The position numbers and the translations under genes were made by a program. A stretch of 64,000 nt of DNA from a virus. Below, piece after piece: positions 1-64,000 of this stretch. How positions within the stretch are numbered: position 1 is the stretch's first letter; every line of letters begins with the position of its first letter. The DNA lies in IMG/VR virus record IMGVR_UViG_3300045988_142974, positions 32,001 to 96,000 of that record; one strand, given 5' to 3'. The notes under the pieces are model-generated. The model was given only the letters and a program-made list of their open reading frames with translations. It was not told the origin of the DNA and did not search any database.

Positions 1-248
1 AATCTATCCCATTCGCCTAAAGGTTCATACTCTTTTGTTTCTTCATTCCACTCCCAATTTATATTCCCATTTTTATCGAACAATTCAGATTCAAGTTCTT
101 TTTCATTTAATGCGAATAATAAACATGGATTTGACAATAAAGCATTCTTGATTTTTTGCTTATATACAATGTTATCATCATCAGGAGTAGTTCTATATGC
201 ACGAAGTTTATTTAACAAATCATTTTTTGTAATTAATTTTTCTGCCAT
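1..248 (-). CDS. hypothetical protein, N-terminal part (gene runs off the window start)
   Basis: ATG at 246-248 on the minus strand with AGGAGGTG 6 nt upstream. The frame is open to position 1 (MAEKLITKNDLLNKLRAYR...). It continues the structural operon. Confidence 0.55.
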   Translation of the reverse strand, partial: MAEKLITKNDLLNKLRAYRTTPDDDNIVYKQKIKNALLSNPCLLFALNEKELESELFDKNGNINWEWNEETKEYEPLGEWDR

Positions 249-258
249 AAAACACCTC

Positions 259-933
259 CTATTCAGTTAATTCTAACGACAAAATTTCAGATTCAATCGG
301 CAAGTTATCCTTAACAATTTCACACTTAACAGACAATATTTTGCCGATAACAGAAGTATCATTAGGAAACTTTACTTTCTTTTGGTTGTACTCTGTACCA
401 GCTCGCCATGTAACTTTATCAGTCCAATCTTTATTATCAATAGAGCAAGTCCATGTATATGTTGCGTCAGCATACTCAGTTGTAATATCTTCATTGGAAT
501 CGCTAAATAGATTTACTGTAAGATTTTTATAAGAGCCACCAACTTTGATCGTTGAAGTAGATGCTAAAATTCTTGCTGTGATAGAAGATGGTGGAGTGGT
601 TGGGGTAGTCGGATCTGTTGGGGCGATTTCTGAATCGAAATAATTCGCATACATTTCGCCTGTTTCAAGATTGACATAATCGGTATGCTCATTAAAGAAA
701 CCACTATAAATAGTTAATTTCTGTATCCCGAATGGCTGAACATTTTCACATTTTGTCACAGTCCACGCTGATGGGTGATCAGATAATGTACTTACCAATA
801 ATCGCATGTTCTTGGAGTCCTCAGATGTGTACCAAAATTTACTGGTAATATCATTCATCGGCAACCAAATTTTATCCTGATTATCGACATGCGTTATGTA
901 TCGGTCAGTGTAAGTACCAATCGTATCAATATG
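259..933 (-). CDS. virion structural protein, 3' exon (PT-rich linker plus beta-rich Ig-like C-terminal domain; tail/neck role guessed from position)
   Basis: The frame of ORF 259..864 stays open upstream to 933 with no credible start (the track start is TTG). It contains TDPTTPTTPPS followed by a beta-rich domain of about 100 aa. It pairs with 2275..2880 across a LAGLIDADG-containing insert. Confidence 0.55.
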   Translation of the reverse strand, partial: HIDTIGTYTDRYITHVDNQDKIWLPMNDITSKFWYTSEDSKNMRLLVSTLSDHPSAWTVTKCENVQPFGIQKLTIYSGFFNEHTDYVNLETGEMYANYFDSEIAPTDPTTPTTPPSSITARILASTSTIKVGGSYKNLTVNLFSDSNEDITTEYADATYTWTCSIDNKDWTDKVTWRAGTEYNQKKVKFPNDTSVIGKILSVKCEIVKDNLPIESEILSLELTE

Positions 934-2300
934 TTACTTTATTGGTTCGTTAGTCCAATAAAGATAAAATTATAAATTTATGCTACAGTATATTCTATGT
1001 ATCTATCATATTTTCTTTGAAGATACAAATCTGCATCTTTATACATCAAATTCATAAGTTTAACGGCAGAAGTGCCACTTAAACTCGCAACTTTTGTTAT
1101 TCCATTATGACAAGATGCATCATATATACCACAGTAAATACCAAGTTCTTTTTCAACTATTTCTTTAACTCTTTTACAAAATTTTTCAGTAGAAGTAATT
1201 GTTAATGTAATATGTTTATTATTTTCATTTTTTATATAACGATAAACACTGCCGTCACCGTCATAATAACCACGCAAGAAGTGAGAATATAATTCTTCTG
1301 ATATATCGGGAAATTCTAAAACAAGACTTTTATTTCTTACAGCACCTAACTTCTCTAAAGAGCTACATAAATGTCTACTATTCATATTTAATGTACACAT
1401 ATTATTATATGAATAATTCTTTTCGCTTTTTCGATTAGATTGGTCTATTATTTTCAAAGGGTTATTACTTTCAATTTCTTTGTTTATATCTTCTAATAAT
1501 TTCCTATCGCTTTCTTGCAAAGAAATACAAACAGTTCCTTTTGGTGGAAAATTACAGCCATCCGCAAAAAATAAACCTAATACATATGCCTTATTTGGGG
1601 TGTCGATATGGTCAAAATATTCTTCATTTAAATGATATTTTCTTTGACCATTATTAACACGTTTAATTCCAAACTCATCTAAGATATGACAAATCTTATT
1701 ATAATTACATCCCATAATTTCACCTATCTTAGTTGTCGATAATTTATCTTCTACATATAATCTAGCAATTTCTTCTTTTTGTTCTTTTGTAAAAACTATT
1801 TCATTATAATTTGGTATTCCGTTTTTCATTGCTTATTCCTCCTAAAAATTGCAATATAAAAAGACGGTAATCTACTTATTAGGAGTAAGTAGAAGTGGTT
1901 TGCAACCCACTGTCCCGTCTAATTAACTATTCTCTGTTTATAATTTTATTTTCTCTATGTCTCCATAGAAGTTCAGAGCACATCAACGCCATATCCATAA
2001 TGGACTTAGGCGGTTTCCATTAACCCACTTGGGTACATGCTCGTTGAGCGTTGTCCTGTTCGGACTTTCGCTGCTGATTATTACTTGTCAACAACACTTA
2101 GCACATCAATATGATGCTTTTATTTCAGCATATGTCATCCAATTACTTTTTTCTGTCTTTCGACCACATTCACGCCTAACTATATTTCATGTTTACGTTG
2201 TAGTGTAATTGGCTTTGTAAACTTCCAGCATAAGGAAACTTTCGACACGCTGTTTCCAGTATGAAGCGCATAATCTACGATGATTGCATTCTTAACACAG
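934..2300 (-). mobile_element. putative group I intron carrying a LAGLIDADG homing endonuclease ORF (boundaries approximate)
   Basis: An ORF-free, GC-richer, hairpin-rich segment of about 450 nt (1830-2275), then the HEG ORF, then a tail of at most 45 nt. Together these split one reading frame into a half without a stop context and a half without a start. Confidence 0.55.
978..1829 (-). CDS. LAGLIDADG homing endonuclease with N-terminal HTH
   Basis: Two LAGLIDADG motifs (YVLGLFFADGCNF and FLRGYYDGDGSVY). N-terminal HTH-like LSTTKIGEIMGCNYNKICHIL. AGGAGG 8 nt before the ATG at 1829. Confidence 0.85.
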   Translation of the reverse strand: MKNGIPNYNEIVFTKEQKEEIARLYVEDKLSTTKIGEIMGCNYNKICHILDEFGIKRVNNGQRKYHLNEEYFDHIDTPNKAYVLGLFFADGCNFPPKGTVCISLQESDRKLLEDINKEIESNNPLKIIDQSNRKSEKNYSYNNMCTLNMNSRHLCSSLEKLGAVRNKSLVLEFPDISEELYSHFLRGYYDGDGSVYRYIKNENNKHITLTITSTEKFCKRVKEIVEKELGIYCGIYDASCHNGITKVASLSGTSAVKLMNLMYKDADLYLQRKYDRYIEYTVA

Positions 2301-2880
2301 ACCACATACGTCTTTTAATTCTTTGAGTTCCATTTTTCTCAACCCACATTAATTCATAATTTGCCGGCAAGACAAGATATTTTGGAAACTGATTTGCATT
2401 TTCTTTTCTACAGATTAACCATTTATGATAAACACCTCTATCGTCAGGAATATCACACCACATCCCGATCGGAAATTCGCTATTATAACGAGCATGAATT
2501 TTCTCGAAATAAAACAAGTTATCACCATCTTCAAATGACAATTTCTGACTTGGTTTAAATTGGATATAATGTTCTACTTCATCTTTGTCCATTGACTGAT
2601 AAGATTTGATAATAAACTTTGCATCAATCTTTGTCTTGTTGGTATTTTCATAAGTCATACCTTCAGCAAGTGAACGTGTAATTCCATGTTCATCTGTGAA
2701 GAAGTCATCGTGAAAATGGTCGTAAATAAAACACTGTTTACTCTGAATATCCCCGTCCCACGTAAGATTCATAAGCATATCTGAATCAGATTTTAGCTTT
2801 TCCCCCAATGTAGGATAGCTCTTTCCAGTAGAACAAGTGTTGACTTTCATTTTTCTTTGATAAAAATCATATACAGACAT
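2275..2880 (-). CDS. virion structural protein, 5' exon (ORF reads into the intron before stopping at 2275)
   Basis: The ATG at 2880 overlaps the TAA of the upstream gene (TAATG coupling). The 201-aa ORF is followed by non-coding structured sequence. The position after the head-tail genes suggests a tail/neck protein. Confidence 0.6.
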   Translation of the reverse strand: MSVYDFYQRKMKVNTCSTGKSYPTLGEKLKSDSDMLMNLTWDGDIQSKQCFIYDHFHDDFFTDEHGITRSLAEGMTYENTNKTKIDAKFIIKSYQSMDKDEVEHYIQFKPSQKLSFEDGDNLFYFEKIHARYNSEFPIGMWCDIPDDRGVYHKWLICRKENANQFPKYLVLPANYELMWVEKNGTQRIKRRMWSVLRMQSS

Positions 2881-3248
2881 TACTCATCACCAACTTTCAT
2901 CCTCTGAAGCAAAGCTCCTGCATCAAATACAAGTTTTTTATATTGATTGAAATTAAAGTTATCTGACTGTAATACAGATAATGCACATTCAAGACTGTTA
3001 ATAATTTCTACAAAATCCTTTGGATAGAGTAGTAACTTATTACAATTAGAAATTTCAAATAATAGATTTTTATGATATTTTACAACATCTATATTTTTAA
3101 AATCTTCTTTGGTGTTTTTATCTGTATACAAAACAAGCCAAAATATTTTTTTTCGTAATTTCTGCTTATAGTAGTCAATTTGAGAAATTTTAAATTCTCC
3201 ATATTTATGTGGAACTAAATTATCCATTAGATCCACCATACTCACCAA
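2880..3248 (-). CDS. hypothetical protein (head-tail connector region by position)
   Basis: 122-aa ORF overlapping its neighbours at both ends within the late operon. The start is ambiguous (TTG 3248, GTG 3245 or ATG 3239). Confidence 0.6.
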   Translation of the reverse strand: MVSMVDLMDNLVPHKYGEFKISQIDYYKQKLRKKIFWLVLYTDKNTKEDFKNIDVVKYHKNLLFEISNCNKLLLYPKDFVEIINSLECALSVLQSDNFNFNQYKKLVFDAGALLQRMKVGDE

Positions 3249-3678
3249 AATAATAAGTGTGACGAGACAACTCTAGCTCCCATTCACGCTTTAACTGTGT
3301 GAGCCTTTCCATATTTTTTGAATAATTATCTATAAGCTTTCTTTCTTCCTTGCCACCAATCATGGTTGCTAAATTCTTTGTATTCTCTAATTTTGATGGG
3401 AAATAATTAATTATAATTCCTTTTGCTAAAATGGTTTTAACAAATTCAGAATCATAGAAATCGTCTACGCTGTTTAATAGTGTAAATTTTACATCTTCTG
3501 AAACATCATCAAAAGAATACGAAGTGAATTTCTTCCTGAGAAGTGGAGTAGAAGAGGTTGTATGCAACCATTCACGAAGAGTGTCATAAAAATCTTCCTC
3601 TGTATAAGTTGCAAATTCAAGGTCATTAATCATTGTTAATGCTCTTTTGTATATATCTTCGTATTTAAGAGAAGGCAT
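3220..3678 (-). CDS. hypothetical protein (head-tail adaptor candidate by position)
   Basis: ATG at 3678 with AGGAGG 7 nt upstream. 152 aa, lying between the capsid gene and the tail/neck gene. Confidence 0.65.
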   Translation of the reverse strand: MPSLKYEDIYKRALTMINDLEFATYTEEDFYDTLREWLHTTSSTPLLRKKFTSYSFDDVSEDVKFTLLNSVDDFYDSEFVKTILAKGIIINYFPSKLENTKNLATMIGGKEERKLIDNYSKNMERLTQLKREWELELSRHTYYFGEYGGSNG

Positions 3679-3689
3679 AAGCTACCTCC

Positions 3690-4364
3690 TTAAATGAATT
3701 CTTTAATACAAGTTCCTAACATATCATCAATAATTCTGATTTTCTTAATAGACGGATAATTCTCAGCACGAATCATAGTCATTGCTGTTACCTTTACAAT
3801 TTCACCAAGCCATTCTGGTGCTGATTTAATCATATCTTCAAACTCATCATCATCCATATCAAAATATTCTTCTGGATAATCAATTGATTTAAAATATTTA
3901 TATCTATCACCAAGTTCTCGTTTCCATTGTTCTACAAGATCTTCATCCATGATAATAAAACTAGGTTTTGTTACATATTCAGTTCTTCTAAGTGCCTGTA
4001 AATCACGATATTTAATATATTCAATATCCCCAAAATATTCCCAATGATATACAGTGTTTTTATCTACTCCAACAGCAGTTAATTTCCACGGAGTAACACT
4101 TTTACATGGAATCTCATCATTAGGGTTAAATGTTTTATGTATTTTTACAGGCTGTGATTTTGCAGACTCATTTTCTGATGTTACTACAACTTTGTCATCC
4201 GTAGTTGTGTTGTTAGCTTTTACAAAATTATTGTTTGTAAAATCAATAGCATCATCATCAAGTTTCTGCATATGACTAGATACTTTATATCCATTTTCTC
4301 TTAAAAAAGAAATTAATTCTTTTGGAGTAATATCTAGTTCTTTTGCTAATTCATATACTTTCAT
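3690..4364 (-). CDS. protein with IF2-N/Rho-N-like N-terminal helical domain
   Basis: MKVYELAKELDITPKELISFLRENGYKV resembles the IF2 N-terminal motif. AGGAGA 6 nt before the ATG at 4364. It is the first gene after the capsid terminator. Confidence 0.65.
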   Translation of the reverse strand: MKVYELAKELDITPKELISFLRENGYKVSSHMQKLDDDAIDFTNNNFVKANNTTTDDKVVVTSENESAKSQPVKIHKTFNPNDEIPCKSVTPWKLTAVGVDKNTVYHWEYFGDIEYIKYRDLQALRRTEYVTKPSFIIMDEDLVEQWKRELGDRYKYFKSIDYPEEYFDMDDDEFEDMIKSAPEWLGEIVKVTAMTMIRAENYPSIKKIRIIDDMLGTCIKEFI

Positions 4365-4380
4365 CCATTTTCTCCTTTAA

Positions 4381-4411
4381 AAATAGGAGAGTAGAATATT
4401 TTCCACTCTCC
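4381..4411 (-). terminator. intrinsic terminator after the capsid gene
   Basis: The minus strand reads GGAGAGTGG-aaaatattc-TACTCTCC followed by TATTTTT. Confidence 0.7.
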
Positions 4412-4432
4412 ATATTTTATACTAATCTAATA

Positions 4433-5125
4433 TTAGGCAATAATTTTAATCTCTCCGAAGAGTTCATTAATTACGACACCAATACCTTCCTGATATACTA
4501 CCTCTGCATCAACAGTCATATCTTTCTTTAGACCATCCATGCCTGTCTCGTAGTACATAACATCTCCTTCGTTTACTCTCTTAATTGGCTTAAACTCTGG
4601 ATCTACAGGAAGAATGAAAATCTTCTTCTGGTCTTCGGCAGAGAATACATTCTCTCTTGTGCCAGCTTTATTAACACGAGCAAGAGGTAAGCATTCATAA
4701 CCTTCCCAGTTACCAAGAATACCATTCTGGTTTCTCTCGTCTTTCATTGAATCAGAAAACATGTTGTAATTTACAGTACCCTGAAGCTTCTGAATGGCTG
4801 GTCTAGTACCAACAAGAATAACATCCTTACCTGTAACAGCGGCAACTGCTTCAATCTGAGCAATTATAGAATCCTTTGTAGACTCAGAAACTGCTGTCTG
4901 AAGAATCATATCTGTTGGGAGAGAAGCGTCCATTCCCATGAATGCTGTGTAAAGAGCAGCATATCTGTTCTCCTCGATAGACTTATACATCTTATCTACA
5001 AGAGCAGCGAAATCAACTTTACCTGTCTGAAAAAGTACAAAATCTGTGTAAACCTTTACACCGTAGAATGATGTATCAATAGAGAATGCCTTTCCAGGTT
5101 TTACTGAAGCACGTACACTAAATGT
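4433..5125 (-). CDS. major capsid protein, 3' exon (open frame; the real exon probably begins near 5117)
   Basis: The frame of ORF 4433..4990 remains open to 5125 (TFSVRASVKPGKAFSIDTSFYGVKVYTDF...) without a start. Its length and position after the scaffold-like genes fit an MCP C-terminal half. Confidence 0.7.
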   Translation of the reverse strand, partial: TFSVRASVKPGKAFSIDTSFYGVKVYTDFVLFQTGKVDFAALVDKMYKSIEENRYAALYTAFMGMDASLPTDMILQTAVSESTKDSIIAQIEAVAAVTGKDVILVGTRPAIQKLQGTVNYNMFSDSMKDERNQNGILGNWEGYECLPLARVNKAGTRENVFSAEDQKKIFILPVDPEFKPIKRVNEGDVMYYETGMDGLKKDMTVDAEVVYQEGIGVVINELFGEIKIIA

Positions 5126-6273
5126 TTAACTTATTTTATTTTCCTTAATCGTTAATAAATTTCCAATGATAACCATAGCTTGTTTTAAATTCTCCACGAC
5201 ACGCTTTTAAAATACCAGAAGAGTCGTATCCTAATTTATTTTTTACATCGGTTGCATCATCGTATTTAATATTTGTTTCAATACAAAGGATAGGAGTAGT
5301 ATTTCTTCTCCAACTTTTTCTTCCTTTGGAATGTTCACTTATTTTTCTTTTACTTTCTTCGGAATGATGCTTTCCATACATTCCATTATTTTTACCAAGT
5401 ATTTTTTCTTTTATTATTGGATTTGCCCATTGTTCTAGGGCATTAAGACTTCGTGTTTTGCGAAGATTAGAATTGTTATAAGAATTTTTTACTGATATAC
5501 TCATTTTTTCTTTTGTCTCATCAGACATTACTGAACTGCCATTTTGTCCACCAGTTTTGAGATTGTAACCAAAATCACGATCCATCGTATTGTAAAAATC
5601 AATCCAATATTGTTCTCTATTATCAAGATTTTCAATTGAACAATATTCAATAATTTTAAATACAAAATTATTTTCACCATATTTATTCCATGATTTTTGC
5701 AAATAATCATTGTGATGTTTATTCTTATTTAATTCACTAATATGTCTACGCCATCTATCTTTAATATTATTTGATTGTCCAATATATTTTTTATTATTGA
5801 TTTGATTCTCAATATAATAAATACCAGATTTTATATCAGATATAAAAAATCATCTCTTTTCATTTTGTATTTAAGGAAAATAAATTTATAGGGGCGTTAC
5901 TCCCTGTTGAGCTTAAACTCCACATATTCTTATATGTGAACAGACTATATCTTCATCCTTTTAGGATGCACACCATTTCCATTTAAGGGATTTTCACCCA
6001 CTCACTTGAGCCGTACTCCTATTGCTATATTTTTTATAGCCGATGGGATAGTCGTTGAAGTTTTTCCTATTCGGAACTTACCTGCTGATTTTCCATTAAA
6101 AAAGAACAGGGGATTTAACCTCGTTCTCATACAATTAATTTTTTCTACTTTCGTAACCTTCACGATTAGGCTTATTTCATCCTTGCGTTGTGGTTTAATT
6201 GTCTTTAGGACTTTCCAGCAATTAAATGTGTATTTTTTCACACAGTTTTCACTATGCGGACACTGTTTTGCGA
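5118..6273 (-). mobile_element. putative group I intron carrying a GIY-YIG homing endonuclease ORF (boundaries approximate)
   Basis: An ORF-free structured segment of about 400 nt (5854-6270), then the HEG ORF, then about 27 nt, interrupting the capsid frame. A U-ending 5' exon (..GAC AU) and a G-ending insert (..UUUAG) give an in-frame join ...AGNHHDI-VRASVKPG... Confidence 0.6.
5145..5849 (-). CDS. GIY-YIG homing endonuclease (intron-encoded; start codon unresolved)
   Basis: The open frame contains SGIYYIENQINNKKYIGQSNNIKDRWRRH (GIY-YIG), NUMOD3-like repeats (ETKEKMS, EESKRKISEHSKG) and a C-terminal I-TevI-like DNA-binding tail. The motif lies upstream of the first canonical start (TTG at 5702), and an in-frame TGA sits at 5850-5852. 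Confidence 0.8.
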   Translation of the reverse strand, partial: FFISDIKSGIYYIENQINNKKYIGQSNNIKDRWRRHISELNKNKHHNDYLQKSWNKYGENNFVFKIIEYCSIENLDNREQYWIDFYNTMDRDFGYNLKTGGQNGSSVMSDETKEKMSISVKNSYNNSNLRKTRSLNALEQWANPIIKEKILGKNNGMYGKHHSEESKRKISEHSKGRKSWRRNTTPILCIETNIKYDDATDVKNKLGYDSSGILKACRGEFKTSYGYHWKFIND

Positions 6274-6692
6274 ATGTCATGGTGATTTCCTGCGAACTTA
6301 GAAACTGTCAGAAGAGAGTTATCTTCTACGAAGAACTCATTTGCATCTCCTTCAGCAATATTTCTCTCGTCAACATACTCCATGAAACGAGCATTAGCTG
6401 TGTTCCAACCAGAGTTCATCTTGTCAGCAATTACATCCTCGATAAGAGTAGCAATTTCCTTATTGTGATCTCTCCAAGCCTGTCTACGCTTCATGGAATT
6501 AGCCTCTTTGAAGTTAAGACCAAGAATCTTATTAAACTGCTTTCTAAGAATTGTCTGTGTATCCTCTTTAGAATACTTCTCATATACGCTATTGCTTGCG
6601 TCCATCATAAGTGAGTTGAACTCAAGCATGTTGTCATATTTATTGTCGAACTGTGCTAAAACGTTAGCACTGAAACATGTAATATCTTTCAT
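6252..6692 (-). CDS. major capsid protein, 5' exon (ORF reads a few codons into the intron; predicted 5' splice site near 6274)
   Basis: ATG at 6692 preceded by GGAGG. MKDITCFSANVLAQFDNKYDN...SKFAGNHHDI then stops shortly after. It follows the scaffold-like and accessory head genes. Confidence 0.7.
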   Translation of the reverse strand: MKDITCFSANVLAQFDNKYDNMLEFNSLMMDASNSVYEKYSKEDTQTILRKQFNKILGLNFKEANSMKRRQAWRDHNKEIATLIEDVIADKMNSGWNTANARFMEYVDERNIAEGDANEFFVEDNSLLTVSKFAGNHHDIRKTVSA

Positions 6693-6712
6693 CTATTTAA
6701 TCCTCCCTTCTC

Positions 6713-7297
6713 TTACGCAATATCCTTGTTCTGAAGAACCTGAATACGAACAATTGTGTAATATGTACCTACTGAAAGACTGTGAACCTTTCCAACAAAA
6801 CCATTAGTACCCTGAAGAGTAGCAAGTTCAGAAGCCTCAGAAGCTATCCATGCACCCTTACCATCAACAGTTACAAGATTTCCAGCCTTAACTTTTTCTG
6901 CACTATCATCTGTGAACTGGTAAGAAGCAATACCAAAAATATCTGTATGTACAGATGGATCTGCAATCTGATATGTCTTTACTGGCTTACCTGCTGGGTT
7001 TGTGTAGTTATAAGCCTGTCCCTGTTCAGTTGTAAGTGCTGTCTTAACCTCTGCTGGTGCGCCTGTTACAGCAATCTTATCTGTAATCTTTGCGATAGTT
7101 GCATATCTTTCCTCAAGACCATTACCTGTGTAGTCTCCGATCTTTAAAGCAACACCATTGTCTACCGAGATAGGTTTTTCACTTTCGTCTCTTACAAGTG
7201 CATCGTAGATGTTTCCTACGTCTGTTGCTAAAAGCGCTGATGACTCAAATAAACCGTGCATATTTTTTTCACGGCTTGCTAAATTTGTATAAATCAT
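6713..7297 (-). CDS. head-associated protein (decoration or scaffold-like, by position)
   Basis: AGGAGG 7 nt before the ATG at 7297. 194 aa immediately upstream of the capsid gene. No diagnostic motif. Confidence 0.6.
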   Translation of the reverse strand: MIYTNLASREKNMHGLFESSALLATDVGNIYDALVRDESEKPISVDNGVALKIGDYTGNGLEERYATIAKITDKIAVTGAPAEVKTALTTEQGQAYNYTNPAGKPVKTYQIADPSVHTDIFGIASYQFTDDSAEKVKAGNLVTVDGKGAWIASEASELATLQGTNGFVGKVHSLSVGTYYTIVRIQVLQNKDIA

Positions 7298-7329
7298 TTA
7301 AATTTCCTCCTTGTTTAATAATTTTTTGC

Positions 7330-7356
7330 AATAAAAAAGAACGTCTATTGACGCTC
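7330..7356 (-). terminator. intrinsic terminator
   Basis: The minus strand reads GAGCGTC-aata-GACGTTC followed by TTTTTTATT. Confidence 0.6.
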
Positions 7357-7385
7357 CGATTGATTTGTTAATATTCATTTTTTAA

Positions 7386-9086
7386 CTATTTCTTAAGTAA
7401 TCCATCTAAGAATGATGATTCATGCTCAGTTCTAGCAAATGCGAAGAAAGAAGGCTTTGTCTCCTTATGTGATTCCTCTGCATTCATAGAAAATGTCTTT
7501 GTAGTTTTTACTACCTTACCAAGAGCAGCATCTGCTTTCTCAACTAACTCATCCTTTGTGAATTTCTTTACATTTTCAACATCCATGAGTTTCTTGAACT
7601 CATCTGTCTCAAGATACTTGCTATATGCCTGATCTTCAAAAACAGTCATCTTATCTGCGATTTCCTCTGCCTCTTCATATCTAGTAAGCTTTTCAGAAAT
7701 AGAAGAGTAGTTAGCTCTCATATCCTCTAACTCAGCTTTCTCATCAGCAGTTACAAACTCAGCAAACACTTCCTGACGTTCGCCATCAAAAGCAATAGCA
7801 TCATTCTCTTTTGTATAAGCCTGTTTGTAGTAATTTCCACAGCAAGACTCATAAATGAAATAATCATCATATACGGACATAATCCAGTAATACTCATTTA
7901 ATGTCTCCTCGATTGGAGCTAAGAGCTGATATAATGCAGAACGTACATCTTCATGTGATAACTCAAAAATCTTAGAATATGTATCTTTGTCCTTATCATC
8001 ATCTGCGTTATCAGTGTCGTCTGGCTCATCTGTAGTACTATCGTCCGTGTCGTCATCAGTATCATCATCTGACTTATCTGACTCTGTTAAAACTGTGTCA
8101 GGCGTAGGCTCTGATTCACCAAAAGTAGTAGAGAATACTTTTTCAAGATCCTCATCAGATAAACCTTCATACTCGAAAGTAATATCTTCTACAGTTTTAT
8201 TGTATTTTTTCAGTAATTCTTCAAATTTTGTCATGTTAATTTCTGTATTTCCTCCTTTCTCAAATTTTTCAACTGTTGGATTAGTTTTTGAATTTATATT
8301 GAGACTGGATAAAGTTTTATTAAGATTATCCAGAGTTTCAATTAATTTAGAGTGTTCATCTTCTGAAATAGAAGAGAATAAAGAATTGTTTTCTTCAGAA
8401 AAATCAAGTAAATCAACTCTTGCATTTTTCATGCCTTCTTCAACATTGTTTAATGTGACAGAATTTTTTCCTAAAAGAGTTGCACCAGTAATTGTTACAT
8501 CTGTAAGTTCAAGAACATTTGAACTAGCATTATATTGCATTTCATTAATTCCAAGTTCTACACTAATTTTTGTACCACCTTTTCTTTCAATAATAGAAGC
8601 AGCGGCTGTGTAATCACGAGGAATAGCACAATAACCATATAAGAAATTATGACCAGTTTCTTCTTCAACTTCAAGAAATGCATCGTCAGACGTAAAACAA
8701 CCAACTTGTTTTTCTATATAGACAATATTATTATCATCATCTAATTCCATATCATGCGAGGTGAAATCTTTTAATGTTTCACCTGACTGTTCATCAGTAT
8801 ATTCCATAAAATTTGCTAAAACAGGTTTGTAAGCTAAAGTTTTAGAAGCCTTTATTAATGCATTATCGGTAACACTAGAATGATTTCTGTTTTCACCAGA
8901 ATGCATTAACTTAACCTTACAGAATAGAAGAGAATCATCATTATTTTCTTTCATGACTTCAAACTGTGCAGGAACTTGTACTGCTAACTGGTATCCTGTT
9001 CTTTCTGAATTAAAACTATAATTCGCTTTATCTTTGGAGATTAAATTATATAAATCCTCTAATGAATAAATTTTTCTTTTTGACAT
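7386..9086 (-). CDS. putative scaffolding/prohead-core protein with acidic D/T-rich linker
   Basis: A product of about 566 aa lying between the portal and capsid genes. It has a helical, charged C-terminal third and a DDTDDDTDDSTTDEPDDTDNADDDKD tract. ATG 9086 was chosen (the track ORF starts at GTG 9128, which lies inside the SD). Confidence 0.55.
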   Translation of the reverse strand: MSKRKIYSLEDLYNLISKDKANYSFNSERTGYQLAVQVPAQFEVMKENNDDSLLFCKVKLMHSGENRNHSSVTDNALIKASKTLAYKPVLANFMEYTDEQSGETLKDFTSHDMELDDDNNIVYIEKQVGCFTSDDAFLEVEEETGHNFLYGYCAIPRDYTAAASIIERKGGTKISVELGINEMQYNASSNVLELTDVTITGATLLGKNSVTLNNVEEGMKNARVDLLDFSEENNSLFSSISEDEHSKLIETLDNLNKTLSSLNINSKTNPTVEKFEKGGNTEINMTKFEELLKKYNKTVEDITFEYEGLSDEDLEKVFSTTFGESEPTPDTVLTESDKSDDDTDDDTDDSTTDEPDDTDNADDDKDKDTYSKIFELSHEDVRSALYQLLAPIEETLNEYYWIMSVYDDYFIYESCCGNYYKQAYTKENDAIAFDGERQEVFAEFVTADEKAELEDMRANYSSISEKLTRYEEAEEIADKMTVFEDQAYSKYLETDEFKKLMDVENVKKFTKDELVEKADAALGKVVKTTKTFSMNAEESHKETKPSFFAFARTEHESSFLDGLLKK

Positions 9087-9141
9087 TATATCGTTTTTCG
9101 ACCTCCTTTCTAAAATGATAATAACCACTCAAGAAAGTGGC

Positions 9142-9327
9142 TTAAAACATCAACTTATTTGTAAATCCAATTTTATCTATTGGGATAGTGTCATCGAATT
9201 TTAAAGTTGAATCATTAATAAATATAAAAAAAGAACCCCCAGATGGAATTTCTGAGAATCCTAATTTTGTTAGGTTATTTTTTGTTACCTCATCCGAGGT
9301 GAATAGAAATTGAGAATTGTTTTTCAT
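9142..9327 (-). CDS. hypothetical small protein
   Basis: ATG at 9327 with AGAGGTGA 5 nt upstream. The longer track ORF (to 9435) would overlap the portal gene's 3' end. Confidence 0.55.
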   Translation of the reverse strand: MKNNSQFLFTSDEVTKNNLTKLGFSEIPSGGSFFIFINDSTLKFDDTIPIDKIGFTNKLMF

Positions 9328-9343
9328 GTATGTCACCTCTTGA

Positions 9344-10918
9344 TTAATTATTTGCTGAAGTGCCAGCATTTTTGTCACCATCTCTAGTCTGAATTGCACT
9401 ATCTGATAAATCATCATCATTTTTGGTTTGTCCACCAGAATCCTTTTTATTTGACTGAGTAAATGAAGTCTGAAGTGGAATCATTAAATTCTTAATTCCA
9501 ATTGCATTTTCAAATATTAATTTACAATAAGCTTCATAAGGATTTCCCATAAGACTTGTGAGATAATCAAGTGCTGAACCTCCAAGAGTAGCAGCATCTT
9601 TCATTGTAGACTGATATTCTTCTTGGTTATACCAAGTAATTTTATGTATCTTAAACGAATATCCATCAGATAGAACATTTTCGATATAATGATTATACCA
9701 AGATTCGATTTTATTAACTAAAACCCAACATGTACTTGTATCATTTTGGATAGCATGTTTAAGTCCAACCGAATTTGTACTTGAACCACCACTAATAACA
9801 AGCTGAGAAGCACCTGCATTTGCAAAAATATTCTGAACAGACTGTGCTAATTCATTATTTGCTTCTGTTGTATTTGACTTAGGGAATGTAATCATCTCCA
9901 AATCCATCGGACTGTATGCAGTGCCGACCAATTCAGGCACAACTTCATCAATAAGAGCCTGCATTTGCTGAACAAGTTCAAGACTTAATGAGAAATCATC
10001 GACATTTTCAGAATTAGGAACGGTTGGGATTTTACTTACAAGAAGTACATAATTTTCAAGTGCTGTACGATTATTAATAAGTTCCTGTAAATCAATATCA
10101 TCAAGTATCAACTCAAATAAAGGTAGAAAGAATGGAAGAGGAGCATAAAACTCATCATCTGGACACGCAGTTAGACAAAATACAGAATTAGGATCTAATC
10201 TATACCATTCATAGTCACGACCATTGTTTTTGTAGTCTTCATATCCTTTAATATGCTGTTCAGACCATGTACCAACTCCATCATTATTTACACCATAGAT
10301 ATAGTTTTTATTGTCATTCTTATCAAAATAAGCGGCATCAAAATAAACAATCCACTGGTTATCTTGTGTCTTACCATAAATACGACAATACTGAACATCT
10401 AATGGCATCCATATTTTCCCATCTTCATCAGAATCATATAGTTCCCAAACAGTAAATCCATCTCTTAAAGCCATATACATCTGCGAATATGAATCTTTAG
10501 CAAGTTCAAACTTGGAGAAGTTCTTCAATAAGTTCTGATAATTTTTAATGGATTTAGTTGGATCAATTTCTTTTGTGAAATCATTTAACTGGGTAATATT
10601 ATAATAGAAAAGAGGCATTGACGGATAATACATAAGAAGTTTCTTATAAAGCATTGAATATCTACACAAGAATCGTGATATTTCTCTGAGATTATCCTGA
10701 CTGTTATTGGGCGAACTAATATAATTTCGCAGTAATTCTTTGGTATATGTAGTGAATGTTTTTGTAAAAGTTTTGCCTACATTCCTCTGCAATAATTCCT
10801 GAAACTTTGTAAAATTTATTTTTTGTGCTCGTTTACGTTCTACTTCATAGCCAGACTCATCAGTTTTTGTATAAACCTTTTGTACTATAGGTTGCTTTGT
10901 ATTTTTTGTATTACTCAA
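9344..10918 (-). CDS. portal protein (by size and position)
   Basis: 524 aa immediately downstream of the large terminase. TTG start with a distant SD. No other gene of portal size lies in the module. Confidence 0.7.
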   Translation of the reverse strand: MSNTKNTKQPIVQKVYTKTDESGYEVERKRAQKINFTKFQELLQRNVGKTFTKTFTTYTKELLRNYISSPNNSQDNLREISRFLCRYSMLYKKLLMYYPSMPLFYYNITQLNDFTKEIDPTKSIKNYQNLLKNFSKFELAKDSYSQMYMALRDGFTVWELYDSDEDGKIWMPLDVQYCRIYGKTQDNQWIVYFDAAYFDKNDNKNYIYGVNNDGVGTWSEQHIKGYEDYKNNGRDYEWYRLDPNSVFCLTACPDDEFYAPLPFFLPLFELILDDIDLQELINNRTALENYVLLVSKIPTVPNSENVDDFSLSLELVQQMQALIDEVVPELVGTAYSPMDLEMITFPKSNTTEANNELAQSVQNIFANAGASQLVISGGSSTNSVGLKHAIQNDTSTCWVLVNKIESWYNHYIENVLSDGYSFKIHKITWYNQEEYQSTMKDAATLGGSALDYLTSLMGNPYEAYCKLIFENAIGIKNLMIPLQTSFTQSNKKDSGGQTKNDDDLSDSAIQTRDGDKNAGTSANN

Positions 10919-10940
10919 ATTGTGTGATATACCTCCTTTC

Positions 10941-12860
10941 TTAAAATCTTGTCACTTTTTTTGGCGCTCTTATTGAGAAGAGCTTTGTTATGTCGGATGG
11001 GGATTGGGTGTGCTTTTTCTGACGTACAGTATCTTGACTTCTAAGTTCAAATAAACAGTGTCCCATTAAAGCCATGCAGTAGCTTCTATCATCGTGCAAA
11101 ATATTTTCAAAACCAGGAGCAAGATCGTATCTTACTTTTTCATTTGATGATTTATACTTGTACATATGGGTTAATTCTTCTTTCATAGCATCAAGCTGCT
11201 TTAATCCCAATTCCTCTTCAAAAGATAATTTATAATTCTTTTCAATAACTTCCCCATTTTCTTCTTCAAGCATAGTTAAGCTGCCATGATAATCATATTC
11301 TGCTGTAAAACTAATCAAATCCTGATCAATCATTTCACATAACTGTGAATACATAATTGCTTTATATTTAGAAGGCTCACGCATACGAATTACATCTATA
11401 GCATCTGGATACCTTTTTACATATGGAATAGCATAATCATAGCTTGCATCAATTAATCCATGATGTTCATAATCTTTTTCACCTTTATGATTTTTCTCAT
11501 AAAAATTATCAAAAAGTAAATCACATATTTGCGTAGCTCCACCACCAGAACCAGCATCAATATATATACCATGAATGTTTTTATAATCAGGAACACCATA
11601 TCCGTTATATCTAACCATAATATCTTGGAGCATTGTCACCTGTTCAGGAGTAGTAAGTGGTTTTTGTGTTTCTTTATCAATCAGGTTGATACCATTTACA
11701 ACATCTAATAGCCAACCACGTTTATCATCTCTATGTAATTTACCAACAAGCACAAAGCTGTTATCTCTTTTTTTGGCGGGATCGAAGCAGATGACCATAA
11801 GAGAATTATCATCATTAACAAGCATTGGCGGTCTGACAACACTATTTCTAAGAACTTGCGATTTCTTAACTGCAATATCATCACCAAGGTCTGAATCAAA
11901 TTTATTCATATACTCACGGGTAGCTTTAGTTGGATTCATCTTCATTTCTGAATCAATCTTTGCTTGAGTAAGTAGTGGAACAGGATATACTTTTCCATTA
12001 TAAGTAGCATGAAGAATTACTTCACAATCTATATCTGCACAAAAATAATTCTTATCACCTGCCATAGAGTGCATCGCAGCTTCTTTATATCTTTTATAGA
12101 AAACATCATCCATCGAACCTGCTGAACTTGCACATACAACTTGATTTGGGAAATTTGGTGGAAGTAATGTTACATCAACATCACCACCAAGAGCGAAGTC
12201 ACTGTTCTGAGTGACGAATGGAAGAGTAGCAGCGAACATATCTTCAGATACATATGATGCCTCATCATAGAAATTAAGTCGGCTTCTTCGACCACGAGAT
12301 CCATCAAAATTTGAGTTGACCGTAGCCAAACTCGATCCTGAATAAAGTTTAAAGGAGTAAGATGCTGGATCGTGCCGAAAGCCCTCGCTGTTTGAACTTT
12401 TTACAAGTTCGTTTAGAAATACATCTGTCAGACCAGTAAAAGAAGCGATTTCTTTTTTAGCAATAGACTCGATCTTCTTCATCATACCTATACTTTGCGA
12501 ACCTGTGCTTGATAAAATGTAGCCTTCAAATTTGGGCAGTAACATTGTTTTAGCCATCAGGAATGGGCTACCCAATGTAGTTTTACCAGCATTACGACTC
12601 ATACACCAAACAACATTTGGAGTAATCCATGACATCATAAATACATATTTCTGATAATCAAGAAATTCAATGCCGAAAAATCTTTCGCAGAATTTTACCG
12701 GGTTTCTGCGCCCCCATTGAATTATTTCAGAGAATTTTTTCAAACCCTCTAATTTTAATTCAGACATATCATAATAAGTAGGTTTTTTGAAAAAAGTAAA
12801 ATTTTTTGGAGTAAATTCATTTATAGAATCACCCATCAGGACAATTTTATCATCAGCCAT
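10941..12860 (-). CDS. terL: terminase large subunit
   Basis: Walker A-like MSRNAGKTTLGSP, Walker B-like RLNFYDEASYV, and a C-terminal nuclease-sized domain. 639 aa. The start overlaps the upstream gene's stop. Confidence 0.85.
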   Translation of the reverse strand: MADDKIVLMGDSINEFTPKNFTFFKKPTYYDMSELKLEGLKKFSEIIQWGRRNPVKFCERFFGIEFLDYQKYVFMMSWITPNVVWCMSRNAGKTTLGSPFLMAKTMLLPKFEGYILSSTGSQSIGMMKKIESIAKKEIASFTGLTDVFLNELVKSSNSEGFRHDPASYSFKLYSGSSLATVNSNFDGSRGRRSRLNFYDEASYVSEDMFAATLPFVTQNSDFALGGDVDVTLLPPNFPNQVVCASSAGSMDDVFYKRYKEAAMHSMAGDKNYFCADIDCEVILHATYNGKVYPVPLLTQAKIDSEMKMNPTKATREYMNKFDSDLGDDIAVKKSQVLRNSVVRPPMLVNDDNSLMVICFDPAKKRDNSFVLVGKLHRDDKRGWLLDVVNGINLIDKETQKPLTTPEQVTMLQDIMVRYNGYGVPDYKNIHGIYIDAGSGGGATQICDLLFDNFYEKNHKGEKDYEHHGLIDASYDYAIPYVKRYPDAIDVIRMREPSKYKAIMYSQLCEMIDQDLISFTAEYDYHGSLTMLEEENGEVIEKNYKLSFEEELGLKQLDAMKEELTHMYKYKSSNEKVRYDLAPGFENILHDDRSYCMALMGHCLFELRSQDTVRQKKHTQSPSDITKLFSIRAPKKVTRF

Positions 12861-14076
12861 CTTCGATTACTTGCCCTTTCTCATCTATAAGACCTTTTTC
12901 AAATAAGAAATCTTTAAGGTCTTTATTTTCCTTTTTCAACAACCTACTAAATTCAACAGCATTATCTCTTTCTTTTTGAAGATTAAATAATAATCCTTTC
13001 TGATGAATAACTTCTTTTTCCCAATCGTTTTCATCAGGATTTAACTGCTTTAATTGATTCTGATGATTTCTTGTCATAATATCTTCGATTGCCATATTTG
13101 TTTCATAATCGAATGTATTTACCTCAGAACCATCTAAATCCATTTCTTGTAATTCTTTTATGATACCAGTAAGAGTACCAGCACCTTTGCTTTTTCTGTT
13201 GTTATTGTTTTCAGATATACCGTTGTCCTTTGCTAATGCAAGGGCAGAGGAAAGCATATCTTTTTTTGTCTGTGTGAGAGATTTTACAGTAGCGATCATT
13301 TCTGGATGAGTTTGTAGTTGTTTTGTATATTGAGCCAATGTGTCATTTATATGTTTTACATCTTTAAATGACTGTACTATTTCAATTACAGCTTCCAATT
13401 TAAAACCATCATCTTTTAATGAATCATCAAAATAATTTACCAACTTACTATATAAAAGAGGTTTGTCTTCTTCCTCTTCGTATATAAAAGGATCATAACC
13501 AAGCATTCTAAGAACACTTCGTTTATTTTTAATATACATATCTTCAACATCTTCAGATACTTGCTGTGGTTTCTTTTCAAAATTTTCGGCAACATCAGTT
13601 GTCACATCATTGACATTTTGTTCACCAAAATCAGATTGGTCAAACGTCATTCCAAAATATTGAGGTAAACTCTGTAAACATGTAATCATTTGACTATATC
13701 CAGTGCCACGTTTCTTACCACTTACCTCATTTGTGATAGCACTACAAGAGTTATCATATAAGTCTTCTAAAAATGGTAAATCAGCTTTTTTCATTGCCTC
13801 AATCACAGTTTCTCTTGTTTCATGTGTTTCTTTAGTTTTTTCATCATATCCTGTTCCTATTTTATAAAGACATTCTTTACAAACAGGAATAAGACCTGAT
13901 GCAGTTTTTGGACTCTTATAAAATTTATCACGCCCTTTGAATTTTCCACATTCATGACAATAAGCACCATTTTTTATTTTTTGATACTCATTGACCAATT
14001 TTTTATAAGCAGAGCGACATTGTGTAACAGTCATCTTACTTATATCTTCGATTTCATATTCTTTGACTCTTGGCAC
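12853..14076 (-). CDS. putative terminase small subunit / DNA-recognition protein with zinc ribbon
   Basis: 407 aa, translationally coupled to terL. CHECGKF...CKEC zinc-ribbon-like N-terminus with a coiled C-terminal half. The function is inferred only from position. Confidence 0.4.
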   Translation of the reverse strand: MPRVKEYEIEDISKMTVTQCRSAYKKLVNEYQKIKNGAYCHECGKFKGRDKFYKSPKTASGLIPVCKECLYKIGTGYDEKTKETHETRETVIEAMKKADLPFLEDLYDNSCSAITNEVSGKKRGTGYSQMITCLQSLPQYFGMTFDQSDFGEQNVNDVTTDVAENFEKKPQQVSEDVEDMYIKNKRSVLRMLGYDPFIYEEEEDKPLLYSKLVNYFDDSLKDDGFKLEAVIEIVQSFKDVKHINDTLAQYTKQLQTHPEMIATVKSLTQTKKDMLSSALALAKDNGISENNNNRKSKGAGTLTGIIKELQEMDLDGSEVNTFDYETNMAIEDIMTRNHQNQLKQLNPDENDWEKEVIHQKGLLFNLQKERDNAVEFSRLLKKENKDLKDFLFEKGLIDEKGQVIEDG

Positions 14077-14123
14077 AAAGTCACTTCCTTTCCTTTTTAT
14101 TCCAATAAAATAGAAGAGTAAGT

Positions 14124-15404
14124 TTAAGCAACCGACTCTTCCTTAAAATATTTCCATATAAAATTATGACTCGTGGCAGTTCTTCCTTTACAATTATTAA
14201 TAATTGTGCCTCTATCATAACCTAATTCATTATGTATATCAGTTATTGAATTCCATATTCTTATAACATTCATATCTAAATCATATTGAATAATTTTTTT
14301 CTTAATATGAGACATTTGTTTTTCTCTTTTTAATAAACCTTCTTTTTCTCCGTTTTCATACAAATATGCTTTGTTTTTATACTTAAATATAAAATTATGT
14401 ATAGATCTTCTTTCACCAATACAACATAGATATATATCATATGTTCTAAGATTTGATATTAATGATTCATCATAAATACTTTTAGAGGAACGAATATAAT
14501 TACCATCTGAATCAAACACATCAACAGGTTCACAATATATATTTGCTTTACTTTTATATTTAGGCAATATTTCATTTAACTTATCAACATCTTTCTCGTA
14601 TAACCATATACTATTTTCGTAATAATCTTTTTGAAAATCACAACACTTGAAAATGGTATTGTTTCTATAATTTGATGCATTTAATTCATCAAATGTCCAT
14701 ATTTTCAGTAAATCTCCTTTAAAATTATATTGATGATATTTTGCATATTTGTGATAAACGTCAGAATTTAATGAATAAGAAGATGTTTCTAAATGTTTAT
14801 AGTCTTCTTCATAAAACCATAAACTATCATAAGCAAAATGACTTTCTGAATTTAGAGCAGTATATATTCCTGCAATAGAAAGATTTAAAGTTTTACCTGC
14901 CTTATTCTTGGAATCCCAATTTACAATTGAATTGTCTAACAAACTAATTTGAACAAGCGGTCTTTTTAAAGCATTGTGTGCCTGAGATAATTTTTCTCTT
15001 GCTTTAGGATTCTTCATTCTCTCTTTTTGGAGCTTGCTCATTTTTTCAATATTTTCTTCTGTATGAGTATATCCCAAACCACCAGTTCCACCTTCGTTCA
15101 TATTGTATCCGTTTTTAAATGAATCATAGTATCTTACCCAATAGCGTTCTCTTTGGTATGCTGTATCATCATTTTTGCATTTTTCTACAATTTCAAATAT
15201 AAAATTTTCTTCACCATATTTGTTCCATGCTCTTTGAAGATGTTTATTGTGATGAACACCTTTATTTAAATCTTTTCTATGTTCATCCCATCTAACATAA
15301 ATATTATCAGATTTTCCAATATATTTTTTATTATTCAATTTGTTGGTTATTGAATAAACTCCACATATTATCTCGTAATCTTTAGGTGTAAATCTTTTAC
15401 TCAT
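14124..15404 (-). CDS. free-standing GIY-YIG homing endonuclease
   Basis: GVYSITNKLNNKKYIGKSDNIYVRWDEHRKD...YNMNEGG (GIY-YIG core), a NUMOD3-like HTEENIEKMSKLQKERM, and repeated C-terminal nuclease-associated modules. Confidence 0.85.
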   Translation of the reverse strand: MSKRFTPKDYEIICGVYSITNKLNNKKYIGKSDNIYVRWDEHRKDLNKGVHHNKHLQRAWNKYGEENFIFEIVEKCKNDDTAYQRERYWVRYYDSFKNGYNMNEGGTGGLGYTHTEENIEKMSKLQKERMKNPKAREKLSQAHNALKRPLVQISLLDNSIVNWDSKNKAGKTLNLSIAGIYTALNSESHFAYDSLWFYEEDYKHLETSSYSLNSDVYHKYAKYHQYNFKGDLLKIWTFDELNASNYRNNTIFKCCDFQKDYYENSIWLYEKDVDKLNEILPKYKSKANIYCEPVDVFDSDGNYIRSSKSIYDESLISNLRTYDIYLCCIGERRSIHNFIFKYKNKAYLYENGEKEGLLKREKQMSHIKKKIIQYDLDMNVIRIWNSITDIHNELGYDRGTIINNCKGRTATSHNFIWKYFKEESVA

Positions 15405-15677
15405 AATTTATTTCTCGCTTTCCACTCGCAAAACCAATTAAAATAGAGTGAGAGAGTAGTGCGAGTATCTACTATACCTGTGATGATCAGTCAAAGGTTT
15501 CTCACTCCATAAATCCAACCACCTGCAATCGAAACAGTAACAATCCTCTCATAGTTGGCTATATATTTATTCTCTTTTTTTATAACAAAAATTTAAAAAT
15601 AAATTCTTTATAATTGTATTTTGCTTATTTATGTATTAAAATAAATACATAAATTACTAATTAGGAGGGAGAAAATT

Positions 15678-16709
15678 ATGGATAACTCAAGAATAAAATT
15701 ATTATTAAAAATTATTAAAAGTTTAGCGATAATAATTATTCCAGCTATATTAACAGGAATTATTACAAATTACTTTACAGAAGGAGAGATTATGGATTCA
15801 ATAACAACTCGCTTTGATTTTGTCGACAAAGAAATGTCATACAAACAAGCACTTGAAGCTATTTATCAAGAAAGAAAAGAAGACAAAGACGAAATAGAGT
15901 CTTTAAATGAAGAAATAAGCAAATATGAAGCTTTAATCAATCAACAAAATTCAACAGATGAGATAAATAAGATTATCCAAAATGCTACCCAATATTGGAA
16001 TGAAGCTAACTATCAGCAATGTTTAACACTTTTAAAAAATTCAAAATCACGTTCGACAGATATTGATAATTTATATACGAAATATTCAGCTCAGTATGTT
16101 TTAATTTTATTGTCAAATGCAGATTCGTTTATTTCTCAAAGAAAATATAATGAAGCTATTGAATTATTAAACGATGGCATAACTCTTGTTGATAATGATA
16201 AAATGTTAAGCGATAAAATAGATGAAATAAACAATAATCAGCCGATTAAATTATCAGATCTTAAAATATCCGCTTCAAGATTTTTTACTCAAAATCAGGA
16301 TAAACCATTGGAAGATACGGTTGGAAATAAGTATTCTACTACAAATTCATTTATTACATATGCAGAAGGAAAATCAAGTTATGGATATGCTACTTTTTAT
16401 TTGGGTAAAAAATATACTGCTTTAAATGGTATTATTGCTATTTCTGATGAAAGTGAAAATAGAAGTGATACTCAATTAAAGGGGTGGATTGAAATAGGAA
16501 CTAAAAGTAATGATACTGAATTTAATTCTTTATGGTCTTCATCAACACTTAGTCGAACAACAAGTCAAATAGAGATTCCTGAAATTAATATTAAGGATTC
16601 AGAGTGGCTTGAAATAAGATATTATAATAATGGAGAATATTTTAGTTTGGGAGGAGGTTATCACAGTCTTCGTGTAATTATATCAGACGTAACATTGTAT
16701 GTCGATTAA
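15678..16709 (+). CDS. membrane-anchored protein (N-terminal TM helix, helical middle, beta-rich C-terminal domain); opposite-strand moron
   Basis: ATG 7 nt after AGGAGGGAG. LLLKIIKSLAIIIIPAILTGIITNYF forms a TM helix. It is the only plus-strand gene inside the leftward arm. The C-terminal ~160 aa is beta-rich (possibly NPCBM-like; weak). Confidence 0.7.
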   Translation: MDNSRIKLLLKIIKSLAIIIIPAILTGIITNYFTEGEIMDSITTRFDFVDKEMSYKQALEAIYQERKEDKDEIESLNEEISKYEALINQQNSTDEINKIIQNATQYWNEANYQQCLTLLKNSKSRSTDIDNLYTKYSAQYVLILLSNADSFISQRKYNEAIELLNDGITLVDNDKMLSDKIDEINNNQPIKLSDLKISASRFFTQNQDKPLEDTVGNKYSTTNSFITYAEGKSSYGYATFYLGKKYTALNGIIAISDESENRSDTQLKGWIEIGTKSNDTEFNSLWSSSTLSRTTSQIEIPEINIKDSEWLEIRYYNNGEYFSLGGGYHSLRVIISDVTLYVD

Positions 16710-16725
16710 TTATAATTAAATTAAG

Positions 16726-16797
16726 CATACCTTAAAGGAATTGAACCCCTTACATAACGTTTTGGAGACGTTTGTTCTACCATTAAACTAAAGGTGC
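16726..16797 (-). tRNA. tRNA-Trp (anticodon CCA)
   Basis: Cloverleaf read by eye: acceptor GCACCTT/AAGGTAT (one C-A mismatch), D stem GTTT/GAAC, anticodon stem AACGT/ACGTT with loop CTCCAAA, T loop TTCAATT. No encoded CCA. Confidence 0.7.
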
Positions 16798-16802
16798 ATA
16801 AA

Positions 16803-16831
16803 TAGTAGGAGAGTAGTAGCAACCACTCTCC
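16803..16831 (-). terminator. hairpin/terminator between gene 16863..17654 and tRNA-Trp
   Basis: The minus strand reads GGAGAGTGG-ttgctac-TACTCTCC. The U-tract is weak. Confidence 0.45.
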
Positions 16832-16862
16832 TTAAAAATGAGCATAAAAATAACAGCTATGA

Positions 16863-17654
16863 TTAAGCTGTTTTATCAATCTTCTTAATAAACCTATCTT
16901 TAAGCATTTGTTCAATTTGTTTGTATGTAAAATCCATACTAATCAAACCAGTAACAATAGTTTCTACTTCCTCAACTTTTTTCAATTCATCTTCTGTAAA
17001 ACTATCTCTTAAAGCATCGTTCGTTTTTACATTTCGATCTAATCTAAGTGATTTTGCGTCACATCCCAAAATTACTTTATAAATCATATTAGTATAATTC
17101 GGATAAGCAAATTTCTTATGCTTACTTTCAGGAATATATCTTGAAATAGCAGAAGTCATTCTCTTTCTTTCAATAATTCCAACTTCACGCTGAATAGCCC
17201 ATGATTTTCTATCAATCTCTGTTTTCTCTTCAATATTAAGAAGATAATTTCTAATCTTTGTTGCTAACAAATTACTTGTCATTAGCATACCGATTCTAAG
17301 TAAAGATCTTTTTGTTAAAATAGTAAGACTTGAAGCATATGATAGGCTAGGTTCATTTGAACCTACCCCTAGTTCTTCCTTAAATTTCTTTAATTCTTGC
17401 CCTTTTAAAACAACCATACCATCTTCTTCGAATTCATCACGATTTCTTTTAATTAAGGTTTTGATTGTATCCATACTGCACTCATAATAATTTGCTGCTT
17501 GTTGAACTGTAACAACCATATCATCTGTCAGATATGGAATAACCTTCATTTTGTCAAGAAAGTCATAAGATACATTATCCAATGTTTCATTTCTCAATGT
17601 TTTACTTTCCGTATAAATTAGTTCTTTGTCATTTTGATTTTTCATATTTTTCAT
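16863..17654 (-). CDS. ORF6N (KilA-N/Bro-N-like) domain DNA-binding protein
   Basis: VTVQQAANYYECSMDTIKTLIKRNRDEFEEDGMVVLKGQELKKFKE matches the ORF6N pattern. ATG 17654 lies 8 nt after AGGAGG (the track ORF starts earlier). Confidence 0.65.
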   Translation of the reverse strand: MKNMKNQNDKELIYTESKTLRNETLDNVSYDFLDKMKVIPYLTDDMVVTVQQAANYYECSMDTIKTLIKRNRDEFEEDGMVVLKGQELKKFKEELGVGSNEPSLSYASSLTILTKRSLLRIGMLMTSNLLATKIRNYLLNIEEKTEIDRKSWAIQREVGIIERKRMTSAISRYIPESKHKKFAYPNYTNMIYKVILGCDAKSLRLDRNVKTNDALRDSFTEDELKKVEEVETIVTGLISMDFTYKQIEQMLKDRFIKKIDKTA

Positions 17655-17772
17655 GAAAGAATCCTCCTTTATTTTTTTTGATATAATAAAAAGAAGCCAC
17701 TTCATACGAAATGACTTCTCAAAAAAATTTCAATATTAAATTTCCAATGAAAGTGCAATTTACTTCACTTAG

Positions 17773-17840
17773 CACACCCACTGCGCATCGAACACAGGTT
17801 AGAAGTTTTGGAGACTTCATTCTTGCCAAAAGATAGGTGC
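17773..17840 (-). tRNA. second tRNA-Trp-like gene (anticodon CCA), short D arm
   Basis: Acceptor GCACCTA/TGGGTGT (two G-U pairs), anticodon stem GAAGT/ACTTC with loop CTCCAAA, T arm CTGTG-TTCGATG-CGCAG. Only a 4-nt D loop, 68 nt in total. Confidence 0.55.
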
Positions 17841-17842
17841 AT

Positions 17843-17878
17843 ATAACAAAAGAGTCGTCTCAAACGAAACAACTCTTT
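17843..17878 (-). terminator. intrinsic terminator after 17921..18109
   Basis: The minus strand reads AAGAGTTGT-ttcgtttgag-ACGACTCTT followed by TTGTTAT. Confidence 0.6.
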
Positions 17879-17920
17879 TAATAACAAATATAAAATTAAA
17901 AGTATAAAAAGAAAAATTAA

Positions 17921-18109
17921 TTATCTTTGAAGTTTAACAAGAGCTTCATAAGTTGCCTTATCAACCTCTTGTTCCATACCATCACAGTATACGAGATATT
18001 CTGTAACCTCACCAGTTACAATATCTCTTCTTGTATCAAATGATAATTCATCCGCACTATTAAACGGAATATTTGCTTCATAGACATTTTTAAATGATAA
18101 TAATGCCAT
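17921..18109 (-). CDS. hypothetical small protein
   Basis: 62 aa. GGGGTGA 8 nt before the ATG at 18109, an extended -10-like TGGTATATAAT upstream, and its own terminator. Confidence 0.6.
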   Translation of the reverse strand: MALLSFKNVYEANIPFNSADELSFDTRRDIVTGEVTEYLVYCDGMEQEVDKATYEALVKLQR

Positions 18110-18291
18110 AATATATTCACCCCGCTTTATTATTTGATGAAAATATTATATACCAATATTAACTAAAAGTAAACAAAATATTTTATTGTCTTTCTCATTA
18201 TCTCCTCAAACTCCGAGCTTTCATCTAAGCTGCATAGAACGCATCCTATTATTACAACAGTGCCAGTCCGAAGACCGCAATGGACATAAAA

Positions 18292-18364
18292 TGACCTGTA
18301 TGGAATTTGAACCCCTGTTTACCGCCGTGAAATGGCGGTGTCCTTGCCTTTAGACCACAGAGCC
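18292..18364 (-). tRNA. tRNA-Glu-like (anticodon TTC), degenerate acceptor and T stems
   Basis: GGTCTAAAGGCAAGGACACCGCCATTTCACGGCGG closely follows bacterial tRNA-Glu (anticodon loop ATTTCAC). However, the acceptor GGCTCTG/ACAGGTC has three mismatches and the T stem AGGGG/TCCAT has one. Confidence 0.45.
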
Positions 18365-18397
18365 ATATTTAGGGTGGAAGAGTACCACCCATTATTT

Positions 18398-18871
18398 TCA
18401 CAGAGTATATTCTGTAGTTCCTTCAAAAGTATTATTCAATGCACGAATTTCAGCTAACTTCTCAGTAACAGCTTCCTTAACTTTCGTAGCAAATAATACA
18501 CACTGAGCCTGTGCATACAGTTCCTTCTTATCAAGAACAGTATTTAATACTGTATCAGGATATTTTGTTACATCTCTTTCAAAATGAAATGCCAAATCTT
18601 CATTGATAAGTTTTCTCTCATTTGTTACATCCGTAATCTCCAATTCAACAATAGTAGAATCGTCTTTTGGATCTGTTGTTACTTCTGGAACACCATTATT
18701 AAGCTTGATATTTCCCTTGAACTGAATTTTACTATACTCGATATATTTATTATAGTTTGCTAATAATTCCTTTTCCTGCTCGCTAGTTAAATCCGCAGTT
18801 CCCAAACTTGTAACTGCAATATCTACACTTGCAATATCATTTTCTACTTTAAACACCTGATCTAATTTCAT
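18398..18871 (-). CDS. hypothetical protein
   Basis: 157 aa. The ATG overlaps the upstream gene's stop. No motif recognised. Confidence 0.65.
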   Translation of the reverse strand: MKLDQVFKVENDIASVDIAVTSLGTADLTSEQEKELLANYNKYIEYSKIQFKGNIKLNNGVPEVTTDPKDDSTIVELEITDVTNERKLINEDLAFHFERDVTKYPDTVLNTVLDKKELYAQAQCVLFATKVKEAVTEKLAEIRALNNTFEGTTEYTL

Positions 18872-19161
18872 GAATTTGTACCCTCACTTTCGTTTGCAAT
18901 TATTTGGTTGTATGCATCTTTAAAACTGATTACTAAGTCCCTTAAAGTCTCTTTATCAATAGTACAGTCCAAATTACTCATATCAATATTCGGATTTGAT
19001 ACCGTAAATTCCAATGTATTTCCATTTGGCGCAAATAAAACTTCCACAGATTCATTAAGCAGAAGAGTAATAGAATCAATTTTATTTCCATTATTCGATG
19101 TTACTCGTTTTACTTGCCCGACTTTTAATCTATCATTTTCAATAGATAATCTACTTGCCAT
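18868..19161 (-). CDS. hypothetical protein
   Basis: ATG 19161 (MASRLSIEN...) lies 10 nt after AGGAG. The track ORF starts earlier, at 19206. Confidence 0.6.
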   Translation of the reverse strand: MASRLSIENDRLKVGQVKRVTSNNGNKIDSITLLLNESVEVLFAPNGNTLEFTVSNPNIDMSNLDCTIDKETLRDLVISFKDAYNQIIANESEGTNS

Positions 19162-19208
19162 TATATGTACACTCCTTTCTTTTATTTTCGTTTTCCTTTT
19201 AATCATTA

Positions 19209-19282
19209 GGTGTTAGGTGGGATTTGAACCCACGATATTCAGAACCACAATCTGACGCTTTAACCTACTAAGCTACTAACAC
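19209..19282 (-). tRNA. tRNA-His (anticodon GTG)
   Basis: Perfect acceptor GTGTTAG/CTAACAC, anticodon stem TCAGA/TCTGA with loop TTGTGGT, T arm GTGGG-TTCAAAT-CCCAC. Position -1 is T, not the usual encoded G. Confidence 0.8.
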
Positions 19283-19284
19283 AG

Positions 19285-19355
19285 CGACTCTATTGGGAAT
19301 CGAACCAAATCTTCCGATAGACAGTCGGATGTAATTACCTTTATACCATAGAGCC
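19285..19355 (-). tRNA. tRNA-Asp (anticodon GTC)
   Basis: Acceptor GGCTCTA/TAGAGTC (one G-U pair), anticodon stem TCCGA/TCGGA with loop CTGTCTA, T loop TTCGATT. Confidence 0.75.
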
Positions 19356-19359
19356 ATAG

Positions 19360-19431
19360 CTGACTCGGTGGGGCTTGAACCCACAACGCCTCGATTAACA
19401 ATCGAGTGCTCTACCATTGAGCTACGAGTCA
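19360..19431 (-). tRNA. tRNA-Asn (anticodon GTT)
   Basis: Perfect acceptor TGACTCG/CGAGTCA, D stem GCTC/GAGC, anticodon stem CTCGA/TCGAG with loop TTGTTAA, T arm GTGGG-TTCAAGC-CCCAC. Confidence 0.85.
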
Positions 19432-19440
19432 ATATTAAAG

Positions 19441-20030
19441 CATAGTAGGAGAAGTGATGAAGTTCTCTCCATATTAGTCATCAGCTAAAAATGTTTAAAA
19501 CTACTATGCTACAATAAAATCAGCATAAAGCACTAACTAGCTGATATTGGACTGTACACATCCAGTTTTTTAGAATATGGTCGCTTATCCGCAACCTAAT
19601 TCATGCTTGCCTAATTATTCTCATTCCTAACTCGTGTATCTTACACGTCAAATGCATAATATGTGTATGAGCAACCGTTTATTTTAAGGGTTCTCATTAA
19701 CGTAGAGAAGCACGAACATCTTCTCGTTTCTGAAGGCTGAGAGAAACCGATGATCCGAGATGTCGGTAGGAAAGAAGTAGGTCTTACAATGCTACATGAA
19801 TAGTAAATGCCAAGATATGTTAATCGTCTACTAAGGCAAGACCTCTCCATAACACCGCCAATGAGCAGTAGCAGTGGGAAGTTTTAGACCATTCCAAAGG
19901 TCAATAATTTCGCAAACCGACCTTTATATTTATGTCACATATCGGTCAGTGACAGCTCACTTGTAAAAATCTATCAACGGATTGACAGACCGCCCTCACT
20001 TCTTTTGGATGTGAGCAGCTTGTTATGTCT
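19441..20030 (-). ncRNA. candidate large structured RNA (about 590 nt, ORF-poor) abutting the tRNA cluster; alternatively recombinase substrate DNA
   Basis: No credible ORF (only a 69-aa antisense-style ORF without an SD). GC is visibly above the local background. Many local and long-range complementary segments are present (e.g. TCAGCTA...TAGCTGA, GAGAAG...CTTCTC, GTCAC...GTGAC). Confidence 0.35.
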
Positions 20031-20110
20031 ATTTATTCTCTACATTGTCGTCACCTCTCGGCTCAAATATCACATTACTATGCTTTCTTGTTAAGATTGA
20101 GTTGTTGATG

Positions 20111-21145
20111 TTAGACGAAAGCTTCATCGGCATCTTCTGTGTCCTCACGGATGACATACATCTGAGTTGTTTCGGAAGATTCGTGTCCCAAAAGTTTCTG
20201 TGCAGTTTCCAATGCACGATGGTCATAACATACCAGATTGGTTGCACGACTTCTCCGGAAATTATGTGGAGTCGTTCTCCTGCCAACAATTTCAGAAAAT
20301 TCATTTATGCACCAATCATTGAATGCACTATATCCAATCTGTCGTACCTTTGAACCATCTTTAGTTTTTACGACAAACATATAAGGGCAATCATCATCGC
20401 CACGCACTTCAAGCCATTTCTTTAATGCGTCCATTACATCTTGTCCAAACTGCAATTTTCTAACCTTACCAACGGCACTACGTCCCTTGCAACGAATCTC
20501 ATGTGTTTTGTAAGAAACAGATTCTACTTCTTGTTCTTTACCATCTTCATCGACAATTGTTACAATTTTCCTCTTAGGCTCATAATTAACAACCTCTTTG
20601 AGCAACTGTAAACTCTCTGCATGTCTGCATCCTGTAGAATATGTAAACTTTACATATGCTAATTTTTGCCATTCTTCACGTTCAGCCAATACAGAACATA
20701 AGTTATCCATTTCATCAGGCGTTAATGGTTCTTTTGCAAAAACCTTACCTGTTTTTGGCACTTGCATCTCAGCAGTTACATAATTACGGAACGTAGGATA
20801 GTCCTCATCGTAGAAATTCTCGATGAATTTATTCAATGCACTGACAGAAGACTTTTTAAATTTAATTGCAGCTTCAGATAGCCCACGATTAGCAAGAAAA
20901 TTCATATAGCGAAGAAATTCTTTCTTTCTAATTTCTATGCAGTTTTTGTTATTTAGGTTATTTTTAACCCATACGAAAAATATCTTTAATGCAGACCTAT
21001 AAGCATGTAAACTATGCGGTGAAAGATGAGTCTGATTACTGAGGTAATCTTCAACCATATTTCTATTAAACTCATTAACCTCTGCCCATTCCTCATCTGT
21101 AACTGGATCTAATTTATCTGCTATTTTACCATTCAATAATCTCAC
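20111..21145 (-). CDS. tyrosine recombinase / phage integrase family protein
   Basis: Catalytic signature in order: TGCRHAESLQL (Arg), HNFRRSRATN (His-x-x-Arg), LLGHESSETTQMYV (His...Tyr). It also has an N-terminal SAM-like core-binding region. Confidence 0.85.
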   Translation of the reverse strand: MRLLNGKIADKLDPVTDEEWAEVNEFNRNMVEDYLSNQTHLSPHSLHAYRSALKIFFVWVKNNLNNKNCIEIRKKEFLRYMNFLANRGLSEAAIKFKKSSVSALNKFIENFYDEDYPTFRNYVTAEMQVPKTGKVFAKEPLTPDEMDNLCSVLAEREEWQKLAYVKFTYSTGCRHAESLQLLKEVVNYEPKRKIVTIVDEDGKEQEVESVSYKTHEIRCKGRSAVGKVRKLQFGQDVMDALKKWLEVRGDDDCPYMFVVKTKDGSKVRQIGYSAFNDWCINEFSEIVGRRTTPHNFRRSRATNLVCYDHRALETAQKLLGHESSETTQMYVIREDTEDADEAFV

Positions 21146-21159
21146 TTCCTTTCATATAT

Positions 21160-21196
21160 AAAAAAGAAGTAGGATAGTGGTAAACTAAGCTACTTC
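21160..21196 (-). terminator. intrinsic terminator after the HNH gene
   Basis: The minus strand reads GAAGTAG-17 nt loop-CTACTTC followed by TTTTTTATAT. Confidence 0.65.
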
Positions 21197-21198
21197 TT

Positions 21199-22080
21199 TC
21201 AAATATTTATCCATTCTTCTTCTGTATATTTTTGTATTTCTGATACTTTTCTTGGTAAATTATATTTATCACACCATTTTCGTATTGTATTGTCACTAAC
21301 ATTATACATATCGCCAATTTGAGTAAACGAGGTAGATCTTATCAATTCTTTTAAATTATCTCGTGAAATTATATTATATAATTTTTCTATTCTCTTTTTG
21401 TTATAACAAGATTCACACATTGTAGATGTTGAATTCATTAAATTTGTTTTACAACATGGACAAATAATTTTAACTCTATTAATATATTTTGTTTTTGCAT
21501 TTTCCCTCTTATGCTTGTGTGAGCAAGAAACACATAGTCCACTTTTGCTATGACTGCTAATTTTTATACCACATTCGCTACATACTAATGTTGGCTCTTT
21601 TGCTCTTTTGGAATTATATACACCAAAATTATCTGTCATACTATGACAATTGGGACATAATATTTGCAAGTTTGATAATTCGTTATTATCATGATTGCCA
21701 TCAATATGATGCAATTGTAATTTAACAGGTTTTCCTAGCCATTCGGATATACCACATAATTCGCATTTACTTTCTTTGTAACCGAATTCAATCAATTTAT
21801 TTCTTAATTTATGACTATTTGTTTTTGTATTTCTATGTAATTTCGATTCAATATTATATTCTGAACATAAAGACATTTTTGCCATTTGTTGTTTATATAA
21901 TTTTCTGTTTTCTTCAAATTTAGAAGTATCTAATTTATATTCTTTTATGATTCTTTTTAACGTATTTGTACTACTTGATGAATTTATACCTGCGACTCTA
22001 AGAATTTCTGTATATGTATTTCTTGAATCTAGCAAGCTTTGTAATTGTTCAGGTGAAAAATTATATAATTTACTCGCCAT
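21199..22080 (-). CDS. free-standing HNH homing endonuclease with flanking HTH modules
   Basis: LQLHHIDGNHDNNELSNLQILCPNCH (HNH), multiple CxxC pairs, and a C-terminal HTH-like FTQIGDMYNVSDNTIRKWC. GGAGG 6 nt before the ATG. Confidence 0.85.
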   Translation of the reverse strand: MASKLYNFSPEQLQSLLDSRNTYTEILRVAGINSSSSTNTLKRIIKEYKLDTSKFEENRKLYKQQMAKMSLCSEYNIESKLHRNTKTNSHKLRNKLIEFGYKESKCELCGISEWLGKPVKLQLHHIDGNHDNNELSNLQILCPNCHSMTDNFGVYNSKRAKEPTLVCSECGIKISSHSKSGLCVSCSHKHKRENAKTKYINRVKIICPCCKTNLMNSTSTMCESCYNKKRIEKLYNIISRDNLKELIRSTSFTQIGDMYNVSDNTIRKWCDKYNLPRKVSEIQKYTEEEWINI

Positions 22081-22297
22081 TATATTCCTCCAATCTATTA
22101 ATTTATTGAAGGTAGAGATAAACTTTATGTTTATAATTCTCTTTATTAATCAAACAGATTAACCTAGTCCTCCCACTTGGTAATGCTCCAAGCCGATCCG
22201 AAGATGACAGTTTTACAGACTGCCCCACATCTTTAGTGGTCTATGAGAGGATAATAAAAGAGTGTGCAGCACACACCACACACTCTAAATAATTCAT

Positions 22298-22903
22298 TCA
22301 CCGATTAAGTAACATGGAATACTCATTCATTTCATTGCAAATTCCCCAATATTCAATTGATTTTTTAAATTTTTCTAAATATTTTTTCTGAATATCTTCG
22401 ATATACTTTTCATAAGTTTCCTTGTCTACATATCTACCATTAATCTTATAGGTAGAAGTAGTATCTACATTATAACAATCACAATTCTCACAATCGCCAT
22501 CACAGTTATCATACTCATAACCAATTTCTACTTCATATACCTCATCAGCTTCAATCTTCGGAATAATCTTAGAATTACAATCATCAAAAATATATACGAC
22601 ATCGGCTTCAACAAAGATATACTTGTCATCTCTCTTTACAGGTTCGCACCAAATTTCGTCATCTAATAAGCTGATAACGAAAGCGTCATCATAACCATCC
22701 CATTCAGGATCTGCTAATTCATTGATAAATGCAATACCATATCCGATTCCAACAAGTTCACGAATAATCTCTTTTGCATCTTCATATTTAGCAACAACAT
22801 CTACTGAATTATATTCATCATCAGATTTTACTCTGTCGTATACGTCTGAAACAGCACAAGCAAAATCTTCATAGTCTTCAAAATGTAATGTTTTTATAAT
22901 AAT
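22298..22903 (-). CDS. hypothetical acidic Cys-rich protein (no canonical in-frame start)
   Basis: A 201-codon open frame with clear protein-like composition (..DYEDFACAVSDVYDRVKSDDEY..CDGDCENCDC..). It is absent from the ORF track because the frame begins ATT ATT ATA just after an in-frame TGA. AAAGG lies 6 nt upstream. Confidence 0.55.
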   Translation of the reverse strand: MIIKTLHFEDYEDFACAVSDVYDRVKSDDEYNSVDVVAKYEDAKEIIRELVGIGYGIAFINELADPEWDGYDDAFVISLLDDEIWCEPVKRDDKYIFVEADVVYIFDDCNSKIIPKIEADEVYEVEIGYEYDNCDGDCENCDCYNVDTTSTYKINGRYVDKETYEKYIEDIQKKYLEKFKKSIEYWGICNEMNEYSMLLNR

Positions 22904-22918
22904 TCACGACCTTTCAGA

Positions 22919-23203
22919 TTAGAGCTGCTTTGCCGACTTGCTCATTTTAAATGTGATTTCCTGATGAGCAGGAGTTACGTATGTTTCACCAGCTCTTTCA
23001 CCTAACATAATCTTACCTGTTCTTTCAGGAACTGTCTTAACCTTAAACTTACCAAGTTTACCAACAGGAACTGACTCTGTAGTATCAGCCTTTAATGTAT
23101 CTGTAATAACATCTGCAAATGTATCAAGGACAACAGCGATGTCACCTTTCTTAGCTCCTTCAATTCTTTCTGCAATCGCATTAATTAATTCTGTCTTAAC
23201 CAT
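22919..23203 (-). CDS. HU/IHF-family DNA-binding protein (TF1-like)
   Basis: MVKTELINAIAERIEGAKKGDIAVVLDTFADVITDTLK...GKFKVKTVPERTGK..TFKMSK follows the HU fold pattern with a slightly long beta-arm. AAGGAG lies upstream. Confidence 0.85.
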   Translation of the reverse strand: MVKTELINAIAERIEGAKKGDIAVVLDTFADVITDTLKADTTESVPVGKLGKFKVKTVPERTGKIMLGERAGETYVTPAHQEITFKMSKSAKQL

Positions 23204-23270
23204 TTTAAAAATCTCCTTTTAATCATTATTAATATTTCTAACACTTTTCAATAATAGTGTCGATTTAATC

Positions 23271-23308
23271 TAAAAGAGGGTAGTAGCCCCAATTTGGTCT
23301 ACTCCCTC
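23271..23308 (-). terminator. intrinsic terminator after the endolysin gene
   Basis: The minus strand reads GAGGGAGTAG-accaaattgggg-CTACTACCCTC followed by TTTTA. Confidence 0.7.
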
Positions 23309-23316
23309 ATAAATTT

Positions 23317-24369
23317 TTATTCAACCCAAAGCTGAACCTTATCAATATATCTGCCAAAACAACCAGCATATCCGTCCTGTCCATTTACAGTCTGATCATC
23401 TATCTGAACAGGATAATACCCTTCCATACCCTGTGAAGATACCTGTATATATAAACACTGATATTCATAACCATCGGGTGTATAGAATACTGCTTTTAAT
23501 GCATCAATAGGTGTTCTACCGTTACCTGCGTAACCATTTTCGTCATCGTCAATGTCATAACCATCAACTTCTGGAAGCCAACCACCATTAAGTAAGTGAA
23601 CCTGATATCTTACATAACCTTCACTAACACCAATAGCGATACCGGTAATTGCTTGATCGTCACCGGCGCCAGCCCAATCATCTCTATCATGAACTTCATC
23701 CCACCAACAATTTGTCTTAGCTCTGTAATAAACATCAACATGACCTAAATAATTAGTTCTGCCGCCTGTAGCTTCATTGTTATCTGTACTATCATTGTCA
23801 GAACAATCTTCATCAGAATTGTCGAATACTACTTCGCCTGTTAAAGCTTCAACTATGGCATCAGCACAAGTTTCCGCATTCCATCTGTTCGCGTCATCTC
23901 TGTCATCCACGAAGCAACATTCAATTAAAATAGCAGGAGAATGTGTGCTTCTAAGAACATAAAGTCCCTGATTGACCTTAAATCCTCTGTTTCTAATATT
24001 AAGTTTTTCTGAAATTGCTTCACAAATCTTCGAACCAATTTCTTCTGTTCCAGTATCATATCCATAAACTTCTGTACCACCAGTAGAATCATCACCTTCA
24101 TAATCGTCTCTACCAGAATTGAGATGTATAGATATGTCTAAATCAACATTATGTGAATTACACTTACTAACAATTGTTGCTAAACAACCATTCTGCGATG
24201 TATTTTCATCACATGTACAATCATATACAGTATGTCCAAGAGCTTCTAACTTGGCAATTACAGCATTCTTAACAATTCTGTCCTCAACTGATTCTTGTAG
24301 AATACCAACTGCACCATAAGCACCCTGATCCTGTGGACAGTGACCTGCATGTACATTATATGTAGCCAT
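23317..24369 (-). CDS. endolysin: N-acetylmuramoyl-L-alanine amidase (Amidase_3-like) with C-terminal wall-binding-sized domain
   Basis: N-terminal HAGH...DLDISIHLNSG...GTEVY...SPAILIECCFVDD matches the zinc amidase pattern. The C-terminal half of about 150 aa is aromatic and acidic-rich. Confidence 0.8.
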   Translation of the reverse strand: MATYNVHAGHCPQDQGAYGAVGILQESVEDRIVKNAVIAKLEALGHTVYDCTCDENTSQNGCLATIVSKCNSHNVDLDISIHLNSGRDDYEGDDSTGGTEVYGYDTGTEEIGSKICEAISEKLNIRNRGFKVNQGLYVLRSTHSPAILIECCFVDDRDDANRWNAETCADAIVEALTGEVVFDNSDEDCSDNDSTDNNEATGGRTNYLGHVDVYYRAKTNCWWDEVHDRDDWAGAGDDQAITGIAIGVSEGYVRYQVHLLNGGWLPEVDGYDIDDDENGYAGNGRTPIDALKAVFYTPDGYEYQCLYIQVSSQGMEGYYPVQIDDQTVNGQDGYAGCFGRYIDKVQLWVE

Positions 24370-24446
24370 TTTATATTCCTCCTATACAAAATAAATAAAA
24401 ATAAAAGAGGGTAGTATAAAACCATCCTCATAAGAACAAAATATAA

Positions 24447-25682
24447 TTAACTAAGCTGAATATCCTTTATCATTTCAACTTCGTTATCTTTTAAAATTGC
24501 TATTGTTTGAGATGCTACACTGCTACAATAAAAATTTTTCGAATAATCATTATAACCACTAAGGCAACCCGTAGAAATAGCATATCTACCATGATTTTCT
24601 GATTCAATTGAAAAGTTGTGGAGATGTCCACTAAAGATTAAATCATAGAATTTATTATCACTAGATATAATTTTTGAAAGATTATGTTTTCCATTTTTAT
24701 ACCTATCACCATGAATAAATTTACAAGATAAACCACAAACAGTAATATTTATTTCAGAATCATTATAGTTTGTATTTAATATAGAAATGCGTTCACAACC
24801 ACTTACATCAACTAAATCTTTAATATGTTCAGTAATAAGTACATTTGCATTGTCACCTTCATAACTCTTTTTCTTGTCTCCAGACATACGATCATGATTT
24901 CCAGCAATTCCACCAAATATAACATTACAATCTTCAGCTAAAGCAACTAATAGTCTATATATCAATTTAGTAGCCTTATGTATTTGCATAGATTGTAAAA
25001 ATTCACAATTATGTGCTTGTGTTTCTCTCATATATGAATTCTCAATCATATCACCTGTTGATATAATTAGAACCTGACGGATATTATATAATTCAATATA
25101 CTTCTTACATTCAGAAATATATTTGTTTATTCTTTCATTTGCAATTTCCCAATTAAAATTATTACCATTACAATTGTTGATTATATAACCAATATGCCAA
25201 TCGGTAATATGACATATCATAGTATAATCAGATTCTTCTTCAACAGAAAAGTACATATATTTAGGAATTTCCATTGAGAAATTATTATCTTTCATATACT
25301 GCTTCAATTCATCTGCAACTGTAATACAAGGAACTAAATCTCTTTTTAACTTATTGAGCTTCAATCTATCATTATGTATTTGCTGTTTAACAATATATTG
25401 TTCACCTAATACTTCTTTAGCATCATCAAGAGTAGTACTTTTTTCTGTTATGTTTTTAGCTTTTAAATATTCTCTAACAAAATAATTGCCAAATATGGTC
25501 TGACTAGCCTTTCTGACGCTATCATAATGACATTTTATATCATATTTATCTACAATTTCTTTCCAATCTATATCTGAAATACCAGACATTTTATTAGAAA
25601 TTTCTTGTAAAACCTGTTCATAAGTTGATGGGGTTAGCCCATATTTTTTTAATTCTTCTTCGAAATTATAAATATAGTTCAC
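24447..25682 (-). CDS. calcineurin-like metallophosphoesterase (SbcD/Mre11-like or phosphatase) with extra N-terminal domain
   Basis: Motifs in order: HITDWHIG, TGDMIEN, AGNHD, SGHLHN. 411 aa, GTG start. Confidence 0.75.
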   Translation of the reverse strand: MNYIYNFEEELKKYGLTPSTYEQVLQEISNKMSGISDIDWKEIVDKYDIKCHYDSVRKASQTIFGNYFVREYLKAKNITEKSTTLDDAKEVLGEQYIVKQQIHNDRLKLNKLKRDLVPCITVADELKQYMKDNNFSMEIPKYMYFSVEEESDYTMICHITDWHIGYIINNCNGNNFNWEIANERINKYISECKKYIELYNIRQVLIISTGDMIENSYMRETQAHNCEFLQSMQIHKATKLIYRLLVALAEDCNVIFGGIAGNHDRMSGDKKKSYEGDNANVLITEHIKDLVDVSGCERISILNTNYNDSEINITVCGLSCKFIHGDRYKNGKHNLSKIISSDNKFYDLIFSGHLHNFSIESENHGRYAISTGCLSGYNDYSKNFYCSSVASQTIAILKDNEVEMIKDIQLS

Positions 25683-25689
25683 CTACTCT

Positions 25690-25890
25690 CTATTCTTCAT
25701 TAGATTCAGTAGGCTCATCGAGTTCACTTTCCTCTTTTACCTTCACATTTATTTCAACACTTCCACCGTTAAATACTGATAGAAGAGTAGCAAGTTTCTT
25801 TTCTTCGCCATCTACTTCAACAGTCATATTATCTGTATCAATAATACCTGCAGAAGTCTGCTTAATTTCCTTAAAAACAAAATTTGCCAT
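25690..25890 (-). CDS. hypothetical small acidic protein
   Basis: 66 aa, ATG with an upstream SD, tightly packed within the operon. Confidence 0.55.
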   Translation of the reverse strand: MANFVFKEIKQTSAGIIDTDNMTVEVDGEEKKLATLLSVFNGGSVEINVKVKEESELDEPTESNEE

Positions 25891-25913
25891 AATCCTTTAA
25901 ATCCTCCATAAAA

Positions 25914-26225
25914 TTAAAAATTCCCACCAGAACGCTTTCTGCCAGGATTAAAATACATTTGCTTACTTTTATTCTGTTTTACACCAATATACTCACGAAT
26001 CTTTCTGATATAATCTTCATCATAACTTAAACGAATATGTGACTCCAAATAATAACATCCACAATGAGTAGGAATTTTATTTGATAATACATTGTCAATA
26101 AGTTTGTATGATGGATTAAGATTCGAGAGATGAGTATGCTTTTCTGTATCTTCTTTTCTACAGATACGATAGCCATTTTCGGTCTTGTCAATATAAAATC
26201 CTTTATACTCAATTCTATTTTTCAT
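25914..26225 (-). CDS. hypothetical protein
   Basis: 103-aa ORF in the operon. No motif. Confidence 0.55.
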   Translation of the reverse strand: MKNRIEYKGFYIDKTENGYRICRKEDTEKHTHLSNLNPSYKLIDNVLSNKIPTHCGCYYLESHIRLSYDEDYIRKIREYIGVKQNKSKQMYFNPGRKRSGGNF

Positions 26226-26234
26226 AGACAGAAC

Positions 26235-26399
26235 CTACTTGACATATTTATCTTCAATGTAACGCTTTCCACCACAAGTTTTATAATATCCAATATGTTC
26301 ACCATTCCGATCTACATATCCTCGTCTTGTGTTTCTAATTACACCTTCAGATAATAATTTTTCAATTTCATTTTTTGAAATGTACTTAATAATTTTCAC
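26235..26399 (-). CDS. hypothetical small protein (54 aa, below the track cutoff)
   Basis: GTG at 26399 (VKIIKYISKNEIEKLLSEGVIRNTRRGYVDRNGEHIGYYKTCGGKRYIEDKYVK) with A/G-rich sequence upstream. Confidence 0.4.
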   Translation of the reverse strand: MKIIKYISKNEIEKLLSEGVIRNTRRGYVDRNGEHIGYYKTCGGKRYIEDKYVK

Positions 26400-26438
26400 T
26401 TCTTTCTTGATTTATTTCCTGCATAAGCAGGATAGTAG

Positions 26439-26513
26439 TTGGAAATGTAGGATTTGAACCCACGACCTCCTGAACCCAAATCAGGCGTTCTAACCAAACT
26501 GAACTAATTCCCA
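26439..26513 (-). tRNA. tRNA-Pro (anticodon TGG)
   Basis: Acceptor TGGGAAT/ATTTCCA (one G-U pair), D stem GTTC/GAAC, anticodon stem CCTGA/TCAGG with loop TTTGGGT (G37), T arm GTGGG-TTCAAAT-CCTAC. Confidence 0.8.
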
Positions 26514-26515
26514 AA

Positions 26516-27410
26516 ATAAAAAATCCCATACCGAAGTATGAGATTCTTACCTAATATGAGCTGAGATATTTGACTCAATACACTAACATCTACTGTGGTT
26601 GGACACAGTTTATCACACAAGCGATTAACTTGTAGTTAGCAACAACACCGATTTTGACATAATCGGCAAACTCTTACCACAAAGTATTATAGATTTTCTT
26701 TCTGCACATTCTTCCTTGCGAGATTCATAGGTTGCAGCCTATTAGAATTGTACGTACTTGTACTTTCTCATATAGTACCTTGCGAGTGCTATATGTCACC
26801 ATATTACAGATGAATAAGTTGTTTGCCTCTTTGCGGTCATACACACTTTTGCTTGTTCTTTAATCAGTTTACCTTTTAATATAAATATGCATTATATTTG
26901 ATTTATTCTTTCAAGAGTATGTTGTAATTAATATTTGCATAAAAATGAACGATGAGGTGTACATTTGATCATCTGTACCTTTTGAGTACAGCCCAATCAT
27001 CACCATTCTGTTCGTCTTGCTATTGACTTACTTCGTTATTCTGTTCCTTGCTTTCGCATTAAGAAACGTTGCAACAATCAATATTAGCACTTTTTCTTGC
27101 GGAAATCGCACCAATAAGACAGTAATCATACCCATGTTTCCATGTTAATACAGCGCATTTCTCATTACGCCTACCAAATCAACTTATCTAAGAATTATCA
27201 AGCTTATCAGAGCTATCAAATCTACAAAGATTCATAAATAGTCATTAGCAGTTGCCCTCTGACCTTAGACTTGGTATAGATTATCTGTGTTTTCCGTCAA
27301 ACTGCCATACGCAGTCGCAGTGTCTTATGCAAACTAAAGACATTCCTGCTTTATCCTTATTGCTAAGTTTATTTAACGACACGAAACCTGCCGCCTACAA
27401 GTAGGAGAGT
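26516..27410 (-). ncRNA. candidate very large structured RNA (about 900 nt, ORF-free) flanked by two tRNA genes (GOLLD/ROOL-class candidate)
   Basis: No ORF of 60 aa or more in any of the six frames over about 900 nt. GC is visibly higher than in neighbouring genes. Hairpins are dense (CATAC-cgaa-GTATG, CCGATT..AATCGG, ATAGG..CCTAT, GTACA..TGTAC, TGCG..CGCA). It lies in the same orientation block as the flanking tRNA-Pro and tRNA-Met-like genes. Confidence 0.4.
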
Positions 27411-27482
27411 TGCAGAAACAGGACTCGAACCTGCATACTCTTGGTTATGAGCCAAGTGAGCTTCCATTGCTCGTCATTCCGC
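27411..27482 (-). tRNA. tRNA-Met/Ile2-like (anticodon CAT), irregular acceptor/D junction
   Basis: D stem GAGC/GCTC, anticodon stem CTTGG/CCAAG with loop CTCATAA, T arm GCAGG-TTCGAGT-CCTGT. The acceptor GCGGAA/TTCTGC pairs only 6 bp, with an extra nucleotide before the D stem. Confidence 0.5.
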
Positions 27483-27678
27483 TATAATATTTAAGAATTA
27501 TCAGTGACCATACTACAAAAACTGTAGTACAGTCACCGATTATAGAAGGTAAGGTACAATGAATATGTACTTGATGTTTACATTTTATTATTCTCTGTTT
27601 TATTAGTCAAGAAAAGCTGATTTCATTGTTTTCCATATGTGATATATAACACCATAAAAACAGCTGTAAATCCTTATT

Positions 27679-28554
27679 TTACAAGGAAAACTCCGATTTT
27701 CTATTTGTGGTTATACGCTTTTTATTATATTTTTTATATCTTTTCAAGTCATTTTGTTTTCTACAATCATCGCAGTATAATCGTTTATTAGCTGTTTTTT
27801 CAATAATTCCACCACATCGTTTACAACGAGAATATTTATTATTGTGTCCACGCTTAACAGAGTAATAGTCTTTTTGGTAGTTTTGAAAATACGCATTTAA
27901 CGATCTATTGATGTACTTAACATAAAAATTATCTTCAGTAATAAAATCATAGTTATTTACAATCTGAGTCTTATCTTCATATTCTCCAATCAGTTTGCAA
28001 TTATCAAAACATTTTCTCAAAAATCCTTCAACAACCTTTTTATATTCATTCCAAGATAATATCATTTTCTCCTTTTGAAAACGTTGTTTGAGTTTTTCGG
28101 CTTCATCAATTACATCGTCAATAATACCAGTGGTTGTATTTGCATCCATCTCAGTTCCAGATAACCAATTGAAGTACATTAGCTTTGGTTTCTTTAATAA
28201 ATCCATGTACTCCTTATTGAGAATTACTTCTTTATCAAAATATCTTGTATAAATATTATTGATTTTCTGTCTGATAATAGCGCACCAATTTTCATCTTTA
28301 GTCATTGACTTGTAATATCTGTATTCAATTCCTGACCATGTATCAAATATTCGTCCAAGTTCTGTATCAAGTAAATCCTTTCTGACTTTAAAATGAATTG
28401 TTTTAATATATGTACGCCTTTTATTATCAGAAGCCCATATTGAGGAGCAGAACGAGTTGAATATCTCGTCCTTTACCTTATTATTCTCTGCTTCTTTGTA
28501 ATCTTCTATAATTTCATATAGAAATGTTTCATTACAGTCGTAAATATGTATCAC
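27679..28554 (-). CDS. hypothetical protein with C-terminal zinc ribbon, coupled to the RNA polymerase gene
   Basis: 291 aa. The GTG start overlaps the 3' end of 28532..31165 by 23 nt. CKRCGG...CDDC followed by a basic tail. Confidence 0.6.
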   Translation of the reverse strand: MIHIYDCNETFLYEIIEDYKEAENNKVKDEIFNSFCSSIWASDNKRRTYIKTIHFKVRKDLLDTELGRIFDTWSGIEYRYYKSMTKDENWCAIIRQKINNIYTRYFDKEVILNKEYMDLLKKPKLMYFNWLSGTEMDANTTTGIIDDVIDEAEKLKQRFQKEKMILSWNEYKKVVEGFLRKCFDNCKLIGEYEDKTQIVNNYDFITEDNFYVKYINRSLNAYFQNYQKDYYSVKRGHNNKYSRCKRCGGIIEKTANKRLYCDDCRKQNDLKRYKKYNKKRITTNRKSEFSL

Positions 28555-31165
28555 CTACCTCAAATTCATAGTATTTTCCAAGATATTCATATGAATTGTC
28601 CGTCTTATAAGGAACTTCTCTTATTGATATATTTCTTTTTGGATTCGTGTTATTCTTGAGATTTTCAATGATATAATCGCCATAAGCTGACCATGCAAGA
28701 GATTTGCTAATAGAAACAGAAGAGTAAGAAGCTTTAATAACATAGTTTGCTATAATATTTTCAGGCAATTCAATCTCATTTATGAGTTTCGTTTTATACT
28801 CATTTACGACTTCATCCATATTGAATTTATGGTCTTCATCATCCGACTTATCTCTATGTAGATTCAGATGCTGCTTAATATCAACCGCATACATATTTAT
28901 AAACTTCCTGCATTTCTTTAAGACTTTTCTATCAAACAAATCCAAATCATTATCAATAATTAAACATCTAGTATCAACCAAATCAATTTTATTATCCCAT
29001 AAGATATTTTTCTTTTCCCAAGTTTCAATATAATCACACAACTCATTCATAGGAGAAGGAGAGTGATATGCATTAAGATATTCTTTGTCCTCGTCAGAAG
29101 TATCTCTATTCTTTTTGATTATATTCATATAGGATTTCATTTTTTTAGGATAGTTATGAAGTAAGAAATATGGAAGCTGTTTAAGATGCTTTCTAAGACC
29201 TGAATTCATATGCCATCTGAATCCCGTTTTAAGGAAGTCAATTTCTTTGCCCTGAAAAATTCTTAGAAGAGAAGAGTAATCAGAATATAATTTTTGAATA
29301 TCTGGATTGGTCGTATATTTATTCTCTATACTTGTGGCAACATTAGTAATTTCACCAATACGATTATCTCTTGTCATTACTTCATACTCAATAAGATTCT
29401 CTTTTGTATATGGTTTTGATTGAGCGGTTACTTTGTCTTCAATATCAAGTATGATATGCTTATCTACCTTTGAATCAATAATGATAGGATCGTTGCTTAA
29501 ATAGAAAATATCACCATCAAAATCTGCGCCGCCTTGCTGTGGAGCTGATACATCATACATATTAAACATTACTACATCTTGGTCTTTAAAATAATCAAAC
29601 CATTTTGTAAGAATGTCATTTCGTACAATCTTAATCTTATTTACCTCTGATGGATCAACAAGCGGAGAACGGAATGAACAACAATATCCTGGTTCAAAAT
29701 TTGCTGTATATAATTCTCTTTCTCCAAGACAACCAACTGGTTCTTCACCAACGGCATACTGAAGATAACCAATCATATCACCAACACCTGTATGATAAAA
29801 CCCTGAACAATAAATTTTACCAACTTTTGCTTCATCAATAGACTTTTTGAGTTTTCTATAAATGAATTGCTTAACAGCAGGATCTTTTAACATAACATCA
29901 TTTACCAATGCAGCTTCAAGATATTTACTTTCTGGCTCATAATCTTCTGTATCAGTAATTCCCATGAATTTATATGTATAAAATTTATCACCTTTAATGA
30001 TTTTTTCATACATATTAGTGGTATATTTTGCAAGCTTAATGATTTTTCCATCATTCTTAGAATCTAATATGTCATAGTCCTTTTTTGTTTTATCTGTATA
30101 ACATTTGACATATTTATCATTCCAAAGATCCAGACATTGTAAATACTGAAAATTCATTCGTGTATATTTATTTAAATGCTTAATATGATGACTATATTTA
30201 CTGATACCAAGTTTGAATTCATACTTCCTAACAGTATTCATATATTCAATCCATGCGTTTTCACCATAAGTTGATTTAAAAATCTTATGCCCTTTAAACA
30301 TCGAAATATTCCAAATGCAATCTACATCATCAATATTATGAACATGCCCATAAATGTCAGTAATAGTGGTGTAACCCCATTCTTTAAGAATTTGTTTAAA
30401 TGGTACATATACAGAATATCCTTTAATAAATGGTAAACGTACCTGTGTTCCAATAACTTTGTAGTCTAATCCAAGTTGCTCACTCACAGTATTCATAAAG
30501 TTTTCTTCATGACAGCCACATCCGTCAAAAGGTGATAATCCAATATCTTTTAATCCTTCTTCAATTTCTCTGGTTTTATATTTCTTTTTCTTACCAGTAT
30601 TTTCATCAACAAATTCTTTTTCTCTTTCAACTACGTATTTAATAAGCTGATTTTTCAACGTTTTTTCATATTCACCTATAATTACAATATTAGGCATATA
30701 ATCTTTGATAAGAGTACATGAACTGAATGGTAAACATCTCTGAGCTTCGTACTTGGAAATAACACATTCATCAATTTTAATATCCATTTGAGTAATCAAA
30801 TATAACTCATCAAAAATTTCATCACATACAAATGCAGTAATTCCATCTTTACCTTGTGAAGCTGATTTGCCAAAACGAGAATAGTGAATTCCATTATATG
30901 TAAATCCATCATTTAGAATCTTTCTAAGTGATTCCTCTTGCTTTGGATTCTTCTTTGCAACAACCAACATAAGTTCACTTATATGAGATGATGATTCACC
31001 ACGAAGTCTCTGAATCTGATCAAATAAAGGAGAATCACCTTGCTTGATAAGATATTCTTTTTTGATTTCTGTATCTCTATTAATCTGAATATTAAAATCT
31101 CCATCAATAAGTTCTCTTATTGGGATTTTTACTAATGTATACTGTACCTTTTTTATAATTATCAC
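28532..31165 (-). CDS. YonO/RdRP-like single-subunit double-psi beta-barrel RNA polymerase
   Basis: VSAPQQGGADFDGDIFYLSNDP carries the universal DxDGD metal-binding motif. It is preceded by CCSFRSPLVDPSEV, the counterpart of the RNPxxHPGD strand of eukaryotic-type RdRPs. 877 aa, similar in size to SPbeta YonO. Confidence 0.75.
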   Translation of the reverse strand: MIIIKKVQYTLVKIPIRELIDGDFNIQINRDTEIKKEYLIKQGDSPLFDQIQRLRGESSSHISELMLVVAKKNPKQEESLRKILNDGFTYNGIHYSRFGKSASQGKDGITAFVCDEIFDELYLITQMDIKIDECVISKYEAQRCLPFSSCTLIKDYMPNIVIIGEYEKTLKNQLIKYVVEREKEFVDENTGKKKKYKTREIEEGLKDIGLSPFDGCGCHEENFMNTVSEQLGLDYKVIGTQVRLPFIKGYSVYVPFKQILKEWGYTTITDIYGHVHNIDDVDCIWNISMFKGHKIFKSTYGENAWIEYMNTVRKYEFKLGISKYSHHIKHLNKYTRMNFQYLQCLDLWNDKYVKCYTDKTKKDYDILDSKNDGKIIKLAKYTTNMYEKIIKGDKFYTYKFMGITDTEDYEPESKYLEAALVNDVMLKDPAVKQFIYRKLKKSIDEAKVGKIYCSGFYHTGVGDMIGYLQYAVGEEPVGCLGERELYTANFEPGYCCSFRSPLVDPSEVNKIKIVRNDILTKWFDYFKDQDVVMFNMYDVSAPQQGGADFDGDIFYLSNDPIIIDSKVDKHIILDIEDKVTAQSKPYTKENLIEYEVMTRDNRIGEITNVATSIENKYTTNPDIQKLYSDYSSLLRIFQGKEIDFLKTGFRWHMNSGLRKHLKQLPYFLLHNYPKKMKSYMNIIKKNRDTSDEDKEYLNAYHSPSPMNELCDYIETWEKKNILWDNKIDLVDTRCLIIDNDLDLFDRKVLKKCRKFINMYAVDIKQHLNLHRDKSDDEDHKFNMDEVVNEYKTKLINEIELPENIIANYVIKASYSSVSISKSLAWSAYGDYIIENLKNNTNPKRNISIREVPYKTDNSYEYLGKYYEFEVGDTYLRL

Positions 31166-31168
31166 CTC

Positions 31169-31597
31169 TTATTCATAAAATTCTGGAAATGTTTTTCTAA
31201 AATAATTATCAGACATTCTAAAATATTTATCATAGCCATCAAAATAATTATATTTCTGCTGCATTTTAAACTCTTTGAACATAGGAAAGAAGTGATTTAA
31301 CATAGAGTCAGAATATATATCTGTTTTAAAAATTCTTCGACACATAACTTCACCTGGATTTACATTTAACCTACCAGACATAACCATTTGGTCAGACAAA
31401 AATTGCTTATACACAATATCTAAACTGATATTATATCCATCTTTCTTAGAAATACCATACTTAATAACGTGGCGATTACCATCTTCTTCATCAAATACAG
31501 TTGTATGACAGTCAGGACAGATAGATGTCACATAATTCATATCATCTATTTTAATTAATTTGTGTCCACAAATAGGACAGATAGTTGTTTTGTTCAT
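31169..31597 (-). CDS. zinc-ribbon protein
   Basis: ATG 31597 lies 7 nt after AGGAGG. MNKTTICPICGHKLIK...CPDCHTT. It sits immediately upstream of the RNAP gene. Confidence 0.6.
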   Translation of the reverse strand: MNKTTICPICGHKLIKIDDMNYVTSICPDCHTTVFDEEDGNRHVIKYGISKKDGYNISLDIVYKQFLSDQMVMSGRLNVNPGEVMCRRIFKTDIYSDSMLNHFFPMFKEFKMQQKYNYFDGYDKYFRMSDNYFRKTFPEFYE

Positions 31598-31706
31598 ATA
31601 AAATCCTCCTAAAATAATTCTTATACTTTTATATTCTCTTTTCATTTCATAGAAATCTATTTATTTATCATGAAAACAAATGAAATGAAATTTCTAATTC
31701 TTATTT

Positions 31707-31946
31707 TCAATCAAAACAATTACTGTTTTCCATTTCTTTGACTTCATAACCAAGCCAATCAATTACGAAATCAATACCTGGAATACAGTCTCTATGTATA
31801 TATTGCCCTTCATAATTACACAAAAATTCTTCGCCATCGTAAATACCTTCTTTGCAGTAACAACAACTGAAATTAGTTTTCGGTGGCACAAAATTTGGGC
31901 AACCAGTTTCATGTCCATTAATTCTTCCACAATATTCACAACCCAT
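31707..31946 (-). CDS. small Cys-rich (zinc-binding?) protein
   Basis: 79 aa with CEYCG..HETGC..CCYC..HRDC. AAGGAG 8 nt upstream. Confidence 0.6.
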   Translation of the reverse strand: MGCEYCGRINGHETGCPNFVPPKTNFSCCYCKEGIYDGEEFLCNYEGQYIHRDCIPGIDFVIDWLGYEVKEMENSNCFD

Positions 31947-31970
31947 TTAAAAAATCTCCTTCTTTATATC

Positions 31971-32384
31971 TTATAATTCTTCATATGCATATCCATCATT
32001 TGTTGTATAGTATATATGCCGTATCCCTAAATCCTTAATTGCAGCCATACAACTTGGACAAGGACGAGCCATACCAAAAGTACAACATTTTCGATTTCTA
32101 AAAATATACAATTTAACCTTGTGAAAATTAACATCTAAATGTCTTATGGAATTCAAACAATTAATTTCAGCATGTAGACTTGGATTAATTTCATTGTCAT
32201 CCCAAGAATTACGAAAACGATTGTAGTATTTTTGAATCGGATGAGTCTTTTTGGTATTGCAACCAACTCCTATAATGCTATTTTGGTATACTGCAACACA
32301 TCCTATATGAACTTTATAAAAATCTGAAACATGTGCTATTTTCTTTGCCTTCTCAAAATGTTTATAATCTGATTTACTCAACAT
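31971..32384 (-). CDS. dCMP/cytidine deaminase family zinc enzyme
   Basis: HAEINCL (H-A-E) and PCPSCMAAI (PCxxC) at the canonical spacing. 137 aa. Confidence 0.85.
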   Translation of the reverse strand: MLSKSDYKHFEKAKKIAHVSDFYKVHIGCVAVYQNSIIGVGCNTKKTHPIQKYYNRFRNSWDDNEINPSLHAEINCLNSIRHLDVNFHKVKLYIFRNRKCCTFGMARPCPSCMAAIKDLGIRHIYYTTNDGYAYEEL

Positions 32385-32697
32385 TTAATCTTTCTCTTTC
32401 ATATAAGGCATTTCCTCGCTCAAAACATTCAAGCTCATATTTTGTGCGATTAATGTAATAAGTAAAATCAGTATTTTCAATATACTTAAGAATTTCCATA
32501 CATAATTCTTTTTTGTTATCTGTTTCAACTCTAAGTGTTAAATCTATAAGATCGTATCTATCAATTTCATTCTTCTTAATAAATAGAGTGGTGTTATACA
32601 ATCTTTTTTCTTTGTCCCATCTGCTCATAGCGAGAATAGAGTATCCATTATGTAAATCCACAACTATACTAGTATCTGCAATTATTTCATATCTCAT
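32374..32697 (-). CDS. hypothetical protein
   Basis: 107 aa, overlapping its neighbours within the operon. Confidence 0.6.
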   Translation of the reverse strand: MRYEIIADTSIVVDLHNGYSILAMSRWDKEKRLYNTTLFIKKNEIDRYDLIDLTLRVETDNKKELCMEILKYIENTDFTYYINRTKYELECFERGNALYERERLNVE

Positions 32698-32699
32698 TA

Positions 32700-32909
32700 T
32701 TATCTTTCCTCCATTTTTCTAGCATCTCTAACATCACATTCTTTTTTTCTATCTTGGTCAAATTTCCAATCATGGATCAATCGGTCTGACAAACTTAAAT
32801 TTGTTCCACCAAAATCAGCTTCACATAGTTTTGGATAACATACTAAATTAGCCTTTCTTTTAAGCTCTATTGTTCTTGTCAATACATGATTCTGTGTTTC
32901 CTTTGTCAT
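32700..32909 (-). CDS. hypothetical small protein
   Basis: 69 aa, ATG at 32909 with GGAGAA upstream. Confidence 0.55.
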   Translation of the reverse strand: MTKETQNHVLTRTIELKRKANLVCYPKLCEADFGGTNLSLSDRLIHDWKFDQDRKKECDVRDARKMEER

Positions 32910-33045
32910 AAATTATTGTTCTCCTTGTTAAATAAAATTTTGTGTTCATATCATCGCTCCTTAGTGTGTGATACGTGTTTAATTGTTACATTTATATATT
33001 CCCTTATTATGAAAAGGTTTTATTAAAAAATTTAAATGTGAGGGT

Positions 33046-33073
33046 TTGTTCTAATTCACCGATATGGTATAAT
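33046..33073 (+). promoter_or_regulatory. sigma-A-type promoter with extended -10, driving the small plus-strand peptide operon
   Basis: TTGTTC, a 16-nt spacer, then TGgTATAAT. Confidence 0.55.
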
Positions 33074-33152
33074 CATTAAGATGTGTATATACACTTGTAA
33101 CTCATTAACTAAAGTCACGACTGATTCTTATATCAGGTACGGAGGTGTGATT

Positions 33153-33236
33153 ATGCACATTAAAAATAGTGAAATCTATAATCTTTCCTATTGTGATAGT
33201 GTTTTATTGCGAAAGGAGGATTGTAGATATTGCTAA
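33153..33236 (+). CDS. 27-aa upstream peptide (leader-like)
   Basis: ATG 7 nt after GGAGG. MHIKNSEIYNLSYCDSVLLRKEDCRYC. Its last codons contain the SD and start of the next ORF. Confidence 0.35.
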   Translation: MHIKNSEIYNLSYCDSVLLRKEDCRYC

Positions 33237-33391
33237 CTATTATTCTTACACCAGCTGTTATAATCGCAGTTTTGAATCTTGTTAAATATTGTGTGAAGTG
33301 TTTTACACAATACAAAGAATTGAAGCTACTTGTAACTTCAGGAAAAGAACGTGTCGCCATCACGAAAAATGGCATATCATATAAGAAATAG
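33230..33391 (+). CDS. 53-aa membrane peptide (type I toxin-like or holin-like)
   Basis: TTG 10 nt after AAAGGAGG. LTIILTPAVIIAVLNLVKYCV (TM helix) followed by a Lys-rich tail. Opposite strand to all neighbouring genes. Confidence 0.45.
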   Translation: MLTIILTPAVIIAVLNLVKYCVKCFTQYKELKLLVTSGKERVAITKNGISYKK

Positions 33392-33446
33392 AATATAGTA
33401 GGTACGTGAATTACTATTGTATTCATTTCTTATAGCAACTTATTAA

Positions 33447-33470
33447 TTCTAATTCACCAGTGAATTAGAA
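33447..33470. terminator. perfect 10-bp hairpin (bidirectional terminator candidate)
   Basis: TTCTAATTCA-ccag-TGAATTAGAA. It lies between the peptide ORF and the 3' end of the convergent gene 33557..34342. Confidence 0.5.
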
Positions 33471-33556
33471 GCCTCACTGCAAATTGGAGTGTTTAGCGTA
33501 ACACTCATTGCGCAAATTTATGGTAAAGAGATATTGTCGTAGGGGATAGTATCTCT

Positions 33557-34342
33557 TTATGCTCTTAATTTATTATTCTCCAAAATTTCTATCTGTTTTT
33601 TGATTTCCTCACATGGATCATATTTATTATCAATCCTTTGTCCATGTTCATCATTAATAAAATGTCTGTAATCAGCAAATACCTTTGGAGTAGTGGCGTA
33701 TTTTTCTTTGCCATTCTTAATATATTTTTCTCTCTTCATGTGCTGGCATTTTACAATTTTAAGTTCTTCCAAAATATCAACTATGCGACTGACATATCTT
33801 TCAGAAAGTCCAATATCTTCTGAAATAGTCTTAAAATATCTATAACAACATAGTGGTTTGCCATCCATTCGATTCAAATTAACACGAATATAAGAGAGTA
33901 CAAGTAGAATATAAGCTGATGATATTCTTGCAGTATCAATCTCTTTATCCTTCAATTCTTCTTTGAAATTTAATATTGTATCCAACTCATCAAAATAAAT
34001 AATTCCAAACTTATCAGGCACATCGAATTTGTCTATGTTCAATTTTACTTGCTGATATTTAACCGAATTGGTCTTTTCTTTTAGACATTTCCCAAAATCT
34101 GGACATGATTCAAAGTATCCATAATGAGAGAGAAGTGATAAAACTTCATAATATTTCTGATTTATCTTTCCATCTCTGTAGTTAGGTTTCAATTTAGACC
34201 AGCGGCAAAGTTCTGTTGTAGAAAATGCCACTGTGTCATCAAGTGAACGCCTTGCACAAAGATATGAGAAGATTATTACACGTTTAGACGAGAGATCTTT
34301 ATCATAGATGATTTCTCGTGGGATTTTTACATAGTTTGGCAA
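33557..34342 (-). CDS. RepA_N-like replication initiator candidate (winged-helix)
   Basis: The N-terminus YVKIPREIIYDKDLSSKRVIIFSYLCARRSLDD..TELCRW follows the RepA_N pattern of Bacillota plasmids. A C-terminal wHTH-like DIGLSERYVSRIVDILEELKIV is present. Confidence 0.45.
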   Translation of the reverse strand: MPNYVKIPREIIYDKDLSSKRVIIFSYLCARRSLDDTVAFSTTELCRWSKLKPNYRDGKINQKYYEVLSLLSHYGYFESCPDFGKCLKEKTNSVKYQQVKLNIDKFDVPDKFGIIYFDELDTILNFKEELKDKEIDTARISSAYILLVLSYIRVNLNRMDGKPLCCYRYFKTISEDIGLSERYVSRIVDILEELKIVKCQHMKREKYIKNGKEKYATTPKVFADYRHFINDEHGQRIDNKYDPCEEIKKQIEILENNKLRA

Positions 34343-34358
34343 GACGTATCACCTCACC

Positions 34359-35240
34359 TTAATCTACATAAAGCTGACAAGCAATCTTTAACAAAACATT
34401 TCCTTGTTGCATATCATTAACTATAAAGTCAACCTTTGGATAATTCCAATCAGGATGTTCAAGATTATTTTCTTTGAATTTTTTATCTGCCTTTTCCCAA
34501 TCTTTATAAAAATTAGGAAATGTCTTTGAAAATTCTTTATACATTGGAGTCCATTTAGCAGAACTATTCATACCACAAATTCGCTTTACCTCTTCTTTAT
34601 AATCTTCTACTCTTTTTACAGAAACATTTTTTCGAGCAATCTTATATTCTTTTTCTTTTTTTTCATATCTGATAATAGACTCCCTTATCTCATCTTGATT
34701 ACTCTCAAAATATGTAATAATATCTTTACTAAATGTGATTTTTTTCTTTTTTTTCTTTAGAATATGAATATAATTAAGCAATTCTTTATCTACAGATTCA
34801 TCAAAAATTGACTTAATAAAATACGAGTTTCTAAATTCGTTAATTTTCATATCGAAAATTCCATGCTCATATAAATAATATTTAAGATTAGTAGGAGCAA
34901 ACCCTGGAATATTTAACTCTCTACATAAAGTACGAATATCAAAAATATCATTGACTTCTGATGGTTTGAGTTCTGAATTATTTAAGTTATTGACAGTAAT
35001 TTCATCTTTTTTCTGTTCTTCTAAGATAGAAATTCTCTCAAGCAAATTCTTAATAGCTTTATTGATTTCGTTATTTTCTTCTTTATGTTTTAAATTGTAA
35101 TTATTAAGATCCAAATGAAGTTTGTTTACTTCTGCTTGAATTTCTTTATTTACAAATTGATTGATTATTCCTGTCTCATTGGTTGTAGACTCATCTACAA
35201 TTCTTTTGACATCCTGTTCATTTACAATAAGTTTACCCAT
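34359..35240 (-). CDS. coiled-coil protein, function unknown
   Basis: 293 aa. The N-terminal half has heptad-rich repeats. Its start overlaps the stop of the ParB-like gene. Confidence 0.6.
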   Translation of the reverse strand: MGKLIVNEQDVKRIVDESTTNETGIINQFVNKEIQAEVNKLHLDLNNYNLKHKEENNEINKAIKNLLERISILEEQKKDEITVNNLNNSELKPSEVNDIFDIRTLCRELNIPGFAPTNLKYYLYEHGIFDMKINEFRNSYFIKSIFDESVDKELLNYIHILKKKKKKITFSKDIITYFESNQDEIRESIIRYEKKEKEYKIARKNVSVKRVEDYKEEVKRICGMNSSAKWTPMYKEFSKTFPNFYKDWEKADKKFKENNLEHPDWNYPKVDFIVNDMQQGNVLLKIACQLYVD

Positions 35241-36400
35241 TAGTTCAATTCCTCCATATCAATTATATTTTTATTTGTAGTAACACCGATTGTTTCAGCC
35301 ATTGTTTCGCACCAATCATTCACCATATATATAATATTCTCTAAATTTTTTCTTAAAGCTGTATTATCTTTTATAACAGGTAGAATTTTGGAATATCTTA
35401 ATGGCGATAGAGTAGTAGATAATAATTTTTCTATTTCATTTACAAGAGTTGTAATGTCTTTTGAAATCTCAATAACGTTATAATCTCCACTTGGATCTAA
35501 ATTCAAAGTTGCTATATCATTTTTCAATTTTATGTATTCTTCGGATTCTTTTTTATATGATTGCAAAAGACTTTCACTAGATTCATTAGAAGATTTTAAT
35601 GTACTATTCATAATTTCCAAGTTATTGATTTTCGTCTTTAAGTTAGAAATTTGGGACATAGCTTCTTTATATTTATTCTCTAAATCATAATCAGTTTTAT
35701 CAATTATTTTTTCTTTGGCAGATTGTGATTTTAGCTGATTTATCTCGTTGATATATTTTTGAACTTCATTTTTAGTGATTTTCTTAGTTGTGTCCATAGA
35801 AGATATAAGTTCAATTTGTTCATCTTCAGATAGAGAAGCAATTAAATCAGAAGCAACAGTTTTTGAAATTATTCCATCATCAAGAAGTTGTTTCATTGGT
35901 TCTGTAAGATTTCGTTCAATGGATAAAGCTCTTGTGAGATTTGTCTTTGAAGTTCCTAATTGTTTAGCAATTTCATCAAGAGATAATTTAGAATTCCCAA
36001 CTTGGGAATTCTTCTCACGACCATTTCCAATTTCACCATGTTTATATCCACACAGTTTTACATACTCAACTGCAACTTTTCTCTGCTTTTTATCATCATT
36101 TTTACTTCTTCCAAAATTAGCAGCAAGCAAAACCTTTAGTTTTTTATCTTCATCAATTAAATCTTCTCTGATTCTAATTGGTACTATTTTTATTCCAAGT
36201 TCTTTTGCAGCTTTATAACGCTGATGTCCTGAAATAATAGTCATATCAGGTGAAACAATAATTTCCGAAATAATACCTTCTTCTTTTATAGAATTTTTAA
36301 ATTCTTCATACTCAGAACCAGAAATATCATCAAAAAATTCGGTATTACGTGGATGCACCTTTAAAATATCAATAGACACATTCGTTATTTCTTTACCCAT
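35240..36400 (-). CDS. ParB/Srx-fold N-terminal domain protein with HTH and coiled-coil tail
   Basis: ILKVHPRNTEFFDD...IISGHQRYKAAKELGIKIVPIRI (ParB-like nuclease/CTPase box), followed by the HTH SLDEIAKQLGTSKTNLTRALSI. Confidence 0.8.
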   Translation of the reverse strand: MGKEITNVSIDILKVHPRNTEFFDDISGSEYEEFKNSIKEEGIISEIIVSPDMTIISGHQRYKAAKELGIKIVPIRIREDLIDEDKKLKVLLAANFGRSKNDDKKQRKVAVEYVKLCGYKHGEIGNGREKNSQVGNSKLSLDEIAKQLGTSKTNLTRALSIERNLTEPMKQLLDDGIISKTVASDLIASLSEDEQIELISSMDTTKKITKNEVQKYINEINQLKSQSAKEKIIDKTDYDLENKYKEAMSQISNLKTKINNLEIMNSTLKSSNESSESLLQSYKKESEEYIKLKNDIATLNLDPSGDYNVIEISKDITTLVNEIEKLLSTTLSPLRYSKILPVIKDNTALRKNLENIIYMVNDWCETMAETIGVTTNKNIIDMEELN

Positions 36401-36533
36401 TTTCTTTCCTTTCTTCTAAAACATAATTTACAGTTACAATTTGTGAGATGAGATAATAAGTGATTCAATAATATATTCTCCATTTGAATTCACAAAAACA
36501 TTAAAAGTTGCACTTGCATGAAATTGTTATAAA

Positions 36534-36765
36534 TTCATTTAGGTACATACAGCATGTACCCAAAAGTGAAAATTTACTTCATTTGGGTACATCCTAGCTA
36601 TCAATTTTGTGCAGTCTATATCTATATAGACTCATATTATCAAGAGAAGAATATTACGCTTGTATTTCGCTTACGCTTCATACAAGCTCTTTAATTTTTT
36701 GTTTGATTGTTATTGGTTGATTTAGATATATGGTGTTTTGGATTGATGGTTTCATTTGGGTACAT
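36534..36765. repeat. 15-bp repeats TTCATTTrGGTACAT (three direct, one inverted) upstream of the ParB-like gene
   Basis: Direct copies at 36534-36548, 36578-36592 and 36751-36765. An inverted core lies at 36554-36566, forming the palindrome GGTACAT-acagc-ATGTACC. A further palindrome AGTCTATAT-c-TATATAGACT lies at 36613-36631. Confidence 0.75.
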
Positions 36766-36996
36766 ATATGACGTACCTATAGTTTTATTCTCTGTTACAG
36801 ATATTTTTCTTGCCATTCATATCCACATGTATAACAGTGATATTCATAATAATAATGTAATGAGAAAAATGTTTCTTTTGATACAAAATTCAAATCTAAC
36901 CCTTTTGTTTTACCTTTTTGGTAACTCGTTTATAATATTTTTCTCCACATATAGGACAAGTTTTTTACGAATGGTATTTTTAATGATTCAAAATTT

Positions 36997-37395
36997 TTAC
37001 CTTTGCTCATTTATTTTATTCCTTTCTGTTTGCTCCAAATCAACATATCTCTCTTTAAAAATATCCTCTACAAAAAATACTGGCAATTTATCATGATATT
37101 TTTCATATAATTCCTCGTCAGGAATATGAGAGTAACATTTACCTATTGGTGAATTAACTTCTCTAACATAATCTTTTATAATAGATTTGTTTTTCTTGAA
37201 TCGCTCATTTATTTTTCCACAAATAGTACAGTAGGTATATAAACCTGTATTAAGATGAGTTTTTTCTATAAATGTGGATCTGTATTGAATCAAGCATTCT
37301 TCATATTGATGTTTGTGTTTGGATTTTCGGTTACTCTTTGAGATATTGCTTTCTTTTTGTTTAAGATATTTTTGGTATGTCTTGGTTTTTGACAT
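36997..37395 (-). CDS. hypothetical basic protein
   Basis: 132 aa, ATG at 37395, follows 37399..37632 with a 3-nt gap. Confidence 0.6.
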   Translation of the reverse strand: MSKTKTYQKYLKQKESNISKSNRKSKHKHQYEECLIQYRSTFIEKTHLNTGLYTYCTICGKINERFKKNKSIIKDYVREVNSPIGKCYSHIPDEELYEKYHDKLPVFFVEDIFKERYVDLEQTERNKINEQR

Positions 37396-37398
37396 TTG

Positions 37399-37632
37399 TT
37401 AATTTCCACGTAGGAACTCCTTTCGTTTCTTAAATATTTCCTTATGTTCATTTCTCTTTTTGAATAGATCTTCGCATACGCATATAATTATGTAATCTAC
37501 ATCATTAATATTTCCGTATTCTTGACAATCATGTTGAGCTGGTATCCACCAATCGTTATATAACTCATCAGTAGAAGCACAAGATAAGTTATTGTAAAAT
37601 CTTTGATATAATTCTATTTCTTGTAGCTGCAT
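37399..37632 (-). CDS. hypothetical small protein
   Basis: 77 aa, ATG at 37632. Confidence 0.55.
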   Translation of the reverse strand: MQLQEIELYQRFYNNLSCASTDELYNDWWIPAQHDCQEYGNINDVDYIIICVCEDLFKKRNEHKEIFKKRKEFLRGN

Positions 37633-37756
37633 AATAATTCTTTCTTATCTTATTTTGATATTTTCTATATAGTTATATTCTCTGATTTTTCAGATTAGAG
37701 CATGTATAGATGTGTATAGTTTTTTCATACCCCTGTTTGTGGACAAAAAATGAGTT

Positions 37757-37771
37757 TTTGAGGGTGAATTT
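37757..37771 (+). repeat. left copy of TTTGAGGGTrAAwTT word flanking the toxSAS gene
   Basis: TTTGAGGGTGAATTT. Compare TTTGAGGGTAAAATTT at 39808-39823. Confidence 0.6.
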
Positions 37772-37878
37772 CAATTTTTATGTCTTAGGTGATAACTTAT
37801 AAGGGTATGAGATGAAAGTGACTAATTTTTCTCTTCGCGTTGATTTACTTCCTAAATAGATTAATACAATTCTGTCAG

Positions 37879-37959
37879 CTAATTCATCAAATATATTTCT
37901 GAAGAGTTACATGATAAGTTATTAAATGTTTCTGTTGTAATTAATGTTAAGTTACTCAT
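37879..37959 (-). CDS. 26-aa peptide ORF with strong SD
   Basis: AAAGGAGG 7 nt before the ATG. MSNLTLITTETFNNLSCNSSEIYLMN. It lies 345 nt downstream of the toxSAS gene on the same strand. Confidence 0.35.
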   Translation of the reverse strand: MSNLTLITTETFNNLSCNSSEIYLMN

Positions 37960-38257
37960 ATAGAGTCCTCCTTTTAAATTTATTATTTTTTGTTTGGCGA
38001 GAGTAGTGTGACGATTATTTACAATAGATTATTCTCTTATATAAATTTGATTTATGAATTTTTGGCATTGTATGGATATGTTAATTAACAAAGAGAGTTA
38101 ATATAAAATTCTTTACATGGGATATAAGGGGTAAAATTAATGATTCGGAGTCTATTTTGGATTTTTATATATCAGGTGGCTAGTTGTTAGGGTAGAAGGG
38201 TAAAATTGAAATTTGAGCCGTGAAAGTGGATTTTAATATAAGGATAATAAGGATATA

Positions 38258-38283
38258 AAAATAACAGACATCACTGCCTGTTA
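38258..38283 (-). terminator. weak terminator after the toxSAS gene
   Basis: The minus strand reads AACAG-gcagtgatgt-CTGTT followed by ATTTTTAT. Confidence 0.4.
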
Positions 38284-38304
38284 TTTAGAATAATTAATAT
38301 TAAC

Positions 38305-39423
38305 TTATATTATAGAAGCGTTGTATTTTTCTACAATCGTTCTAAGTTTTGTAACAAAATGAGAGATGTCAACAAAATAATTTGGATATGCTAATCTTAA
38401 TGTTTCAAATGATGAGGCAGATACAAGTACAACATTTTTGTCAGAATTTTGTTCAATCTGATCGTAAGCTTTTGTAGCATATTCAAGATTTTTAAATGGT
38501 CTAACTTGTACGGTCTTTTTGTTATAATCAAGCAACAATATATAATATAAATTCTTATTTTTCTGATTGAATTTTTTACTTGCATAATCAATAGATACAT
38601 TTAATCCGCTTAATGTAGATATTATGTTATTTTTATTATCAAGATAATTAATTTCTTTGATTAATTCATCCATCCAATCAGAAGTATTAGGGCATACTGG
38701 CATTTTTTCTTCAATAGCAAATATAGATGATACCAATTCAAAAAATCTAAGGATATCATAATCACCTTGACTAGATTTAAGATTACTGTTTGTATATATA
38801 CCCATCATTTCTACAGCAGTTGCCCACATATGTTGCAATTTTGTGCGGAATTGGACTTCTATAAACATATTTTTATTATAAGTATCTTTTTTGTCACTAT
38901 AGAATTGATATACCATATGATAAGATCTATATCCTGATTGTTTTGGGTTAGCAATATAATCATATTCACGTTTAAGTATATGCCTTATTCGAGAGTTTTT
39001 ATACTTGTCAACCGCTTCATATACTTGCTCTATAGTATCTACGATTACACGACAACCACCTAAATCTTGCATTTTATATAATTGCATTTCGGGAAATCTT
39101 TGAATCTTGCCGGTTATAGATTCTAAACGTTTTAATCTTTGAACAACTATAGCATTAGGATTCTTCTTTCTAAGGTTGCTACATATAATTTGTAAAGGAT
39201 ATGCGTGTGCAGCTCTCCAATTGTTTAATATGACTAGTGCTTTTTTACGTTCTTCAGACGTTGAAAATGGATCAGCTATTATTTTTCCTGCTTTATTAAT
39301 CTGATTGCCTGAATATTTAGGTACTTCCCATTTTTCTTTATTGTTACTTAACATAAATTCCTCCTCAATACTTTTGATAATGGTATCTAAGTCAAGTATA
39401 TCACTTTTTACAATAGTTTTCAT
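38305..39423 (-). CDS. RelA/SpoT-domain protein, toxSAS class with C-terminal extension (CapRel-like fused toxin-antitoxin candidate)
   Basis: Motifs in order: NNWRAAHAYPLQ, RLKRLESITGKIQR, MQDLGGCRVIV, PKQSGYRSYHMVY, IEVQFRTKLQHMWATAVE. These are followed by a non-catalytic tail of about 150 aa. Confidence 0.8.
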   Translation of the reverse strand: MKTIVKSDILDLDTIIKSIEEEFMLSNNKEKWEVPKYSGNQINKAGKIIADPFSTSEERKKALVILNNWRAAHAYPLQIICSNLRKKNPNAIVVQRLKRLESITGKIQRFPEMQLYKMQDLGGCRVIVDTIEQVYEAVDKYKNSRIRHILKREYDYIANPKQSGYRSYHMVYQFYSDKKDTYNKNMFIEVQFRTKLQHMWATAVEMMGIYTNSNLKSSQGDYDILRFFELVSSIFAIEEKMPVCPNTSDWMDELIKEINYLDNKNNIISTLSGLNVSIDYASKKFNQKNKNLYYILLLDYNKKTVQVRPFKNLEYATKAYDQIEQNSDKNVVLVSASSFETLRLAYPNYFVDISHFVTKLRTIVEKYNASII

Positions 39424-39689
39424 GATAAAATCATTCCTTTCTTTATTTTAATTATTATGACATTTATAATTATTTATTCTCGTTATTGTTTATGAGTTTT
39501 ATTTAATATTGTGCATTGCTGTCTTTTTGTATAAAGGTTAAGTAATTAATATTATTTTTCACCTGTTTTTATGGTAATTATGGGGAGTTTATTGAAATTT
39601 ATGTGTAGTTTTATCGTAGCCCTCTGTATTGTCTTAAATGTAAAATTTTTAATTGGAAAAGTGATATCGGTAAAATTACTTATTTATAT

Positions 39690-39900
39690 AGAAGAAACGA
39701 GATTTTGGTATTGGATTTTGTGATGCAGGATTTTTAATTTTGGGGTTCAAAGATGGTTGAAAGTGGCTTGGTTAGTGGGTTTGAGCGATATGGGGTACGA
39801 TAAAGGGTTTGAGGGTAAAATTTGGGATTTTTGCTTGATTTTTAGTGGAAAATTAGAAATTATTTTGAAGTAAAATTTTGAAGTTGGTATGTAGATGAAT
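39690..39900 (+). repeat. C-depleted G/T-rich tract with reiterated short words
   Basis: By eye, only about 6 C in about 205 nt. GGGTTTGAG occurs twice (39777, 39805). TTTGAGGGTAAAATTT lies at 39808. GTAAAATT and GGATTTT recur. Similar tracts lie at 38100-38270 and 40600-40730. Confidence 0.65.
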
Positions 39901-39970
39901 CAGCTATAGGCTCTGTTGCATTTCCAGTCCTATTAGTTAGTTTTTACTACCCCCAGTTAGCTATATTTCA

Positions 39971-40238
39971 CGGTATTTGTACATTTTACCGTAGGATTTT
40001 AGAAGCTTCCTAGAGCGGTATTTATATAGTTTTGAAAACTATGTAATGTGGTTTTGATATTATTATTACATATAGTTTCAAGCTATGACATATCGTTTAT
40101 CATAGTTTTATTCTATATACAATAATTCAAATAAAAACTTTGAAAAGTTATTGACAAATTCGATTTAATATAGTAAACTACAATTAATCAATAACAAGTT
40201 GATTTAATTGAATCAACAAAGAAGTTCTAAAAAACTTC
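39971..40238. repeat. cluster of AT-rich palindromes/hairpins (origin-like)
   Basis: CGGTA..TACCG (39971-39991). A perfect ATAGTTTT-g-AAAACTAT (40026-40042). CTATGA..TCATAG (40083-40105). CAATTAATCAA..TTGATTTAATTG (40181-40210). GAAGTT..AACTTC (40221-40238). Confidence 0.6.
40151..40179 (+). promoter_or_regulatory. possible sigma-A promoter (weak -10)
   Basis: TTGACA, a 17-nt spacer, then TAAACT. Confidence 0.3.
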
Positions 40239-40247
40239 AATAAGTTG

Positions 40248-40276
40248 TTGACAACTACACAAAAGTGTAGTACAAT
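40248..40276 (+). promoter_or_regulatory. near-consensus sigma-A promoter with palindromic operator in the spacer
   Basis: TTGACA, a 17-nt spacer, then TACAAT. The spacer contains the perfect palindrome CTACAC-aaaa-GTGTAG (40255-40270). Confidence 0.75.
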
Positions 40277-40282
40277 ATAATT

Positions 40283-40510
40283 GTTCCAAAGGGGAACGAA
40301 AACACGGTACATAGTACCAACGATACTTTCCCTAAAGAGCAAAAAAGCGGTGAGGCGCTTCCAACACCAACACCGCAAAGGGGAATACTTAGATTCTCAA
40401 TCAGTCTAAGTATAACAAGCCAGTTCTGACTTGTCAATCCCCAACAAAATACCTTTTCCCATCCGTGGGAACTGGTACAACCGCAAAAGTCCATCCGTGG
40501 ACTTGAGCAA
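40283..40510 (+). ncRNA. ATG-free, multi-hairpin RNA (stand-alone ncRNA or first part of an ~830-nt early leader)
   Basis: No ATG in any frame from about 40283 to 40560. At least seven stems are present, including GTTCC/GGAAC, GGTAC/GTACC, GCGGTG/CACCGC, ACTTAGA/TCTAAGT and ACAAG/CTTGT. Twin hairpins TTCCCA-TCCG-TGGGAA and AGTCCA-TCCG-TGGACT share the core CCATCCGTGG. Confidence 0.55.
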
Positions 40511-41109
40511 AAATTTGTACATTGACAAACAAATATTGAAAGCAAGTATCTGATAGATATTTGAAAGTTTACTCATACTGGTTTAAATCCGTATGTTACA
40601 AGTATGCTGATTTAAGAATGGGAAAAGTTCGGGCTTATAGCTTAGATTTTCGGGTTGAAAGTAGCTTAAATTTTAACTGGTGTGAGTGAATGAGTAGGAA
40701 AAGGGTAGGCGAAAACAAGTAAATATTTTATAAAATCCGTAAATCCGTTTCATTAGCGGATATTTCAGGCGGTAACAATTGAATTAGGCTAACTAATTAG
40801 CCTTAAAGCGGTTAGAGAGTACAGACAACGGGGACACTGTACAAATTATCATAGTCGGTGGGCTTGCATTCTGCGAGTCTGTTTAACAAATAAGTTTAGG
40901 CTATGAGTTTATCTCATTTGATAAACAACAAAACTATTGTAGTGGTTTTTGGTTTGAGAAAAACTTTTTACCACTTATCAACTAAAAAGGTGTAACACGG
41001 CTACAACTGGGCATTACATATAAATAAGTCCTAATGTTGTAAAGGTCTAAAGCCCTTGTAAACAGTGGATAGCACTATAACTATATTTGAAATTTAAGGA
41101 GGTACTACT

Positions 41110-41733
41110 ATGAGTACAACAAAAAATAACAAAAAAGCAACTATTAATACGGCATCTGTAAAGGTGCAGTTTATGACTTCATCAAAGGACTTTACTGAAA
41201 CTATGGCTAAATTCTGGATTGCAATTAATCAGATGGCAGATAAAAAGCTTATTCTTCAAAACAACTTACGGATTAGCAAGGAATGGGCAGAACTCAAAAA
41301 GGATGATGCTGAGGCTCAGGCTATGTATTTAGCAGATGTTGAAAAGTATCAGGCAGAATTTGACGCATTTAAAGAAGAATACAATAAGCGTATTGACTCT
41401 TGCTATGAACTTTTAACAGATGAATTATACTCTGCTTACACTACATCAGAGGAAGAGTTTAAGAAGGCTATAAAAGAGTGGTTCTCTGCTCAGAAAATTG
41501 AAGCTACACCTACACTTATTAGCTTTATGACTGTAGCAGTAGGCTATAAAAACAGTAGCAATAAGCAGTTATTCAAGACTGGGAATGCTTTGTCTTATAA
41601 GGCTAAGACTACATTCAAAAATAGCTTTATGAGAGCACTTGCACAGCTTATGAAGGATAAGAATGCACTCAAAACAGATGCTTACAAATATACATACGTT
41701 GAACCAGAAAAGAAAAACAATAAGACAAACTAA
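41110..41733 (+). CDS. hypothetical protein (first gene of rightward arm)
   Basis: ATG 7 nt after AAGGAGG. 207 aa with Lys-rich termini. No motif recognised. Confidence 0.8.
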   Translation: MSTTKNNKKATINTASVKVQFMTSSKDFTETMAKFWIAINQMADKKLILQNNLRISKEWAELKKDDAEAQAMYLADVEKYQAEFDAFKEEYNKRIDSCYELLTDELYSAYTTSEEEFKKAIKEWFSAQKIEATPTLISFMTVAVGYKNSSNKQLFKTGNALSYKAKTTFKNSFMRALAQLMKDKNALKTDAYKYTYVEPEKKNNKTN

Positions 41734-41786
41734 CTTGTAAACACGCAACAAATCCGCTATACTATAAATAGGAAGGCGGTGAAAGG

Positions 41787-41978
41787 ATGGAAGAAATGAA
41801 TAACCAGGAAACAATTAAAATTTGTGTAGAAGAATTTTCACGCTTGCAGGAATGGATGGGAATGACAGAAAAGGAAACGCCTTTATATAAGTCAATGCAG
41901 GTGCGCTATAGAGATTTAAAAGTCATTCTATCTGCTTTAGGCGTGAATGTAACGGAACTTGATGTAATAAAAGAATAA
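41787..41978 (+). CDS. hypothetical small protein
   Basis: 63 aa. GAAAGG adjoins the start (an alternative ATG lies at 41796). A terminator follows. Confidence 0.55.
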   Translation: MEEMNNQETIKICVEEFSRLQEWMGMTEKETPLYKSMQVRYRDLKVILSALGVNVTELDVIKE

Positions 41979-41990
41979 TTGCAGAGTGGA

Positions 41991-42012
41991 GGCAGGCTTT
42001 GAGCCTGCCTTT
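41991..42012 (+). terminator. intrinsic terminator
   Basis: GGCAGGC-tttga-GCCTGCC followed by TTT. Confidence 0.65.
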
Positions 42013-42100
42013 AATGCACTATTTCAGTGTATGAAATAGCGGTCACAAGTCCGCAATTTAATTGTCGGTGGAGATAGTATCAAGAGCCGTGGAGGAAACT

Positions 42101-42520
42101 ATGACATCATTAATATTAAAGGGAATTGGAACAGCTATAAGATTTTCAAACGGAGTGTGCATATTAAACGCAACTCCACATCCACTCACGATGCAAGATA
42201 CAAACGGAGATCTTGTGACAGTTCCAACAAGTGTCCTCATTAATGCAAAGGCAGAAGAAAAAGCAGTAAATGACTTATTCGTAACAACTGTTTTTGTCGG
42301 TACGCCTGAGGGAAAAGAAATCATAAGGGACATAGAAGGAACCTATAGGGAAACCGGATGCGCTGATAGGCTTGTAATTGTCGGCAGTATTATTGCGTCT
42401 CAGGCATATCCAGGTAAAGTAGTTGGATTGTGTCCAGTTCCAGGGTTTGAACGTGTCACACCAAGCGAAAAGAGAATGCGCTGTGACAAGTTTACAGTAT
42501 TCACAGAAAATGAGGTATAA
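42101..42520 (+). CDS. hypothetical protein
   Basis: ATG 5 nt after GGAGG (the track ORF begins at an upstream TTG, 42062). 139 aa. Confidence 0.7.
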   Translation: MTSLILKGIGTAIRFSNGVCILNATPHPLTMQDTNGDLVTVPTSVLINAKAEEKAVNDLFVTTVFVGTPEGKEIIRDIEGTYRETGCADRLVIVGSIIASQAYPGKVVGLCPVPGFERVTPSEKRMRCDKFTVFTENEV

Positions 42521-42631
42521 AAATTATTATGATTATGGATATAAGGCAGACTAACAATCTGCCTTCCGTCTTACGGTGAAAGTCCGTAACCGATGAGCAG
42601 AAGCGAAACGGAAAATAATATATGATTAGAA

Positions 42632-42664
42632 GGGCAGACAACGCAAAGAGTCTGCTCTTTTATA
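42632..42664 (+). terminator. intrinsic terminator (last of three consecutive hairpins, 42543-42664)
   Basis: GGGCAGAC-aacgcaaaga-GTCTGCTC followed by TTTTAT. It is preceded by AAGGCAGA..TCTGCCTT and TTACGG..CCGTAA hairpins. Confidence 0.7.
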
Positions 42665-42687
42665 GTGTGCATTAACATAAAAATAGC

Positions 42688-42716
42688 TTGATAATTATAG
42701 TAAGCTATGATATATT
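42688..42716 (+). promoter_or_regulatory. sigma-A promoter overlapped by a palindrome, upstream of the HTH gene
   Basis: TTGATA, a 17-nt spacer, then TATATT. ATAGCTT-13 nt-AAGCTAT spans the -35 box and the spacer. Confidence 0.55.
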
Positions 42717-42739
42717 GGAGGTGATTGGAGGGAAACAAG

Positions 42740-43021
42740 ATGATAGTATATTATAAATTGGATTCGTTATTAGTTTCTAAGGGTATAAAAAAAATAGACT
42801 TGCAACGCAAATTAGGAATTAGTCCGTCAACAATGGCTAATTTTAGTAAGAATAAATATGTTGCTATGTCTATAATAGATAAGATATGTAAAGAGTTACA
42901 ATGTCAACCAGGAGATATTATGGCTTATGTTGACGAGAATGAAGCTGAAATTGCCTCAATCGAAGCTCAAATAGCAGAACTTGAAGCAAAGAAAAAACAG
43001 CTACAAGGCAAGGAGGAATAA
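42740..43021 (+). CDS. XRE/Cro-CI-type HTH transcriptional regulator with C-terminal coiled coil
   Basis: LLVSKGIKKIDLQRKLGISPSTMANFSKNK (HTH), followed by EAEIASIEAQIAELEAKKKQL. ATG 7 nt after GGAGGG. Confidence 0.8.
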   Translation: MIVYYKLDSLLVSKGIKKIDLQRKLGISPSTMANFSKNKYVAMSIIDKICKELQCQPGDIMAYVDENEAEIASIEAQIAELEAKKKQLQGKEE

Positions 43022-43023
43022 AC

Positions 43024-43260
43024 ATGAAAAATACAATAATAGGCTATTTAGTCGGCAAAGAAACTTTTTCTCCAGGAGAAGGCGACAATCCGAACTTCTT
43101 TAATTTTCCACGGAAATTTTTCCCCGATAGAAAAGAGGCGCTTGATGCCTTTAAAAAAGAAAAACAGAATAACTACCATTATGATTCCACAGGTAGTTAT
43201 GAAAGAGCCTATATTTGCTCGGTTATGAGTGATGGCTCAATCAGTGAATTTGAATATTAA
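43024..43260 (+). CDS. hypothetical small protein
   Basis: 78 aa. The ATG lies 2 nt after the upstream stop, and GGAGGA lies within the upstream gene's end. Confidence 0.65.
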   Translation: MKNTIIGYLVGKETFSPGEGDNPNFFNFPRKFFPDRKEALDAFKKEKQNNYHYDSTGSYERAYICSVMSDGSISEFEY

Positions 43261-43277
43261 TATTAAGGAGGAAAGTC

Positions 43278-43598
43278 ATGAAAAAAGAAAACTTAGATAG
43301 AATTAAAAGAGTAAGATTCTGCAACTATTCAGAATACGACTCAGAAAGATGCAACGATGGCGGTTGCTACGGTTTTTGGACAGACTACGACCGCCTTGAA
43401 AACGGAAAGTGGGAAGTCAGTTACGGCACAACGGCTGGTTTTGATTACTGCCCGGTGTGTGGCTCGTTCAACGATCACTACGACTATGACGAGGAAGAGT
43501 ATAGTTGCGGAGATTTTGAAACCGTAACGGAAACAGAACTGTTGGAAATCATCAATAACTTCACGGAAAATGAGGATGAGTATATAGAATACAAATAA
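43278..43598 (+). CDS. hypothetical acidic protein with CPVCG motif
   Basis: AAGGAGG 6 nt upstream. 106 aa with Cys pairs. Confidence 0.7.
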   Translation: MKKENLDRIKRVRFCNYSEYDSERCNDGGCYGFWTDYDRLENGKWEVSYGTTAGFDYCPVCGSFNDHYDYDEEEYSCGDFETVTETELLEIINNFTENEDEYIEYK

Positions 43599-43628
43599 TA
43601 TATACTCGTTAAAACAAAAAATAAATTA

Positions 43629-43654
43629 AGTACTCTAAAAGGGTACTATTTTAT
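43629..43654 (+). terminator. intrinsic terminator
   Basis: AGTAC-tctaaaagg-GTACT followed by ATTTTAT. Confidence 0.55.
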
Positions 43655-43686
43655 ATGCAAAAAAATAAAAAGGAGATTTAAAAACT

Positions 43687-44079
43687 ATGGGAAATTTAGA
43701 ATTAGAAAAAAAGAAAAATGAAATTATAAACGCAGCAATGGAATTGCTTTGTAACATTACTTATGAGTATGACGTAGCAATGGATTGTTACAACGAGTTC
43801 CCAATTGGAGTGGGATTTATTCCTAAAAATGTAGATGTGGATATTCCGTTGGATGTCTTTAAACGATATTCCACAGAAAAAGATATTGAAGGAATTCAAA
43901 TGGTGAAGCTTGAAAAAGACTTTGCTATTGATAAACGTGAAGAGTATTACGATATGCTTGGGGAGATTCAAGTCATTACATCGTGGGTACAAGAACTCAC
44001 GAAAATAGAGACGGAAAAAGAAATTGAAAACGTAGCAAAAGAATTATGTAAAATATGCTACGAAATCAAAAACGCGTAG
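43687..44079 (+). CDS. hypothetical protein
   Basis: AAAGGAG 10 nt upstream. 130 aa, acidic. Confidence 0.7.
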   Translation: MGNLELEKKKNEIINAAMELLCNITYEYDVAMDCYNEFPIGVGFIPKNVDVDIPLDVFKRYSTEKDIEGIQMVKLEKDFAIDKREEYYDMLGEIQVITSWVQELTKIETEKEIENVAKELCKICYEIKNA

Positions 44080-44095
44080 AAAGGAGGTATGAATA

Positions 44096-44914
44096 ATGAA
44101 ATTTAATTTTGATACAATTTTAGTCCACGGAGGGACGTTTCATGCAGACGATGTAATGAGCGTTGCCCTGTGTGAGATTCTTAACCCTTGTATTAAGGTA
44201 AAAAGGGAGTTCTGTGTATCAGATAAACTCCCGGAAACTACCTTAATTGCGGACATAGGAGGTGGAAAATACGATCATCACCAGGTAGACGCAAAAATAA
44301 GAGAAGACGGACTCAAAAGAGCTGCCTGTGGGTTGATATTTGAAGACTACGGACACCTTCTTTTTTCAAAGAACGGATATGAAATCTTTGAGAAGAATTA
44401 TATAATTCCAATCGAAGATATAGATAATGGAGTAGGTGAAGGAAATCCACTGTCTTCTTTTATATCAAGTTTAAATCCGTTCTGGGATTCTGCTGACCCA
44501 GAAACGGAAACAAAAGAAGGTTTTAGGAAAGCAGTAGATTTTTGTAAAGAAATTATTTCCCGAAATATAGCTAGAGACTTAGCTATGGGCAAGGCAAAAA
44601 CAGAAGTTGAAGAAGCCTTAAAAGGAGTGACCGATAATGGTCTTATAATCCTTAAAAAATACATTCCACCCATTATGTTTGTGGGCACAGAAGCAAAACT
44701 TTTGGTAATGCCATCAAACAGGGGCGGTTGGAATATCCTTACTATAAAAGTAGATAAGGATAGTTCCAAAGACATCATATGTTTGCCTGAAGAATGGTTA
44801 GAAAATAAACCAGAAGGTTGTACTTTTGTACATACTGCACGGTTTATTGCGGCTTTTAACACAAAAGGAGCTGCAATCACAGCAGCAAAAACTGTTTTAA
44901 ACCAAACACAGTAG
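44096..44914 (+). CDS. MYG1/UPF0160-family (DHH-superfamily) metal-dependent phosphoesterase/exonuclease
   Basis: ILVHGGTFHADDVMSVAL and DIGGGKYDHHQ reproduce the two N-terminal MYG1 signature blocks. 272 aa. AAGGAGG lies upstream. Confidence 0.75.
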   Translation: MKFNFDTILVHGGTFHADDVMSVALCEILNPCIKVKREFCVSDKLPETTLIADIGGGKYDHHQVDAKIREDGLKRAACGLIFEDYGHLLFSKNGYEIFEKNYIIPIEDIDNGVGEGNPLSSFISSLNPFWDSADPETETKEGFRKAVDFCKEIISRNIARDLAMGKAKTEVEEALKGVTDNGLIILKKYIPPIMFVGTEAKLLVMPSNRGGWNILTIKVDKDSSKDIICLPEEWLENKPEGCTFVHTARFIAAFNTKGAAITAAKTVLNQTQ

Positions 44915-44942
44915 CACCCAATGCAAAGGGTGCTATTTTTAT
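44913..44942 (+). terminator. intrinsic terminator
   Basis: AGCACCC-aatgcaaa-GGGTGCT followed by ATTTTTAT. Confidence 0.75.
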
Positions 44943-44978
44943 ACCCAAAAACAATATTAAAAGAAAGGAAATACAACT

Positions 44979-45170
44979 ATGAAAAAGAAAATGGCATATA
45001 CAGCCATCGCAGTCGTAGCAATCGCTACGGCTTTTTTAATAGGTAAAAATATACCTAATAAATACGATTATCTGAACTTGAATCAGGTAACAGAAACGGA
45101 AATCAACAGTGATACTGTAACAATCTACACGTCAACAGGTGATTGCTATGATTTCACAATAACAAAATAA
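44979..45170 (+). CDS. small membrane-anchored protein
   Basis: 63 aa with the N-terminal helix AYTAIAVVAIATAFLIG. GAAAGGAAA lies upstream. Confidence 0.6.
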   Translation: MKKKMAYTAIAVVAIATAFLIGKNIPNKYDYLNLNQVTETEINSDTVTIYTSTGDCYDFTITK

Positions 45171-45189
45171 AGAAGGGAGAATAAAAATT

Positions 45190-45363
45190 ATGTCAGAGAA
45201 ACACAAACAAATTCATACTGCCTATTGTAATTATCAGATTGCAAAGGCAAGCAAACCTTCACGGATTTACTCTGTAAAAGCAGAAATAAAAAGTAACAAA
45301 GGAATTAAGACAACAGGATTGTCAAAGGCAAGGCTGGCAAAGCAGTTGTCAATGCTGATTTAG
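45190..45363 (+). CDS. hypothetical small basic protein (57 aa, below the track cutoff)
   Basis: ATG 9 nt after GGGAGA. The leader AGAAGGGAGAATAAArATTATGTCA is duplicated at 45362. Confidence 0.5.
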   Translation: MSEKHKQIHTAYCNYQIAKASKPSRIYSVKAEIKSNKGIKTTGLSKARLAKQLSMLI

Positions 45364-45380
45364 AAGGGAGAATAAAGATT

Positions 45381-45536
45381 ATGTCAAGAGAAATGTACAA
45401 CTATAAACGAAAAGCAATACGAATCGCAAAAGATTTTCGTTATACAATGGAAATTATAGAAGCAATAGCCAATGCAAAAACGGAAAGCGAAATTACACGG
45501 ATTTTAAAAACAGCAAGATTGACACAGGAGGTATAA
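45381..45536 (+). CDS. hypothetical small protein (51 aa)
   Basis: Same duplicated SD/leader as the previous ORF. MSREMYNYKRKAIRIAKDF... Confidence 0.5.
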   Translation: MSREMYNYKRKAIRIAKDFRYTMEIIEAIANAKTESEITRILKTARLTQEV

Positions 45537-45542
45537 AGGGAA

Positions 45543-45764
45543 ATGGAGCAGTTTAATTTTAGAATTATAAAAGCAGGGAACGGAGCTGAAATAATAGATA
45601 ATACTCTATCAACTCCATACAACTCATTAACATCACTACAGATGATGGATTATATCAATGTAGAAAACAGCCTGTATTTTGCAGAAAGGCAAAAGAGATG
45701 GCAGAAGGCAACCGAGCCAACAATCGTTGATAGGGTAAAGAATTTTGTAAGGAGGATAATATAA
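45543..45764 (+). CDS. hypothetical small protein
   Basis: 73 aa. GGAGGT 11 nt upstream. Confidence 0.6.
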   Translation: MEQFNFRIIKAGNGAEIIDNTLSTPYNSLTSLQMMDYINVENSLYFAERQKRWQKATEPTIVDRVKNFVRRII

Positions 45765-45767
45765 TAT

Positions 45768-45887
45768 ATGAGGGGATATTATAACGGATTTGCCTATATG
45801 GGTTTCGTGCCAAGTATAGGTAAATATCAGCAGTTTGAAAGCGAAACTGCTTATAAAAATTATCTGATAGAAAGAGGTGAGATATAA
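45768..45887 (+). CDS. possible 39-aa ORF
   Basis: The ATG follows AAGGAGG at a long 12-nt spacing. The stop overlaps the next ATG (ATAATG). Confidence 0.3.
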   Translation: MRGYYNGFAYMGFVPSIGKYQQFESETAYKNYLIERGEI

Positions 45888-46045
45888 TGAAGTATATAAC
45901 ATATGAAGAACCGCTAAAAGGTAAAACATTCACAGAAAAACAGATGCATGAAGTCTATAGAGATATGACAGACAAAAAAGAATATCCAAACTTTGACTGT
46001 TGGAAAACGGACATGCTTAAATCTGGTGTATTTGAAGAAGCTTAG
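45887..46045 (+). CDS. hypothetical small protein (52 aa)
   Basis: MKYITYEEPLKGKTFTEKQMHEVYRDM... AGAGGTGAG 5 nt upstream. A terminator follows. Confidence 0.5.
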   Translation: MKYITYEEPLKGKTFTEKQMHEVYRDMTDKKEYPNFDCWKTDMLKSGVFEEA

Positions 46046-46051
46046 TAACGG

Positions 46052-46082
46052 AACGGCAAGCGAAAGCAAGCCGTTATTTTTA
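46052..46082 (+). terminator. intrinsic terminator
   Basis: AACGGC-aagcgaaagcaa-GCCGTT followed by ATTTTTAT. Confidence 0.75.
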
Positions 46083-46111
46083 TGCAAAAAATATTATAAG
46101 GAGGACACATT

Positions 46112-47038
46112 ATGTGTAAAAGAGTTTATTTAAAGGCAAAGGAAGCAGAAATGGAAATGCAGGAAGCACGGAATGCGGAAGGATTCACAGGAAAGAATGA
46201 GAAGCTTTTGATTGCAAATATGGTAAAGGCAGCTAAGAATAATTCACGGATTGGTGATAAGTTGCTTATGGTAGTTGATCCAAAACAGATTCATATACCG
46301 GAGTGGCAGAGAAGAATCAAGCTTGCAAGAGCTTATTCAATAGGTAATAACTATAACTCGTACAAGTGGGATGAACCGAAGGTATTACTTTGTAATGGAT
46401 TACTTCTTTGCATTGACGGACAGCATAGGATATATGGAGCATTTAAGGCAAAAAAGGAAGATGTAGTTGTCGAAGTAATGGAGTGTAGTTTGAAAGAAGC
46501 GATTGACTTATTCCTCAGTCAGTCAACAGATCGTGCGAAGATGCAGCCAATGGATATATACCATGCGGCACTTGCGGCAGGTAAGCCAGAATATACTGCT
46601 TTGCGTGATATTTGTCATAAGCATAATGTAGCAGTAAAAGGAGATGATGAGACAGAGAATACAGTTGGTATATTAACTTCAATTTCTGATGGAACTGGAT
46701 TTACAAAGACAAATCCTGAGCTTCTTGATGCAATGCTTACTTTGCTTGGTAAACTTGGTTGGAACGGATATGCAGATTCATATAACGGAAAAGCATATAC
46801 TGCAAAGATTATTCGTGCTTTAAAGGCATTATATGCTTACTGTGAAGGCAGAACAGATGAAATGGAGACGGCGCTGATTAAAAACTGCAAGGGAACTGAA
46901 TTCTTTGTAGAGAACATTATGGATAAGACACAGGCACAGATTTTTGATTATCTGTCTAAGATTGTCCGTTACGAAATGGAAAGTCCATTCAGAAATAACA
47001 AGACAACAAAGAAAACTGTGAAAGCGAAAGTGATGTAA
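46112..47038 (+). CDS. DGQHR-motif ParB/Srx-fold protein (DndB-like family)
   Basis: LLLCIDGQHRIYGAFKAKK carries the DGQHR signature, preceded by IHIPEWQRR. 308 aa. AAGGAGG 7 nt upstream. Confidence 0.75.
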   Translation: MCKRVYLKAKEAEMEMQEARNAEGFTGKNEKLLIANMVKAAKNNSRIGDKLLMVVDPKQIHIPEWQRRIKLARAYSIGNNYNSYKWDEPKVLLCNGLLLCIDGQHRIYGAFKAKKEDVVVEVMECSLKEAIDLFLSQSTDRAKMQPMDIYHAALAAGKPEYTALRDICHKHNVAVKGDDETENTVGILTSISDGTGFTKTNPELLDAMLTLLGKLGWNGYADSYNGKAYTAKIIRALKALYAYCEGRTDEMETALIKNCKGTEFFVENIMDKTQAQIFDYLSKIVRYEMESPFRNNKTTKKTVKAKVM

Positions 47039-47128
47039 CAGAGAATAATATATTGCAATCTAATACATATGCAAAGCTGAGATAACGGCTATACGGTCAC
47101 ATTATAATAAGGAAAGGATGGATAAATT

Positions 47129-47326
47129 ATGGCATACAGAAAAACAAAACAATTAAGAGAATTTGAGCCGATTTTATTACGGAATGGATTCTATTTTGCA
47201 CGGTGCAAGGGAAGTCATTTTATTTATATGAATCGAACTTCCCATAAAATTATCACTGTAAATAAGGACTTAAATAAGATGGTTCGAGAACGATTAATAA
47301 AAGAGAATAATTTGACGGAGGTATAA
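47129..47326 (+). CDS. hicA: HicA-like toxin (YcfA family mRNA interferase)
   Basis: 65 aa. LLRNGFYFARCKGSHFIYMN...ITV..DLNKMVRERLIKE follows the HicA pattern, including GSH. Confidence 0.65.
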   Translation: MAYRKTKQLREFEPILLRNGFYFARCKGSHFIYMNRTSHKIITVNKDLNKMVRERLIKENNLTEV

Positions 47327-47330
47327 GGTT

Positions 47331-47783
47331 ATGAAATGGACAGAGTTATTACGGAGTGGAGACTATGCTTTACTACAAAGTGAAAGCGATACACAGTATG
47401 CGGTTGTTAGTGGTTATGATCCAACGCAGCTAGAAGGTCAGCGGTGGTCACATGGAACGTATTTTACTTATTTCCAGAATAATCTTAAGAAGATGCAATA
47501 TCTTCAGTCTGCTTATGATTGTTTCATGGGAAAGGTAAATGCAGATTATATTCCACGTTGCAGATTAGAAGAACTGGCAACACTTTTTAAAGATGGCTTA
47601 ATCTCTGATGATAGAGATCAAGCTCTTGAATACTTTGATGAGTGTTGTGAGATGTCAGAGGAAGAGAAATCTTTCTTTGGCATTGAAGAAGATAGTCCGA
47701 TAGCAAATACTAAATTTGAGAATCCAATGTATAACAAGGGCTATGACGATGGGTTTTCTGATGGTGCGAACAGCATTGAATAA
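47331..47783 (+). CDS. hypothetical acidic protein immediately downstream of hicA (antitoxin position, not recognisably HicB)
   Basis: The ATG lies 4 nt after the hicA stop, with GGAGGT upstream. 150 aa. No HTH/RHH motif seen. Confidence 0.65.
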   Translation: MKWTELLRSGDYALLQSESDTQYAVVSGYDPTQLEGQRWSHGTYFTYFQNNLKKMQYLQSAYDCFMGKVNADYIPRCRLEELATLFKDGLISDDRDQALEYFDECCEMSEEEKSFFGIEEDSPIANTKFENPMYNKGYDDGFSDGANSIE

Positions 47784-47827
47784 GATTAATAAATGGATAT
47801 TTCTTTTGGAAAGGTAAGGTAGCGAAT

Positions 47828-48163
47828 ATGGAAATTAAAACATTAACAGCATTAGAAGAATTAGAAAGTTTAGGTTCAGCTCTTACAATGGAGGGACTTG
47901 CAGAAGATTCAATATCTGAATTTATTGATTGGGTAAAACAGTATACACCAATGAAAAGTGAAAAGGCATATATTATCAAAGGAAAAACAATGAATGATGT
48001 ATATATGTTGACTGGAAATAATAAATATCCAGATGATTGTACGATTGTTTCTATTAAGCTTGAAGATATGGAAAATAGTATGGCTGTAGTTATACCACGA
48101 TTCAATATTGGTGCAAGATGGTTTGATGACATTGTTATGAATAATGCAGCAAGAGAGAAGTAG
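47828..48163 (+). CDS. hypothetical protein
   Basis: 111 aa. AAGGTAAGG lies upstream. Confidence 0.65.
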   Translation: MEIKTLTALEELESLGSALTMEGLAEDSISEFIDWVKQYTPMKSEKAYIIKGKTMNDVYMLTGNNKYPDDCTIVSIKLEDMENSMAVVIPRFNIGARWFDDIVMNNAAREK

Positions 48164-48165
48164 AA

Positions 48166-48441
48166 ATGCGTGTTTCATTAGAAGAAAGGAAGACAAATAT
48201 GGAAAGATATGATATAGAAGAATTGGTGTTGGGACTTGCTGATATTGTGAGGGAAAATAGATATTTAAGGCAGGAGAATACCAGATTGAGGGAAGTTGAA
48301 AAAGAGTATCATCAATCTATTATAGACAGATGTAGAGAAAGTGAACAGGCAAGTTTAAATATGTTTAAAGCTGCATGTGTCGGAATCGCACAAGGTAAAA
48401 ATGATATGGAACTTGCAAGAGATTTGGTTAAACATTTATAG
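48166..48441 (+). CDS. hypothetical protein (alternative start 48199)
   Basis: The 91-aa ORF starts 2 nt after the upstream stop. The internal ATG at 48199 has a better SD (GAAAGGAAG). Confidence 0.55.
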   Translation: MRVSLEERKTNMERYDIEELVLGLADIVRENRYLRQENTRLREVEKEYHQSIIDRCRESEQASLNMFKAACVGIAQGKNDMELARDLVKHL

Positions 48442-48484
48442 CAGACTAAATTCGCATTTCGTTAGAAAATCGGAGGTAAAAGAA

Positions 48485-48703
48485 ATGAAAAGCAATTATG
48501 AAAAATATGCTGAAGTAAAACAGCAGGAATTATTGCATAAAGAAAGAAATTTGCAACAGGCAATTAGTTGTCTAAGAGATAAACAGAAGTTCGCATCATT
48601 ACAATCTATTGATGATGCAATAGATTTTGTTGCCGACTTATATGATTTATCCATTGATGAAGTGAAACGAGCAATGGATGGAGAAGAATATTGGTGTGTA
48701 TGA
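48485..48703 (+). CDS. hypothetical small protein
   Basis: ATG 8 nt after GGAGGT (the track ORF starts upstream at 48377). 72 aa. Confidence 0.6.
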   Translation: MKSNYEKYAEVKQQELLHKERNLQQAISCLRDKQKFASLQSIDDAIDFVADLYDLSIDEVKRAMDGEEYWCV

Positions 48704-48733
48704 GATTCACATTTACTTGGGGAAGGAATAATT

Positions 48734-48913
48734 ATGAAACATAAAAAGAAAAATGAAATAAAGTTAGGCAAAAACGAGGAATTTACAGAAGATGTATATC
48801 CAAACAACGGAAAATGCCCTGAGTGTGGTGGTATTTTGGTTACAAATTTTGGAGCAGGCATCAGTTGTACATTTTGTGTAGATTGTGACTATAACGACTA
48901 TGATTATGACTGA
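48734..48913 (+). CDS. zinc-ribbon small protein (59 aa, below the track cutoff)
   Basis: GGAAGGA lies upstream. CPECGG...CTFCVDC. Confidence 0.5.
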   Translation: MKHKKKNEIKLGKNEEFTEDVYPNNGKCPECGGILVTNFGAGISCTFCVDCDYNDYDYD

Positions 48914-48948
48914 TGAAACTAAGATTTCTTAGGAAAGTAGTGAGGAAA

Positions 48949-49185
48949 ATGATAACGGAAAATACACGGAAACAGTTAGCAGATTACAGAAAGCATGGTA
49001 AGAAGCTCAAATATCTTATCAATTATCTCATGGGGTTAATTGAGGACGAAGATGATTTCGAGGAGATAATTATAAGAGAAATGAAAGCTCTTGCATTCAA
49101 CGAGGATGAAATTATTGAATGTCTGGAATATGATTTCGGATTGGATATGAGTTGGCATCCAATGAGTGTAAATTATGGAAAGTAA
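48949..49185 (+). CDS. hypothetical small acidic protein
   Basis: ATG 4 nt after GTGAGGAA, in frame with track ORF 48913..49185. Confidence 0.55.
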   Translation: MITENTRKQLADYRKHGKKLKYLINYLMGLIEDEDDFEEIIIREMKALAFNEDEIIECLEYDFGLDMSWHPMSVNYGK

Positions 49186-49203
49186 ATAACAAGTAAACGC
49201 AAA

Positions 49204-49242
49204 GGCAGTTAGGAGAATAATCTACTAGCTGCCTATTTTATT
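49204..49242 (+). terminator. intrinsic terminator
   Basis: GGCAG..CTGCC hairpin followed by TATTTTATT. Confidence 0.6.
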
Positions 49243-49265
49243 ACAAGAAAGAGAGGAAATGAATT

Positions 49266-49952
49266 ATGGAATTACGGAATAATTGGTATAAAGCAGATAA
49301 GGGAAAACATTTTGTACTTACAGAAAAAGGCAAAGAAGAGTGTACAAGTTACAAGCATAAAACAGTTGGTAAACCTGTAGACGAATATGATTATGAAGCA
49401 GTTGAATGGTCAGTTGATAAAGGATATGTGATCGAAACTGATATTCCAGGATGGACAAAAGGACTTAAGGGATATGAAGTTGTGTATTACAACGGAGAAT
49501 ATAGATTATCAGCAGGTAATCCGCAAATCTTCCCAACACGCAAAGCAGCAGAAATTTATAAAAAGCATTATGAAGCATATGCATGGTTCAATAAAGATTT
49601 AGTGATTGAAGAAGTTGAATATGATGGTGTTCCATTAAACAAACCGAAAATGTACAAGGGAAAAGAAATTGTAGATAAAGAACATTACTTTGGACTTGAT
49701 GCACATGAAGTTGGTGAGTATTTCACAGAGGATATGATTGATTCCTTTATGGATTTATTACCACCAGCTTGTATGAGAAGTGATTGTTCACAGATTGGTG
49801 AACCATGTTCAAGTAGAATTGATGAAAATGGAAAGGGCAGAACAACATATTCTACATTCAAAAAGGTAGATGATGGAATTTGGGAATATTGTGGAGATTG
49901 TTTTAGAGGTGAAAATTATATGCATGGAAAAGATATTCCGTATGTGAGATAA
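49266..49952 (+). CDS. hypothetical protein
   Basis: 228 aa. GAGAGGAAA 6 nt upstream. Cys-rich C-terminus (CMRSDC..C..CGDC). Confidence 0.75.
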   Translation: MELRNNWYKADKGKHFVLTEKGKEECTSYKHKTVGKPVDEYDYEAVEWSVDKGYVIETDIPGWTKGLKGYEVVYYNGEYRLSAGNPQIFPTRKAAEIYKKHYEAYAWFNKDLVIEEVEYDGVPLNKPKMYKGKEIVDKEHYFGLDAHEVGEYFTEDMIDSFMDLLPPACMRSDCSQIGEPCSSRIDENGKGRTTYSTFKKVDDGIWEYCGDCFRGENYMHGKDIPYVR

Positions 49953-49965
49953 GGAGATGATACTA

Positions 49966-50235
49966 ATGTTAAATATCAAATGGGATAACGGAGTTACAGG
50001 ATATTTAAGCAAAAGCGAAAAAGAACTGTGTGAAAAGATTGATAGAGAAATCAGTGCTATCAATGCAGTAAGTAAAACGGAAATATCTGTAATAATCAGT
50101 ATTGAAGGTGGCAATCAATTCCACATAAAGAAAGATACTGGTTCACTGATTGGATATATGAACGCAGAACAGTGTTGGTATGCATTGAAGGGAATTATGA
50201 CAAGTTTGTTATACATGGAAAGGCAGGTTGATTAA
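49966..50235 (+). CDS. hypothetical protein
   Basis: ATG 9 nt after AAGGAG (the track start at 49957 abuts the SD). Confidence 0.6.
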   Translation: MLNIKWDNGVTGYLSKSEKELCEKIDREISAINAVSKTEISVIISIEGGNQFHIKKDTGSLIGYMNAEQCWYALKGIMTSLLYMERQVD

Positions 50236-50236
50236 T

Positions 50237-50821
50237 ATGATGCAGTACGAAATAAAAGAACCAAATGGGTTTGGAAGTACATGGATAAAAGTAATAGGTA
50301 AAAATGCAAAACAGGAAACAATGACAATAGAGATTGTACATTGTGAAAATCCAGGAGGTAAAAATTCATTACCTTATGCATGGTATAAAAATGGTTGGAC
50401 TGATAAAGTAATGGAAACCTATATTGGTTGCCATACTTATGTACATGATTCTGAAGGAGCTTGTTTTGGTATTTATAATCCAACAACAAAATTAAGTGAT
50501 GATGGAAAGCGAAGTGTAATCAACTTTGATTGGCTACTCGAAGATACAGAAGAAAATAGAACGAAAATCATTGAAGCTTGTATTGAATTGTTTGAAGCTG
50601 CTACAGGCAAGAGTGCAACTGAAAAGAAAATTGAACATGTAATGGAATTTGCAAAAGAAAAAGGCTTGGAAGTTGTATCTGAAATACCTAAAGGTTGGAG
50701 AAAAAATCCATTTATGACAGATCCTTGGGGAGCTGTAACCATTGATAATGAAAAACCATTTTTTGCTAATCATAAAAGAAATCCAGAATATAAAAGAATG
50801 TTATTGATGGAAGGAGTGTGA
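50237..50821 (+). CDS. hypothetical protein
   Basis: 194 aa. First ATG of track ORF 50228..50821. Confidence 0.7.
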   Translation: MMQYEIKEPNGFGSTWIKVIGKNAKQETMTIEIVHCENPGGKNSLPYAWYKNGWTDKVMETYIGCHTYVHDSEGACFGIYNPTTKLSDDGKRSVINFDWLLEDTEENRTKIIEACIELFEAATGKSATEKKIEHVMEFAKEKGLEVVSEIPKGWRKNPFMTDPWGAVTIDNEKPFFANHKRNPEYKRMLLMEGV

Positions 50822-50826
50822 TTGAT

Positions 50827-51234
50827 ATGAAATATGTTCCGAGAAATGAATATTTTGAATTGATTGGAAAACTTGGAGTAAAGAAAGTAGAGAGCGAATA
50901 TGAAATTGCAGATTTAGATTTATCTGCATATTCACTAAATGAAGATACAAAACGGATTGCAAATGTAAACTTCATGGAAGAGACAGAAGATAGAAATGGT
51001 AATTACATGTTAGGTGGACATTGGATGTCCGATTTAAGTTACCAGTTCGCAAAGAAATGCAAATTCGATTTAGTTCAGATAGACGGATATAGTTCTTATG
51101 CTTATTCAGATGAACAGATGGCAGTGTTTACATATACAGAGGGTGATATTTATCTTACATTGTTTACTGATAAAGTTAAATATGAAGCTGAAAAGGAAAG
51201 AACAATTAAATTTTATGATGAGGTAATGCTATGA
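50827..51234 (+). CDS. hypothetical protein
   Basis: ATG 10 nt after AAGGAG within the recurring AAGGAGTGTGATTGAT leader. Confidence 0.7.
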   Translation: MKYVPRNEYFELIGKLGVKKVESEYEIADLDLSAYSLNEDTKRIANVNFMEETEDRNGNYMLGGHWMSDLSYQFAKKCKFDLVQIDGYSSYAYSDEQMAVFTYTEGDIYLTLFTDKVKYEAEKERTIKFYDEVML

Positions 51235-51497
51235 GTCAACGCAAATTATACACAGCTCATTTAGCAGGTATTTCATATGACGGAAATAATAAATATGAGA
51301 TGGTGATTATCACAAAATGGAAAGATAAAACAGAGGATTCATCAGAAGAAGGACACAAGGCATATTATTTTACACCTGATAACAAGTATCTTGAATGTAT
51401 TAGGGATGAAAATTGGTGCAGACGGATTTATGAGGCATTTCCAGAAAATACGAAATTTAGGATTGAAAGGAAGGTTGAGTGCTATGTTGAAAATTGA
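51231..51497 (+). CDS. hypothetical protein
   Basis: 88 aa. The ATG overlaps the upstream stop (ATGA). Confidence 0.65.
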   Translation: MSQRKLYTAHLAGISYDGNNKYEMVIITKWKDKTEDSSEEGHKAYYFTPDNKYLECIRDENWCRRIYEAFPENTKFRIERKVECYVEN

Positions 51498-51675
51498 AAT
51501 TAAAACAGGTGGTGCAGCATTTTGCGATCCGTTTACAGGTAAGCCAAGCGAATTTGATGAGGCTATTGAATGCAAAAGACTTCTTGAAGATATTTGCAGA
51601 AAACTTGAAGATGGTGCAATAGGTGGAAACATTATTGACATAAACGGAAATAAAGTTGGACAATGGAGCAGATAG
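51484..51675 (+). CDS. hypothetical small protein
   Basis: The ATG at 51484 (MLKIEIKTGGAAF...) is in frame with track ORF 51391..51675. GGAAGG lies upstream. Confidence 0.5.
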   Translation: MLKIEIKTGGAAFCDPFTGKPSEFDEAIECKRLLEDICRKLEDGAIGGNIIDINGNKVGQWSR

Positions 51676-51687
51676 GAGTGTGATTAT

Positions 51688-51963
51688 ATGGCAAAACAAA
51701 TATATTATTTACACAGTTGTGATGTATGGAAATCTTATTCAAGTATGCAACTTTTATTTATTGGAACTTCTCAACGGAAATTAAAAATGAAAATCTCAAA
51801 AGAGATTGAAGAAGGCAATATGGAATATTGTGATAGTGAATTACCACAAAAAGAGCAGGCAAAAAGATTTAGAAAAGATTGGGAAACTGAGACAAGAGAT
51901 GTGATTAATTCAAGATTGGCATATGGAATTTTTGATTATACATATGACAATGAAGAAATGTAA
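51688..51963 (+). CDS. hypothetical protein
   Basis: AGGAGTGTGATTAT leader. 91 aa. Confidence 0.65.
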   Translation: MAKQIYYLHSCDVWKSYSSMQLLFIGTSQRKLKMKISKEIEEGNMEYCDSELPQKEQAKRFRKDWETETRDVINSRLAYGIFDYTYDNEEM

Positions 51964-52001
51964 CCACAGGAAATTGTAATTTCCAAAGGAGTGTGATTGA
52001 T

Positions 52002-52295
52002 GTGAAAATAATAAAATGCTATGAAGATTATGCAAAGTTACGAAAAAAGTTAAAGTCAAAACAATATGATTTAATGAATGATAGTATCGGTCAATACAAT
52101 ACAGATGGATACAGCGTAGATGTTACATTAAGAGATTATGATGGAAACTGGTGTATTGATTATGATGTGTACAAGCCAAATGGAAATCCAAACTATCTTG
52201 ACGGTGGCAAGGTATGTAATGTATCTAAAATGCCATTGACCGACAAAGGATTTTGGAAACTGATAAAAAAGAAATTTGAAAAGCATATAAAATAA
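52002..52295 (+). CDS. hypothetical protein (GTG start)
   Basis: The GTG sits at the same offset in the AAGGAGTGTGATTGAT leader as the ATG of 50827. Confidence 0.6.
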   Translation: MKIIKCYEDYAKLRKKLKSKQYDLMNDSIGQYNTDGYSVDVTLRDYDGNWCIDYDVYKPNGNPNYLDGGKVCNVSKMPLTDKGFWKLIKKKFEKHIK

Positions 52296-52314
52296 GAAAG
52301 GTTAGGTAAATATT

Positions 52315-52803
52315 ATGAAAGTAAACGAAATTAGAAAAACAGAAACAATCGAGAAACTTGTAAGAACAGAGTACATTGCAGAGGATGGAACTATATTTAG
52401 AAGCGAAGAAGAGTGTAAGAAATATGAGGAATCAGCACTATTTGTAATTAGTAAAGAGTTGAAGAAGCTTAATAATGAGAAAAATGGAGCTTCTGAATAT
52501 GATATTTATAATGAATGTTCTGATGAATGTCTGGTAGAGATTTTCAATGCAGAAACAGAAAGAGATATTGAGAATATCAGAAGATATGTATATCTCAAAG
52601 CACTTTCAAATAGTTCATATGCAAATAAAGCAGACGTTGACTTACCTAATATCACACCAGGGCATGAAGTAATTATTCATTGGAACTATGACGAGGATAG
52701 TTGTTGGACTATTGGAAATGGAAGTATTGATGCTTTCTGTGACTATATTAGAGATAATCTAAGGAGTTTAATTACCCCAAAGGAGGAAAATGCAGATGCT
52801 TAA
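52315..52803 (+). CDS. hypothetical protein
   Basis: 162 aa. AAAGGTTAGG lies upstream. Confidence 0.7.
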   Translation: MKVNEIRKTETIEKLVRTEYIAEDGTIFRSEEECKKYEESALFVISKELKKLNNEKNGASEYDIYNECSDECLVEIFNAETERDIENIRRYVYLKALSNSSYANKADVDLPNITPGHEVIIHWNYDEDSCWTIGNGSIDAFCDYIRDNLRSLITPKEENADA

Positions 52804-52951
52804 TATAACATTTAAGTACAGAGATGCAATGAGTAATTGGGAATGGAGAACACAAAGCTGTACAGTATCATCTATTGAAGAATGTAAGCGAATTTACGGA
52901 CTTGACAATGGCGATGTTGAATACGAGATTTTAGAAGTCAAAGAGGCATAA
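52796..52951 (+). CDS. hypothetical small protein (51 aa)
   Basis: ATG 9 nt after AGGAGGAAAA. It overlaps the upstream stop, and a terminator follows. Confidence 0.5.
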   Translation: MLNITFKYRDAMSNWEWRTQSCTVSSIEECKRIYGLDNGDVEYEILEVKEA

Positions 52952-52964
52952 TACAGAGAATAAT

Positions 52965-53001
52965 AAGGCAGACGCAAACATATGTGTCTGTCTTATTTTA
53001 T
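52965..53001 (+). terminator. intrinsic terminator
   Basis: AAGGCAGAC-12 nt-GTCTGTCTT followed by ATTTTATT. Confidence 0.7.
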
Positions 53002-53018
53002 TGGAAGGAGAATGTAAA

Positions 53019-53354
53019 ATGATTATATTGCAAAGAGATTCACGGTATGAGATGGGTGATCCTGATTGTGTGTTTAAAGTAAAATCAGGTGACTTAATTA
53101 CACCAATAAAGCGAATTGGATATAAAACTACATTTGATGATTGGGAAGATTACGGAGAAATCACGGATGAAGATATAAAAGATTTATATATTTTTTGTTG
53201 TCCTAACGATGAAATTCAAACAGAAGTTTATATTTCAATTTGTTCAAATTGGGATTTAATTTTTGTTGGCAGATATAAAGGTATTTTCTTTGATAATACA
53301 GAGGCTATTACAGCAAAAATTAATGCATGGATTAACAACAATATGGAGGTGTGA
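53019..53354 (+). CDS. hypothetical protein
   Basis: ATG 8 nt after GGAAGGAG. 111 aa. Confidence 0.7.
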   Translation: MIILQRDSRYEMGDPDCVFKVKSGDLITPIKRIGYKTTFDDWEDYGEITDEDIKDLYIFCCPNDEIQTEVYISICSNWDLIFVGRYKGIFFDNTEAITAKINAWINNNMEV

Positions 53355-53356
53355 CT

Positions 53357-53578
53357 ATGAATACATTAGAAGATATTTTAGTAGCATTAGGAAGTAAAAA
53401 ACCATTCTTAGACAAGATAATAATTGATGAAGATGGTGGAAGGCAGCCGTTCACCAAAGGCGGTGCTAAAGCATATGAAAAATTGACAGAAATCTTATAT
53501 GCGGTTGGAGAACTTACTAATACAGATATGAATAGTATTGTTGAAGAATTAGATAGTATAGCGAATCAGGATATGTAG
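53357..53578 (+). CDS. hypothetical small protein
   Basis: ATG 7 nt after GGAGG (the track start is a GTG at 53351). Confidence 0.6.
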   Translation: MNTLEDILVALGSKKPFLDKIIIDEDGGRQPFTKGGAKAYEKLTEILYAVGELTNTDMNSIVEELDSIANQDM

Positions 53579-53590
53579 GAGGTAAGCGAA

Positions 53591-53794
53591 ATGGTACAAT
53601 TACGGCAATACAAAATGGTTGAAGGAATTGGAAGTCATTGGAATAAACGATGGGAAATCCAAGAGAAATATAAATATTTTGAAAATGGAGAATGGGTTTA
53701 TTCCTGGCATTTAGTATTTTGGAGCAGTGATAAAGCGAGATGCGAAGAAGTGTTTGAGAAATATAAAAAATTAGGAGGTAAGCGAAATGATTGA
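53591..53794 (+). CDS. hypothetical small protein
   Basis: Leader TAGGAGGTAAGCGAAATG, duplicated at 53771. Confidence 0.6.
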   Translation: MVQLRQYKMVEGIGSHWNKRWEIQEKYKYFENGEWVYSWHLVFWSSDKARCEEVFEKYKKLGGKRND

Positions 53795-54098
53795 GTTAAA
53801 AGATTTATTGGAAGAAAATGAAACACTTGTAACATTTCATCTTTGCAATGAATATTGGTCACGGAATGCAATCACAGTAAAAGGAAATGATGATATTTCT
53901 GGTGCATTAGAAATGACATTACATAGAATACTTGAAGCTGGTGGAACAGAAGATGATGTAAAGCGAATTATGGGTGCTGAAATTCCAACAGAAGATGAAC
54001 TAAAAGAACTTGAAGAGTTTGATGAATTTAGTTGGATAGATTTAGGTTATGTATTACCTGGTTTAATTGATTTATGGGAAGAAAGCGAGGTTGATTGA
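53787..54098 (+). CDS. hypothetical acidic protein
   Basis: Same AGGAGGTAAGCGAAATG leader. 103 aa. Confidence 0.65.
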   Translation: MIELKDLLEENETLVTFHLCNEYWSRNAITVKGNDDISGALEMTLHRILEAGGTEDDVKRIMGAEIPTEDELKELEEFDEFSWIDLGYVLPGLIDLWEESEVD

Positions 54099-54099
54099 T

Positions 54100-55074
54100 A
54101 TGACAATAGAAATATTAAAAACCAGAATAGATGAAATATTAAAGAAAATGTGGGGTGTAAATGAAGATGGTGGCATCGAAATTTATACTGACTACAGAGA
54201 AAGAGAACTTTCTGATAGTTTCTTAAAAGAGATATTTGAGCATGATAATCCAAGAGAGGCATTTAATGATGAATTAGCTGATTGGGCTATGGATTATGCA
54301 ATGGAGTATGGAGAAGATGAGTTTGAAAAGGATATTCGTGAAGAAATGACGGATGAAGAGGAAGAGTATTTTACAGATAATTTTAATGAGATATGGGAGT
54401 ATGTAAGAGAAAATACATATTTTTATTACAACGCCGAGGATTTTAATAATGAAGTCAAAGTAAATATTATGGTGGATTGTGGTAATTGGAATTACGATTG
54501 CGTTTGCGATAATGTTCTGAATTGGTATGGAAATTCAGGAGATGGAAGTATTGACAAAGAATCATCTATGCTATGGTTAGCAAAAACACAAGGTAAAGCA
54601 ACTGCATTAAGAAAGGCATGTAAACAAGTACATAGGGATGATGGATATTATGTAGATAGAGATAAAAACAAAGACAAATTTATAGAAAGCTGCATACAGG
54701 AATTTGAAAATCTTCCATCACATATGGCAACTGTAACATTTCTTGTAAAAATGCCGTTATTTGATTTGTTTGATTTAATCGAATTACAGAATAAAGAATA
54801 TGACGAAAAAGGAAAATATGATCCACGAAAGAATGAAAAATCAAAATCTTATATAGTTCTTGGAAAAGAAACAATGTGTGGGTTGTATGATTCTTGGTCT
54901 GGTGGTGGTTCTGTATTAGAAGTAGAACTGGATAAGGATGTTAAACTTCCTATTAAATATGCAATCTTTTGTGTAGAGGGATGTAAGATGCATGGATATG
55001 ATATTGATGAAGTTTATGGACTGATTGATAGTTGTTGGAAAGAAACAGTAAAGGAAATAAAAGAGGTTGCATAA
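54100..55074 (+). CDS. hypothetical acidic protein (324 aa)
   Basis: ATG 9 nt after GAGG within a GAGGTTGATTGAT leader. It is the largest early ORF. No motif recognised. Confidence 0.7.
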   Translation: MTIEILKTRIDEILKKMWGVNEDGGIEIYTDYRERELSDSFLKEIFEHDNPREAFNDELADWAMDYAMEYGEDEFEKDIREEMTDEEEEYFTDNFNEIWEYVRENTYFYYNAEDFNNEVKVNIMVDCGNWNYDCVCDNVLNWYGNSGDGSIDKESSMLWLAKTQGKATALRKACKQVHRDDGYYVDRDKNKDKFIESCIQEFENLPSHMATVTFLVKMPLFDLFDLIELQNKEYDEKGKYDPRKNEKSKSYIVLGKETMCGLYDSWSGGGSVLEVELDKDVKLPIKYAIFCVEGCKMHGYDIDEVYGLIDSCWKETVKEIKEVA

Positions 55075-55120
55075 AACCAAAGGAAAGAACTGTTTCTTGA
55101 AAAGAAAGTGAGGAAAAATT

Positions 55121-55516
55121 ATGAGTATTTTAGCTGATGGTATTTTTATGAATCCAAGATATGATCAATATGAAGATTATGGTGAAACACAAAGCTATTA
55201 TGATTTAAGAACGGGTATTATCTATGTGGTAATGGAAGAATATGGAATGAGTGGTAACAATATTATTCAGGAAATCACACCAGATTCCGCTGAATATAAG
55301 GCAAATTATGCAAGATACAAGAAAGCGAAAGGCATTAAGGAAAAATATAGAGTAACTTATACTGCGCAAGTCGATCAAACGATTGAAGCAACTTCTTTAG
55401 AAGAGGCAAAGAAAATGGCGAAGAATGGAACTGGTGAATATGAAAATCAAGCTTTTGAAAGTATTTATTTATCAGAAGTCGCTTTTATAACAGATAAAGA
55501 CGGAAACGAAGTATAA
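55121..55516 (+). CDS. hypothetical protein
   Basis: GTGAGGAAAAATT leader. 131 aa. Confidence 0.7.
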   Translation: MSILADGIFMNPRYDQYEDYGETQSYYDLRTGIIYVVMEEYGMSGNNIIQEITPDSAEYKANYARYKKAKGIKEKYRVTYTAQVDQTIEATSLEEAKKMAKNGTGEYENQAFESIYLSEVAFITDKDGNEV

Positions 55517-55531
55517 AGGAGAGTGATTGAT

Positions 55532-55705
55532 GTGATAACAAGAGAAAGATTTGCAGAGACAGGTTGGAAAATGACATGTGAACAGTATCAGAAATGTGAT
55601 TGTACAGAATGTGATAAGGAAGATTGTATTCACAGAAACGCTTATAGAAGAGTACCTGAAATTGATGGTGGTCTTGGTTTGTGTCCTAATCTGAAGGGAG
55701 AGTGA
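55532..55705 (+). CDS. hypothetical small Cys-rich protein (GTG start)
   Basis: AAGGAGAGTGATTGAT leader. CEQYQKCDCTECDKEDC. Confidence 0.5.
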   Translation: MITRERFAETGWKMTCEQYQKCDCTECDKEDCIHRNAYRRVPEIDGGLGLCPNLKGE

Positions 55706-55710
55706 TTAAA

Positions 55711-55899
55711 ATGTATAAGCTGCGAATATATAAGTTGTCTGGTGTAGATAAAGGAAACTTAGATCATGAGGAATTGTTCGATACTAAAAATCAGATGGAC
55801 AAAAGATATGATGAATTGTTTCAAAGAGATTTGTATGGCTTAAATCCGACTGCATGGGAACAGATTGACAATGAATGGAAACGATTGGAGGGATATTAA
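55711..55899 (+). CDS. hypothetical small protein
   Basis: ATG 8 nt after GGGAGAG. Confidence 0.55.
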   Translation: MYKLRIYKLSGVDKGNLDHEELFDTKNQMDKRYDELFQRDLYGLNPTAWEQIDNEWKRLEGY

Positions 55900-55900
55900 A

Positions 55901-56122
55901 ATGAGAGTAAAAACATATCAAAATAAACGAAACAAGCGGAAATATATCGAAGTTCATAATGACGGACATTATCATAATTCTGTTCGTCAGTATATAGAAC
56001 ATGACCAGAAAGTTGCTGGTCGTAAGGTTGGAGTTGTTAGAAATTACACTGGCGATGGAAAACTTCATCGGTGGAGAAAAGGCAACTTGAATGAGTTATT
56101 GGAAGATTACAAAGAGGTATAG
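55901..56122 (+). CDS. hypothetical small basic protein
   Basis: ATG 8 nt after TTGGAGGG and 1 nt after the upstream stop. Confidence 0.55.
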   Translation: MRVKTYQNKRNKRKYIEVHNDGHYHNSVRQYIEHDQKVAGRKVGVVRNYTGDGKLHRWRKGNLNELLEDYKEV

Positions 56123-56159
56123 AATTTTAGGAATTGCAGAAGAGATTGGAGTGATGGAA

Positions 56160-56447
56160 ATGAAAATAAAGTGTCCTAATTGCGGAAAAGAATTTGATTT
56201 GTATAGATTAAAACATGATGAAAATAACCTCGAAGGATTTTATACATATCATTCTAAATGTCGAGCTAGTTTTGACATTGATTTTGATATGAACAAGACA
56301 TTTATAACAGATATTCCTAAAATGGCAGATTTTAAAATCCTTACAAAAGAAGCATTTTTGGAAAGTTACAGTTATTTAACAGAGGACGAATATAATGCAA
56401 CCGCATTATATATGAACTGGTTAAACGCAGATGACGAAGAACCTTAG
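56160..56447 (+). CDS. hypothetical protein with CPNCG motif
   Basis: ATG 8 nt after TTGGAG. MKIKCPNCGKEFDLY... Confidence 0.6.
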   Translation: MKIKCPNCGKEFDLYRLKHDENNLEGFYTYHSKCRASFDIDFDMNKTFITDIPKMADFKILTKEAFLESYSYLTEDEYNATALYMNWLNADDEEP

Positions 56448-56491
56448 AACATAAGAAATAGCAATTTCATTTTAAGATTGGAGTGATTTAT

Positions 56492-56839
56492 ATGGTATTA
56501 GATAAAAAAATACAGGATATTTTAGAGAAGAATGAATTCAATTTTGATGAAGAAATTAGTGAGCAAGATAATGGAAAATACATAGAAATCAATCAGAGTA
56601 CACCAGAAGGTGAAGATTGGTGGGAGACAATCTGGTTTGATGGTACATATGAAGGGTTTGTAAATGCAGTTGAAAAAAGAGTGTTGAATTTTGATGTCGA
56701 TGAAGAAGTCGAGATATGGATTCCTAACAGAGGTAAAGGTGGTTGCCCTGATAGTATTATGGATTTAGTTCATGATGCCGAATGGAAACAGAAAACATTA
56801 GAAAACTTATTGGATGATTTACAGGAAAACAAAAAATAA
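56492..56839 (+). CDS. hypothetical acidic protein
   Basis: TTGGAGTGATTTAT leader. 115 aa. Ends in an in-frame TAA followed by a further open frame. Confidence 0.7.
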   Translation: MVLDKKIQDILEKNEFNFDEEISEQDNGKYIEINQSTPEGEDWWETIWFDGTYEGFVNAVEKRVLNFDVDEEVEIWIPNRGKGGCPDSIMDLVHDAEWKQKTLENLLDDLQENKK

Positions 56840-57031
56840 GAAAAGGAAATCACAAAAGAATCTGTTGAGAATGAATTATATGATTTTTTTAATGACAAAA
56901 TGGAAACTGGTGATGCACCTGAAATTGAAAGAGTTGGTCGTTATCCTGATATGTATGTCACAGGAGACAACGGAATTGTTATTGATTGTATAGGTGGTAG
57001 GCAGATCAGATTGATTATCCAGGTAGACTAA
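56840..57031 (+). other. 63-codon protein-like open frame with no canonical start, in frame with the preceding gene across its TAA
   Basis: EKEITKESVENELYDFFNDKMETGDAPEIERVGRYPDMYVTGDNGIVIDCIGGRQIRLIIQVD. The only in-frame ATG (56900) has no SD. A T7 run lies at 56885-56891. Confidence 0.3.
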
Positions 57032-57044
57032 GGAGTGGTGATTT

Positions 57045-57380
57045 ATGAATTATACTTATTTTGGAAACAGAATCGAAAGAAGTTCATTGGGGAATCTGGG
57101 ATTACAGTTATTAAAATCTCAAGAGAAATTAGTTTCTCAGGAATATGAAATTGAGAATCTTAGAATTAAAGCAGCCATGTATAAAGCATATTTCTTTCGT
57201 AATTCTTCATTAGCAGAAAAATTACAAAAACAAAGTGAAGAAAACAGAGATGCACTTATTGGAGAGTTTGATGGTTCTTCATATGCAAGTTGGAGAGCAA
57301 ACGCTGTATATAGAACGCTTGAAAATATGTGCGATGAAGGACTATTAACTGAAAGAGAATACAAAGAATGCAAAGTATGA
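57045..57380 (+). CDS. hypothetical protein
   Basis: AAGGAGTGGTGATTT leader. 111 aa. Confidence 0.7.
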   Translation: MNYTYFGNRIERSSLGNLGLQLLKSQEKLVSQEYEIENLRIKAAMYKAYFFRNSSLAEKLQKQSEENRDALIGEFDGSSYASWRANAVYRTLENMCDEGLLTEREYKECKV

Positions 57381-57417
57381 AACAAGAGTTTCTTTAGAAG
57401 AATAGAGGTAGATTTAT

Positions 57418-57693
57418 ATGAAGATAACAAGAGAAATGGTAATAGAGTTAAATAACGAATTAGCCGTAAAAGGTTGCCCATTCAGATATGAATATGAAGG
57501 AGCAACAGAATATTCACACATTCCACAAATGCAAGTTGCATTGCCAAATATGAATTGCGTTGATAGCTGCATTATTAATGTAACAAGGGATTTTCTCGAA
57601 TGGCTAGAATTGTGGTTCAAAACAAAATATGGAATTGAATTAACCTGTAACAATGATGGGAGTGTTTTGCGGGCTAAAAACTATAAGGAATAA
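57418..57693 (+). CDS. hypothetical protein
   Basis: AGAGGTAG lies upstream. 91 aa. Confidence 0.65.
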   Translation: MKITREMVIELNNELAVKGCPFRYEYEGATEYSHIPQMQVALPNMNCVDSCIINVTRDFLEWLELWFKTKYGIELTCNNDGSVLRAKNYKE

Positions 57694-57742
57694 AAAACCA
57701 AAGAAACGACGATTTACTGGGATTATGAAAGGAGGAACAGCT

Positions 57743-58024
57743 ATGGATTCAAAGTTCTTTGAGAGAAAATGCTTTACAACAACATCTGATTGTTTATTGG
57801 AATTTATGAAGGAACAAAAAGATGATTCAAGCCTTATATTTAATATGGAAGAAGATACAAAAGAAGTATTCTTATATAGTCCAGCGTTTGATGTTGAATA
57901 TAATGAGGATGATATTATGGATTGTGTTGGCAGAGAATTGGGTGTTGAAATAAATAATCTGTTCGTAGATGGCGACAAATATTGTGCAGCAATTTATTTT
58001 ACTGTAAGAAAATTAGAACAATGA
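57743..58024 (+). CDS. hypothetical protein
   Basis: ATG 7 nt after GAAAGGAGG (the track ORF starts at 57653). Confidence 0.65.
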   Translation: MDSKFFERKCFTTTSDCLLEFMKEQKDDSSLIFNMEEDTKEVFLYSPAFDVEYNEDDIMDCVGRELGVEINNLFVDGDKYCAAIYFTVRKLEQ

Positions 58025-58048
58025 ATCGGAAGATTGGAGGTTGATTAC

Positions 58049-58231
58049 ATGAACGAAACACAAGAAAAGATATATGGCTTATTGGAAAGTTATTTAGAAT
58101 ACTGTAAGACAAACGGATATACAGAGTTTGAGGTATGGTGTGAAGATAATATTGATACCGTTGATGAAGATTCATTGGTACAAGATATTTATCAGGAAGT
58201 GAATCATATAGCTGACAAATTGTTTGAATAG
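58049..58231 (+). CDS. hypothetical small acidic protein
   Basis: ATG 8 nt after TTGGAGG. Confidence 0.55.
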   Translation: MNETQEKIYGLLESYLEYCKTNGYTEFEVWCEDNIDTVDEDSLVQDIYQEVNHIADKLFE

Positions 58232-58247
58232 GAAGTGAGGGAATAAT

Positions 58248-58616
58248 ATGGTAAGAAAAATTAACAATAGATTGTATAAAGTTAATACATATGCTTCTGC
58301 ACACATTATTGAAGTAGATGATAATTATGATGAAGAAGTGCAGAAACTAAGAAAAGAAATCCAACTTGACAGTATTGGATACAAATTGAACTTACTTGTA
58401 TATCTCGCCACATTAACGGTACAAGGATATGCAATTTTAAGCGTAACAGAATTTAATATTGATGGAAGAAAGCCTAGAGTTGCTTATGCAAGTAATAAAG
58501 ATTTAAGAAAATTGTTAAGTATTATTTTGGAAAGAAAGCATAGGAAACGGAAATTTACTTGGAGAATATGTAAGAGGTTGGAATATTCAATTTCTTATTT
58601 TTATGGAAAGGAATGA
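58248..58616 (+). CDS. hypothetical basic protein
   Basis: GTGAGGGAATAAT leader. 122 aa. Confidence 0.65.
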   Translation: MVRKINNRLYKVNTYASAHIIEVDDNYDEEVQKLRKEIQLDSIGYKLNLLVYLATLTVQGYAILSVTEFNIDGRKPRVAYASNKDLRKLLSIILERKHRKRKFTWRICKRLEYSISYFYGKE

Positions 58617-58849
58617 TAATTACTATGTTTGATTACAAAGAATTTAAAAAGGAAATGTCTAAGAGAGGACATGAAGTACATAAGAATGGAAAGTATCTTA
58701 CAATTATCCCTAATAATAATTACGAGGGATACGGTAAAGGATTTTTGTTTGCAACGGATATCGTTGAAGGTTTTGAGGATGCATTAAAGTTGCTAAATAT
58801 GAATCATTTTAATACTTGGATATATAGTGCAAAATTTAAGATTGTATGA
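58613..58849 (+). CDS. hypothetical small protein (alternative start 58625)
   Basis: 78-aa ORF. The ATG overlaps the upstream stop. Confidence 0.55.
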   Translation: MIITMFDYKEFKKEMSKRGHEVHKNGKYLTIIPNNNYEGYGKGFLFATDIVEGFEDALKLLNMNHFNTWIYSAKFKIV

Positions 58850-58904
58850 TAGAATTAGAATAGTAACAATGAGACGTGAATAGTTAAATAGGAGGATTTA
58901 ATTT

Positions 58905-59051
58905 ATGGGTACAGTTATAAGTATAATATTTTTAGTATTAATGTTTGCATTTTGGAGAAGTGGTAAGGAAGAAGAGGCAAGAAAAAGAAGAGATATGTAT
59001 AACAATCTCAATAAAAAGTCTGTAGATGAAATGGAAAAATGGAGAAGATAG
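58905..59051 (+). CDS. 48-aa membrane peptide
   Basis: ATG 9 nt after TAGGAGGA. GTVISIIFLVLMFAFW (TM helix) followed by a charged tail. Confidence 0.5.
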   Translation: MGTVISIIFLVLMFAFWRSGKEEEARKRRDMYNNLNKKSVDEMEKWRR

Positions 59052-59068
59052 AAAGGCGGTCGATTAAT

Positions 59069-59689
59069 ATGTTTGGAGGATTGTTAGCATTCTTAGGAAT
59101 TTATGCAGGAAGTGCTGCAAAGGCAGCTAAAGATAACTATGATATGAAGAAAATTACTCGTACAGTTGATGAAAAAGGAAATGTTCATTATGCAGATAGA
59201 TTGTGTAACGAATATATCAATGGTGAGCGAGTAAAGAGAGTTGAAACTACTGACAGAAACGGAGTTAAGTTATATTCAACTGTTGGTATGAATAGCAGTA
59301 AAGTGTATGACACTTCTTATGGAAGGGGTACACAACAGTTATTAGAGTATAGTGAACGTGACAAACAAGATAACATTAAGCGTGGATATAATGTATACGA
59401 ACAATACAATCCTTATTTCGGAACATTTGTTACAACTGAGATTAGTTCAGGAAGAACAATTACTTGTCTGTTTAGTGGGAAAAATAGTAAGACTGGTAAA
59501 GAGTTCTATAGAGTGTGGTATTTCCGTCCAGAATGTCAAGGAAAACTTGATTACAATACGACTGTTGAGGGTGATATGGGAATTGAAATTACAAAGGAAG
59601 AATTTAATAAATTAAAATTCGGATGTCTAAAATGTAGTTCAATGCCAAGCGATAATAATGTAACTAAAAAGTTGTGGGGCGATGACTAA
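59069..59689 (+). CDS. membrane-anchored protein
   Basis: ATG 9 nt after GAAAGGCGG. MFGGLLAFLGIYAGSAAKAA is followed by a soluble domain of about 185 aa. Confidence 0.65.
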   Translation: MFGGLLAFLGIYAGSAAKAAKDNYDMKKITRTVDEKGNVHYADRLCNEYINGERVKRVETTDRNGVKLYSTVGMNSSKVYDTSYGRGTQQLLEYSERDKQDNIKRGYNVYEQYNPYFGTFVTTEISSGRTITCLFSGKNSKTGKEFYRVWYFRPECQGKLDYNTTVEGDMGIEITKEEFNKLKFGCLKCSSMPSDNNVTKKLWGDD

Positions 59690-59716
59690 TGAACGATGTA
59701 AAAGGAGTGATTAAGA

Positions 59717-60007
59717 ATGAAGGCAAAAATAATTACGGACACAATATATATTTATACTTATTTGAGAGATGGGTATAACTTAAAAGATAAATTAAAAGAG
59801 TTCAATCAAAAACATGATGAAAATATGATAGGGAAAATTTGTGTAGGCGGAAATGGTTTCGCGCGTTTTTCATTAGAACTTAATGGTATAGAATTGTTAA
59901 AACAATTTTGTACCGACAACAATGTAGAACTTATTGAAGCGCCGATATTGAGCGTTGACATTATTAGACCAGCGCAATATCGTAATCTTTTATCTTATTA
60001 TAAATAA
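59717..60007 (+). CDS. hypothetical protein
   Basis: AAAGGAGTGATTAAGA leader. 96 aa. Confidence 0.65.
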   Translation: MKAKIITDTIYIYTYLRDGYNLKDKLKEFNQKHDENMIGKICVGGNGFARFSLELNGIELLKQFCTDNNVELIEAPILSVDIIRPAQYRNLLSYYK

Positions 60008-60049
60008 ATGGATGAGTTGTGTATAATAACTATTATGTCAAATAAAAAT

Positions 60050-60078
60050 AAGCTGTCTGTAACAACAGACAGCTTATT
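60050..60078 (+). terminator. hairpin/terminator
   Basis: AAGCTGTCTG-taacaa-CAGACAGCTT followed by ATT (short U-tract). Confidence 0.55.
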
Positions 60079-60267
60079 GGGACTTACCCACTAAGTCCGC
60101 AGACATAACGCTTCAACTTGAAACTATATAGTTTCCCTGAAACTCAAATAAATAATAATAAATTATTAGGCAAAAGTCAAGAAAAAATTAAAATGATTGT
60201 AGAATTCAAAAAAATACTAGAGGGATTTGGTAGTTTAATATAATCGAAAGAAAGTGAAGTGAGTATA

Positions 60268-60867
60268 ATGATAAAAGAAAAAATTGTAGTGGAATACTAC
60301 AAAAATAAGAAAACTAAGGAAATCACCTTGGATTACGATGATTATACTGAGGAATATTATATTTTTAAACAAGAATATAATGTATTTAAAAATAATGGAA
60401 AAGTATCAAAGACAGATATGAGCGAATACGATTGTGTCAATAAAGAAGCTGAGAAGCTTTTAGCTGAACGTCTTCGTCTAAAGTCTGAAACAAAAGAAGA
60501 TGAAAAAAGAGCAATTGAACTAGCAAAGATAGTTAGAAGGGCTTATGAAGATATGAAAAATAAAGACCCTGAATCAGTCTGCTCAATTGATTGGAACTAT
60601 ATTCAAAAAGAGCAAGAATTTGATGATTCATTAACACCCGGATGGGTAACAGTAAAAATAAAAAGTTCATGCTCAAAATGGTATCAGAGTTATGCGGGTT
60701 TTGGTCACTCTCCATCATTTTATCATTATCAAGTTCCAATTTGCGTTGAAAAGGAGGCAAAGGAATTACAAAAAATAAGGGAAAAACACCAAGATGATGA
60801 TACATTTAATTTTGAAATATGTGACTATCCTAAAAGAGTTATCAGAGAAGCCGACCATGATTGTTAA
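60268..60867 (+). CDS. hypothetical protein
   Basis: First ATG of track ORF 60259..60867. 199 aa. Confidence 0.65.
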   Translation: MIKEKIVVEYYKNKKTKEITLDYDDYTEEYYIFKQEYNVFKNNGKVSKTDMSEYDCVNKEAEKLLAERLRLKSETKEDEKRAIELAKIVRRAYEDMKNKDPESVCSIDWNYIQKEQEFDDSLTPGWVTVKIKSSCSKWYQSYAGFGHSPSFYHYQVPICVEKEAKELQKIREKHQDDDTFNFEICDYPKRVIREADHDC

Positions 60868-60882
60868 GGGGAATATATATTT

Positions 60883-61668
60883 ATGAAGACAAAATTTGCA
60901 ATAAAAATATTAAATATAAAGGATGATTATAGAAATAGAAAGGATGATGAAAAATATTATTACGAAATCTACCAAGAAAATAAACAAAAATATGTTTCGT
61001 TATTTAATATTAAAAAAGCAAAAAAGTTTCAAAATGCAAAAAATGCAAAAATACACTTAAAAAAACTTGTAGATGAATGCGCAAACATCAACAAGGCTTC
61101 TGGATTTAAAATAGTAGAAGTTGATGAACAATACAATATTATTTCAGAAGAGAACATTAGTGTACAGAAATTATCCGAGGAACTTGTTGCAAAAAATCCA
61201 CAATATAAGGGAATTGAATATTACATCAACAAGCTATCAAAAGTAATGACTAGACTCAAAGTGGATAATTATGAGTATAATTGGGATAAAGATTCCGCTT
61301 ATATAAAATTTACTTATAAAGGAGAGTTTTACAAATTTGACCACAAAGCAACGGAAGAAAATAAATTAACATATGGTACAGATTGTTTAGCTCAACTTGT
61401 ATTAACCTTAGAAGATTTGGCACGAATGTCAGAACGAAATATATATGATTTTTCAGTATGGATATCAGGGATGAAATATTTACCTGAGAAAAAATTGCTG
61501 CCACAATGTTTTCAAAATCTTGGTTTTAAATATGATTATCCATCAAAAGAAGAATTAGATAGGGCATATAAAGAGTTATTAAAAATAGTTCATCCTGACA
61601 ATGGTGGAAGTAGTGAAAGCTTCATTAGTTTGAAAAAATCATATGAAGAATGCTTGAAACAGATATAG
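60883..61668 (+). CDS. protein with C-terminal J-domain (DnaJ-like co-chaperone module)
   Basis: ELDRAYKELLKIVHPDNGGSSESFISLKKSYEECLK contains the HPD tripeptide in J-domain helix II/III context. The N-terminal ~200 aa is unassigned. Confidence 0.7.
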   Translation: MKTKFAIKILNIKDDYRNRKDDEKYYYEIYQENKQKYVSLFNIKKAKKFQNAKNAKIHLKKLVDECANINKASGFKIVEVDEQYNIISEENISVQKLSEELVAKNPQYKGIEYYINKLSKVMTRLKVDNYEYNWDKDSAYIKFTYKGEFYKFDHKATEENKLTYGTDCLAQLVLTLEDLARMSERNIYDFSVWISGMKYLPEKKLLPQCFQNLGFKYDYPSKEELDRAYKELLKIVHPDNGGSSESFISLKKSYEECLKQI

Positions 61669-61762
61669 TGATAAGTAAATAATAGTTTCATTGGAAAATT
61701 CAATCAATATATTGTGATTGGATAATGTATAAAACGCAATATATAGTATGCAGACAAACGCA

Positions 61763-61800
61763 AACCGCTAGTAGTAAAATACTGGCGGTTGTTTTTTGTT
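61763..61800 (+). terminator. intrinsic terminator
   Basis: AACCGC-TAGTA..TACT-GGCGGTT followed by GTTTTTTG. Confidence 0.7.
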
Positions 61801-61819
61801 GAAAAACACAATTCATATA

Positions 61820-61848
61820 TTGACTTTAACAACATTATATGTTAAGAT
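61820..61848 (+). promoter_or_regulatory. sigma-A-type promoter upstream of the RHH gene
   Basis: TTGACT, a 17-nt spacer, then TAAGAT. Confidence 0.5.
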
Positions 61849-61873
61849 AACAATATCAAAGGAGGTATCAAAT

Positions 61874-62041
61874 ATGAAGAAGGCATTTAATACTTCCATT
61901 GATGAAGAAATACTTGAACAGTTTAGAGAAAAATGTAAAGAGCAAAAAATCCCAATCAATGTTGTATTGGAAAGATTTATGCAAGGCTATATTGACGAAG
62001 ACTTTAAACTGGAGATGAAGTATTTTCATAATGGAAAATAA
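61874..62041 (+). CDS. ribbon-helix-helix (CopG/Arc-like) DNA-binding protein
   Basis: ATG 8 nt after AAAGGAGG. KKAFNTSIDEEILEQFREKCKEQKIPINVVLERFMQGYI fits the beta-strand plus two-helix pattern. Confidence 0.65.
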   Translation: MKKAFNTSIDEEILEQFREKCKEQKIPINVVLERFMQGYIDEDFKLEMKYFHNGK

Positions 62042-62314
62042 AAAGAGCAGGTTCTCCACCGTCCAAAGCGAAAACCTACTCTTAACACAACTTGAACCTA
62101 AGTCCTAGTCATTACATATTATATCGTATTTTCTGGACTTATTCAAGTCACATTTTCCAAACAAGAATTGCGTACATTGAAAATTAAATAGCAGATTGGC
62201 TATCTGTAAAAGCTGTCGTGATGGAGTTGGAATACTCTCGATAGTCTGCGGGCAAATAGAGAATAAAACTATAGAAGACTATCAACAAATTTATATAAGA
62301 AAGGAAGATACGAC

Positions 62315-63070
62315 ATGAATAAGATTCAGGAATTTTTTAGTGAGCAGTTTGGAACTGTTCGTACAGTAAATGTAAATGGACAGGTTTATTTTGTCGGAAT
62401 TGATATTGCAAAAGCATTGGGATATTCGAATGCAGCTAAAGCGGTATCAACACATTGTAAGAGGGCTTTTAAAACAGAAATTGATGTGAGTTCCCAAAAT
62501 GGGAAGGCACATAAAGCGAGAAATTCACAGGAGATGTTGGTGATTTCAAAGTCAGATATTTACAGATTGATTGTAAAGTCAAAACTTGAATCAGCAGATC
62601 AGTTTGAATCGTGGATATTTGATGAAATCTTACCGAGAATCGAATCAACTGGTGCTTACATTGAAGAAGGTAGAGAAGAGGAAATGGTTCAGAAATATTT
62701 TCCATCATTCTCAAAAGAAGCTCAGACAATAATGGTCAATGATTTGATTAAGCAGAATAGAGAACTTAAAGCGTTCTATGATGACCTGATGAACACCGAA
62801 GGACTTATGAGTATTAATACAATGGCAAAGGAGCTTGGTATTGGAGAATACAAGCTGTTTGCTTTTCTTAGAAATAAGAAAGTATTCTTCTATGACAAAG
62901 ATATGGTGAATGTACCTTATGAGAGATTCAGAAAAGAAGGCAAATTTGCTGTAAAAGAAACACCTTGTCATGATGGAAATATCAGATCTGTTACATATGC
63001 AACTAAGAAGGGATTGGATTATGTAAGAAAACTTCTTAGGAAGAACGGTTATTATTCTGTGACTGAATAA
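62315..63070 (+). CDS. phage antirepressor (Bro-N N-terminal domain plus KilAC-like C-terminal domain)
   Basis: FGTVRTVNVNGQVYFVGIDIAKALGYSNAAKAVSTHCK (Bro-N), and a C-terminal MSINTMAKELGIGEYKLFAFLRNKKVFFY. Confidence 0.85.
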   Translation: MNKIQEFFSEQFGTVRTVNVNGQVYFVGIDIAKALGYSNAAKAVSTHCKRAFKTEIDVSSQNGKAHKARNSQEMLVISKSDIYRLIVKSKLESADQFESWIFDEILPRIESTGAYIEEGREEEMVQKYFPSFSKEAQTIMVNDLIKQNRELKAFYDDLMNTEGLMSINTMAKELGIGEYKLFAFLRNKKVFFYDKDMVNVPYERFRKEGKFAVKETPCHDGNIRSVTYATKKGLDYVRKLLRKNGYYSVTE

Positions 63071-63167
63071 ATAATAATCTGAGTGCTGATATGAAGCATT
63101 CGACTTGTTCTATACTTCTCAAGTCAAAAGAAGTAGTGTATAATAATAAAGAAAGCGAGTGATGAAT

Positions 63168-63581
63168 ATGAAATATGGAGACATTGTTGTATATAAAAAT
63201 CAGATTGGAACAGTAGTAAAAAGCGAAAATGATTTTAAGTTCCATCCGTGTAATTATGGAAGGTGTTATTTTAGCGAGTTAAATACAATTACTGACAGTG
63301 ATGTAAGAGAAGCAACACACGATGAAAAATTGGAACTGATAGAAAAAGAATTTACATGGGGTAATGTGATTAAGATTCATTGCATTGGAGAATATCAGAT
63401 TGTAGAGTATATTGATAAAAGAGATAAGAAAACATTTTATCACGGATACATTAACTACAACGACATAAATCGTTCATATTTTTCTCTTGATTCTGCATTA
63501 ATTGGATGTATTGGATACAAACATGAGGGTGGAAATGGTAGAGCAGCAATGTATTTTGAGAAAATGATTGGTTTGGAATAG
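63168..63581 (+). CDS. hypothetical protein
   Basis: The ATG 8 nt after GAAAGCGAG was chosen among GTG 63159, ATG 63162 and ATG 63168. Confidence 0.6.
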   Translation: MKYGDIVVYKNQIGTVVKSENDFKFHPCNYGRCYFSELNTITDSDVREATHDEKLELIEKEFTWGNVIKIHCIGEYQIVEYIDKRDKKTFYHGYINYNDINRSYFSLDSALIGCIGYKHEGGNGRAAMYFEKMIGLE

Positions 63582-63623
63582 GCACAGGAAACCAAGTTTT
63601 CTTGTGGAGTGGAGAATACATCT

Positions 63624-63845
63624 ATGAAAAATGAAATATATTCGGTTGCTTATAACGATAAAAATGACAATGGATTTTCTAAGATAGAACCGTGGATTAT
63701 AAGTGACTTCGGAAATGATTTAAAGAAATGTAAAATCAAGGCAAATGAATTGATTAAACAATGGTGCAAAAATGTTACAATTTTTAAATGTAATGAACTT
63801 CCAGAAATTGTGACTTGGGATTATGTAAAAGCCCATAAAATCTAA
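63624..63845 (+). CDS. hypothetical small protein
   Basis: ATG about 8 nt after GTGGAGTGGAGA. Confidence 0.55.
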   Translation: MKNEIYSVAYNDKNDNGFSKIEPWIISDFGNDLKKCKIKANELIKQWCKNVTIFKCNELPEIVTWDYVKAHKI

Positions 63846-63879
63846 GTTTACCTATGTGCAGAAAGGAGAATAAATTTGT

Positions 63880-64000
63880 ATGGAGATACCTAAATATATA
63901 CAGAATAAAATTAAGCAACAAAATGAAGCTTGTAAAAAAGCAAGTAAACTAGAAGCAGAAATTGAAAATTGGTGTCAATTATCTGGATTTGATCCATATT
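63880..64000 (+). CDS. hypothetical protein, N-terminal part (runs off the window end)
   Basis: ATG 10 nt after GAAAGGAGAA. Open to the window end (MEIPKYIQNKIKQQNEACKK...). Confidence 0.5.
   Translation, partial: MEIPKYIQNKIKQQNEACKKASKLEAEIENWCQLSGFDPY

Follow-up and report, generated by a model that had tools for sequence, protein, structure and literature searches.

The minus strand of a 64,000-nt stretch of viral DNA (positions 32,001 to 96,000 of IMG/VR record IMGVR_UViG_3300045988_142974; hereafter the window) carries at 27408..26522 what we take, at a probability of roughly 85%, to be the gene of an ~890-nt, full-length GOLLD RNA, representing a divergent lineage found in ~80–220-kb tailed phages of gut Clostridia. 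The element is a divergent new member of GOLLD and not a new kind of RNA. GOLLD, for which the literature reference is reportedly Weinberg et al. 2009, is now known to be among the largest natural RNA-only assemblies, and to our knowledge its function has been unknown since 2009. It is a cage-forming phage RNA that occurs near tRNA islands (PMC12286853, PMC12990946). The reference structures used here are that of env-38 GOLLD, a 14-mer solved by cryo-EM and encoded downstream of a tRNA-Met (PDB 9MEE; Kretsch et al. 2025, PMC12286853), and that of the 700-nt GOLLD of S. agalactiae, a dodecamer (PDB 9L0R; PMC12990946).

An earlier note, made by reading the letters of this DNA, had pointed to a ~900-nt segment lying between two tRNA genes on the same strand, and ARAGORN and Rfam place a tRNA-Pro and a tRNA-Met on the minus strand at its two ends (Table 1). 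No ORF of 60 aa or more is present between these tRNAs, as the note had said, the longest being 50 aa (27252..27404, plus strand) and the others at most 47 aa. The description of the segment as GC-richer is weakly true (GC 0.31–0.41 compared with 0.25–0.31 nearby) and fails for the middle, where the linker is AT-rich. The repeated word CCTTGCGAG does have exactly two copies in the window against a chance expectation of 0.09, but its first coordinate had been given one base too low (plus strand 26714, not 26713; the second copy is at 26778). Read on the minus strand, the two copies are the invariant CGCAA loops L20 and L21b. The UUCG hairpin noticed on the minus strand is also real, a 13-bp stem followed by a U-run, and the stem covaries among homologues (helix 29; 99.4% paired, 5 pairs doubly changed).

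Identification as GOLLD begins with an Rfam scan of 26350–27650 on both strands, in which RF02032 (GOLLD) matched 27008..26558 on the minus strand over model positions 1–416 of 416 (83 bits, E 1.2e-21). The cmsearch check that the earlier note had named is therefore positive for GOLLD along the full model. Although full length, the match scores below the Rfam gathering score for GOLLD of 150 bits, which is an annotation cut-off rather than a biological feature, and a routine Rfam scan consequently reports nothing. Clade relatives also fall below 150 bits, each with a full-length match (94.6–100.9 bits). In the 64-kb window, a scan at gathering thresholds listed tRNAs and a twister-P5 ribozyme elsewhere and did not list GOLLD, and neither GOLLD, ROOL nor another large RNA was listed when the full 64 kb were scanned permissively. 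We attribute these whole-window GOLLD negatives to filter and threshold artefacts, since the match appeared only when the 1.3-kb segment was scanned alone. Because RF02032 models only the conserved 3′ half of GOLLD, the 400 nt upstream of the match (27408..27009) correspond by position to the variable 5′ domain.

The earlier note had offered GOLLD and ROOL together as the class to which the segment might belong, and only the first of these holds. Like GOLLD, ROOL is a large, ornate RNA associated with phages, lies near tRNAs and assembles into RNA-only cages, and it occupies a similar genomic niche (PMC12286853), but its sequence and fold are unrelated and its model has no match in the segment. 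In a permissive scan of 26350–27650 on both strands, neither ROOL nor OLE, group I or II introns, HEARO or tmRNA appeared at E ≤ 10, and ROOL was absent from the whole-window scans as well. On the strength of this model scan we rejected ROOL, and the idea that the RNA is ROOL or one of the other known large RNAs retains next to no probability.

Covariation provides evidence independent of the score. The segment was found in 43 related loci at 73–93% identity, and we aligned the window with 32 non-redundant homologues from related ~80–220-kb phage contigs (alignment A1, 33 sequences). With the window row as guide, we transferred to A1 the consensus structure of Rfam, which was built without any of the A1 sequences. 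The projected 3′-domain structure (92 pairs) is paired in 93.2% of cells compared with 32–46% when partners are slid, and 34 of its pairs are changed on both sides compared with 2–5 in the slid controls; none of 500 shuffles reached the observed values. Pairing reaches 83% or more in 12 of the 14 projected helices, and compensatory changes occur in 13. The covariation check named in the earlier note thus finds the Rfam consensus structure backed by compensatory changes in 32 homologues. The P21b hairpin is 70% paired as projected and becomes 100% paired after a register shift; two pairs of the re-registered 3-bp L21b stem (helix 23, 100% paired) are doubly changed. For the 5′ domain, RNAalifold gave 76 pairs in 13 helices, with 97.8% of cells paired and 42 pairs doubly changed; this structure was derived from A1 itself, so the relevant comparison is with the slid controls, which show 4–9 doubly changed pairs. 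The complete model, which joins the Rfam projection with its one re-registered hairpin to the 5′ domain and the terminator stem, contains 177 pairs in 29 helices, is 96.3% paired and has 81 doubly changed pairs compared with 6–15 in controls. Both GOLLD domains are maintained by compensatory evolution.

These data bear directly on the possibility that the segment is decayed coding sequence, a pseudogene caught between tRNAs. Such an origin would be in keeping with the missing long ORF, the variable region and the internally deleted copy found in one relative (L046); in another relative the 5′ part is replaced. The substitutions, however, keep base pairs and not codons, as the 81 doubly changed pairs attest, loops are more conserved than stems, and the match is to a non-coding RNA family. 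Folding stability is strand-specific, with a minimum-free-energy z-score against shuffles of −3.09 on the minus strand and −0.53 on the plus strand, which together with the covariation bears out the claim that the segment is structured. The covariation rules out a decayed gene and shows that the minus strand encodes a structured RNA; we rejected the pseudogene reading on these grounds and give it practically no weight. Within the clade, invariant positions make up 84% of the hairpin loops of the 3′ domain, 47% of paired positions and 17% of the linker. Invariant loops on changing stems are the pattern expected from specific loop contacts with freely covarying stems.

The 5′ domain lies outside the Rfam model and was linked to canonical GOLLD by a junction signature. 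The 5′ start of env-38 runs AAAUAA, a GNRA hairpin, GAUAAAGUGG, a hairpin, CUGCG, a further hairpin and UUGAG; the equivalent in the window is AAAUAA, a GCAA hairpin, GAUAAAGCAG, a hairpin, CUGCG, a further hairpin and UUGAC. In env-38 the junction adenosines make ribose-zipper and A-minor contacts (PMC12286853). We took the env-38 sequence from the supplement of the same paper, in which the usable copy holds 816 of 833 nt, and because 17 nt are missing, residues were placed by local context and not by global alignment. As a search pattern (AAATAA N8-20 ATAAAGYRG N10-40 CTGCG), the signature matched none of 100 shuffles of the window sequence and had more than 119 matches in IMG/VR. By our rough reckoning, chance could produce some 100 IMG/VR matches (order of magnitude), so that many of them are likely chance hits, and 20 matches outside the clade were therefore sampled for Rfam scanning at gathering thresholds, chosen only for short locus length. 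Eight of these 20 carry a canonical GOLLD 3′ domain (243–322 bits) on the same strand, ~320–380 nt downstream of the signature; the corresponding spacing in the window is 308 nt. A search for the exact words GCAAAAGT and then TCTCAG downstream of signature matches was positive in 4 of 80. That test was too strict, as env-38 itself fails it, and was replaced by the Rfam scan with a sample chosen regardless of these words. The co-occurrence of signature and canonical 3′ domain in eight of 20 contigs indicates that the signature is a genuine mark of the GOLLD 5′ domain, and hence that the RNA of the window represents GOLLD over its full length. It has the two-domain GOLLD layout of a ~400-nt 5′ domain, a linker, the 3′ domain and a terminator (Table 1).

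Could the RNA instead represent an ornate phage RNA class of its own, hitherto undescribed, with a few GNRA-like loops and a tRNA-island site in common with GOLLD but no homology to it? Each clade member tested scores below the gathering threshold (83–101 bits, the window at 83 compared with 243–322 for canonical viral GOLLD), the whole-window Rfam scan is without a match, and sequence-only profiles do not find env-38: when nhmmer profiles of the two clade domains were run on env-38 together with 400 shuffles, neither gave a signal. The 3′-domain profile failed as well, although the covariance model ties that domain to GOLLD, and we treat this outcome as uninformative and not as a negative. 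Against this, the alignment spans every model position at E 1e-21, the projected Rfam helices are paired and carry compensatory changes as described above, and the 5′ signature is common to env-38 and to contigs with canonical GOLLD, at similar spacing. A separate class is largely refuted already, and we regard it as very improbable.

Table 1 Features of the GOLLD locus, in window coordinates
Feature	Position	Strand	Basis
Candidate promoter of the tRNA-Met/GOLLD unit, sigma-70 type, TTGACT-17-TAAAAT	27582..27610	-	Consensus scan, 10/12 matches
Long conserved leader hairpin 5′ of tRNA-Met	27500..27537	-	Read from sequence
tRNA-Met(CAU), directly 5′ of the RNA, CCA not encoded	27409..27483	-	ARAGORN; Rfam tRNA 45.2 bits
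GOLLD 5′ domain, RNA positions 1-400, 13 modelled helices	27009..27408	-	RNAalifold and covariation
5′ junction signature: AAAUAA, GNRA hairpin, AUAAAGCAG, hairpin, CUGCG	27316..27374	-	Common to env-38
Optional 5′-domain insertion, 51-59 nt	27181..27239	-	A1 columns 262-320
GOLLD 3′ domain, RNA positions 401-851	26558..27008	-	Whole RF02032 model
L14 loop CAAAA	26980..26984	-	Mapped via Rfam consensus
Helix-to-helix linker, 109 nt, including J13/15 at its 3′ end	26838..26946	-	Alignment
Variable AU-rich part of linker	26857..26946	-	Alignment
J13/15 segment AAGCAAAAGU	26845..26854	-	Invariant in A1; mapped to env-38 G546/A547
L20 loop CGCAA, one CCTTGCGAG word	26780..26784	-	Invariant
L21a-type loop CUGCAA with self-complementary GC	26732..26737	-	Mapped to env-38
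L21b-type loop CGCAA, other CCTTGCGAG word	26716..26720	-	Loop invariant
Terminal L27-type hairpin with conserved UCUCAGC	26559..26575	-	Fits Rfam consensus GguGUAa..UCUCAgcCU; loop almost invariant
Predicted intrinsic terminator (13-bp stem, UUCG loop, U-run); predicted RNA 3′ end	26519..26548	-	Terminator scan
tRNA-Pro(UGG), directly 3′ of terminator	26438..26513	-	ARAGORN; Rfam 65.6 bits

The nucleotides that bridge subunits in the env-38 cage, namely the L14 A-run, J13/15 with L20, and the GC of L21a and L21b, occur in all 33 sequences with little or no variation, and through the Rfam consensus the window loops map to env-38 bridges B6–B9. In env-38, the L14 loop donates the inter-subunit A-minor bridge B6, the J13/15 GC pairs with L20 of the neighbouring subunit as B7, and the self-complementary GC of L21a and of L21b form the symmetric kissing bridges B8 and B9 (PMC12286853). 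The window RNA has the matching L14 CAAAA (four of five positions invariant, the fifth at least 90% conserved), the J13/15 GC with L20 CGCAA, and the GC loops of L21a and L21b. Being invariant, these contact loops carry no within-clade covariation signal for intermolecular pairs. The correspondence has exceptions: the A547:U617 pair in B7 of env-38 has C:G as its counterpart both in the window and in the Rfam consensus, and the B10 donor loop of env-38 has a different sequence in the window RNA.

In overall plan the window RNA is close to env-38. Both are phage-encoded RNAs of 800–900 nt that lie in a tRNA island downstream of a tRNA-Met, have a conserved 3′ domain joined to a 5′ domain by a disordered AU-rich linker, and carry the AAAUAA / AUAAAGYRG / CUGCG signature. 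Every helix of the Rfam 3′ domain is likewise present in the window RNA. Differences are concentrated in peripheral loops and in the linker. L26 has 6 nt (UCCAAC) compared with ~11 nt in the Rfam consensus, L24 reads UAAUC where the consensus is A-rich, UAAUA replaces the consensus GAGUA, and the hairpin after the long-range helix is shortened. The optional 5′ insertion, present in part of the clade (11 of 33 A1 sequences including the window have the homologous insert and the rest do not), also sets it apart from known GOLLD. The linker is ~109 nt long compared with ~42 disordered nt in env-38, where it faces the cage interior (PMC12286853). Across the clade it spans 80–111 nt, is 75–82% A+T, with the 17% invariance given above. 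In the window it contains neither an ORF nor, by ARAGORN, a tRNA.

The absence of a linker tRNA distinguishes the window RNA from some mycobacterial and mycobacteriophage copies. GOLLD sits in tRNA arrays there, and some copies hold a tRNA inside the J13/15 linker, according to Morgado et al. 2020 as cited in a review (PMC12990946). The mycobacterial examples (for instance phage PegLeg) resemble the window copy in being embedded in tRNA arrays and unannotated in deposited records, whereas in the window the tRNAs flank the RNA on either side. The S. agalactiae GOLLD has in common with the window RNA a Bacillota host and the contact logic of L14–P21, J13/15 (L15 in the review)–L20 and L21–L21. 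It is a 12-mer that does not have P9, P11a–c or P21b, whereas the window RNA, longer by ~190 nt, has retained a P21b-type hairpin. Subunit number in GOLLD depends on such peripheral elements, with 12-mers in S. agalactiae and 14-mers in env-38 (PMC12990946). The stoichiometry of the S. agalactiae cage is therefore not transferable, and we predict no subunit number for the window RNA.

The window belongs to a tailed phage, with genes for terminase, portal, an Amidase_3 endolysin, integrase and ParB-like proteins, and two genes upstream of the RNA it encodes a protein with a QDE-1/YonO-type ‘RdRP’ domain. Near and distant searches of GenBank phages returned tRNA matches only and no close relative. 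IMG/VR contained 79 related loci, mostly on contigs of 80–220 kb. The site is covered in 74 of these, 43 with the RNA and 31 without it, which implies that the RNA is dispensable. In all 43 homologous loci the RNA stands between same-strand tRNAs, and the identities of these tRNAs vary: upstream the relatives have Asn(GTT) in 37 loci and Met in three, downstream Pro in 33, Thr in five, Lys in two, Phe in one and others in two. In some GOLLD-less relatives the upstream gene is followed directly by a tRNA, and in others unrelated DNA occupies the site. How closely the RNA matches the window copy is uncorrelated with flanking-gene identity (r about 0), RNA identity is lower (81–86% versus 89–95%), and divergence of the 5′ and 3′ domains is only loosely coupled (r = 0.28). 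Taken together, the varied tRNA partners, the presence and absence of the RNA and the uncoupled identity describe a dispensable mosaic cassette in a tRNA island.

The constant flanking by same-strand tRNAs could also be read as a sign that the RNA is a structured spacer or processing scaffold of the phage tRNA operon, one that affects the maturation or stability of tRNAs in cis and does nothing as a free or assembling RNA. A conserved leader hairpin and a promoter-like site, both retained in GOLLD-less relatives, agree with that reading (27560..27507, around the hairpin, is 91% conserved among GOLLD-less relatives, and 27632..27578, around the candidate promoter, is 88–89% conserved even in relatives without the RNA). 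Yet the tRNA identities change while the RNA is kept, relatives manage with the tRNA alone at this site, and the RNA has its own predicted terminator before the downstream tRNA. Its length of ~890 nt, its 29 covarying helices and its invariant loops go far beyond the needs of a spacer, and GOLLD homologues assemble as free RNA (PMC12286853). We rejected the spacer reading on these grounds, and consider it highly unlikely. The leader hairpin itself may serve in processing or may terminate transcription of the upstream gene.

For a free, cage-forming GOLLD, the arrangement of the locus suggests a route to the mature RNA. The minus strand would be transcribed together with tRNA-Met, either from the promoter-like site at 27610..27582 or by read-through from upstream; promoter-like sites are not enriched in the region (10 versus 7.7 expected). 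The conserved RNA begins at the base after tRNA-Met, which fits release of its 5′ end by tRNA maturation, probably through RNase Z-type cleavage after the discriminator of the abutting CCA-less tRNA, and the 3′ end would be set by the predicted terminator. By homology with the solved structures, copies of the RNA may then join via L14, J13/15–L20, L21a and L21b to form a hollow RNA-only cage of dihedral symmetry that encloses the AU-rich linkers. As to its role, our best guess, which is speculative, is a dispensable late-infection accessory tied to the tRNA and translation economy of the phage, in which the cage might serve as scaffold or compartment for tRNAs or ribosome-related cargo.

A further proposal, which we put forward as an unlikely one, is that the gut-Clostridia lineage constitutes a structurally distinct GOLLD subtype with a different and possibly switchable subunit number, encoded in a tRNA-GOLLD-tRNA cassette that tRNA-processing enzymes mature and that phages exchange as a module, with its domains reassorting. 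The altered L24 and L26, the ~100-nt linker and a 5′ cap domain in which a ~55-nt arm is optional mean that the subunit number of the cage could differ. If the proposal were true, module exchange and domain reassortment would point to diversifying selection as in phage-host conflict loci, and the role might, for instance, be to store phage tRNAs or shield them from host anticodon nucleases.

Near-isogenic phages with and without the RNA, two 5′-domain architectures and reassorted domains amount to natural experiments, and these natural variants could be used to test cage function and how peripheral helices set subunit number. Standard Rfam annotation misses this lineage of human-gut-type Clostridia phages entirely, and the clade sequences could widen the Rfam GOLLD seed and threshold.

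Evidence on hosts comes from cellular genomes. Among the entries listed from the published GOLLD alignment, Eubacterium, Lachnospira and Ruminococcus are absent, a slight indication that the gut-Clostridia clade may be previously unreported. An exact-pattern scan for the clade core motif, with one representative genome per species, found three copies: in the isolate Eubacterium segne BX4 (on a 340-kb contig), in a Lachnospira MAG and in a Ruminococcus MAG. These copies make gut Clostridia the most likely hosts of the clade phages, in contrast to the marine bacteria or Lactobacillales of known GOLLD, and they give the Bacillota prophage context suggested in the earlier note its indirect support. 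The E. segne copy also places a relative of the window RNA in the genome of a cultured isolate. Its locus reads tRNA-Met, GOLLD, tRNA and phage-type genes, among them a PHROG-284 exonuclease 29% identical to that of the window.

Among the related phage loci (L001-L079) compared with window positions 24447..28554, the identity of GOLLD to the copy in the window showed essentially no correlation with the identity of its flanks (r about 0). In L001, for example, the flanks are 99% identical to the window and the 3' domain of GOLLD is 85% identical. The identities of the 5' and 3' domains were in turn only loosely correlated with one another across the same comparison (r = 0.28), and from these sequence comparisons the two domains appear to reassort among relatives. 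Two loci are cases of decay or rearrangement of the GOLLD cassette. Only two stretches survive in L046: ~79 nt from the 5' domain, and the final ~380 nt of the query region, which correspond to the 3' third of GOLLD plus tRNA-Pro. The L047 copy carries unrelated DNA in place of its first ~250 nt.

The leader region upstream of tRNA-Met contains a hairpin whose 91% conservation persists in relatives lacking GOLLD, and no U-run follows its stem. Three of these GOLLD-less relatives (L052, L045, and L077) carry ~1.2 kb of unrelated DNA, bounded on one side by the conserved promoter-like region and on the other by the conserved leader hairpin.

Features of the window and of the comparison loci
Feature	Sequence	Position	Strand	Match or note
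Leader hairpin, long and near-perfect	window	27500..27537	-	between promoter-like site and tRNA-Met
Internally deleted GOLLD	L046	4804..5274
GOLLD with replaced start	L047	4278..4540
Unrelated ~1.2-kb DNA, GOLLD-less relative	L052	about 3912-5091
Skipping-rope RNA, tRNA, clade GOLLD, tRNA, 23S rRNA 5' end, in that order	L081 (Ruminococcus sp. MAG contig)	1..1825	all on one strand
Second tRNA cluster (Trp x2, Glu, His, Asp, Asn)	window	16725..19431	-
Twister ribozyme, type P5 (RF02684)	window	41980..42054	+	49.3 bits
877-aa protein	window	28532..31165	-	PF05183 'RdRP' domain, E 3.7e-11; phrog_8308
ORF with RelA_SpoT nucleotidyltransferase domain	window	38305..39423	-	E 8.5e-21

A GOLLD of the same divergent clade (98.4 bits) was detected on a Ruminococcus MAG contig together with a skipping-rope RNA (RF02924, 57.5 bits). 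Either GOLLD adjoins an rRNA operon there, or the 1.8-kb assembly is chimeric. Deposited phage genomes leave known GOLLDs unannotated: the RefSeq record of Mycobacterium phage PegLeg (NC_021299.1, 54800-57300) has no RNA feature at the published GOLLD interval, 55846-56259, which lies within a tRNA-gene island that also holds a tmRNA and an HNH endonuclease.

Two genes upstream of GOLLD lies the gene for an 877-aa protein, whose PF05183 domain has the QDE-1/YonO-type single-subunit RNA polymerase fold. A further phage ORF with a RelA_SpoT domain could encode an alarmone-synthetase or toxSAS-like enzyme; some enzymes of these kinds modify tRNA. The second tRNA cluster shares the strand of GOLLD and, following transcription, comes about 7 kb after it. 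The type-P5 twister ribozyme, which scores above the family's gathering score of 37.6, sits just upstream of a plus-strand ORF at 42062.

Follow-up and report, generated by a model that had tools for sequence, protein, structure and literature searches.

The window, that is the whole stretch of 64,000 nucleotides analyzed here, is phage DNA that encodes a portal protein, a large terminase, an endolysin, an exonuclease and homing endonucleases. On its minus strand, an ORF with an ATG start (positions 38305-39423) encodes a protein of 372 aa, which matches to PADLOC family PDC-S33, to PDB entries 7ZTB/9ERV and in Foldseek all identify as a CapRel-type fused toxSAS toxin-antitoxin. The five toxSAS motifs listed in the original prediction were all found in the translation and in the same order: NNWRAAHAYPLQ (residues 67-78), RLKRLESITGKIQR (residues 96-109), MQDLGGCRVIV (residues 118-128), PKQSGYRSYHMVY (residues 160-172) and IEVQFRTKLQHMWATAVE (residues 188-205). 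The Pfam domain RelA_SpoT (PF04607) covers residues 95-211 (E 8.5e-21; 74.8 bits vs a cut-off of 27). About 160 aa follow this domain and contain no Pfam domain, in agreement with the C-terminal extension lacking a catalytic motif that had been described earlier.

Four parts could be delineated in the protein, all encoded on the minus strand. A toxSYNTH (pyrophosphokinase) domain, assigned by PF04607 and by residue mapping onto CapRel(SJ46), spans residues 32-240 (38704..39330) and includes R96, R125 and the G-loop residue Y165. It is followed by linker/anchor helices joining the toxin and sensor domains (residues 241-275; 38599..38703), which correspond to predicted helices 251-265 and 267-273 in an AF2 model, and by a pseudo-zinc-finger sensor/antitoxin core (residues 276-330; 38434..38598), assigned from the model and from the alignment to the pseudo-ZFD of SJ46. 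In the model this core consists of three strands (279-281, 292-299 and 304-310) and a helix (313-326), and not a single Cys or His residue is present in residues 276-336. The C-terminal anchor (38356..38433) was recognized by its identity with CapRel(SJ46) and by conservation; it carries the putative autoinhibitory YXXY motif, Y346-P-N-Y349, whose coordinates were verified as 38377-38388, together with scaffold residues V332, L333 and A345. A further strand (330-336) and a short helix near the YXXY motif (347-350) were predicted in this region.

The gene appears to be a self-contained unit. From 37633 to 41109, no other ORF reaches 100 aa, in line with the earlier remark that it is the only long ORF in about 3.5 kb. 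A Shine-Dalgarno-like AAAGGA lies 11 nt upstream of the ATG (39435..39440, minus strand, read from the sequence), and RNA folding revealed an intrinsic-terminator-like hairpin 19 nt past the stop codon (38255..38286, minus strand), with a 12-bp stem, a GUGA loop and a U-run (-13.3 kcal/mol, z -3.97 vs shuffles). Directly upstream of the gene, no promoter could be told apart from the AT-rich background (43 promoter-like sites vs 35 expected); the nearest near-consensus promoter on the minus strand is located at a distance of approximately 985 nt, with terminator-like hairpins after it. Expression of the gene in the lysogen is what we infer.

Downstream of the gene, two small minus-strand ORFs encode proteins of 77 aa (37399..37632) and 132 aa (36997..37395), and mosaic breakpoints were located at 37210-37405. 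Neither flanking ORF had a match in Pfam, PHROGs or PADLOC, consistent with the earlier statement that no antitoxin or alarmone hydrolase is adjacent. The 77-aa ORF occurs at only three of the CapRel loci (L012, L036 and L115) and was rejected as a partner gene, as it accompanies near-identical CapRel alleles only. The 132-aa ORF forms the conserved downstream border of the cargo slot described below, and most sister phages have it there irrespective of what the slot contains. Conserved non-coding debris and a remnant-like ORF of 26 aa are also present downstream. The downstream neighbor varies among the phages that carry the gene, with no conserved partner, and the gene is a single-gene system without a separate cognate antitoxin or hydrolase gene.

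Comparison of loci revealed a conserved non-coding block of 178 nt located 307-484 nt upstream of the ATG (39730..39907, minus strand). It is C/A-rich on the gene strand and contains an invariant core, TTATCGTACCCCATATCG..AAACCCACTAA, that is unique in the window. The block is common to CapRel-bearing, DUF3825-bearing and empty loci, and forms the upstream border of the slot that holds these genes. A riboswitch-like leader was considered and rejected: RNAalifold produced zero pairs and no consensus structure for the block, and a search of Rfam (E<=0.1) with the ORF-free 1.7 kb upstream of the gene gave no match. The only Rfam match in the scanned region was a twister ribozyme at 41980, beyond this 1.7-kb stretch.

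Sequence searches assigned the protein to the CapRel family. In the PDB, residues 32-356 matched 7ZTB/9ERV (E 8e-40), and in a tblastn search of phage genomes (E<=1e-5) SJ46 was the best match (32.6% identity over 86% of the query). The profile of PDC-S33 was matched end to end both by the 372-aa protein (E 3.7e-120) and by CapRel(SJ46) (E 7e-87), and the 372-aa protein also matched PHROG 4773 end to end (E 1.1e-93). PDC-S33 and PHROG 4773 are computational families without assigned function, the latter labeled 'unknown function', and our literature searches found nothing on PDC-S33. The family of this type is very large, with 1370 clusters (50% identity, E<=1e-30), mostly of 340-370 aa. Public sources carry the annotation 'GTP pyrophosphokinase / ppGpp synthetase', which is misleading for the CapRel-type family.

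Structure comparison gave the same ranking. The AF2 model had a pLDDT of 81.8 and a pTM of 0.81, from a shallow input alignment of 43 sequences that were all at least 66% identical. The Foldseek comparison suggested along with the original prediction placed 9ERV_A and 7ZTB first in the PDB (E 2e-17, about 352 columns, TM 0.61-0.69), whereas RelQ and RelP ranked behind, at E 3e-7 or weaker and over 150-230 columns only. Against the viral predicted structures of BFVD, only partial matches to the catalytic domain were obtained. With regard to clades, for which such searches are proxies, CapRel(SJ46) was best in both the PDB and phage genomes, and the thresholds applied yielded no match to PhRel, FaRel2 or PhRel2. 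The closest homologs are thus CapRel(SJ46) and the fused CapRel family and not RelQ or RelP; judged from its sequence, the 372-aa protein is a full-length homolog of the fused toxin-antitoxin CapRel(SJ46).

Housekeeping small alarmone synthetases (SAS) are single-domain proteins of about 200-230 aa, and long RSH proteins are multi-domain, with a length of about 700 aa and HD hydrolase, TGS and ACT regions. The 372-aa protein belongs to neither group. Against the NCBIfam RelQ/YjbM equivalog model (NF053588), which has a cut-off of 320 bits, it scored 67.9 bits over residues 86-203 only, and it contains an extra domain compared with RelQ/YjbM and RelP/YwaC. The long-RSH (RelA/SpoT/Rel) model TIGR00691 scored 34.2 bits vs a cut-off of 499, and Pfam detected no HD or TGS domain.

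Residues of known importance are retained. Eight CapRel(SJ46) residues that had been experimentally proven functional (PMC9712102) could be mapped onto identical residues of the protein, and among 119 representatives of the family the conservation of each is 94% or higher. The ATP-adenine arginines and the G-loop Tyr correspond to R96, R125 and Y165 (SJ46 R79, R116 and Y155), which are invariant in these representatives, and the catalytic residues are therefore intact. The YXXY lock and its scaffold are also kept (SJ46 V338, L339, A351, Y352 and Y355 correspond to V332, L333, A345, Y346 and Y349), and the string AYPNYF is identical in the two proteins. Thus, the CapRel-like fused layout proposed in the original prediction holds, with a C-terminal part that is homologous to the CapRel antitoxin/sensor domain. 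Of the outcomes named in that prediction as refuting it, those accessible to computation were all checked, and none was observed. Phage-encoded fused CapRel is a published paradigm and not an open layout (PMC9712102, PMC7229694).

Identity to SJ46 is about 32% overall, but is unevenly distributed: 40% in toxSYNTH, 26% in the linker/anchor helices and 25% in the sensor core. The protein has about 20 extra N-terminal residues compared with SJ46, and the sensor core does not have the 9-residue beta6-beta7 loop of SJ46. The positions that contact the trigger in CapRel(SJ46), L280 and L307, are not conserved in the alignment. Given the 25% identity of the sensor core and the missing loop, the trigger cannot be inferred from SJ46.

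The YXXY motif bears on the substrate of the enzyme. It was reported that neutralization of tRNA-targeting toxSAS takes place at the ATP donor site, through a pseudo-ZFD that carries YXXY, and that of (pp)pApp-making toxSAS at the acceptor site instead (PMC11782079). By this rule, the presence of the motif in the 372-aa protein argues for the tRNA-targeting class. It is improbable that the protein is instead an alarmone synthetase proper, making either (p)ppGpp for host reprogramming, as RelQ/RelP do, or toxic (pp)pApp, as FaRel/Tas1 do, without tRNA modification. Its catalytic domain is a RelA_SpoT domain, RelQ/RelP structures are significant matches (E 1e-14 to 1e-8 by sequence; about 1e-6 by Foldseek), a phage protein annotated as Tas1 matches weakly by structure, and substrate choice is not readable from sequence with the tools used. 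However, the RelQ/YjbM and long-RSH scores are far under their cut-offs, the CapRel match is full length and more than 25 orders of magnitude better, the C-terminal domain is absent from housekeeping SAS, and the pseudo-ZFD/YXXY lock of the donor site is tied specifically to tRNA-targeting toxSAS (PMC11782079).

Purifying selection acts on the CapRel-type gene. In a comparison of 27 distinct alleles (dS about 0.5), dN/dS was 0.08 for toxSYNTH, 0.17 for the linker, 0.16 for the sensor core and 0.07 for the YXXY anchor. The pseudo-zinc-finger sensor is the most variable functional part of the protein, and the sensor domain is also the most divergent across the CapRel family (PMC9712102). Positive selection on this domain was considered, but its average dN/dS of 0.16 does not support it; constraint is merely relaxed relative to the toxin domain. 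Disrupted copies were found in relatives, including a nonsense codon (L022), frameshifts (L039/L116, L052 and L053) and a truncation (L054), implying that the gene is dispensable. These copies, and the remnant-like debris downstream of the gene, are what a decaying, non-functional passenger could leave, but such a status is very improbable for the copy in the window: it is intact with all functional residues present, dN/dS is only 0.07-0.08 in the catalytic and autoinhibitory parts, and the identical protein occurs on several independent contigs.

The phage is temperate. A tyrosine recombinase (20111-21145) and antirepressors are encoded, and relatives with the same synteny are embedded in contigs of 0.2-1.57 Mb. 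Found in gut Clostridia, it is about 150 kb in size and encodes a YonO-like RNA polymerase. A nucleotide search with positions 36000-42000 against 50,697 deposited phage genomes gave no match, indicating that the phage has no close deposited relative. A scan of genome contigs with a single protein query also gave no match, and an alignment-based rescan found the nearest relatives in Clostridiaceae/Lachnospiraceae MAGs at no more than 68% identity, a distance at which the host species is not pinned down. With regard to a capsid gene that had been assumed to be spliced, two structural genes are indeed split by homing-endonuclease ORFs; however, Group I/II intron models gave no match to these split genes. 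The candidate major capsid protein of the phage is encoded by two phrog_4088 pieces (6252-6692 and 4433-4990).

In the sister phages, the gene occupies a variable slot. We collected 33 sister loci via their 93-99% identical RNA polymerase; CapRel was present in 8 of them, 9 had only DUF3825 and 16 had neither. The sister contigs number 100 or more. Overall, the slot was either empty or occupied by CapRel, by a DUF3825 protein, by the two together or by other cargo. Strict alternation of CapRel and DUF3825 was rejected on the basis of five loci that carry the two in tandem, with DUF3825 behind CapRel. Given this differing content among near-identical sister phages, the slot is variable and CapRel is one of its accessory cargos. 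No literature on DUF3825 was found in our searches; the slot flags this protein and a small P-loop protein as candidate defense genes. A broader reading, which we offer tentatively as a possibility, is that the interval from the 39730-39907 block to the 132-aa ORF is an exchangeable defense-cargo slot of a large undescribed phage family, that DUF3825 is a new anti-phage effector and that the leader is a shared expression platform. Such a family may comprise temperate phages of gut Clostridia with genomes of about 150 kb and a YonO-like RNA polymerase, in which CapRel would be one interchangeable or stackable cargo.

Use of the enzyme by the phage itself was also considered, either as a timed lytic shut-off of host translation (perhaps with sensing of its own capsid and compensation by phage tRNAs) or as an addiction module that kills cells upon loss of the prophage. 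The gene is co-oriented with, and at the head of, a long minus-strand array with replication, tRNA, lysis and structural genes. In addition, the phage encodes eight tRNAs: the number given in the original prediction was reproduced by ARAGORN (Trp x2, Glu, His, Asp, Asn, Pro and Met), and 7 of the 8 reach the Rfam gathering score. However, the gene is missing in 25 of the 33 sister phages and alternates with unrelated cargo, which places it outside the core lytic program, and it has its own terminator. Post-segregational killing depends on an antitoxin that can be degraded on its own, which a fused protein lacks. FaRel2 targets tRNA-Gly and tRNA-Thr (bioRxiv 10.1101/2024.07.05.602228); we found no link between the CapRel-type gene and the phage tRNAs, which have no discernible fit to known toxSAS preferences. 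We regard use by the phage itself as quite unlikely, and as slightly less likely than alarmone synthesis.

Defense of the lysogen is the role we favor. The gene probably encodes a fused, one-polypeptide CapRel-type toxin-antitoxin that is tRNA-disabling, autoinhibited by YXXY and triggered by phage, providing abortive defense by the lysogen of a temperate phage. By analogy with characterized members, the N-terminal toxSYNTH domain, a predicted RelA/SpoT-fold pyrophosphokinase, would use ATP to pyrophosphorylate tRNA at its 3' CCA end, stopping translation. In the resting state, the pseudo-zinc-finger domain would be folded back so that Y346/Y349 lie between R96 and R125 and plug the ATP donor site. 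Binding of a foreign-phage protein to the sensor domain would withdraw the plug and shut down translation in the infected cell; for CapRel(SJ46), either a major capsid protein or an unrelated small protein acts as the trigger. The rival phage would then fail to multiply. Carriage as accessory cargo by a temperate phage makes the lysogen, and hence the prophage, the likely beneficiary of the gene. This setting fits the superinfection-exclusion or abortive-infection module that had been proposed earlier and supports that proposal, with the phenotype itself a prediction.

To our knowledge, almost no defense biology has been tested in temperate phages of human-gut Clostridia. The present gene leaves the current understanding of the CapRel mechanism unchanged; with it, the paradigm defined by experiments on enterobacterial prophages now also covers large temperate phages of these hosts. 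The 27 alleles, in which the toxin is conserved while the sensor diverges, lie in near-identical backbones and represent a natural allelic series that could help map what CapRel sensors recognize in Gram-positive phages.

Among known systems, RelQ/YjbM and RelP/YwaC share the catalytic fold and motifs with the 372-aa protein, but are homotetrameric (p)ppGpp synthetases without a C-terminal sensor/antitoxin domain. FaRel2-ATfaRel2 of Coprobacillus sp. D7 and PhRel2-ATphRel2 of Bacillus are Firmicutes toxSAS that pyrophosphorylate tRNA-CCA and are neutralized by a pseudo-ZFD antitoxin with YXXY at the ATP donor site (PMC11782079). Unlike fused CapRel, they are bicistronic, have a circularly permuted antitoxin that works in trans, and form heterotetramers; neither FaRel2 nor PhRel2 was found among the PDB sequence matches at E<=1. 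PhRel-ATphRel (gp29-gp30) of Mycobacterium phage Phrann is a prophage-encoded toxSAS that blocks superinfection; each half of fused CapRel has its homolog in this pair, one in the toxin and one in the antitoxin, and the clades of PhRel and CapRel are sisters (PMC7229694, PMC9712102). It consists of two genes, whereas the present CapRel-type system is one, and Phrann gave no match in the tblastn search of phage genomes (E<=1e-5), suggesting that PhRel is more distant than CapRel(SJ46). Phage-encoded CapRel was listed already in 2020 (PMC7229694), and the gene for CapRel(SJ46) likewise resides on a temperate phage (PMC9712102), Salmonella phage SJ46 (PDB 7ZTB, 9ERV; PMC9712102, PMC11578894). The two proteins are alike in length (372 vs 373 aa) and have the same domain order of toxSYNTH, anchor helices, pseudo-ZFD and YXXY anchor, and each is a partnerless single gene on a temperate phage. 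However, the host of SJ46 is enterobacterial and that of the present phage belongs to low-GC gut Clostridia, and the phages are unrelated: SJ46 is a P1-like plasmid prophage, whereas the present phage has about 150 kb and a YonO-like RNA polymerase.

The CapRel-type gene was found where the original prediction had placed it (38305..39423, minus strand; ATG start, 372 aa), with the five quoted motifs in order in the translation. Pfam assigned a RelA_SpoT domain to residues 95-211 (E 8.5e-21), and the C-terminal extension following it comprised approximately 160 residues free of any Pfam domain. In a PDB sequence search, 7ZTB_A and 9ERV_A were far ahead of other entries (E 8e-40, query residues 32-356), and their alignment took in the C-terminal region. 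RelQ/RelP-type synthetases came next (E 3e-14 to 4e-8), over the catalytic core only. Among 50,697 phage genomes, the best tblastn match was Salmonella phage SJ46 (32.6% identity, 86% coverage), at a gene annotated as 'RelA/SpoT family protein'. PADLOC returned one matching model, PDC-S33, end to end (E 3.7e-120). Since CapRel(SJ46), the fused toxin-antitoxin of phage SJ46, also matches PDC-S33 as its single PADLOC model and end to end (E 7e-87), this model in effect represents the fused-CapRel family. In addition, PHROG 4773 ('unknown function') was a full-length match.

An AlphaFold2 model of the window protein, built on 43 homologues, had a mean pLDDT of 81.8 and a pTM of 0.81. The Foldseek comparison with CapRel(SJ46) that had been proposed ranked 9ERV_A and 7ZTB first in the PDB (E 2e-17, ~352 columns, TM 0.61-0.69); the Foldseek labels identify 7ZTB_A and 9ERV_A as Salmonella CapRel, in the free form and in complex with Bas11 Gp54. 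RelQ/RelP matches were limited to 150-230 columns. Despite the good TM, rmsd between the model and the CapRel crystal structures was 10-12 A, and a short helix was modelled on P347-F350. We conjecture that the model is closed and the crystals open, which would account for both features. The PDB, Foldseek, PADLOC and NCBIfam results all agree with a fused CapRel rather than a RelQ/RelP-type enzyme.

Functional residues were mapped by aligning the window protein with CapRel(SJ46) and 117 cluster representatives. In CapRel(SJ46), R79 and R116 coordinate the ATP adenine, and Y155 of the G-loop is needed for defence (PMC9712102). The corresponding R96, R125 and Y165 were invariant (119 of 119 aligned sequences); the loss of catalytic residues considered in the original prediction was not seen. 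Constitutive toxicity results from mutation of the autoinhibitory YXXY motif (Y352, Y355) or of the scaffold residues A77, V338, L339, A341 and A351 of CapRel(SJ46) (PMC9712102). V338, L339, A351, Y352 and Y355 correspond to V332, L333, A345, Y346 and Y349, each with a conservation of 94% or more. A77 aligns with V94, a position occupied by A or V in 101 of 119 sequences, and A341 with S335, serine being the family majority. The SJ46 trigger-contact residues L280 and L307 showed no conservation in the alignment. Identity to SJ46 was 40% in the catalytic toxSYNTH domain, 26% in the first anchor, 25% in the pseudo-zinc-finger core and 42% in the YXXY anchor. This core contains no Cys or His in the window protein and lacks the 9-residue beta6-beta7 loop of the SJ46 sensor. 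Judged by sequence, the protein appears to have every defining feature of fused CapRel that can be examined in this way.

It has been reported that tRNA-targeting toxSAS are neutralised by a YXXY-bearing pseudo-zinc-finger domain at the ATP donor site, whereas (pp)pApp-producing toxSAS are blocked at the acceptor site, a clean dichotomy between the two classes (PMC11782079). Because the YXXY motif is present, this dichotomy argues that the window protein would belong to the tRNA-modifying class. That the protein is a true alarmone synthetase, with (p)ppGpp or (pp)pApp as its product, is improbable, being disfavoured both by this donor-site lock and by NCBIfam scores far below the cut-offs for RelQ/YjbM (67.9 bits vs 320) and spoT_relA (34 bits vs 499). 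Homology, residue conservation, predicted fold, selection, accessory status and temperate context come from the present analysis; substrate, autoinhibition, trigger, lysogenic expression and phenotype are what we infer from CapRel(SJ46). By this analogy, Y346 and Y349 would lie between R96 and R125 in the resting state and fill the ATP donor site there, keeping the enzyme autoinhibited. Binding of a protein of an invading phage to the sensor domain would release the toxSYNTH domain, which would then pyrophosphorylate tRNA 3' ends and stop translation; the infection would be aborted, and the lysogen population and its prophage protected. Taken as a whole, we consider this autoinhibited, phage-triggered, tRNA-modifying abortive-infection mechanism probable. 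The observation behind the original prediction is confirmed, and its interpretation as a phage-borne defence module is supported.

The family is very large, with 1370 clusters (50% identity, E<=1e-30), most of 340-370 aa and matched end to end, and close relatives (66-100% identity) are plentiful in human-gut assemblies. The Nei-Gojobori method was applied region by region to 27 distinct alleles (identity 74% or higher) to obtain dN/dS. Values were 0.08 for toxSYNTH, 0.07 for the YXXY anchor, 0.17 for the linker, 0.16 for the sensor core, 0.36 for the N-terminal extension and 0.31 for the C-terminal tail. Because these are low with dS ~0.5 in all regions, the gene is under purifying selection, strongest in the catalytic and autoinhibitory parts and approximately twofold relaxed on the sensor, the same conserved-toxin/relaxed-sensor pattern as described for CapRel. 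No region gave an average signal of positive selection among these alleles. That the gene is a dead passenger, a reading disfavoured by these ratios, deserves hardly any credence. In a few relatives the gene is disrupted, with a nonsense codon in place of Q108 (L022:10001-11140), frameshifts in L039 and L116 (near residue 149 in L039), near residue 75 (L053) and near residue 298 (L052), the last of which would remove the autoinhibitory C-terminus, and a truncation after approximately residue 286 (L054). These may represent real loss or decay, or sequencing or assembly errors.

The window is phage DNA, with portal, large terminase, endolysin, exonuclease, homing endonucleases and ParB-like proteins; its positions 36000-42000 had no nucleotide match among deposited phages. 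The eight tRNA genes noticed previously were recovered by ARAGORN, all on the minus strand at 16.7-27.5 kb, and seven were confirmed by Rfam at gathering score. An XerC/D-like tyrosine recombinase (20111-21145, minus strand; PHROG integrase E 2e-32, Pfam Phage_integrase E 2.9e-17) is located centrally within the minus-strand array, adjoining a His-Asp-Asn tRNA cluster (19209-19431). Together with ORF6N (16863-17705) and Bro-N/ANT (62315-63070) antirepressor-type genes, it indicates a temperate lifestyle. An integrase was also present near the CapRel gene of a relative (L010). Dozens of syntenic IMG/VR contigs measured 135-165 kb. The same synteny was embedded in longer contigs, of 0.2-1 Mb and in one case 1.57 Mb, and a temperate phage of ~150 kb explains this most simply. 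An 877-aa protein (28532-31165, minus strand) matched the two-barrel polymerase family RdRP (PF05183, E 3.7e-11), to which the single-subunit YonO-type RNA polymerase of prophage SPbeta belongs, and is probably a phage RNA polymerase of the YonO kind. Its presence also points towards a temperate lifestyle. The protein was 93-99% identical over dozens of ~150-kb gut phage contigs and is a useful marker for this phage family. Relatives of the CapRel gene in genome collections (39-68% identity) came from Clostridiaceae, Lachnospiraceae (Lacrimispora, Agathobacter, Lactonifactor, Mediterraneibacter) and Oscillospiraceae; one outlier (39%) belonged to a Hyphomicrobiaceae MAG. With regard to the spliced capsid gene mentioned earlier, Rfam intron models had no match over window 1-15500 at E<=0.05. 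Two structural-module genes (4433-6692 and 259-2880, minus strand) are split by homing-endonuclease ORFs: pieces of phrog_4088 (6252-6692, profile 16-117; 4433-4990, profile 163-331) flank a GIY-YIG endonuclease (5145-5702), and pieces of phrog_5251 (2275-2880 and 259-864) an HNH endonuclease (978-1829).

The CapRel gene is preceded by an AAAGGA Shine-Dalgarno sequence 11 nt before the ATG and followed, 19 nt after the stop codon, by a terminator-like hairpin (12 bp, then a U-run; -13.3 kcal/mol, z -3.97). As previously noted, it is the sole long ORF (>=100 aa) in 3.5 kb (37633-41109). The reported absence of a separate antitoxin also held, as the downstream 77-aa and 132-aa ORFs had no match in Pfam, PHROGs or PADLOC and no obligate partner was found. 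The 1.7 kb upstream contained no long ORF and no Rfam family at E<=0.1. No convincing promoter was seen adjoining the gene; the sole near-consensus minus-strand promoter (40437-40409, TTGACA-17-TG-TATACT) lies ~985 nt upstream and faces a near-consensus plus-strand promoter (40248-40276, TTGACA-17-TACAAT), both sigma-70-like. In this region (window 40151-40471), four minus-strand terminator-like hairpins lie between the two promoters. Transcription would cover ~120 nt on both strands, pointing to an antisense or transcriptional-interference switch where the two gene arrays diverge. This arrangement is kept in the closest relatives only. Downstream, non-coding DNA conserved in 20-30 related loci (37711-38240) encloses a 26-aa ORF, MSNLTLITTETFNNLSCNSSEIYLMN (37879-37959, minus strand), with a strong AAAGGAGG ribosome-binding site; one relative (L085) has a similar peptide start, MSNLKLITTETFNNL. 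It may be an antirepressor-type gene remnant or a real micro-ORF. In the plus-strand array, a type-P5 twister ribozyme (41980-42054; RF02684, 49.3 bits vs gathering 37.6, E 3e-8) sits between ORFs 41787-41978 and 42062-42520, which are 83 nt apart. A putative 3'-5' exonuclease of the MYG1 family (PF03690, E 6e-26; 44096-44914, plus strand), conserved in close relatives L002 and L003, is encoded ~4.7 kb away, on the other strand from the CapRel gene; a relation to tRNA 3'-end repair would be pure speculation.

Comparison with sister phages goes beyond the original prediction. With the ParB-like neighbour (91-92% identical) as bait, we found sister phages without the CapRel gene, in which a 325-aa DUF3825 protein (Pfam E 8e-57) replaces it in the same orientation. 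Such proteins measured 325-351 aa (L062:7595-8572, L071:6664-7689, L069:7602-8657, and L088, L092, L096, L107 and L109); they had no PADLOC or PDB match, and a literature search on DUF3825 found nothing. By DNA comparison, the window is a mosaic: 37210-39907 is ~96% identical to CapRel-bearing phages without the ParB module, and 33566-37372 is 93% identical to CapRel-free phages. The slot that the CapRel gene occupies (window 37400-39700) has the 132-aa ORF (36997..37395) as its downstream border and, upstream, a conserved non-coding block of 178 nt (39730-39907, minus strand; 307-484 nt upstream of the ATG), common to loci with CapRel, DUF3825 or no cargo. On the gene strand this block is rich in C and A and poor in G, and its invariant core, TTATCGTACCCCATATCG..AAACCCACTAA, occurs once in the window. 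RNAalifold predicted zero pairs and no consensus RNA structure; possible roles for the block are those of an operator, a rut-like leader or a promoter used by the phage polymerase.

A less biased census used the RNA polymerase as bait (93-99% identical; 42 loci, slot in reach in 33). CapRel occurred in 8 of the 33 loci, with DUF3825 in tandem behind it in 5 of these 8; DUF3825 alone was present in 9 and neither gene in 16. The slots without either measured 0.55-3.9 kb and held varied cargo, including a 344-aa endonuclease-like protein, an antirepressor-like protein, and a 191-aa P-loop protein (Walker A GCNNTGKT; L083:5834-6409, also L094 and L102) whose best PDB match, to an OLD-family ATPase, was weak (E 1.6e-4). 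The last is followed by an ORF of 76-128 aa (L083:6437-6667, also L094 and L102), possibly forming a minimal two-gene defence candidate. In L066 and L089 the slot is empty. The 77-aa ORF accompanies near-identical CapRel alleles only, and from this distribution and the slot census, CapRel here is a moron-like accessory gene without an obligate partner. That the gene serves the phage's own programme, or acts as an addiction module, is highly improbable: it is missing from most sister phages, and its fused design also disfavours such a role. The CapRel gene sits in a bounded slot of variable cargo, which in other members of a large family of gut phages holds DUF3825 or other genes; the further reading that this is a dedicated slot for exchangeable defence genes is tentative and less likely than not.

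Phage-encoded CapRel and many prophage-borne SAS have already been listed (PMC7229694), the fused form of CapRel has been described as predominant and as present in Firmicutes (PMC9712102), and PADLOC and PHROGs already contain the family; thus, the window gene adds to a known fused CapRel family. The closest known system is CapRel(SJ46), with which the window protein shares architecture, key residues and a temperate-phage carrier. However, the two proteins are only ~32% identical and differ in sensor surface, and the window phage has a backbone unrelated to that of SJ46 and a presumed Gram-positive anaerobe as its host.

Follow-up and report, generated by a model that had tools for sequence, protein, structure and literature searches.

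The gap between the two transcriptional arms of a phage of about 150 kb and 32% G+C encodes a new structured RNA that is restricted to one clade, has its own family of partner proteins and is predicted to be processed by a ribozyme. Among the functions that we weighed, a modular nut-like leader acting on early transcription is the favoured reading, although we place its probability somewhat below even; a ribonucleoprotein acting in trans comes next, and the other explanations are less likely. All positions refer to the window, i.e. the whole stretch of 64,000 nucleotides that was analysed.

The rightward arm begins at 41110 and meets the leftward arm across 1.7 kb without a conserved ORF. The GC skew changes sign near 38-40 kb, at this junction, and the flip coincides with the change of transcription direction. 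Comparison of the 1.8-kb junction with 50,697 GenBank phages by blastn gave no match, and dozens of relatives were present in IMG/VR and metagenomes. A relative of the first rightward gene (p207) is annotated in Clostridium sp. AM45-5, and for this reason we consider gut Clostridia to be the hosts. Pattern scans of viral, metagenome and genome collections for the twin cores described below found members of the leader family in gut-phage contigs only, and no prophage copy was among the matches listed from the genome collection. Most other matches were due to chance or to repeats, such as the REP-like palindromes of Gammaproteobacteria (L286, L387).

Table 1. Features at the arm junction and along both arms (window numbering).
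Feature	Coordinates	Strand	Description
tRNAs			leftward arm
YonO-like single-subunit RNA polymerase gene	28532-31165	-	leftward arm
toxSAS-like RelA_SpoT gene	38305-39423		leftward arm
Upstream tandem early promoter	40151-40179	+	TTGACA-17-TAAACT, 10/12; 97 nt upstream of the main promoter
Main early promoter	40248-40276	+	TTGACA (40248-53), 17-nt spacer, TACAAT (40271-76), 11/12
Spacer palindrome	40255-40270		CTACAC-aaaa-GTGTAG, exact 6-4-6; once in 64 kb (expected 0.01)
5' hairpins	40283-40340	+	GUUCC/GGAAC, GGUAC/GUACC; window, L001 and L185 only
Hairpin P_A	40347-40376	+	GCGGUG...CACCGC; predicted in every MFE fold
Domain B	40380-40442	+	three-way; GGGGA/UCCCC closing hairpins 40385-40413 and 40415-40434
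Hairpin H1	40450-40477	+	UACC/GGUA, internal loop UU/CU, UUCCCA/UGGGAA, loop UCCG
Hairpin H2	40483-40508	+	GC/GC, internal loop AA/GA, AAGUCCA/UGGACUU, loop UCCG
Linear box	40515-40535	+	UUGUACAUUGACAAACAAAUA; invariant ACNUUGAYA
Middle leader	40536-40988	+	conserved motifs GGNAAAAGUUCGG and UUAGAUUUUCGGG, co-varying hairpins; z -2.6
Twister-P1-like ribozyme	40989-41076	+	P1 GGUG/CACU; P3 insert 41004-41039; P4 AAGG-UCUAAAGC-CCUU; T2 CUA/UAG
First gene p207	41110-41733	+	all-helical 207-aa protein, no known family
Twister-P5 ribozyme	41980-42054	+	49.3 bits against a gathering score of 37.6; after p207 and a 63-aa ORF
Strong intrinsic terminators	45011-45032, 61763-61790	+	9-11 bp stems followed by T-runs; same-strand genes beyond

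Early promoters and the 5' part of the leader

The main promoter had been singled out in the initial annotation as the best match in the window. It is indeed near-consensus, but shares the first rank with three other 11/12 sites, at 16705 and, on the minus strand, at 40437 and 46120. Relatives have two or three tandem promoters of the same kind. The palindrome that had been noticed in the spacer is perfect and unique in the window; its arms co-vary among related promoters (CTACAC/GTGTAG, TCACAC/GTGTGA, CTACTT/AAGTAG), and it is plausibly an operator. On the plus strand, no ATG and no combination of SD and start codon were found from 40277 to 40592 (about 315 nt), the first ATG being at 40593, which bears out the ATG-free and SD-free stretch reported at first. 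No conserved ORF spans the element on either strand, since all six frames contain stops in every relative. An open frame of 96 aa on the minus strand was rejected as a gene: the 92%-identical L001 has at least two stops in every frame.

The 228 nucleotides from 40283 fold on the plus strand with an MFE of -72.7 kcal/mol (z = -6.32), and none of 200 shuffles was as good. Together with the covariation and the lack of a conserved ORF, this value upholds the proposal of a structured non-coding RNA downstream of a strong early promoter. The 5' end of the transcript is presumed to lie within 40283-40340. Every stem that had been listed was found in the sequence, seven in all, but TTTCCCT (40328-34)/AGGGGAA has no comparative backing and clashes with GGGGA(40380-84)/UCCCC(40438-42), whose equivalent occurs in relatives. 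Hairpin P_A shows compensatory variants (AGGGUG/CACCCU and AGAGUG/CACUCU), and the architecture of domain B recurs with different sequences (GGACUU/AAGUCC and GUGGA/UCCAC). The most distant relatives, L287 and L290, have neither of them, and the 5'-most hairpins are lineage-specific, being replaced elsewhere by a different hairpin or by none; the twin hairpins and the box therefore constitute the core of the element.

The element matches no family of Rfam 15, and the initial annotation had likewise not recognised it as a riboswitch, T-box, tmRNA, 6S or retron RNA. At the gathering thresholds of Rfam 15, cmsearch returned nothing for 39400-41200 or for the leaders of ten related loci; riboswitches, T-box, 6S, tmRNA, retron/RT motifs, GOLLD, ROOL and EAR all failed to reach their gathering score. 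Matches at E<=10 comprised RT-6, mir-280 and twister-P1 (41028-41073), and none gave a family for the element. The RT-6 match was put down to chance (20 bits versus 46.7, E 0.17, on the minus strand over the promoter palindrome).

Two side observations concern this region. The minus-strand promoter at 40437..40409 has an extended TG and is present in the window/L001 lineage only; about 25 nt past it lies the antisense of hairpin P_A (40376..40341) with a U6 run, an arrangement that could yield an antisense RNA of about 60 nt. In addition, C-poor, G/T-rich tracts at 39650-39850 and 40555-40720 flank the promoter and RNA module and share the short motifs GGTTGAAAGTRGCTT and AATKGGAAAAGT. They are only about 64% alike overall, and a direct repeat flanking the module was rejected on this ground; the right-hand tract belongs to the conserved middle module of the leader.

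Twin hairpins, linear box and covariation

Hairpins H1 and H2 end in the same CCAUCCGUGG top. The identical UCCG loops and the identical 10-nt core (CCATCCGTGG, at 40459-40468 and 40491-40500) were confirmed as initially described. CATCCGTG occurs five times in the window against 0.53 expected, and the remaining three copies are not hairpins. The two cores are in direct orientation at a distance of 32-35 bp. Between the H2 core and the start of the box there are 22 nt in 15 of 22 sequences, the full range being 21-24.

The 22 sequences are the distinct versions of the element, and the relatives come from about 30 phage contigs. Common to all versions is the 3' third (H1, H2 and the box) of the 260 nt delimited at first. 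Standard pairs occupy 91% of the cells of the 19 proposed H1/H2 pairs, and changes on both sides were found in 12 of these pairs; none of 500 shuffles reached the observed covariation, and pairing fell to 24-58% in controls with slid partners. In helix 1 (H1) alone, 94% of the cells are paired and two-sided changes affect seven of ten pairs. These data show that the twin hairpins are under RNA-level selection. Covariation, which had been proposed as a test of the stems, thus supports both the twin hairpins and the GCGGUG/CACCGC hairpin. With a covariance model derived from the aligned sequences, 40444-40535 scored 105 bits, and the rest of the window had no match of similar strength. Neither the tetraloop nor its two closing pairs, C-A(UCCG)U-G, ever vary, except that both loops are jointly switched to UCUG in L290 and L291, while the lower stems vary freely. 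An invariant top on free stems is the signature expected of a hairpin that is read by a protein.

Pairs of the G.U type outnumber A.C on the plus strand by 15 to 3, which indicates that the plus strand is the folded one. This bears directly on the view that the minus strand is functional, its hairpins serving leftward transcription as terminators or as a small antisense RNA. Within 40283-40471, the minus strand does contain four terminator-like hairpins followed by T-runs; it also has the 11/12 promoter at 40437..40409, and its fold has a z-score of -4.5. However, the z-score of the plus strand is better, the promoter falls in a lineage-specific segment, and H1 and H2 lack a minus-strand T-run in several relatives, e.g. 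L015. Given also the G.U excess, we hold a minus-strand function to be very improbable.

The same alignment bears on whether the two CATCCGTG cores act as DNA, as operators, iterons or activator sites about three helical turns apart. They might belong to a replication origin where the arms meet, or be situated upstream of an internal promoter with TTGACA as its -35 element. The direct orientation of the cores and their distance of 32-35 bp would suit this role, as would the nearly invariant TTGACA/TTGATA 22 nt downstream, the skew change at the junction and three operator-like copies of TTTCATCCGTGAAA in the repressor switch region of another phage, L125. On the other hand, H1 and H2 have different arms, which also vary from genome to genome and yet stay complementary, a property that duplex binding does not need, and the G.U pairs are strand-specific. 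Furthermore, the core spacing varies by 3 bp, the skew switch coincides with the switch in transcription direction, and elsewhere the leader contains co-varying RNA pairs and a ribozyme. No lineage has a -10 element 16-18 nt after the TTGACA, so that the internal promoter was rejected. A role of the cores at the DNA level is thus unlikely in our judgement.

First gene, exchangeable modules and processing elements

The product of the first gene is modelled by AlphaFold2 as all-helical with a pLDDT of 78.6. Pfam, PHROGs, a PDB profile search and Foldseek against PDB and BFVD returned nothing for p207, which has no sequence or fold similarity to N, Q or NusG/LoaP. A homologue of p207 accompanies the twin hairpins in 30 of 30 complete loci, 500-770 nt downstream, and promoter, hairpins and first gene follow in the same order in all relatives. 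This co-occurrence holds down to 45% protein identity (L287), despite reshuffling of the 450-600 nt of intervening RNA. Relatives with a different structured module ('type 2', CUACAUAACGAUUGUUUGACGG...) carry as first gene a paralogue, p196, and keep the linear box beside that module too. Relatives number 113 for p207 and 373 for p196. L015 and L046 share the upstream and intervening RNA and differ in both the hairpin module and the first gene. BLASTP detected no similarity between p207 and p196; with hhalign, their C-terminal 107 residues, a domain of about 110 aa, could be aligned (95.9%, E 6e-9), while the N-terminal ~75 residues are unrelated. Judged from these comparisons, the identity of the hairpin pair tracks the N-terminal domain of the first gene product.

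This strict pairing is left without account if the leader works in cis with a host factor only, either a NusG paralogue of the LoaP type or a metabolite or temperature attenuator, and p207 is a passenger. What speaks for such a leader is that UCCG belongs to the UNCG loop class and that LoaP of Bacillota depends on a hairpin with a UNCG loop in the leaders of the operons that it targets (PMC12691694); a bacterial locus, L176, moreover has four CAUCCGUG hairpins in the leader of a gene for a DegT-type aminotransferase. The systems are alike in having a small, protein-read leader hairpin of the UNCG class ahead of a long operon in Bacillota. The class is respected by UCCG in both hairpins and left by UCUG in L290 and L291. 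The single LoaP hairpin of dfn, GGCCAAUCGCGUCUUCGGCACGUUGCC, differs in sequence and closing pairs, with a C(UUCG)G top and a bulge instead of CA(UCCG)UG, and there is no NusG/KOW domain among the 73 ORFs of the window. Membership in the LoaP system was rejected for these two reasons. Beside the hairpins, the plus strand has neither a terminator nor an alternative pairing. We give a leader governed by host factors only little credence.

The RNA between the hairpins and the first gene is a mosaic. Three unrelated middle modules, exchangeable between relatives, are combined with a 3' module that is either twister-like or tRNA-like, in at least five combinations. As a side observation, ATCCGT is present in five plus-strand copies within 288 nt (40461-40748), two in the hairpin loops, one at 40587 and two in tandem at 40735 and 40743 beside a CGGAU hairpin; counted over both strands, there are 34 copies in the entire window.

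In the window, the 3' half of the twister-like element (41028-41073) scores 17.4 bits against twister-P1, the score being lowered by the 36-nt P3 insert; P1 and P4 are intact, and both conserved stretches, AAGC and UAAA, are in place. The homologue L290:704-769, whose P3 is shorter, covers positions 1-68 of the model at 45.8 bits (E 7.6e-9; gathering 67.2). The T2 pseudoknot co-varies across lineages between CUA/UAG and UCA/UGA, and P1 changes through G-C to G.U. Cleavage is predicted between U40993 and A40994, 116 nt before the ATG and just ahead of the SD of the first gene. The twister-P5 ribozyme, which also occurs in L017 (4820-4892), lies between the 63-aa ORF and the next gene. Since the two elements bracket the p207 and orf63 cistrons, cleavage would probably set the leader free as an RNA of about 0.7 kb and leave p207+orf63 on a short mRNA. 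The initial annotation had left open a stand-alone RNA or the start of an ~830-nt leader, and each alternative is partly right: the annotated RNA is the 5' part of a leader running from 40283 to ~41100, and this leader is probably freed, by predicted cleavage, as an RNA of its own.

In L002-L013, L015, L046, L288/L289 and L292-L294, the twister-like ribozyme is replaced by D-armless tRNA-like elements located about 30-120 nt upstream of the first gene. They consist of an acceptor stem of 6-8 bp, an anticodon-like hairpin and a GGUUCGAUUCC T-loop; ARAGORN, run on 12 loci, called a tRNA only in L015. This replacement suggests that twister-like and tRNA-like elements are interchangeable RNA-processing signals.

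Processing elements placed exactly at the 3' border of the leader are also what one would expect if the leader, cut by twister, or at the tRNA-like element by RNase P/Z, and carrying p207 on its hairpins, formed a free-standing ribonucleoprotein acting in trans. Possible roles would be host take-over, an anti-defence decoy or help in replication or packaging, like phi29 pRNA, GOLLD and ROOL. The 5'-terminal hairpin, the several independently exchangeable structured modules over about 700 nt, the accessory, first-expressed position of a cassette replaceable as a unit, and the strict pairing of RNA module and protein N-terminus all fit such a particle. A further reading sees in the leader and the p207/p196 family a modular phage ribonucleoprotein of a new kind, whose exchangeable docking module (twin UCCG or 'type 2') would match the exchangeable N-terminal domain, while the shared C-terminal domain and the box would engage a common host target. 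Such a particle might be the equivalent of N/nut in Gram-positives, with specificities that can be swapped, or a machine for host take-over or anti-defence without relation to any described system. The perfect co-occurrence of hairpins and p207 could also reflect a ribonucleoprotein with a quite different job. Yet nothing points to a particular function in trans, and a box at a fixed distance with both modules and a promoter-proximal site fit a co-transcriptional role at least equally well. We regard the trans-acting ribonucleoprotein, and likewise the new kind of modular particle, as a doubtful though serious second choice.

GOLLD and ROOL often adjoin tRNAs, and phi29 pRNA has a strong early promoter at the genome end. 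They resemble the present element as large, multi-domain RNAs encoded by phages. However, covariance models for them or for any other Rfam family do not match it, and here the RNA is an mRNA leader, apparently freed by a ribozyme or a tRNA-like element.

The nut-like reading, known systems and genome neighbourhood

In the favoured, nut-like reading, host RNA polymerase would produce the structured leader from tandem early promoters of the sigma-A type, which would probably be shut off through the spacer palindrome. The core would work like a phage nut site: the phage protein would dock on the two C-A(UCCG)U-G hairpins, and the box, which follows 22 nt downstream, would recruit a constant factor, probably one of the host. 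This complex would act on the transcribing polymerase, leading to early read-through of terminators such as that at 45011-45032, a possible target. The twister-like ribozyme would cut the leader from the p207 mRNA; relatives have a tRNA-like element in its place. As p207 matches nothing in the collections searched, we infer this function from layout. Four features of the layout argue for it: the hairpin pair tracks the N-terminal domain of the first gene product; the box is constant with both modules and at a fixed distance; the element directly follows the early promoters and precedes the first gene, as in lambda pL-nutL-N; and processing elements stand at the border of leader and mRNA, with same-strand terminators further on. 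Several points weigh against it. In size and elaboration the leader by far exceeds every nut, put or EAR element, p207 is unlike N, Q and NusG/LoaP, the box fits boxA only in part, L020 and L021 do without the leader, which makes it accessory, and the first strong terminator is 4.7 kb away.

The E. coli boxA is UGCUCUUUAACAA. The box core partly resembles GUUCUUUGAAAACU, which we take to be the rRNA boxA of low-GC Gram-positive bacteria. The box consensus UGUACCUUGACAAAU matches 11 of the 15 positions of UGUUCUUUGAAAACU; CNUUGAYAA matches CUUUGAAAA partially, the pyrimidine run being interrupted, and ACNUUGAYA overlaps the boxA core in part. GUUCUUUGAAAACU has been described as a conserved mollicute spacer primer (PMC3019172).

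The likeness to lambda nut/N (boxA and boxB) extends beyond the position just past the early promoter and ahead of the first gene. The hairpin is apparently specific to the phage's own protein, the linear element is constant across variants, terminators lie down the arm, and an RNA-processing site separates element and gene; in lambda this is an RNase III site. The differences are considerable: two hairpins with UNCG-type tetraloops instead of one with a GNRA-like pentaloop, the hairpin placed before the box as in rrn leaders, a 207-aa helical protein unrelated to N, an RNA about ten times larger and a Gram-positive host, with anti-termination as a proposal for the present locus. HK022 put, which has two stem-loops, and Bacillus EAR are likewise structured RNAs right after a promoter that act on their own polymerase. 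Compared with them, our element is much larger and without an Rfam match at E<=10, and its strict pairing suggests a protein partner.

Protein-plus-RNA anti-termination in Gram-positive mobile elements has been recognised only recently, with conAn and LoaP. To our knowledge, very little is known about the timing of early transcription in large temperate phages of gut Clostridia. The conAn systems of Gram-positive conjugative elements are bipartite, with a large RNA (about 300-380 nt) and a small protein encoded where a very long operon of a Bacillota mobile element begins (PMC8191782). Poorly conserved sequences and element-specific pairs are further traits in common. In conAn, however, the protein gene precedes the RNA, whereas here the RNA precedes the gene, and neither twin identical hairpins nor a ribozyme are described for conAn2; the comparison is one of layout, in which the locus follows the logic of conAn as well as that of lambdoid nut sites.

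The locus offers a compact and testable system, composed of hairpins with an invariant 8-nt top, a protein family with a swappable N-terminus, a constant box and a cut site that is either a ribozyme or tRNA-like. One family of RNAs and one of RNA-binding proteins would be newly described, and twister ribozymes would be assigned a definite task, that of excising both a regulatory leader and an mRNA of two genes from a phage early transcript. Should anti-termination prove wrong, a 0.7-kb phage RNA that is released by a ribozyme and has a protein of its own would still be unexplained and worth study.

The RNA had also been described as lying next to the toxSAS island of the leftward arm, but a link with toxSAS did not survive comparison. 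L020 and L021, the closest kin by toxSAS, carry the same toxSAS (99-100% identity), yet the whole cassette is absent, their leader is short and their first gene is another one, and at many loci the leader stands beside other neighbours. We conclude that the cassette is accessory and has no relation to toxSAS. The leftward arm also encodes, as an 877-aa protein, the relative of YonO-type single-subunit RNA polymerases (Pfam RdRP) listed in Table 1; its nearest GenBank relatives are in phages of Thomasclavelia and Enterocloster, at 24-29% identity.

Motifs similar to parts of the core were seen at three other places. At 62171-62190 (plus strand), a box-like GTACATTGAAAATTAAATA lies in a 270-nt non-coding gap after a small RHH gene, with two mismatches to the box pattern, for which about one chance match is expected, and without adjoining twin hairpins. 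In L125 (IMGVR_UViG_3300045988_121296, positions 1654-1745), an unrelated 59-kb phage, the three identical TTTCATCCGTGAAA palindromes are situated between divergent HTH genes and look like DNA operators that share the CATCCGTG core by happenstance. Finally, the hairpins of L176 (JAEEGL015805472.1, positions 2680-2800; bacterial, 52% G+C) consist of the pair GGAAAUACAUCCGUGUAUUUCC and CACAAAACCAUCCGUGGUUUGUUGUG, both topped by CAUCCGUG and duplicated in tandem, and follow a terminator in the leader of the DegT-type sugar aminotransferase gene; they may be a cellular counterpart of the phage hairpin.
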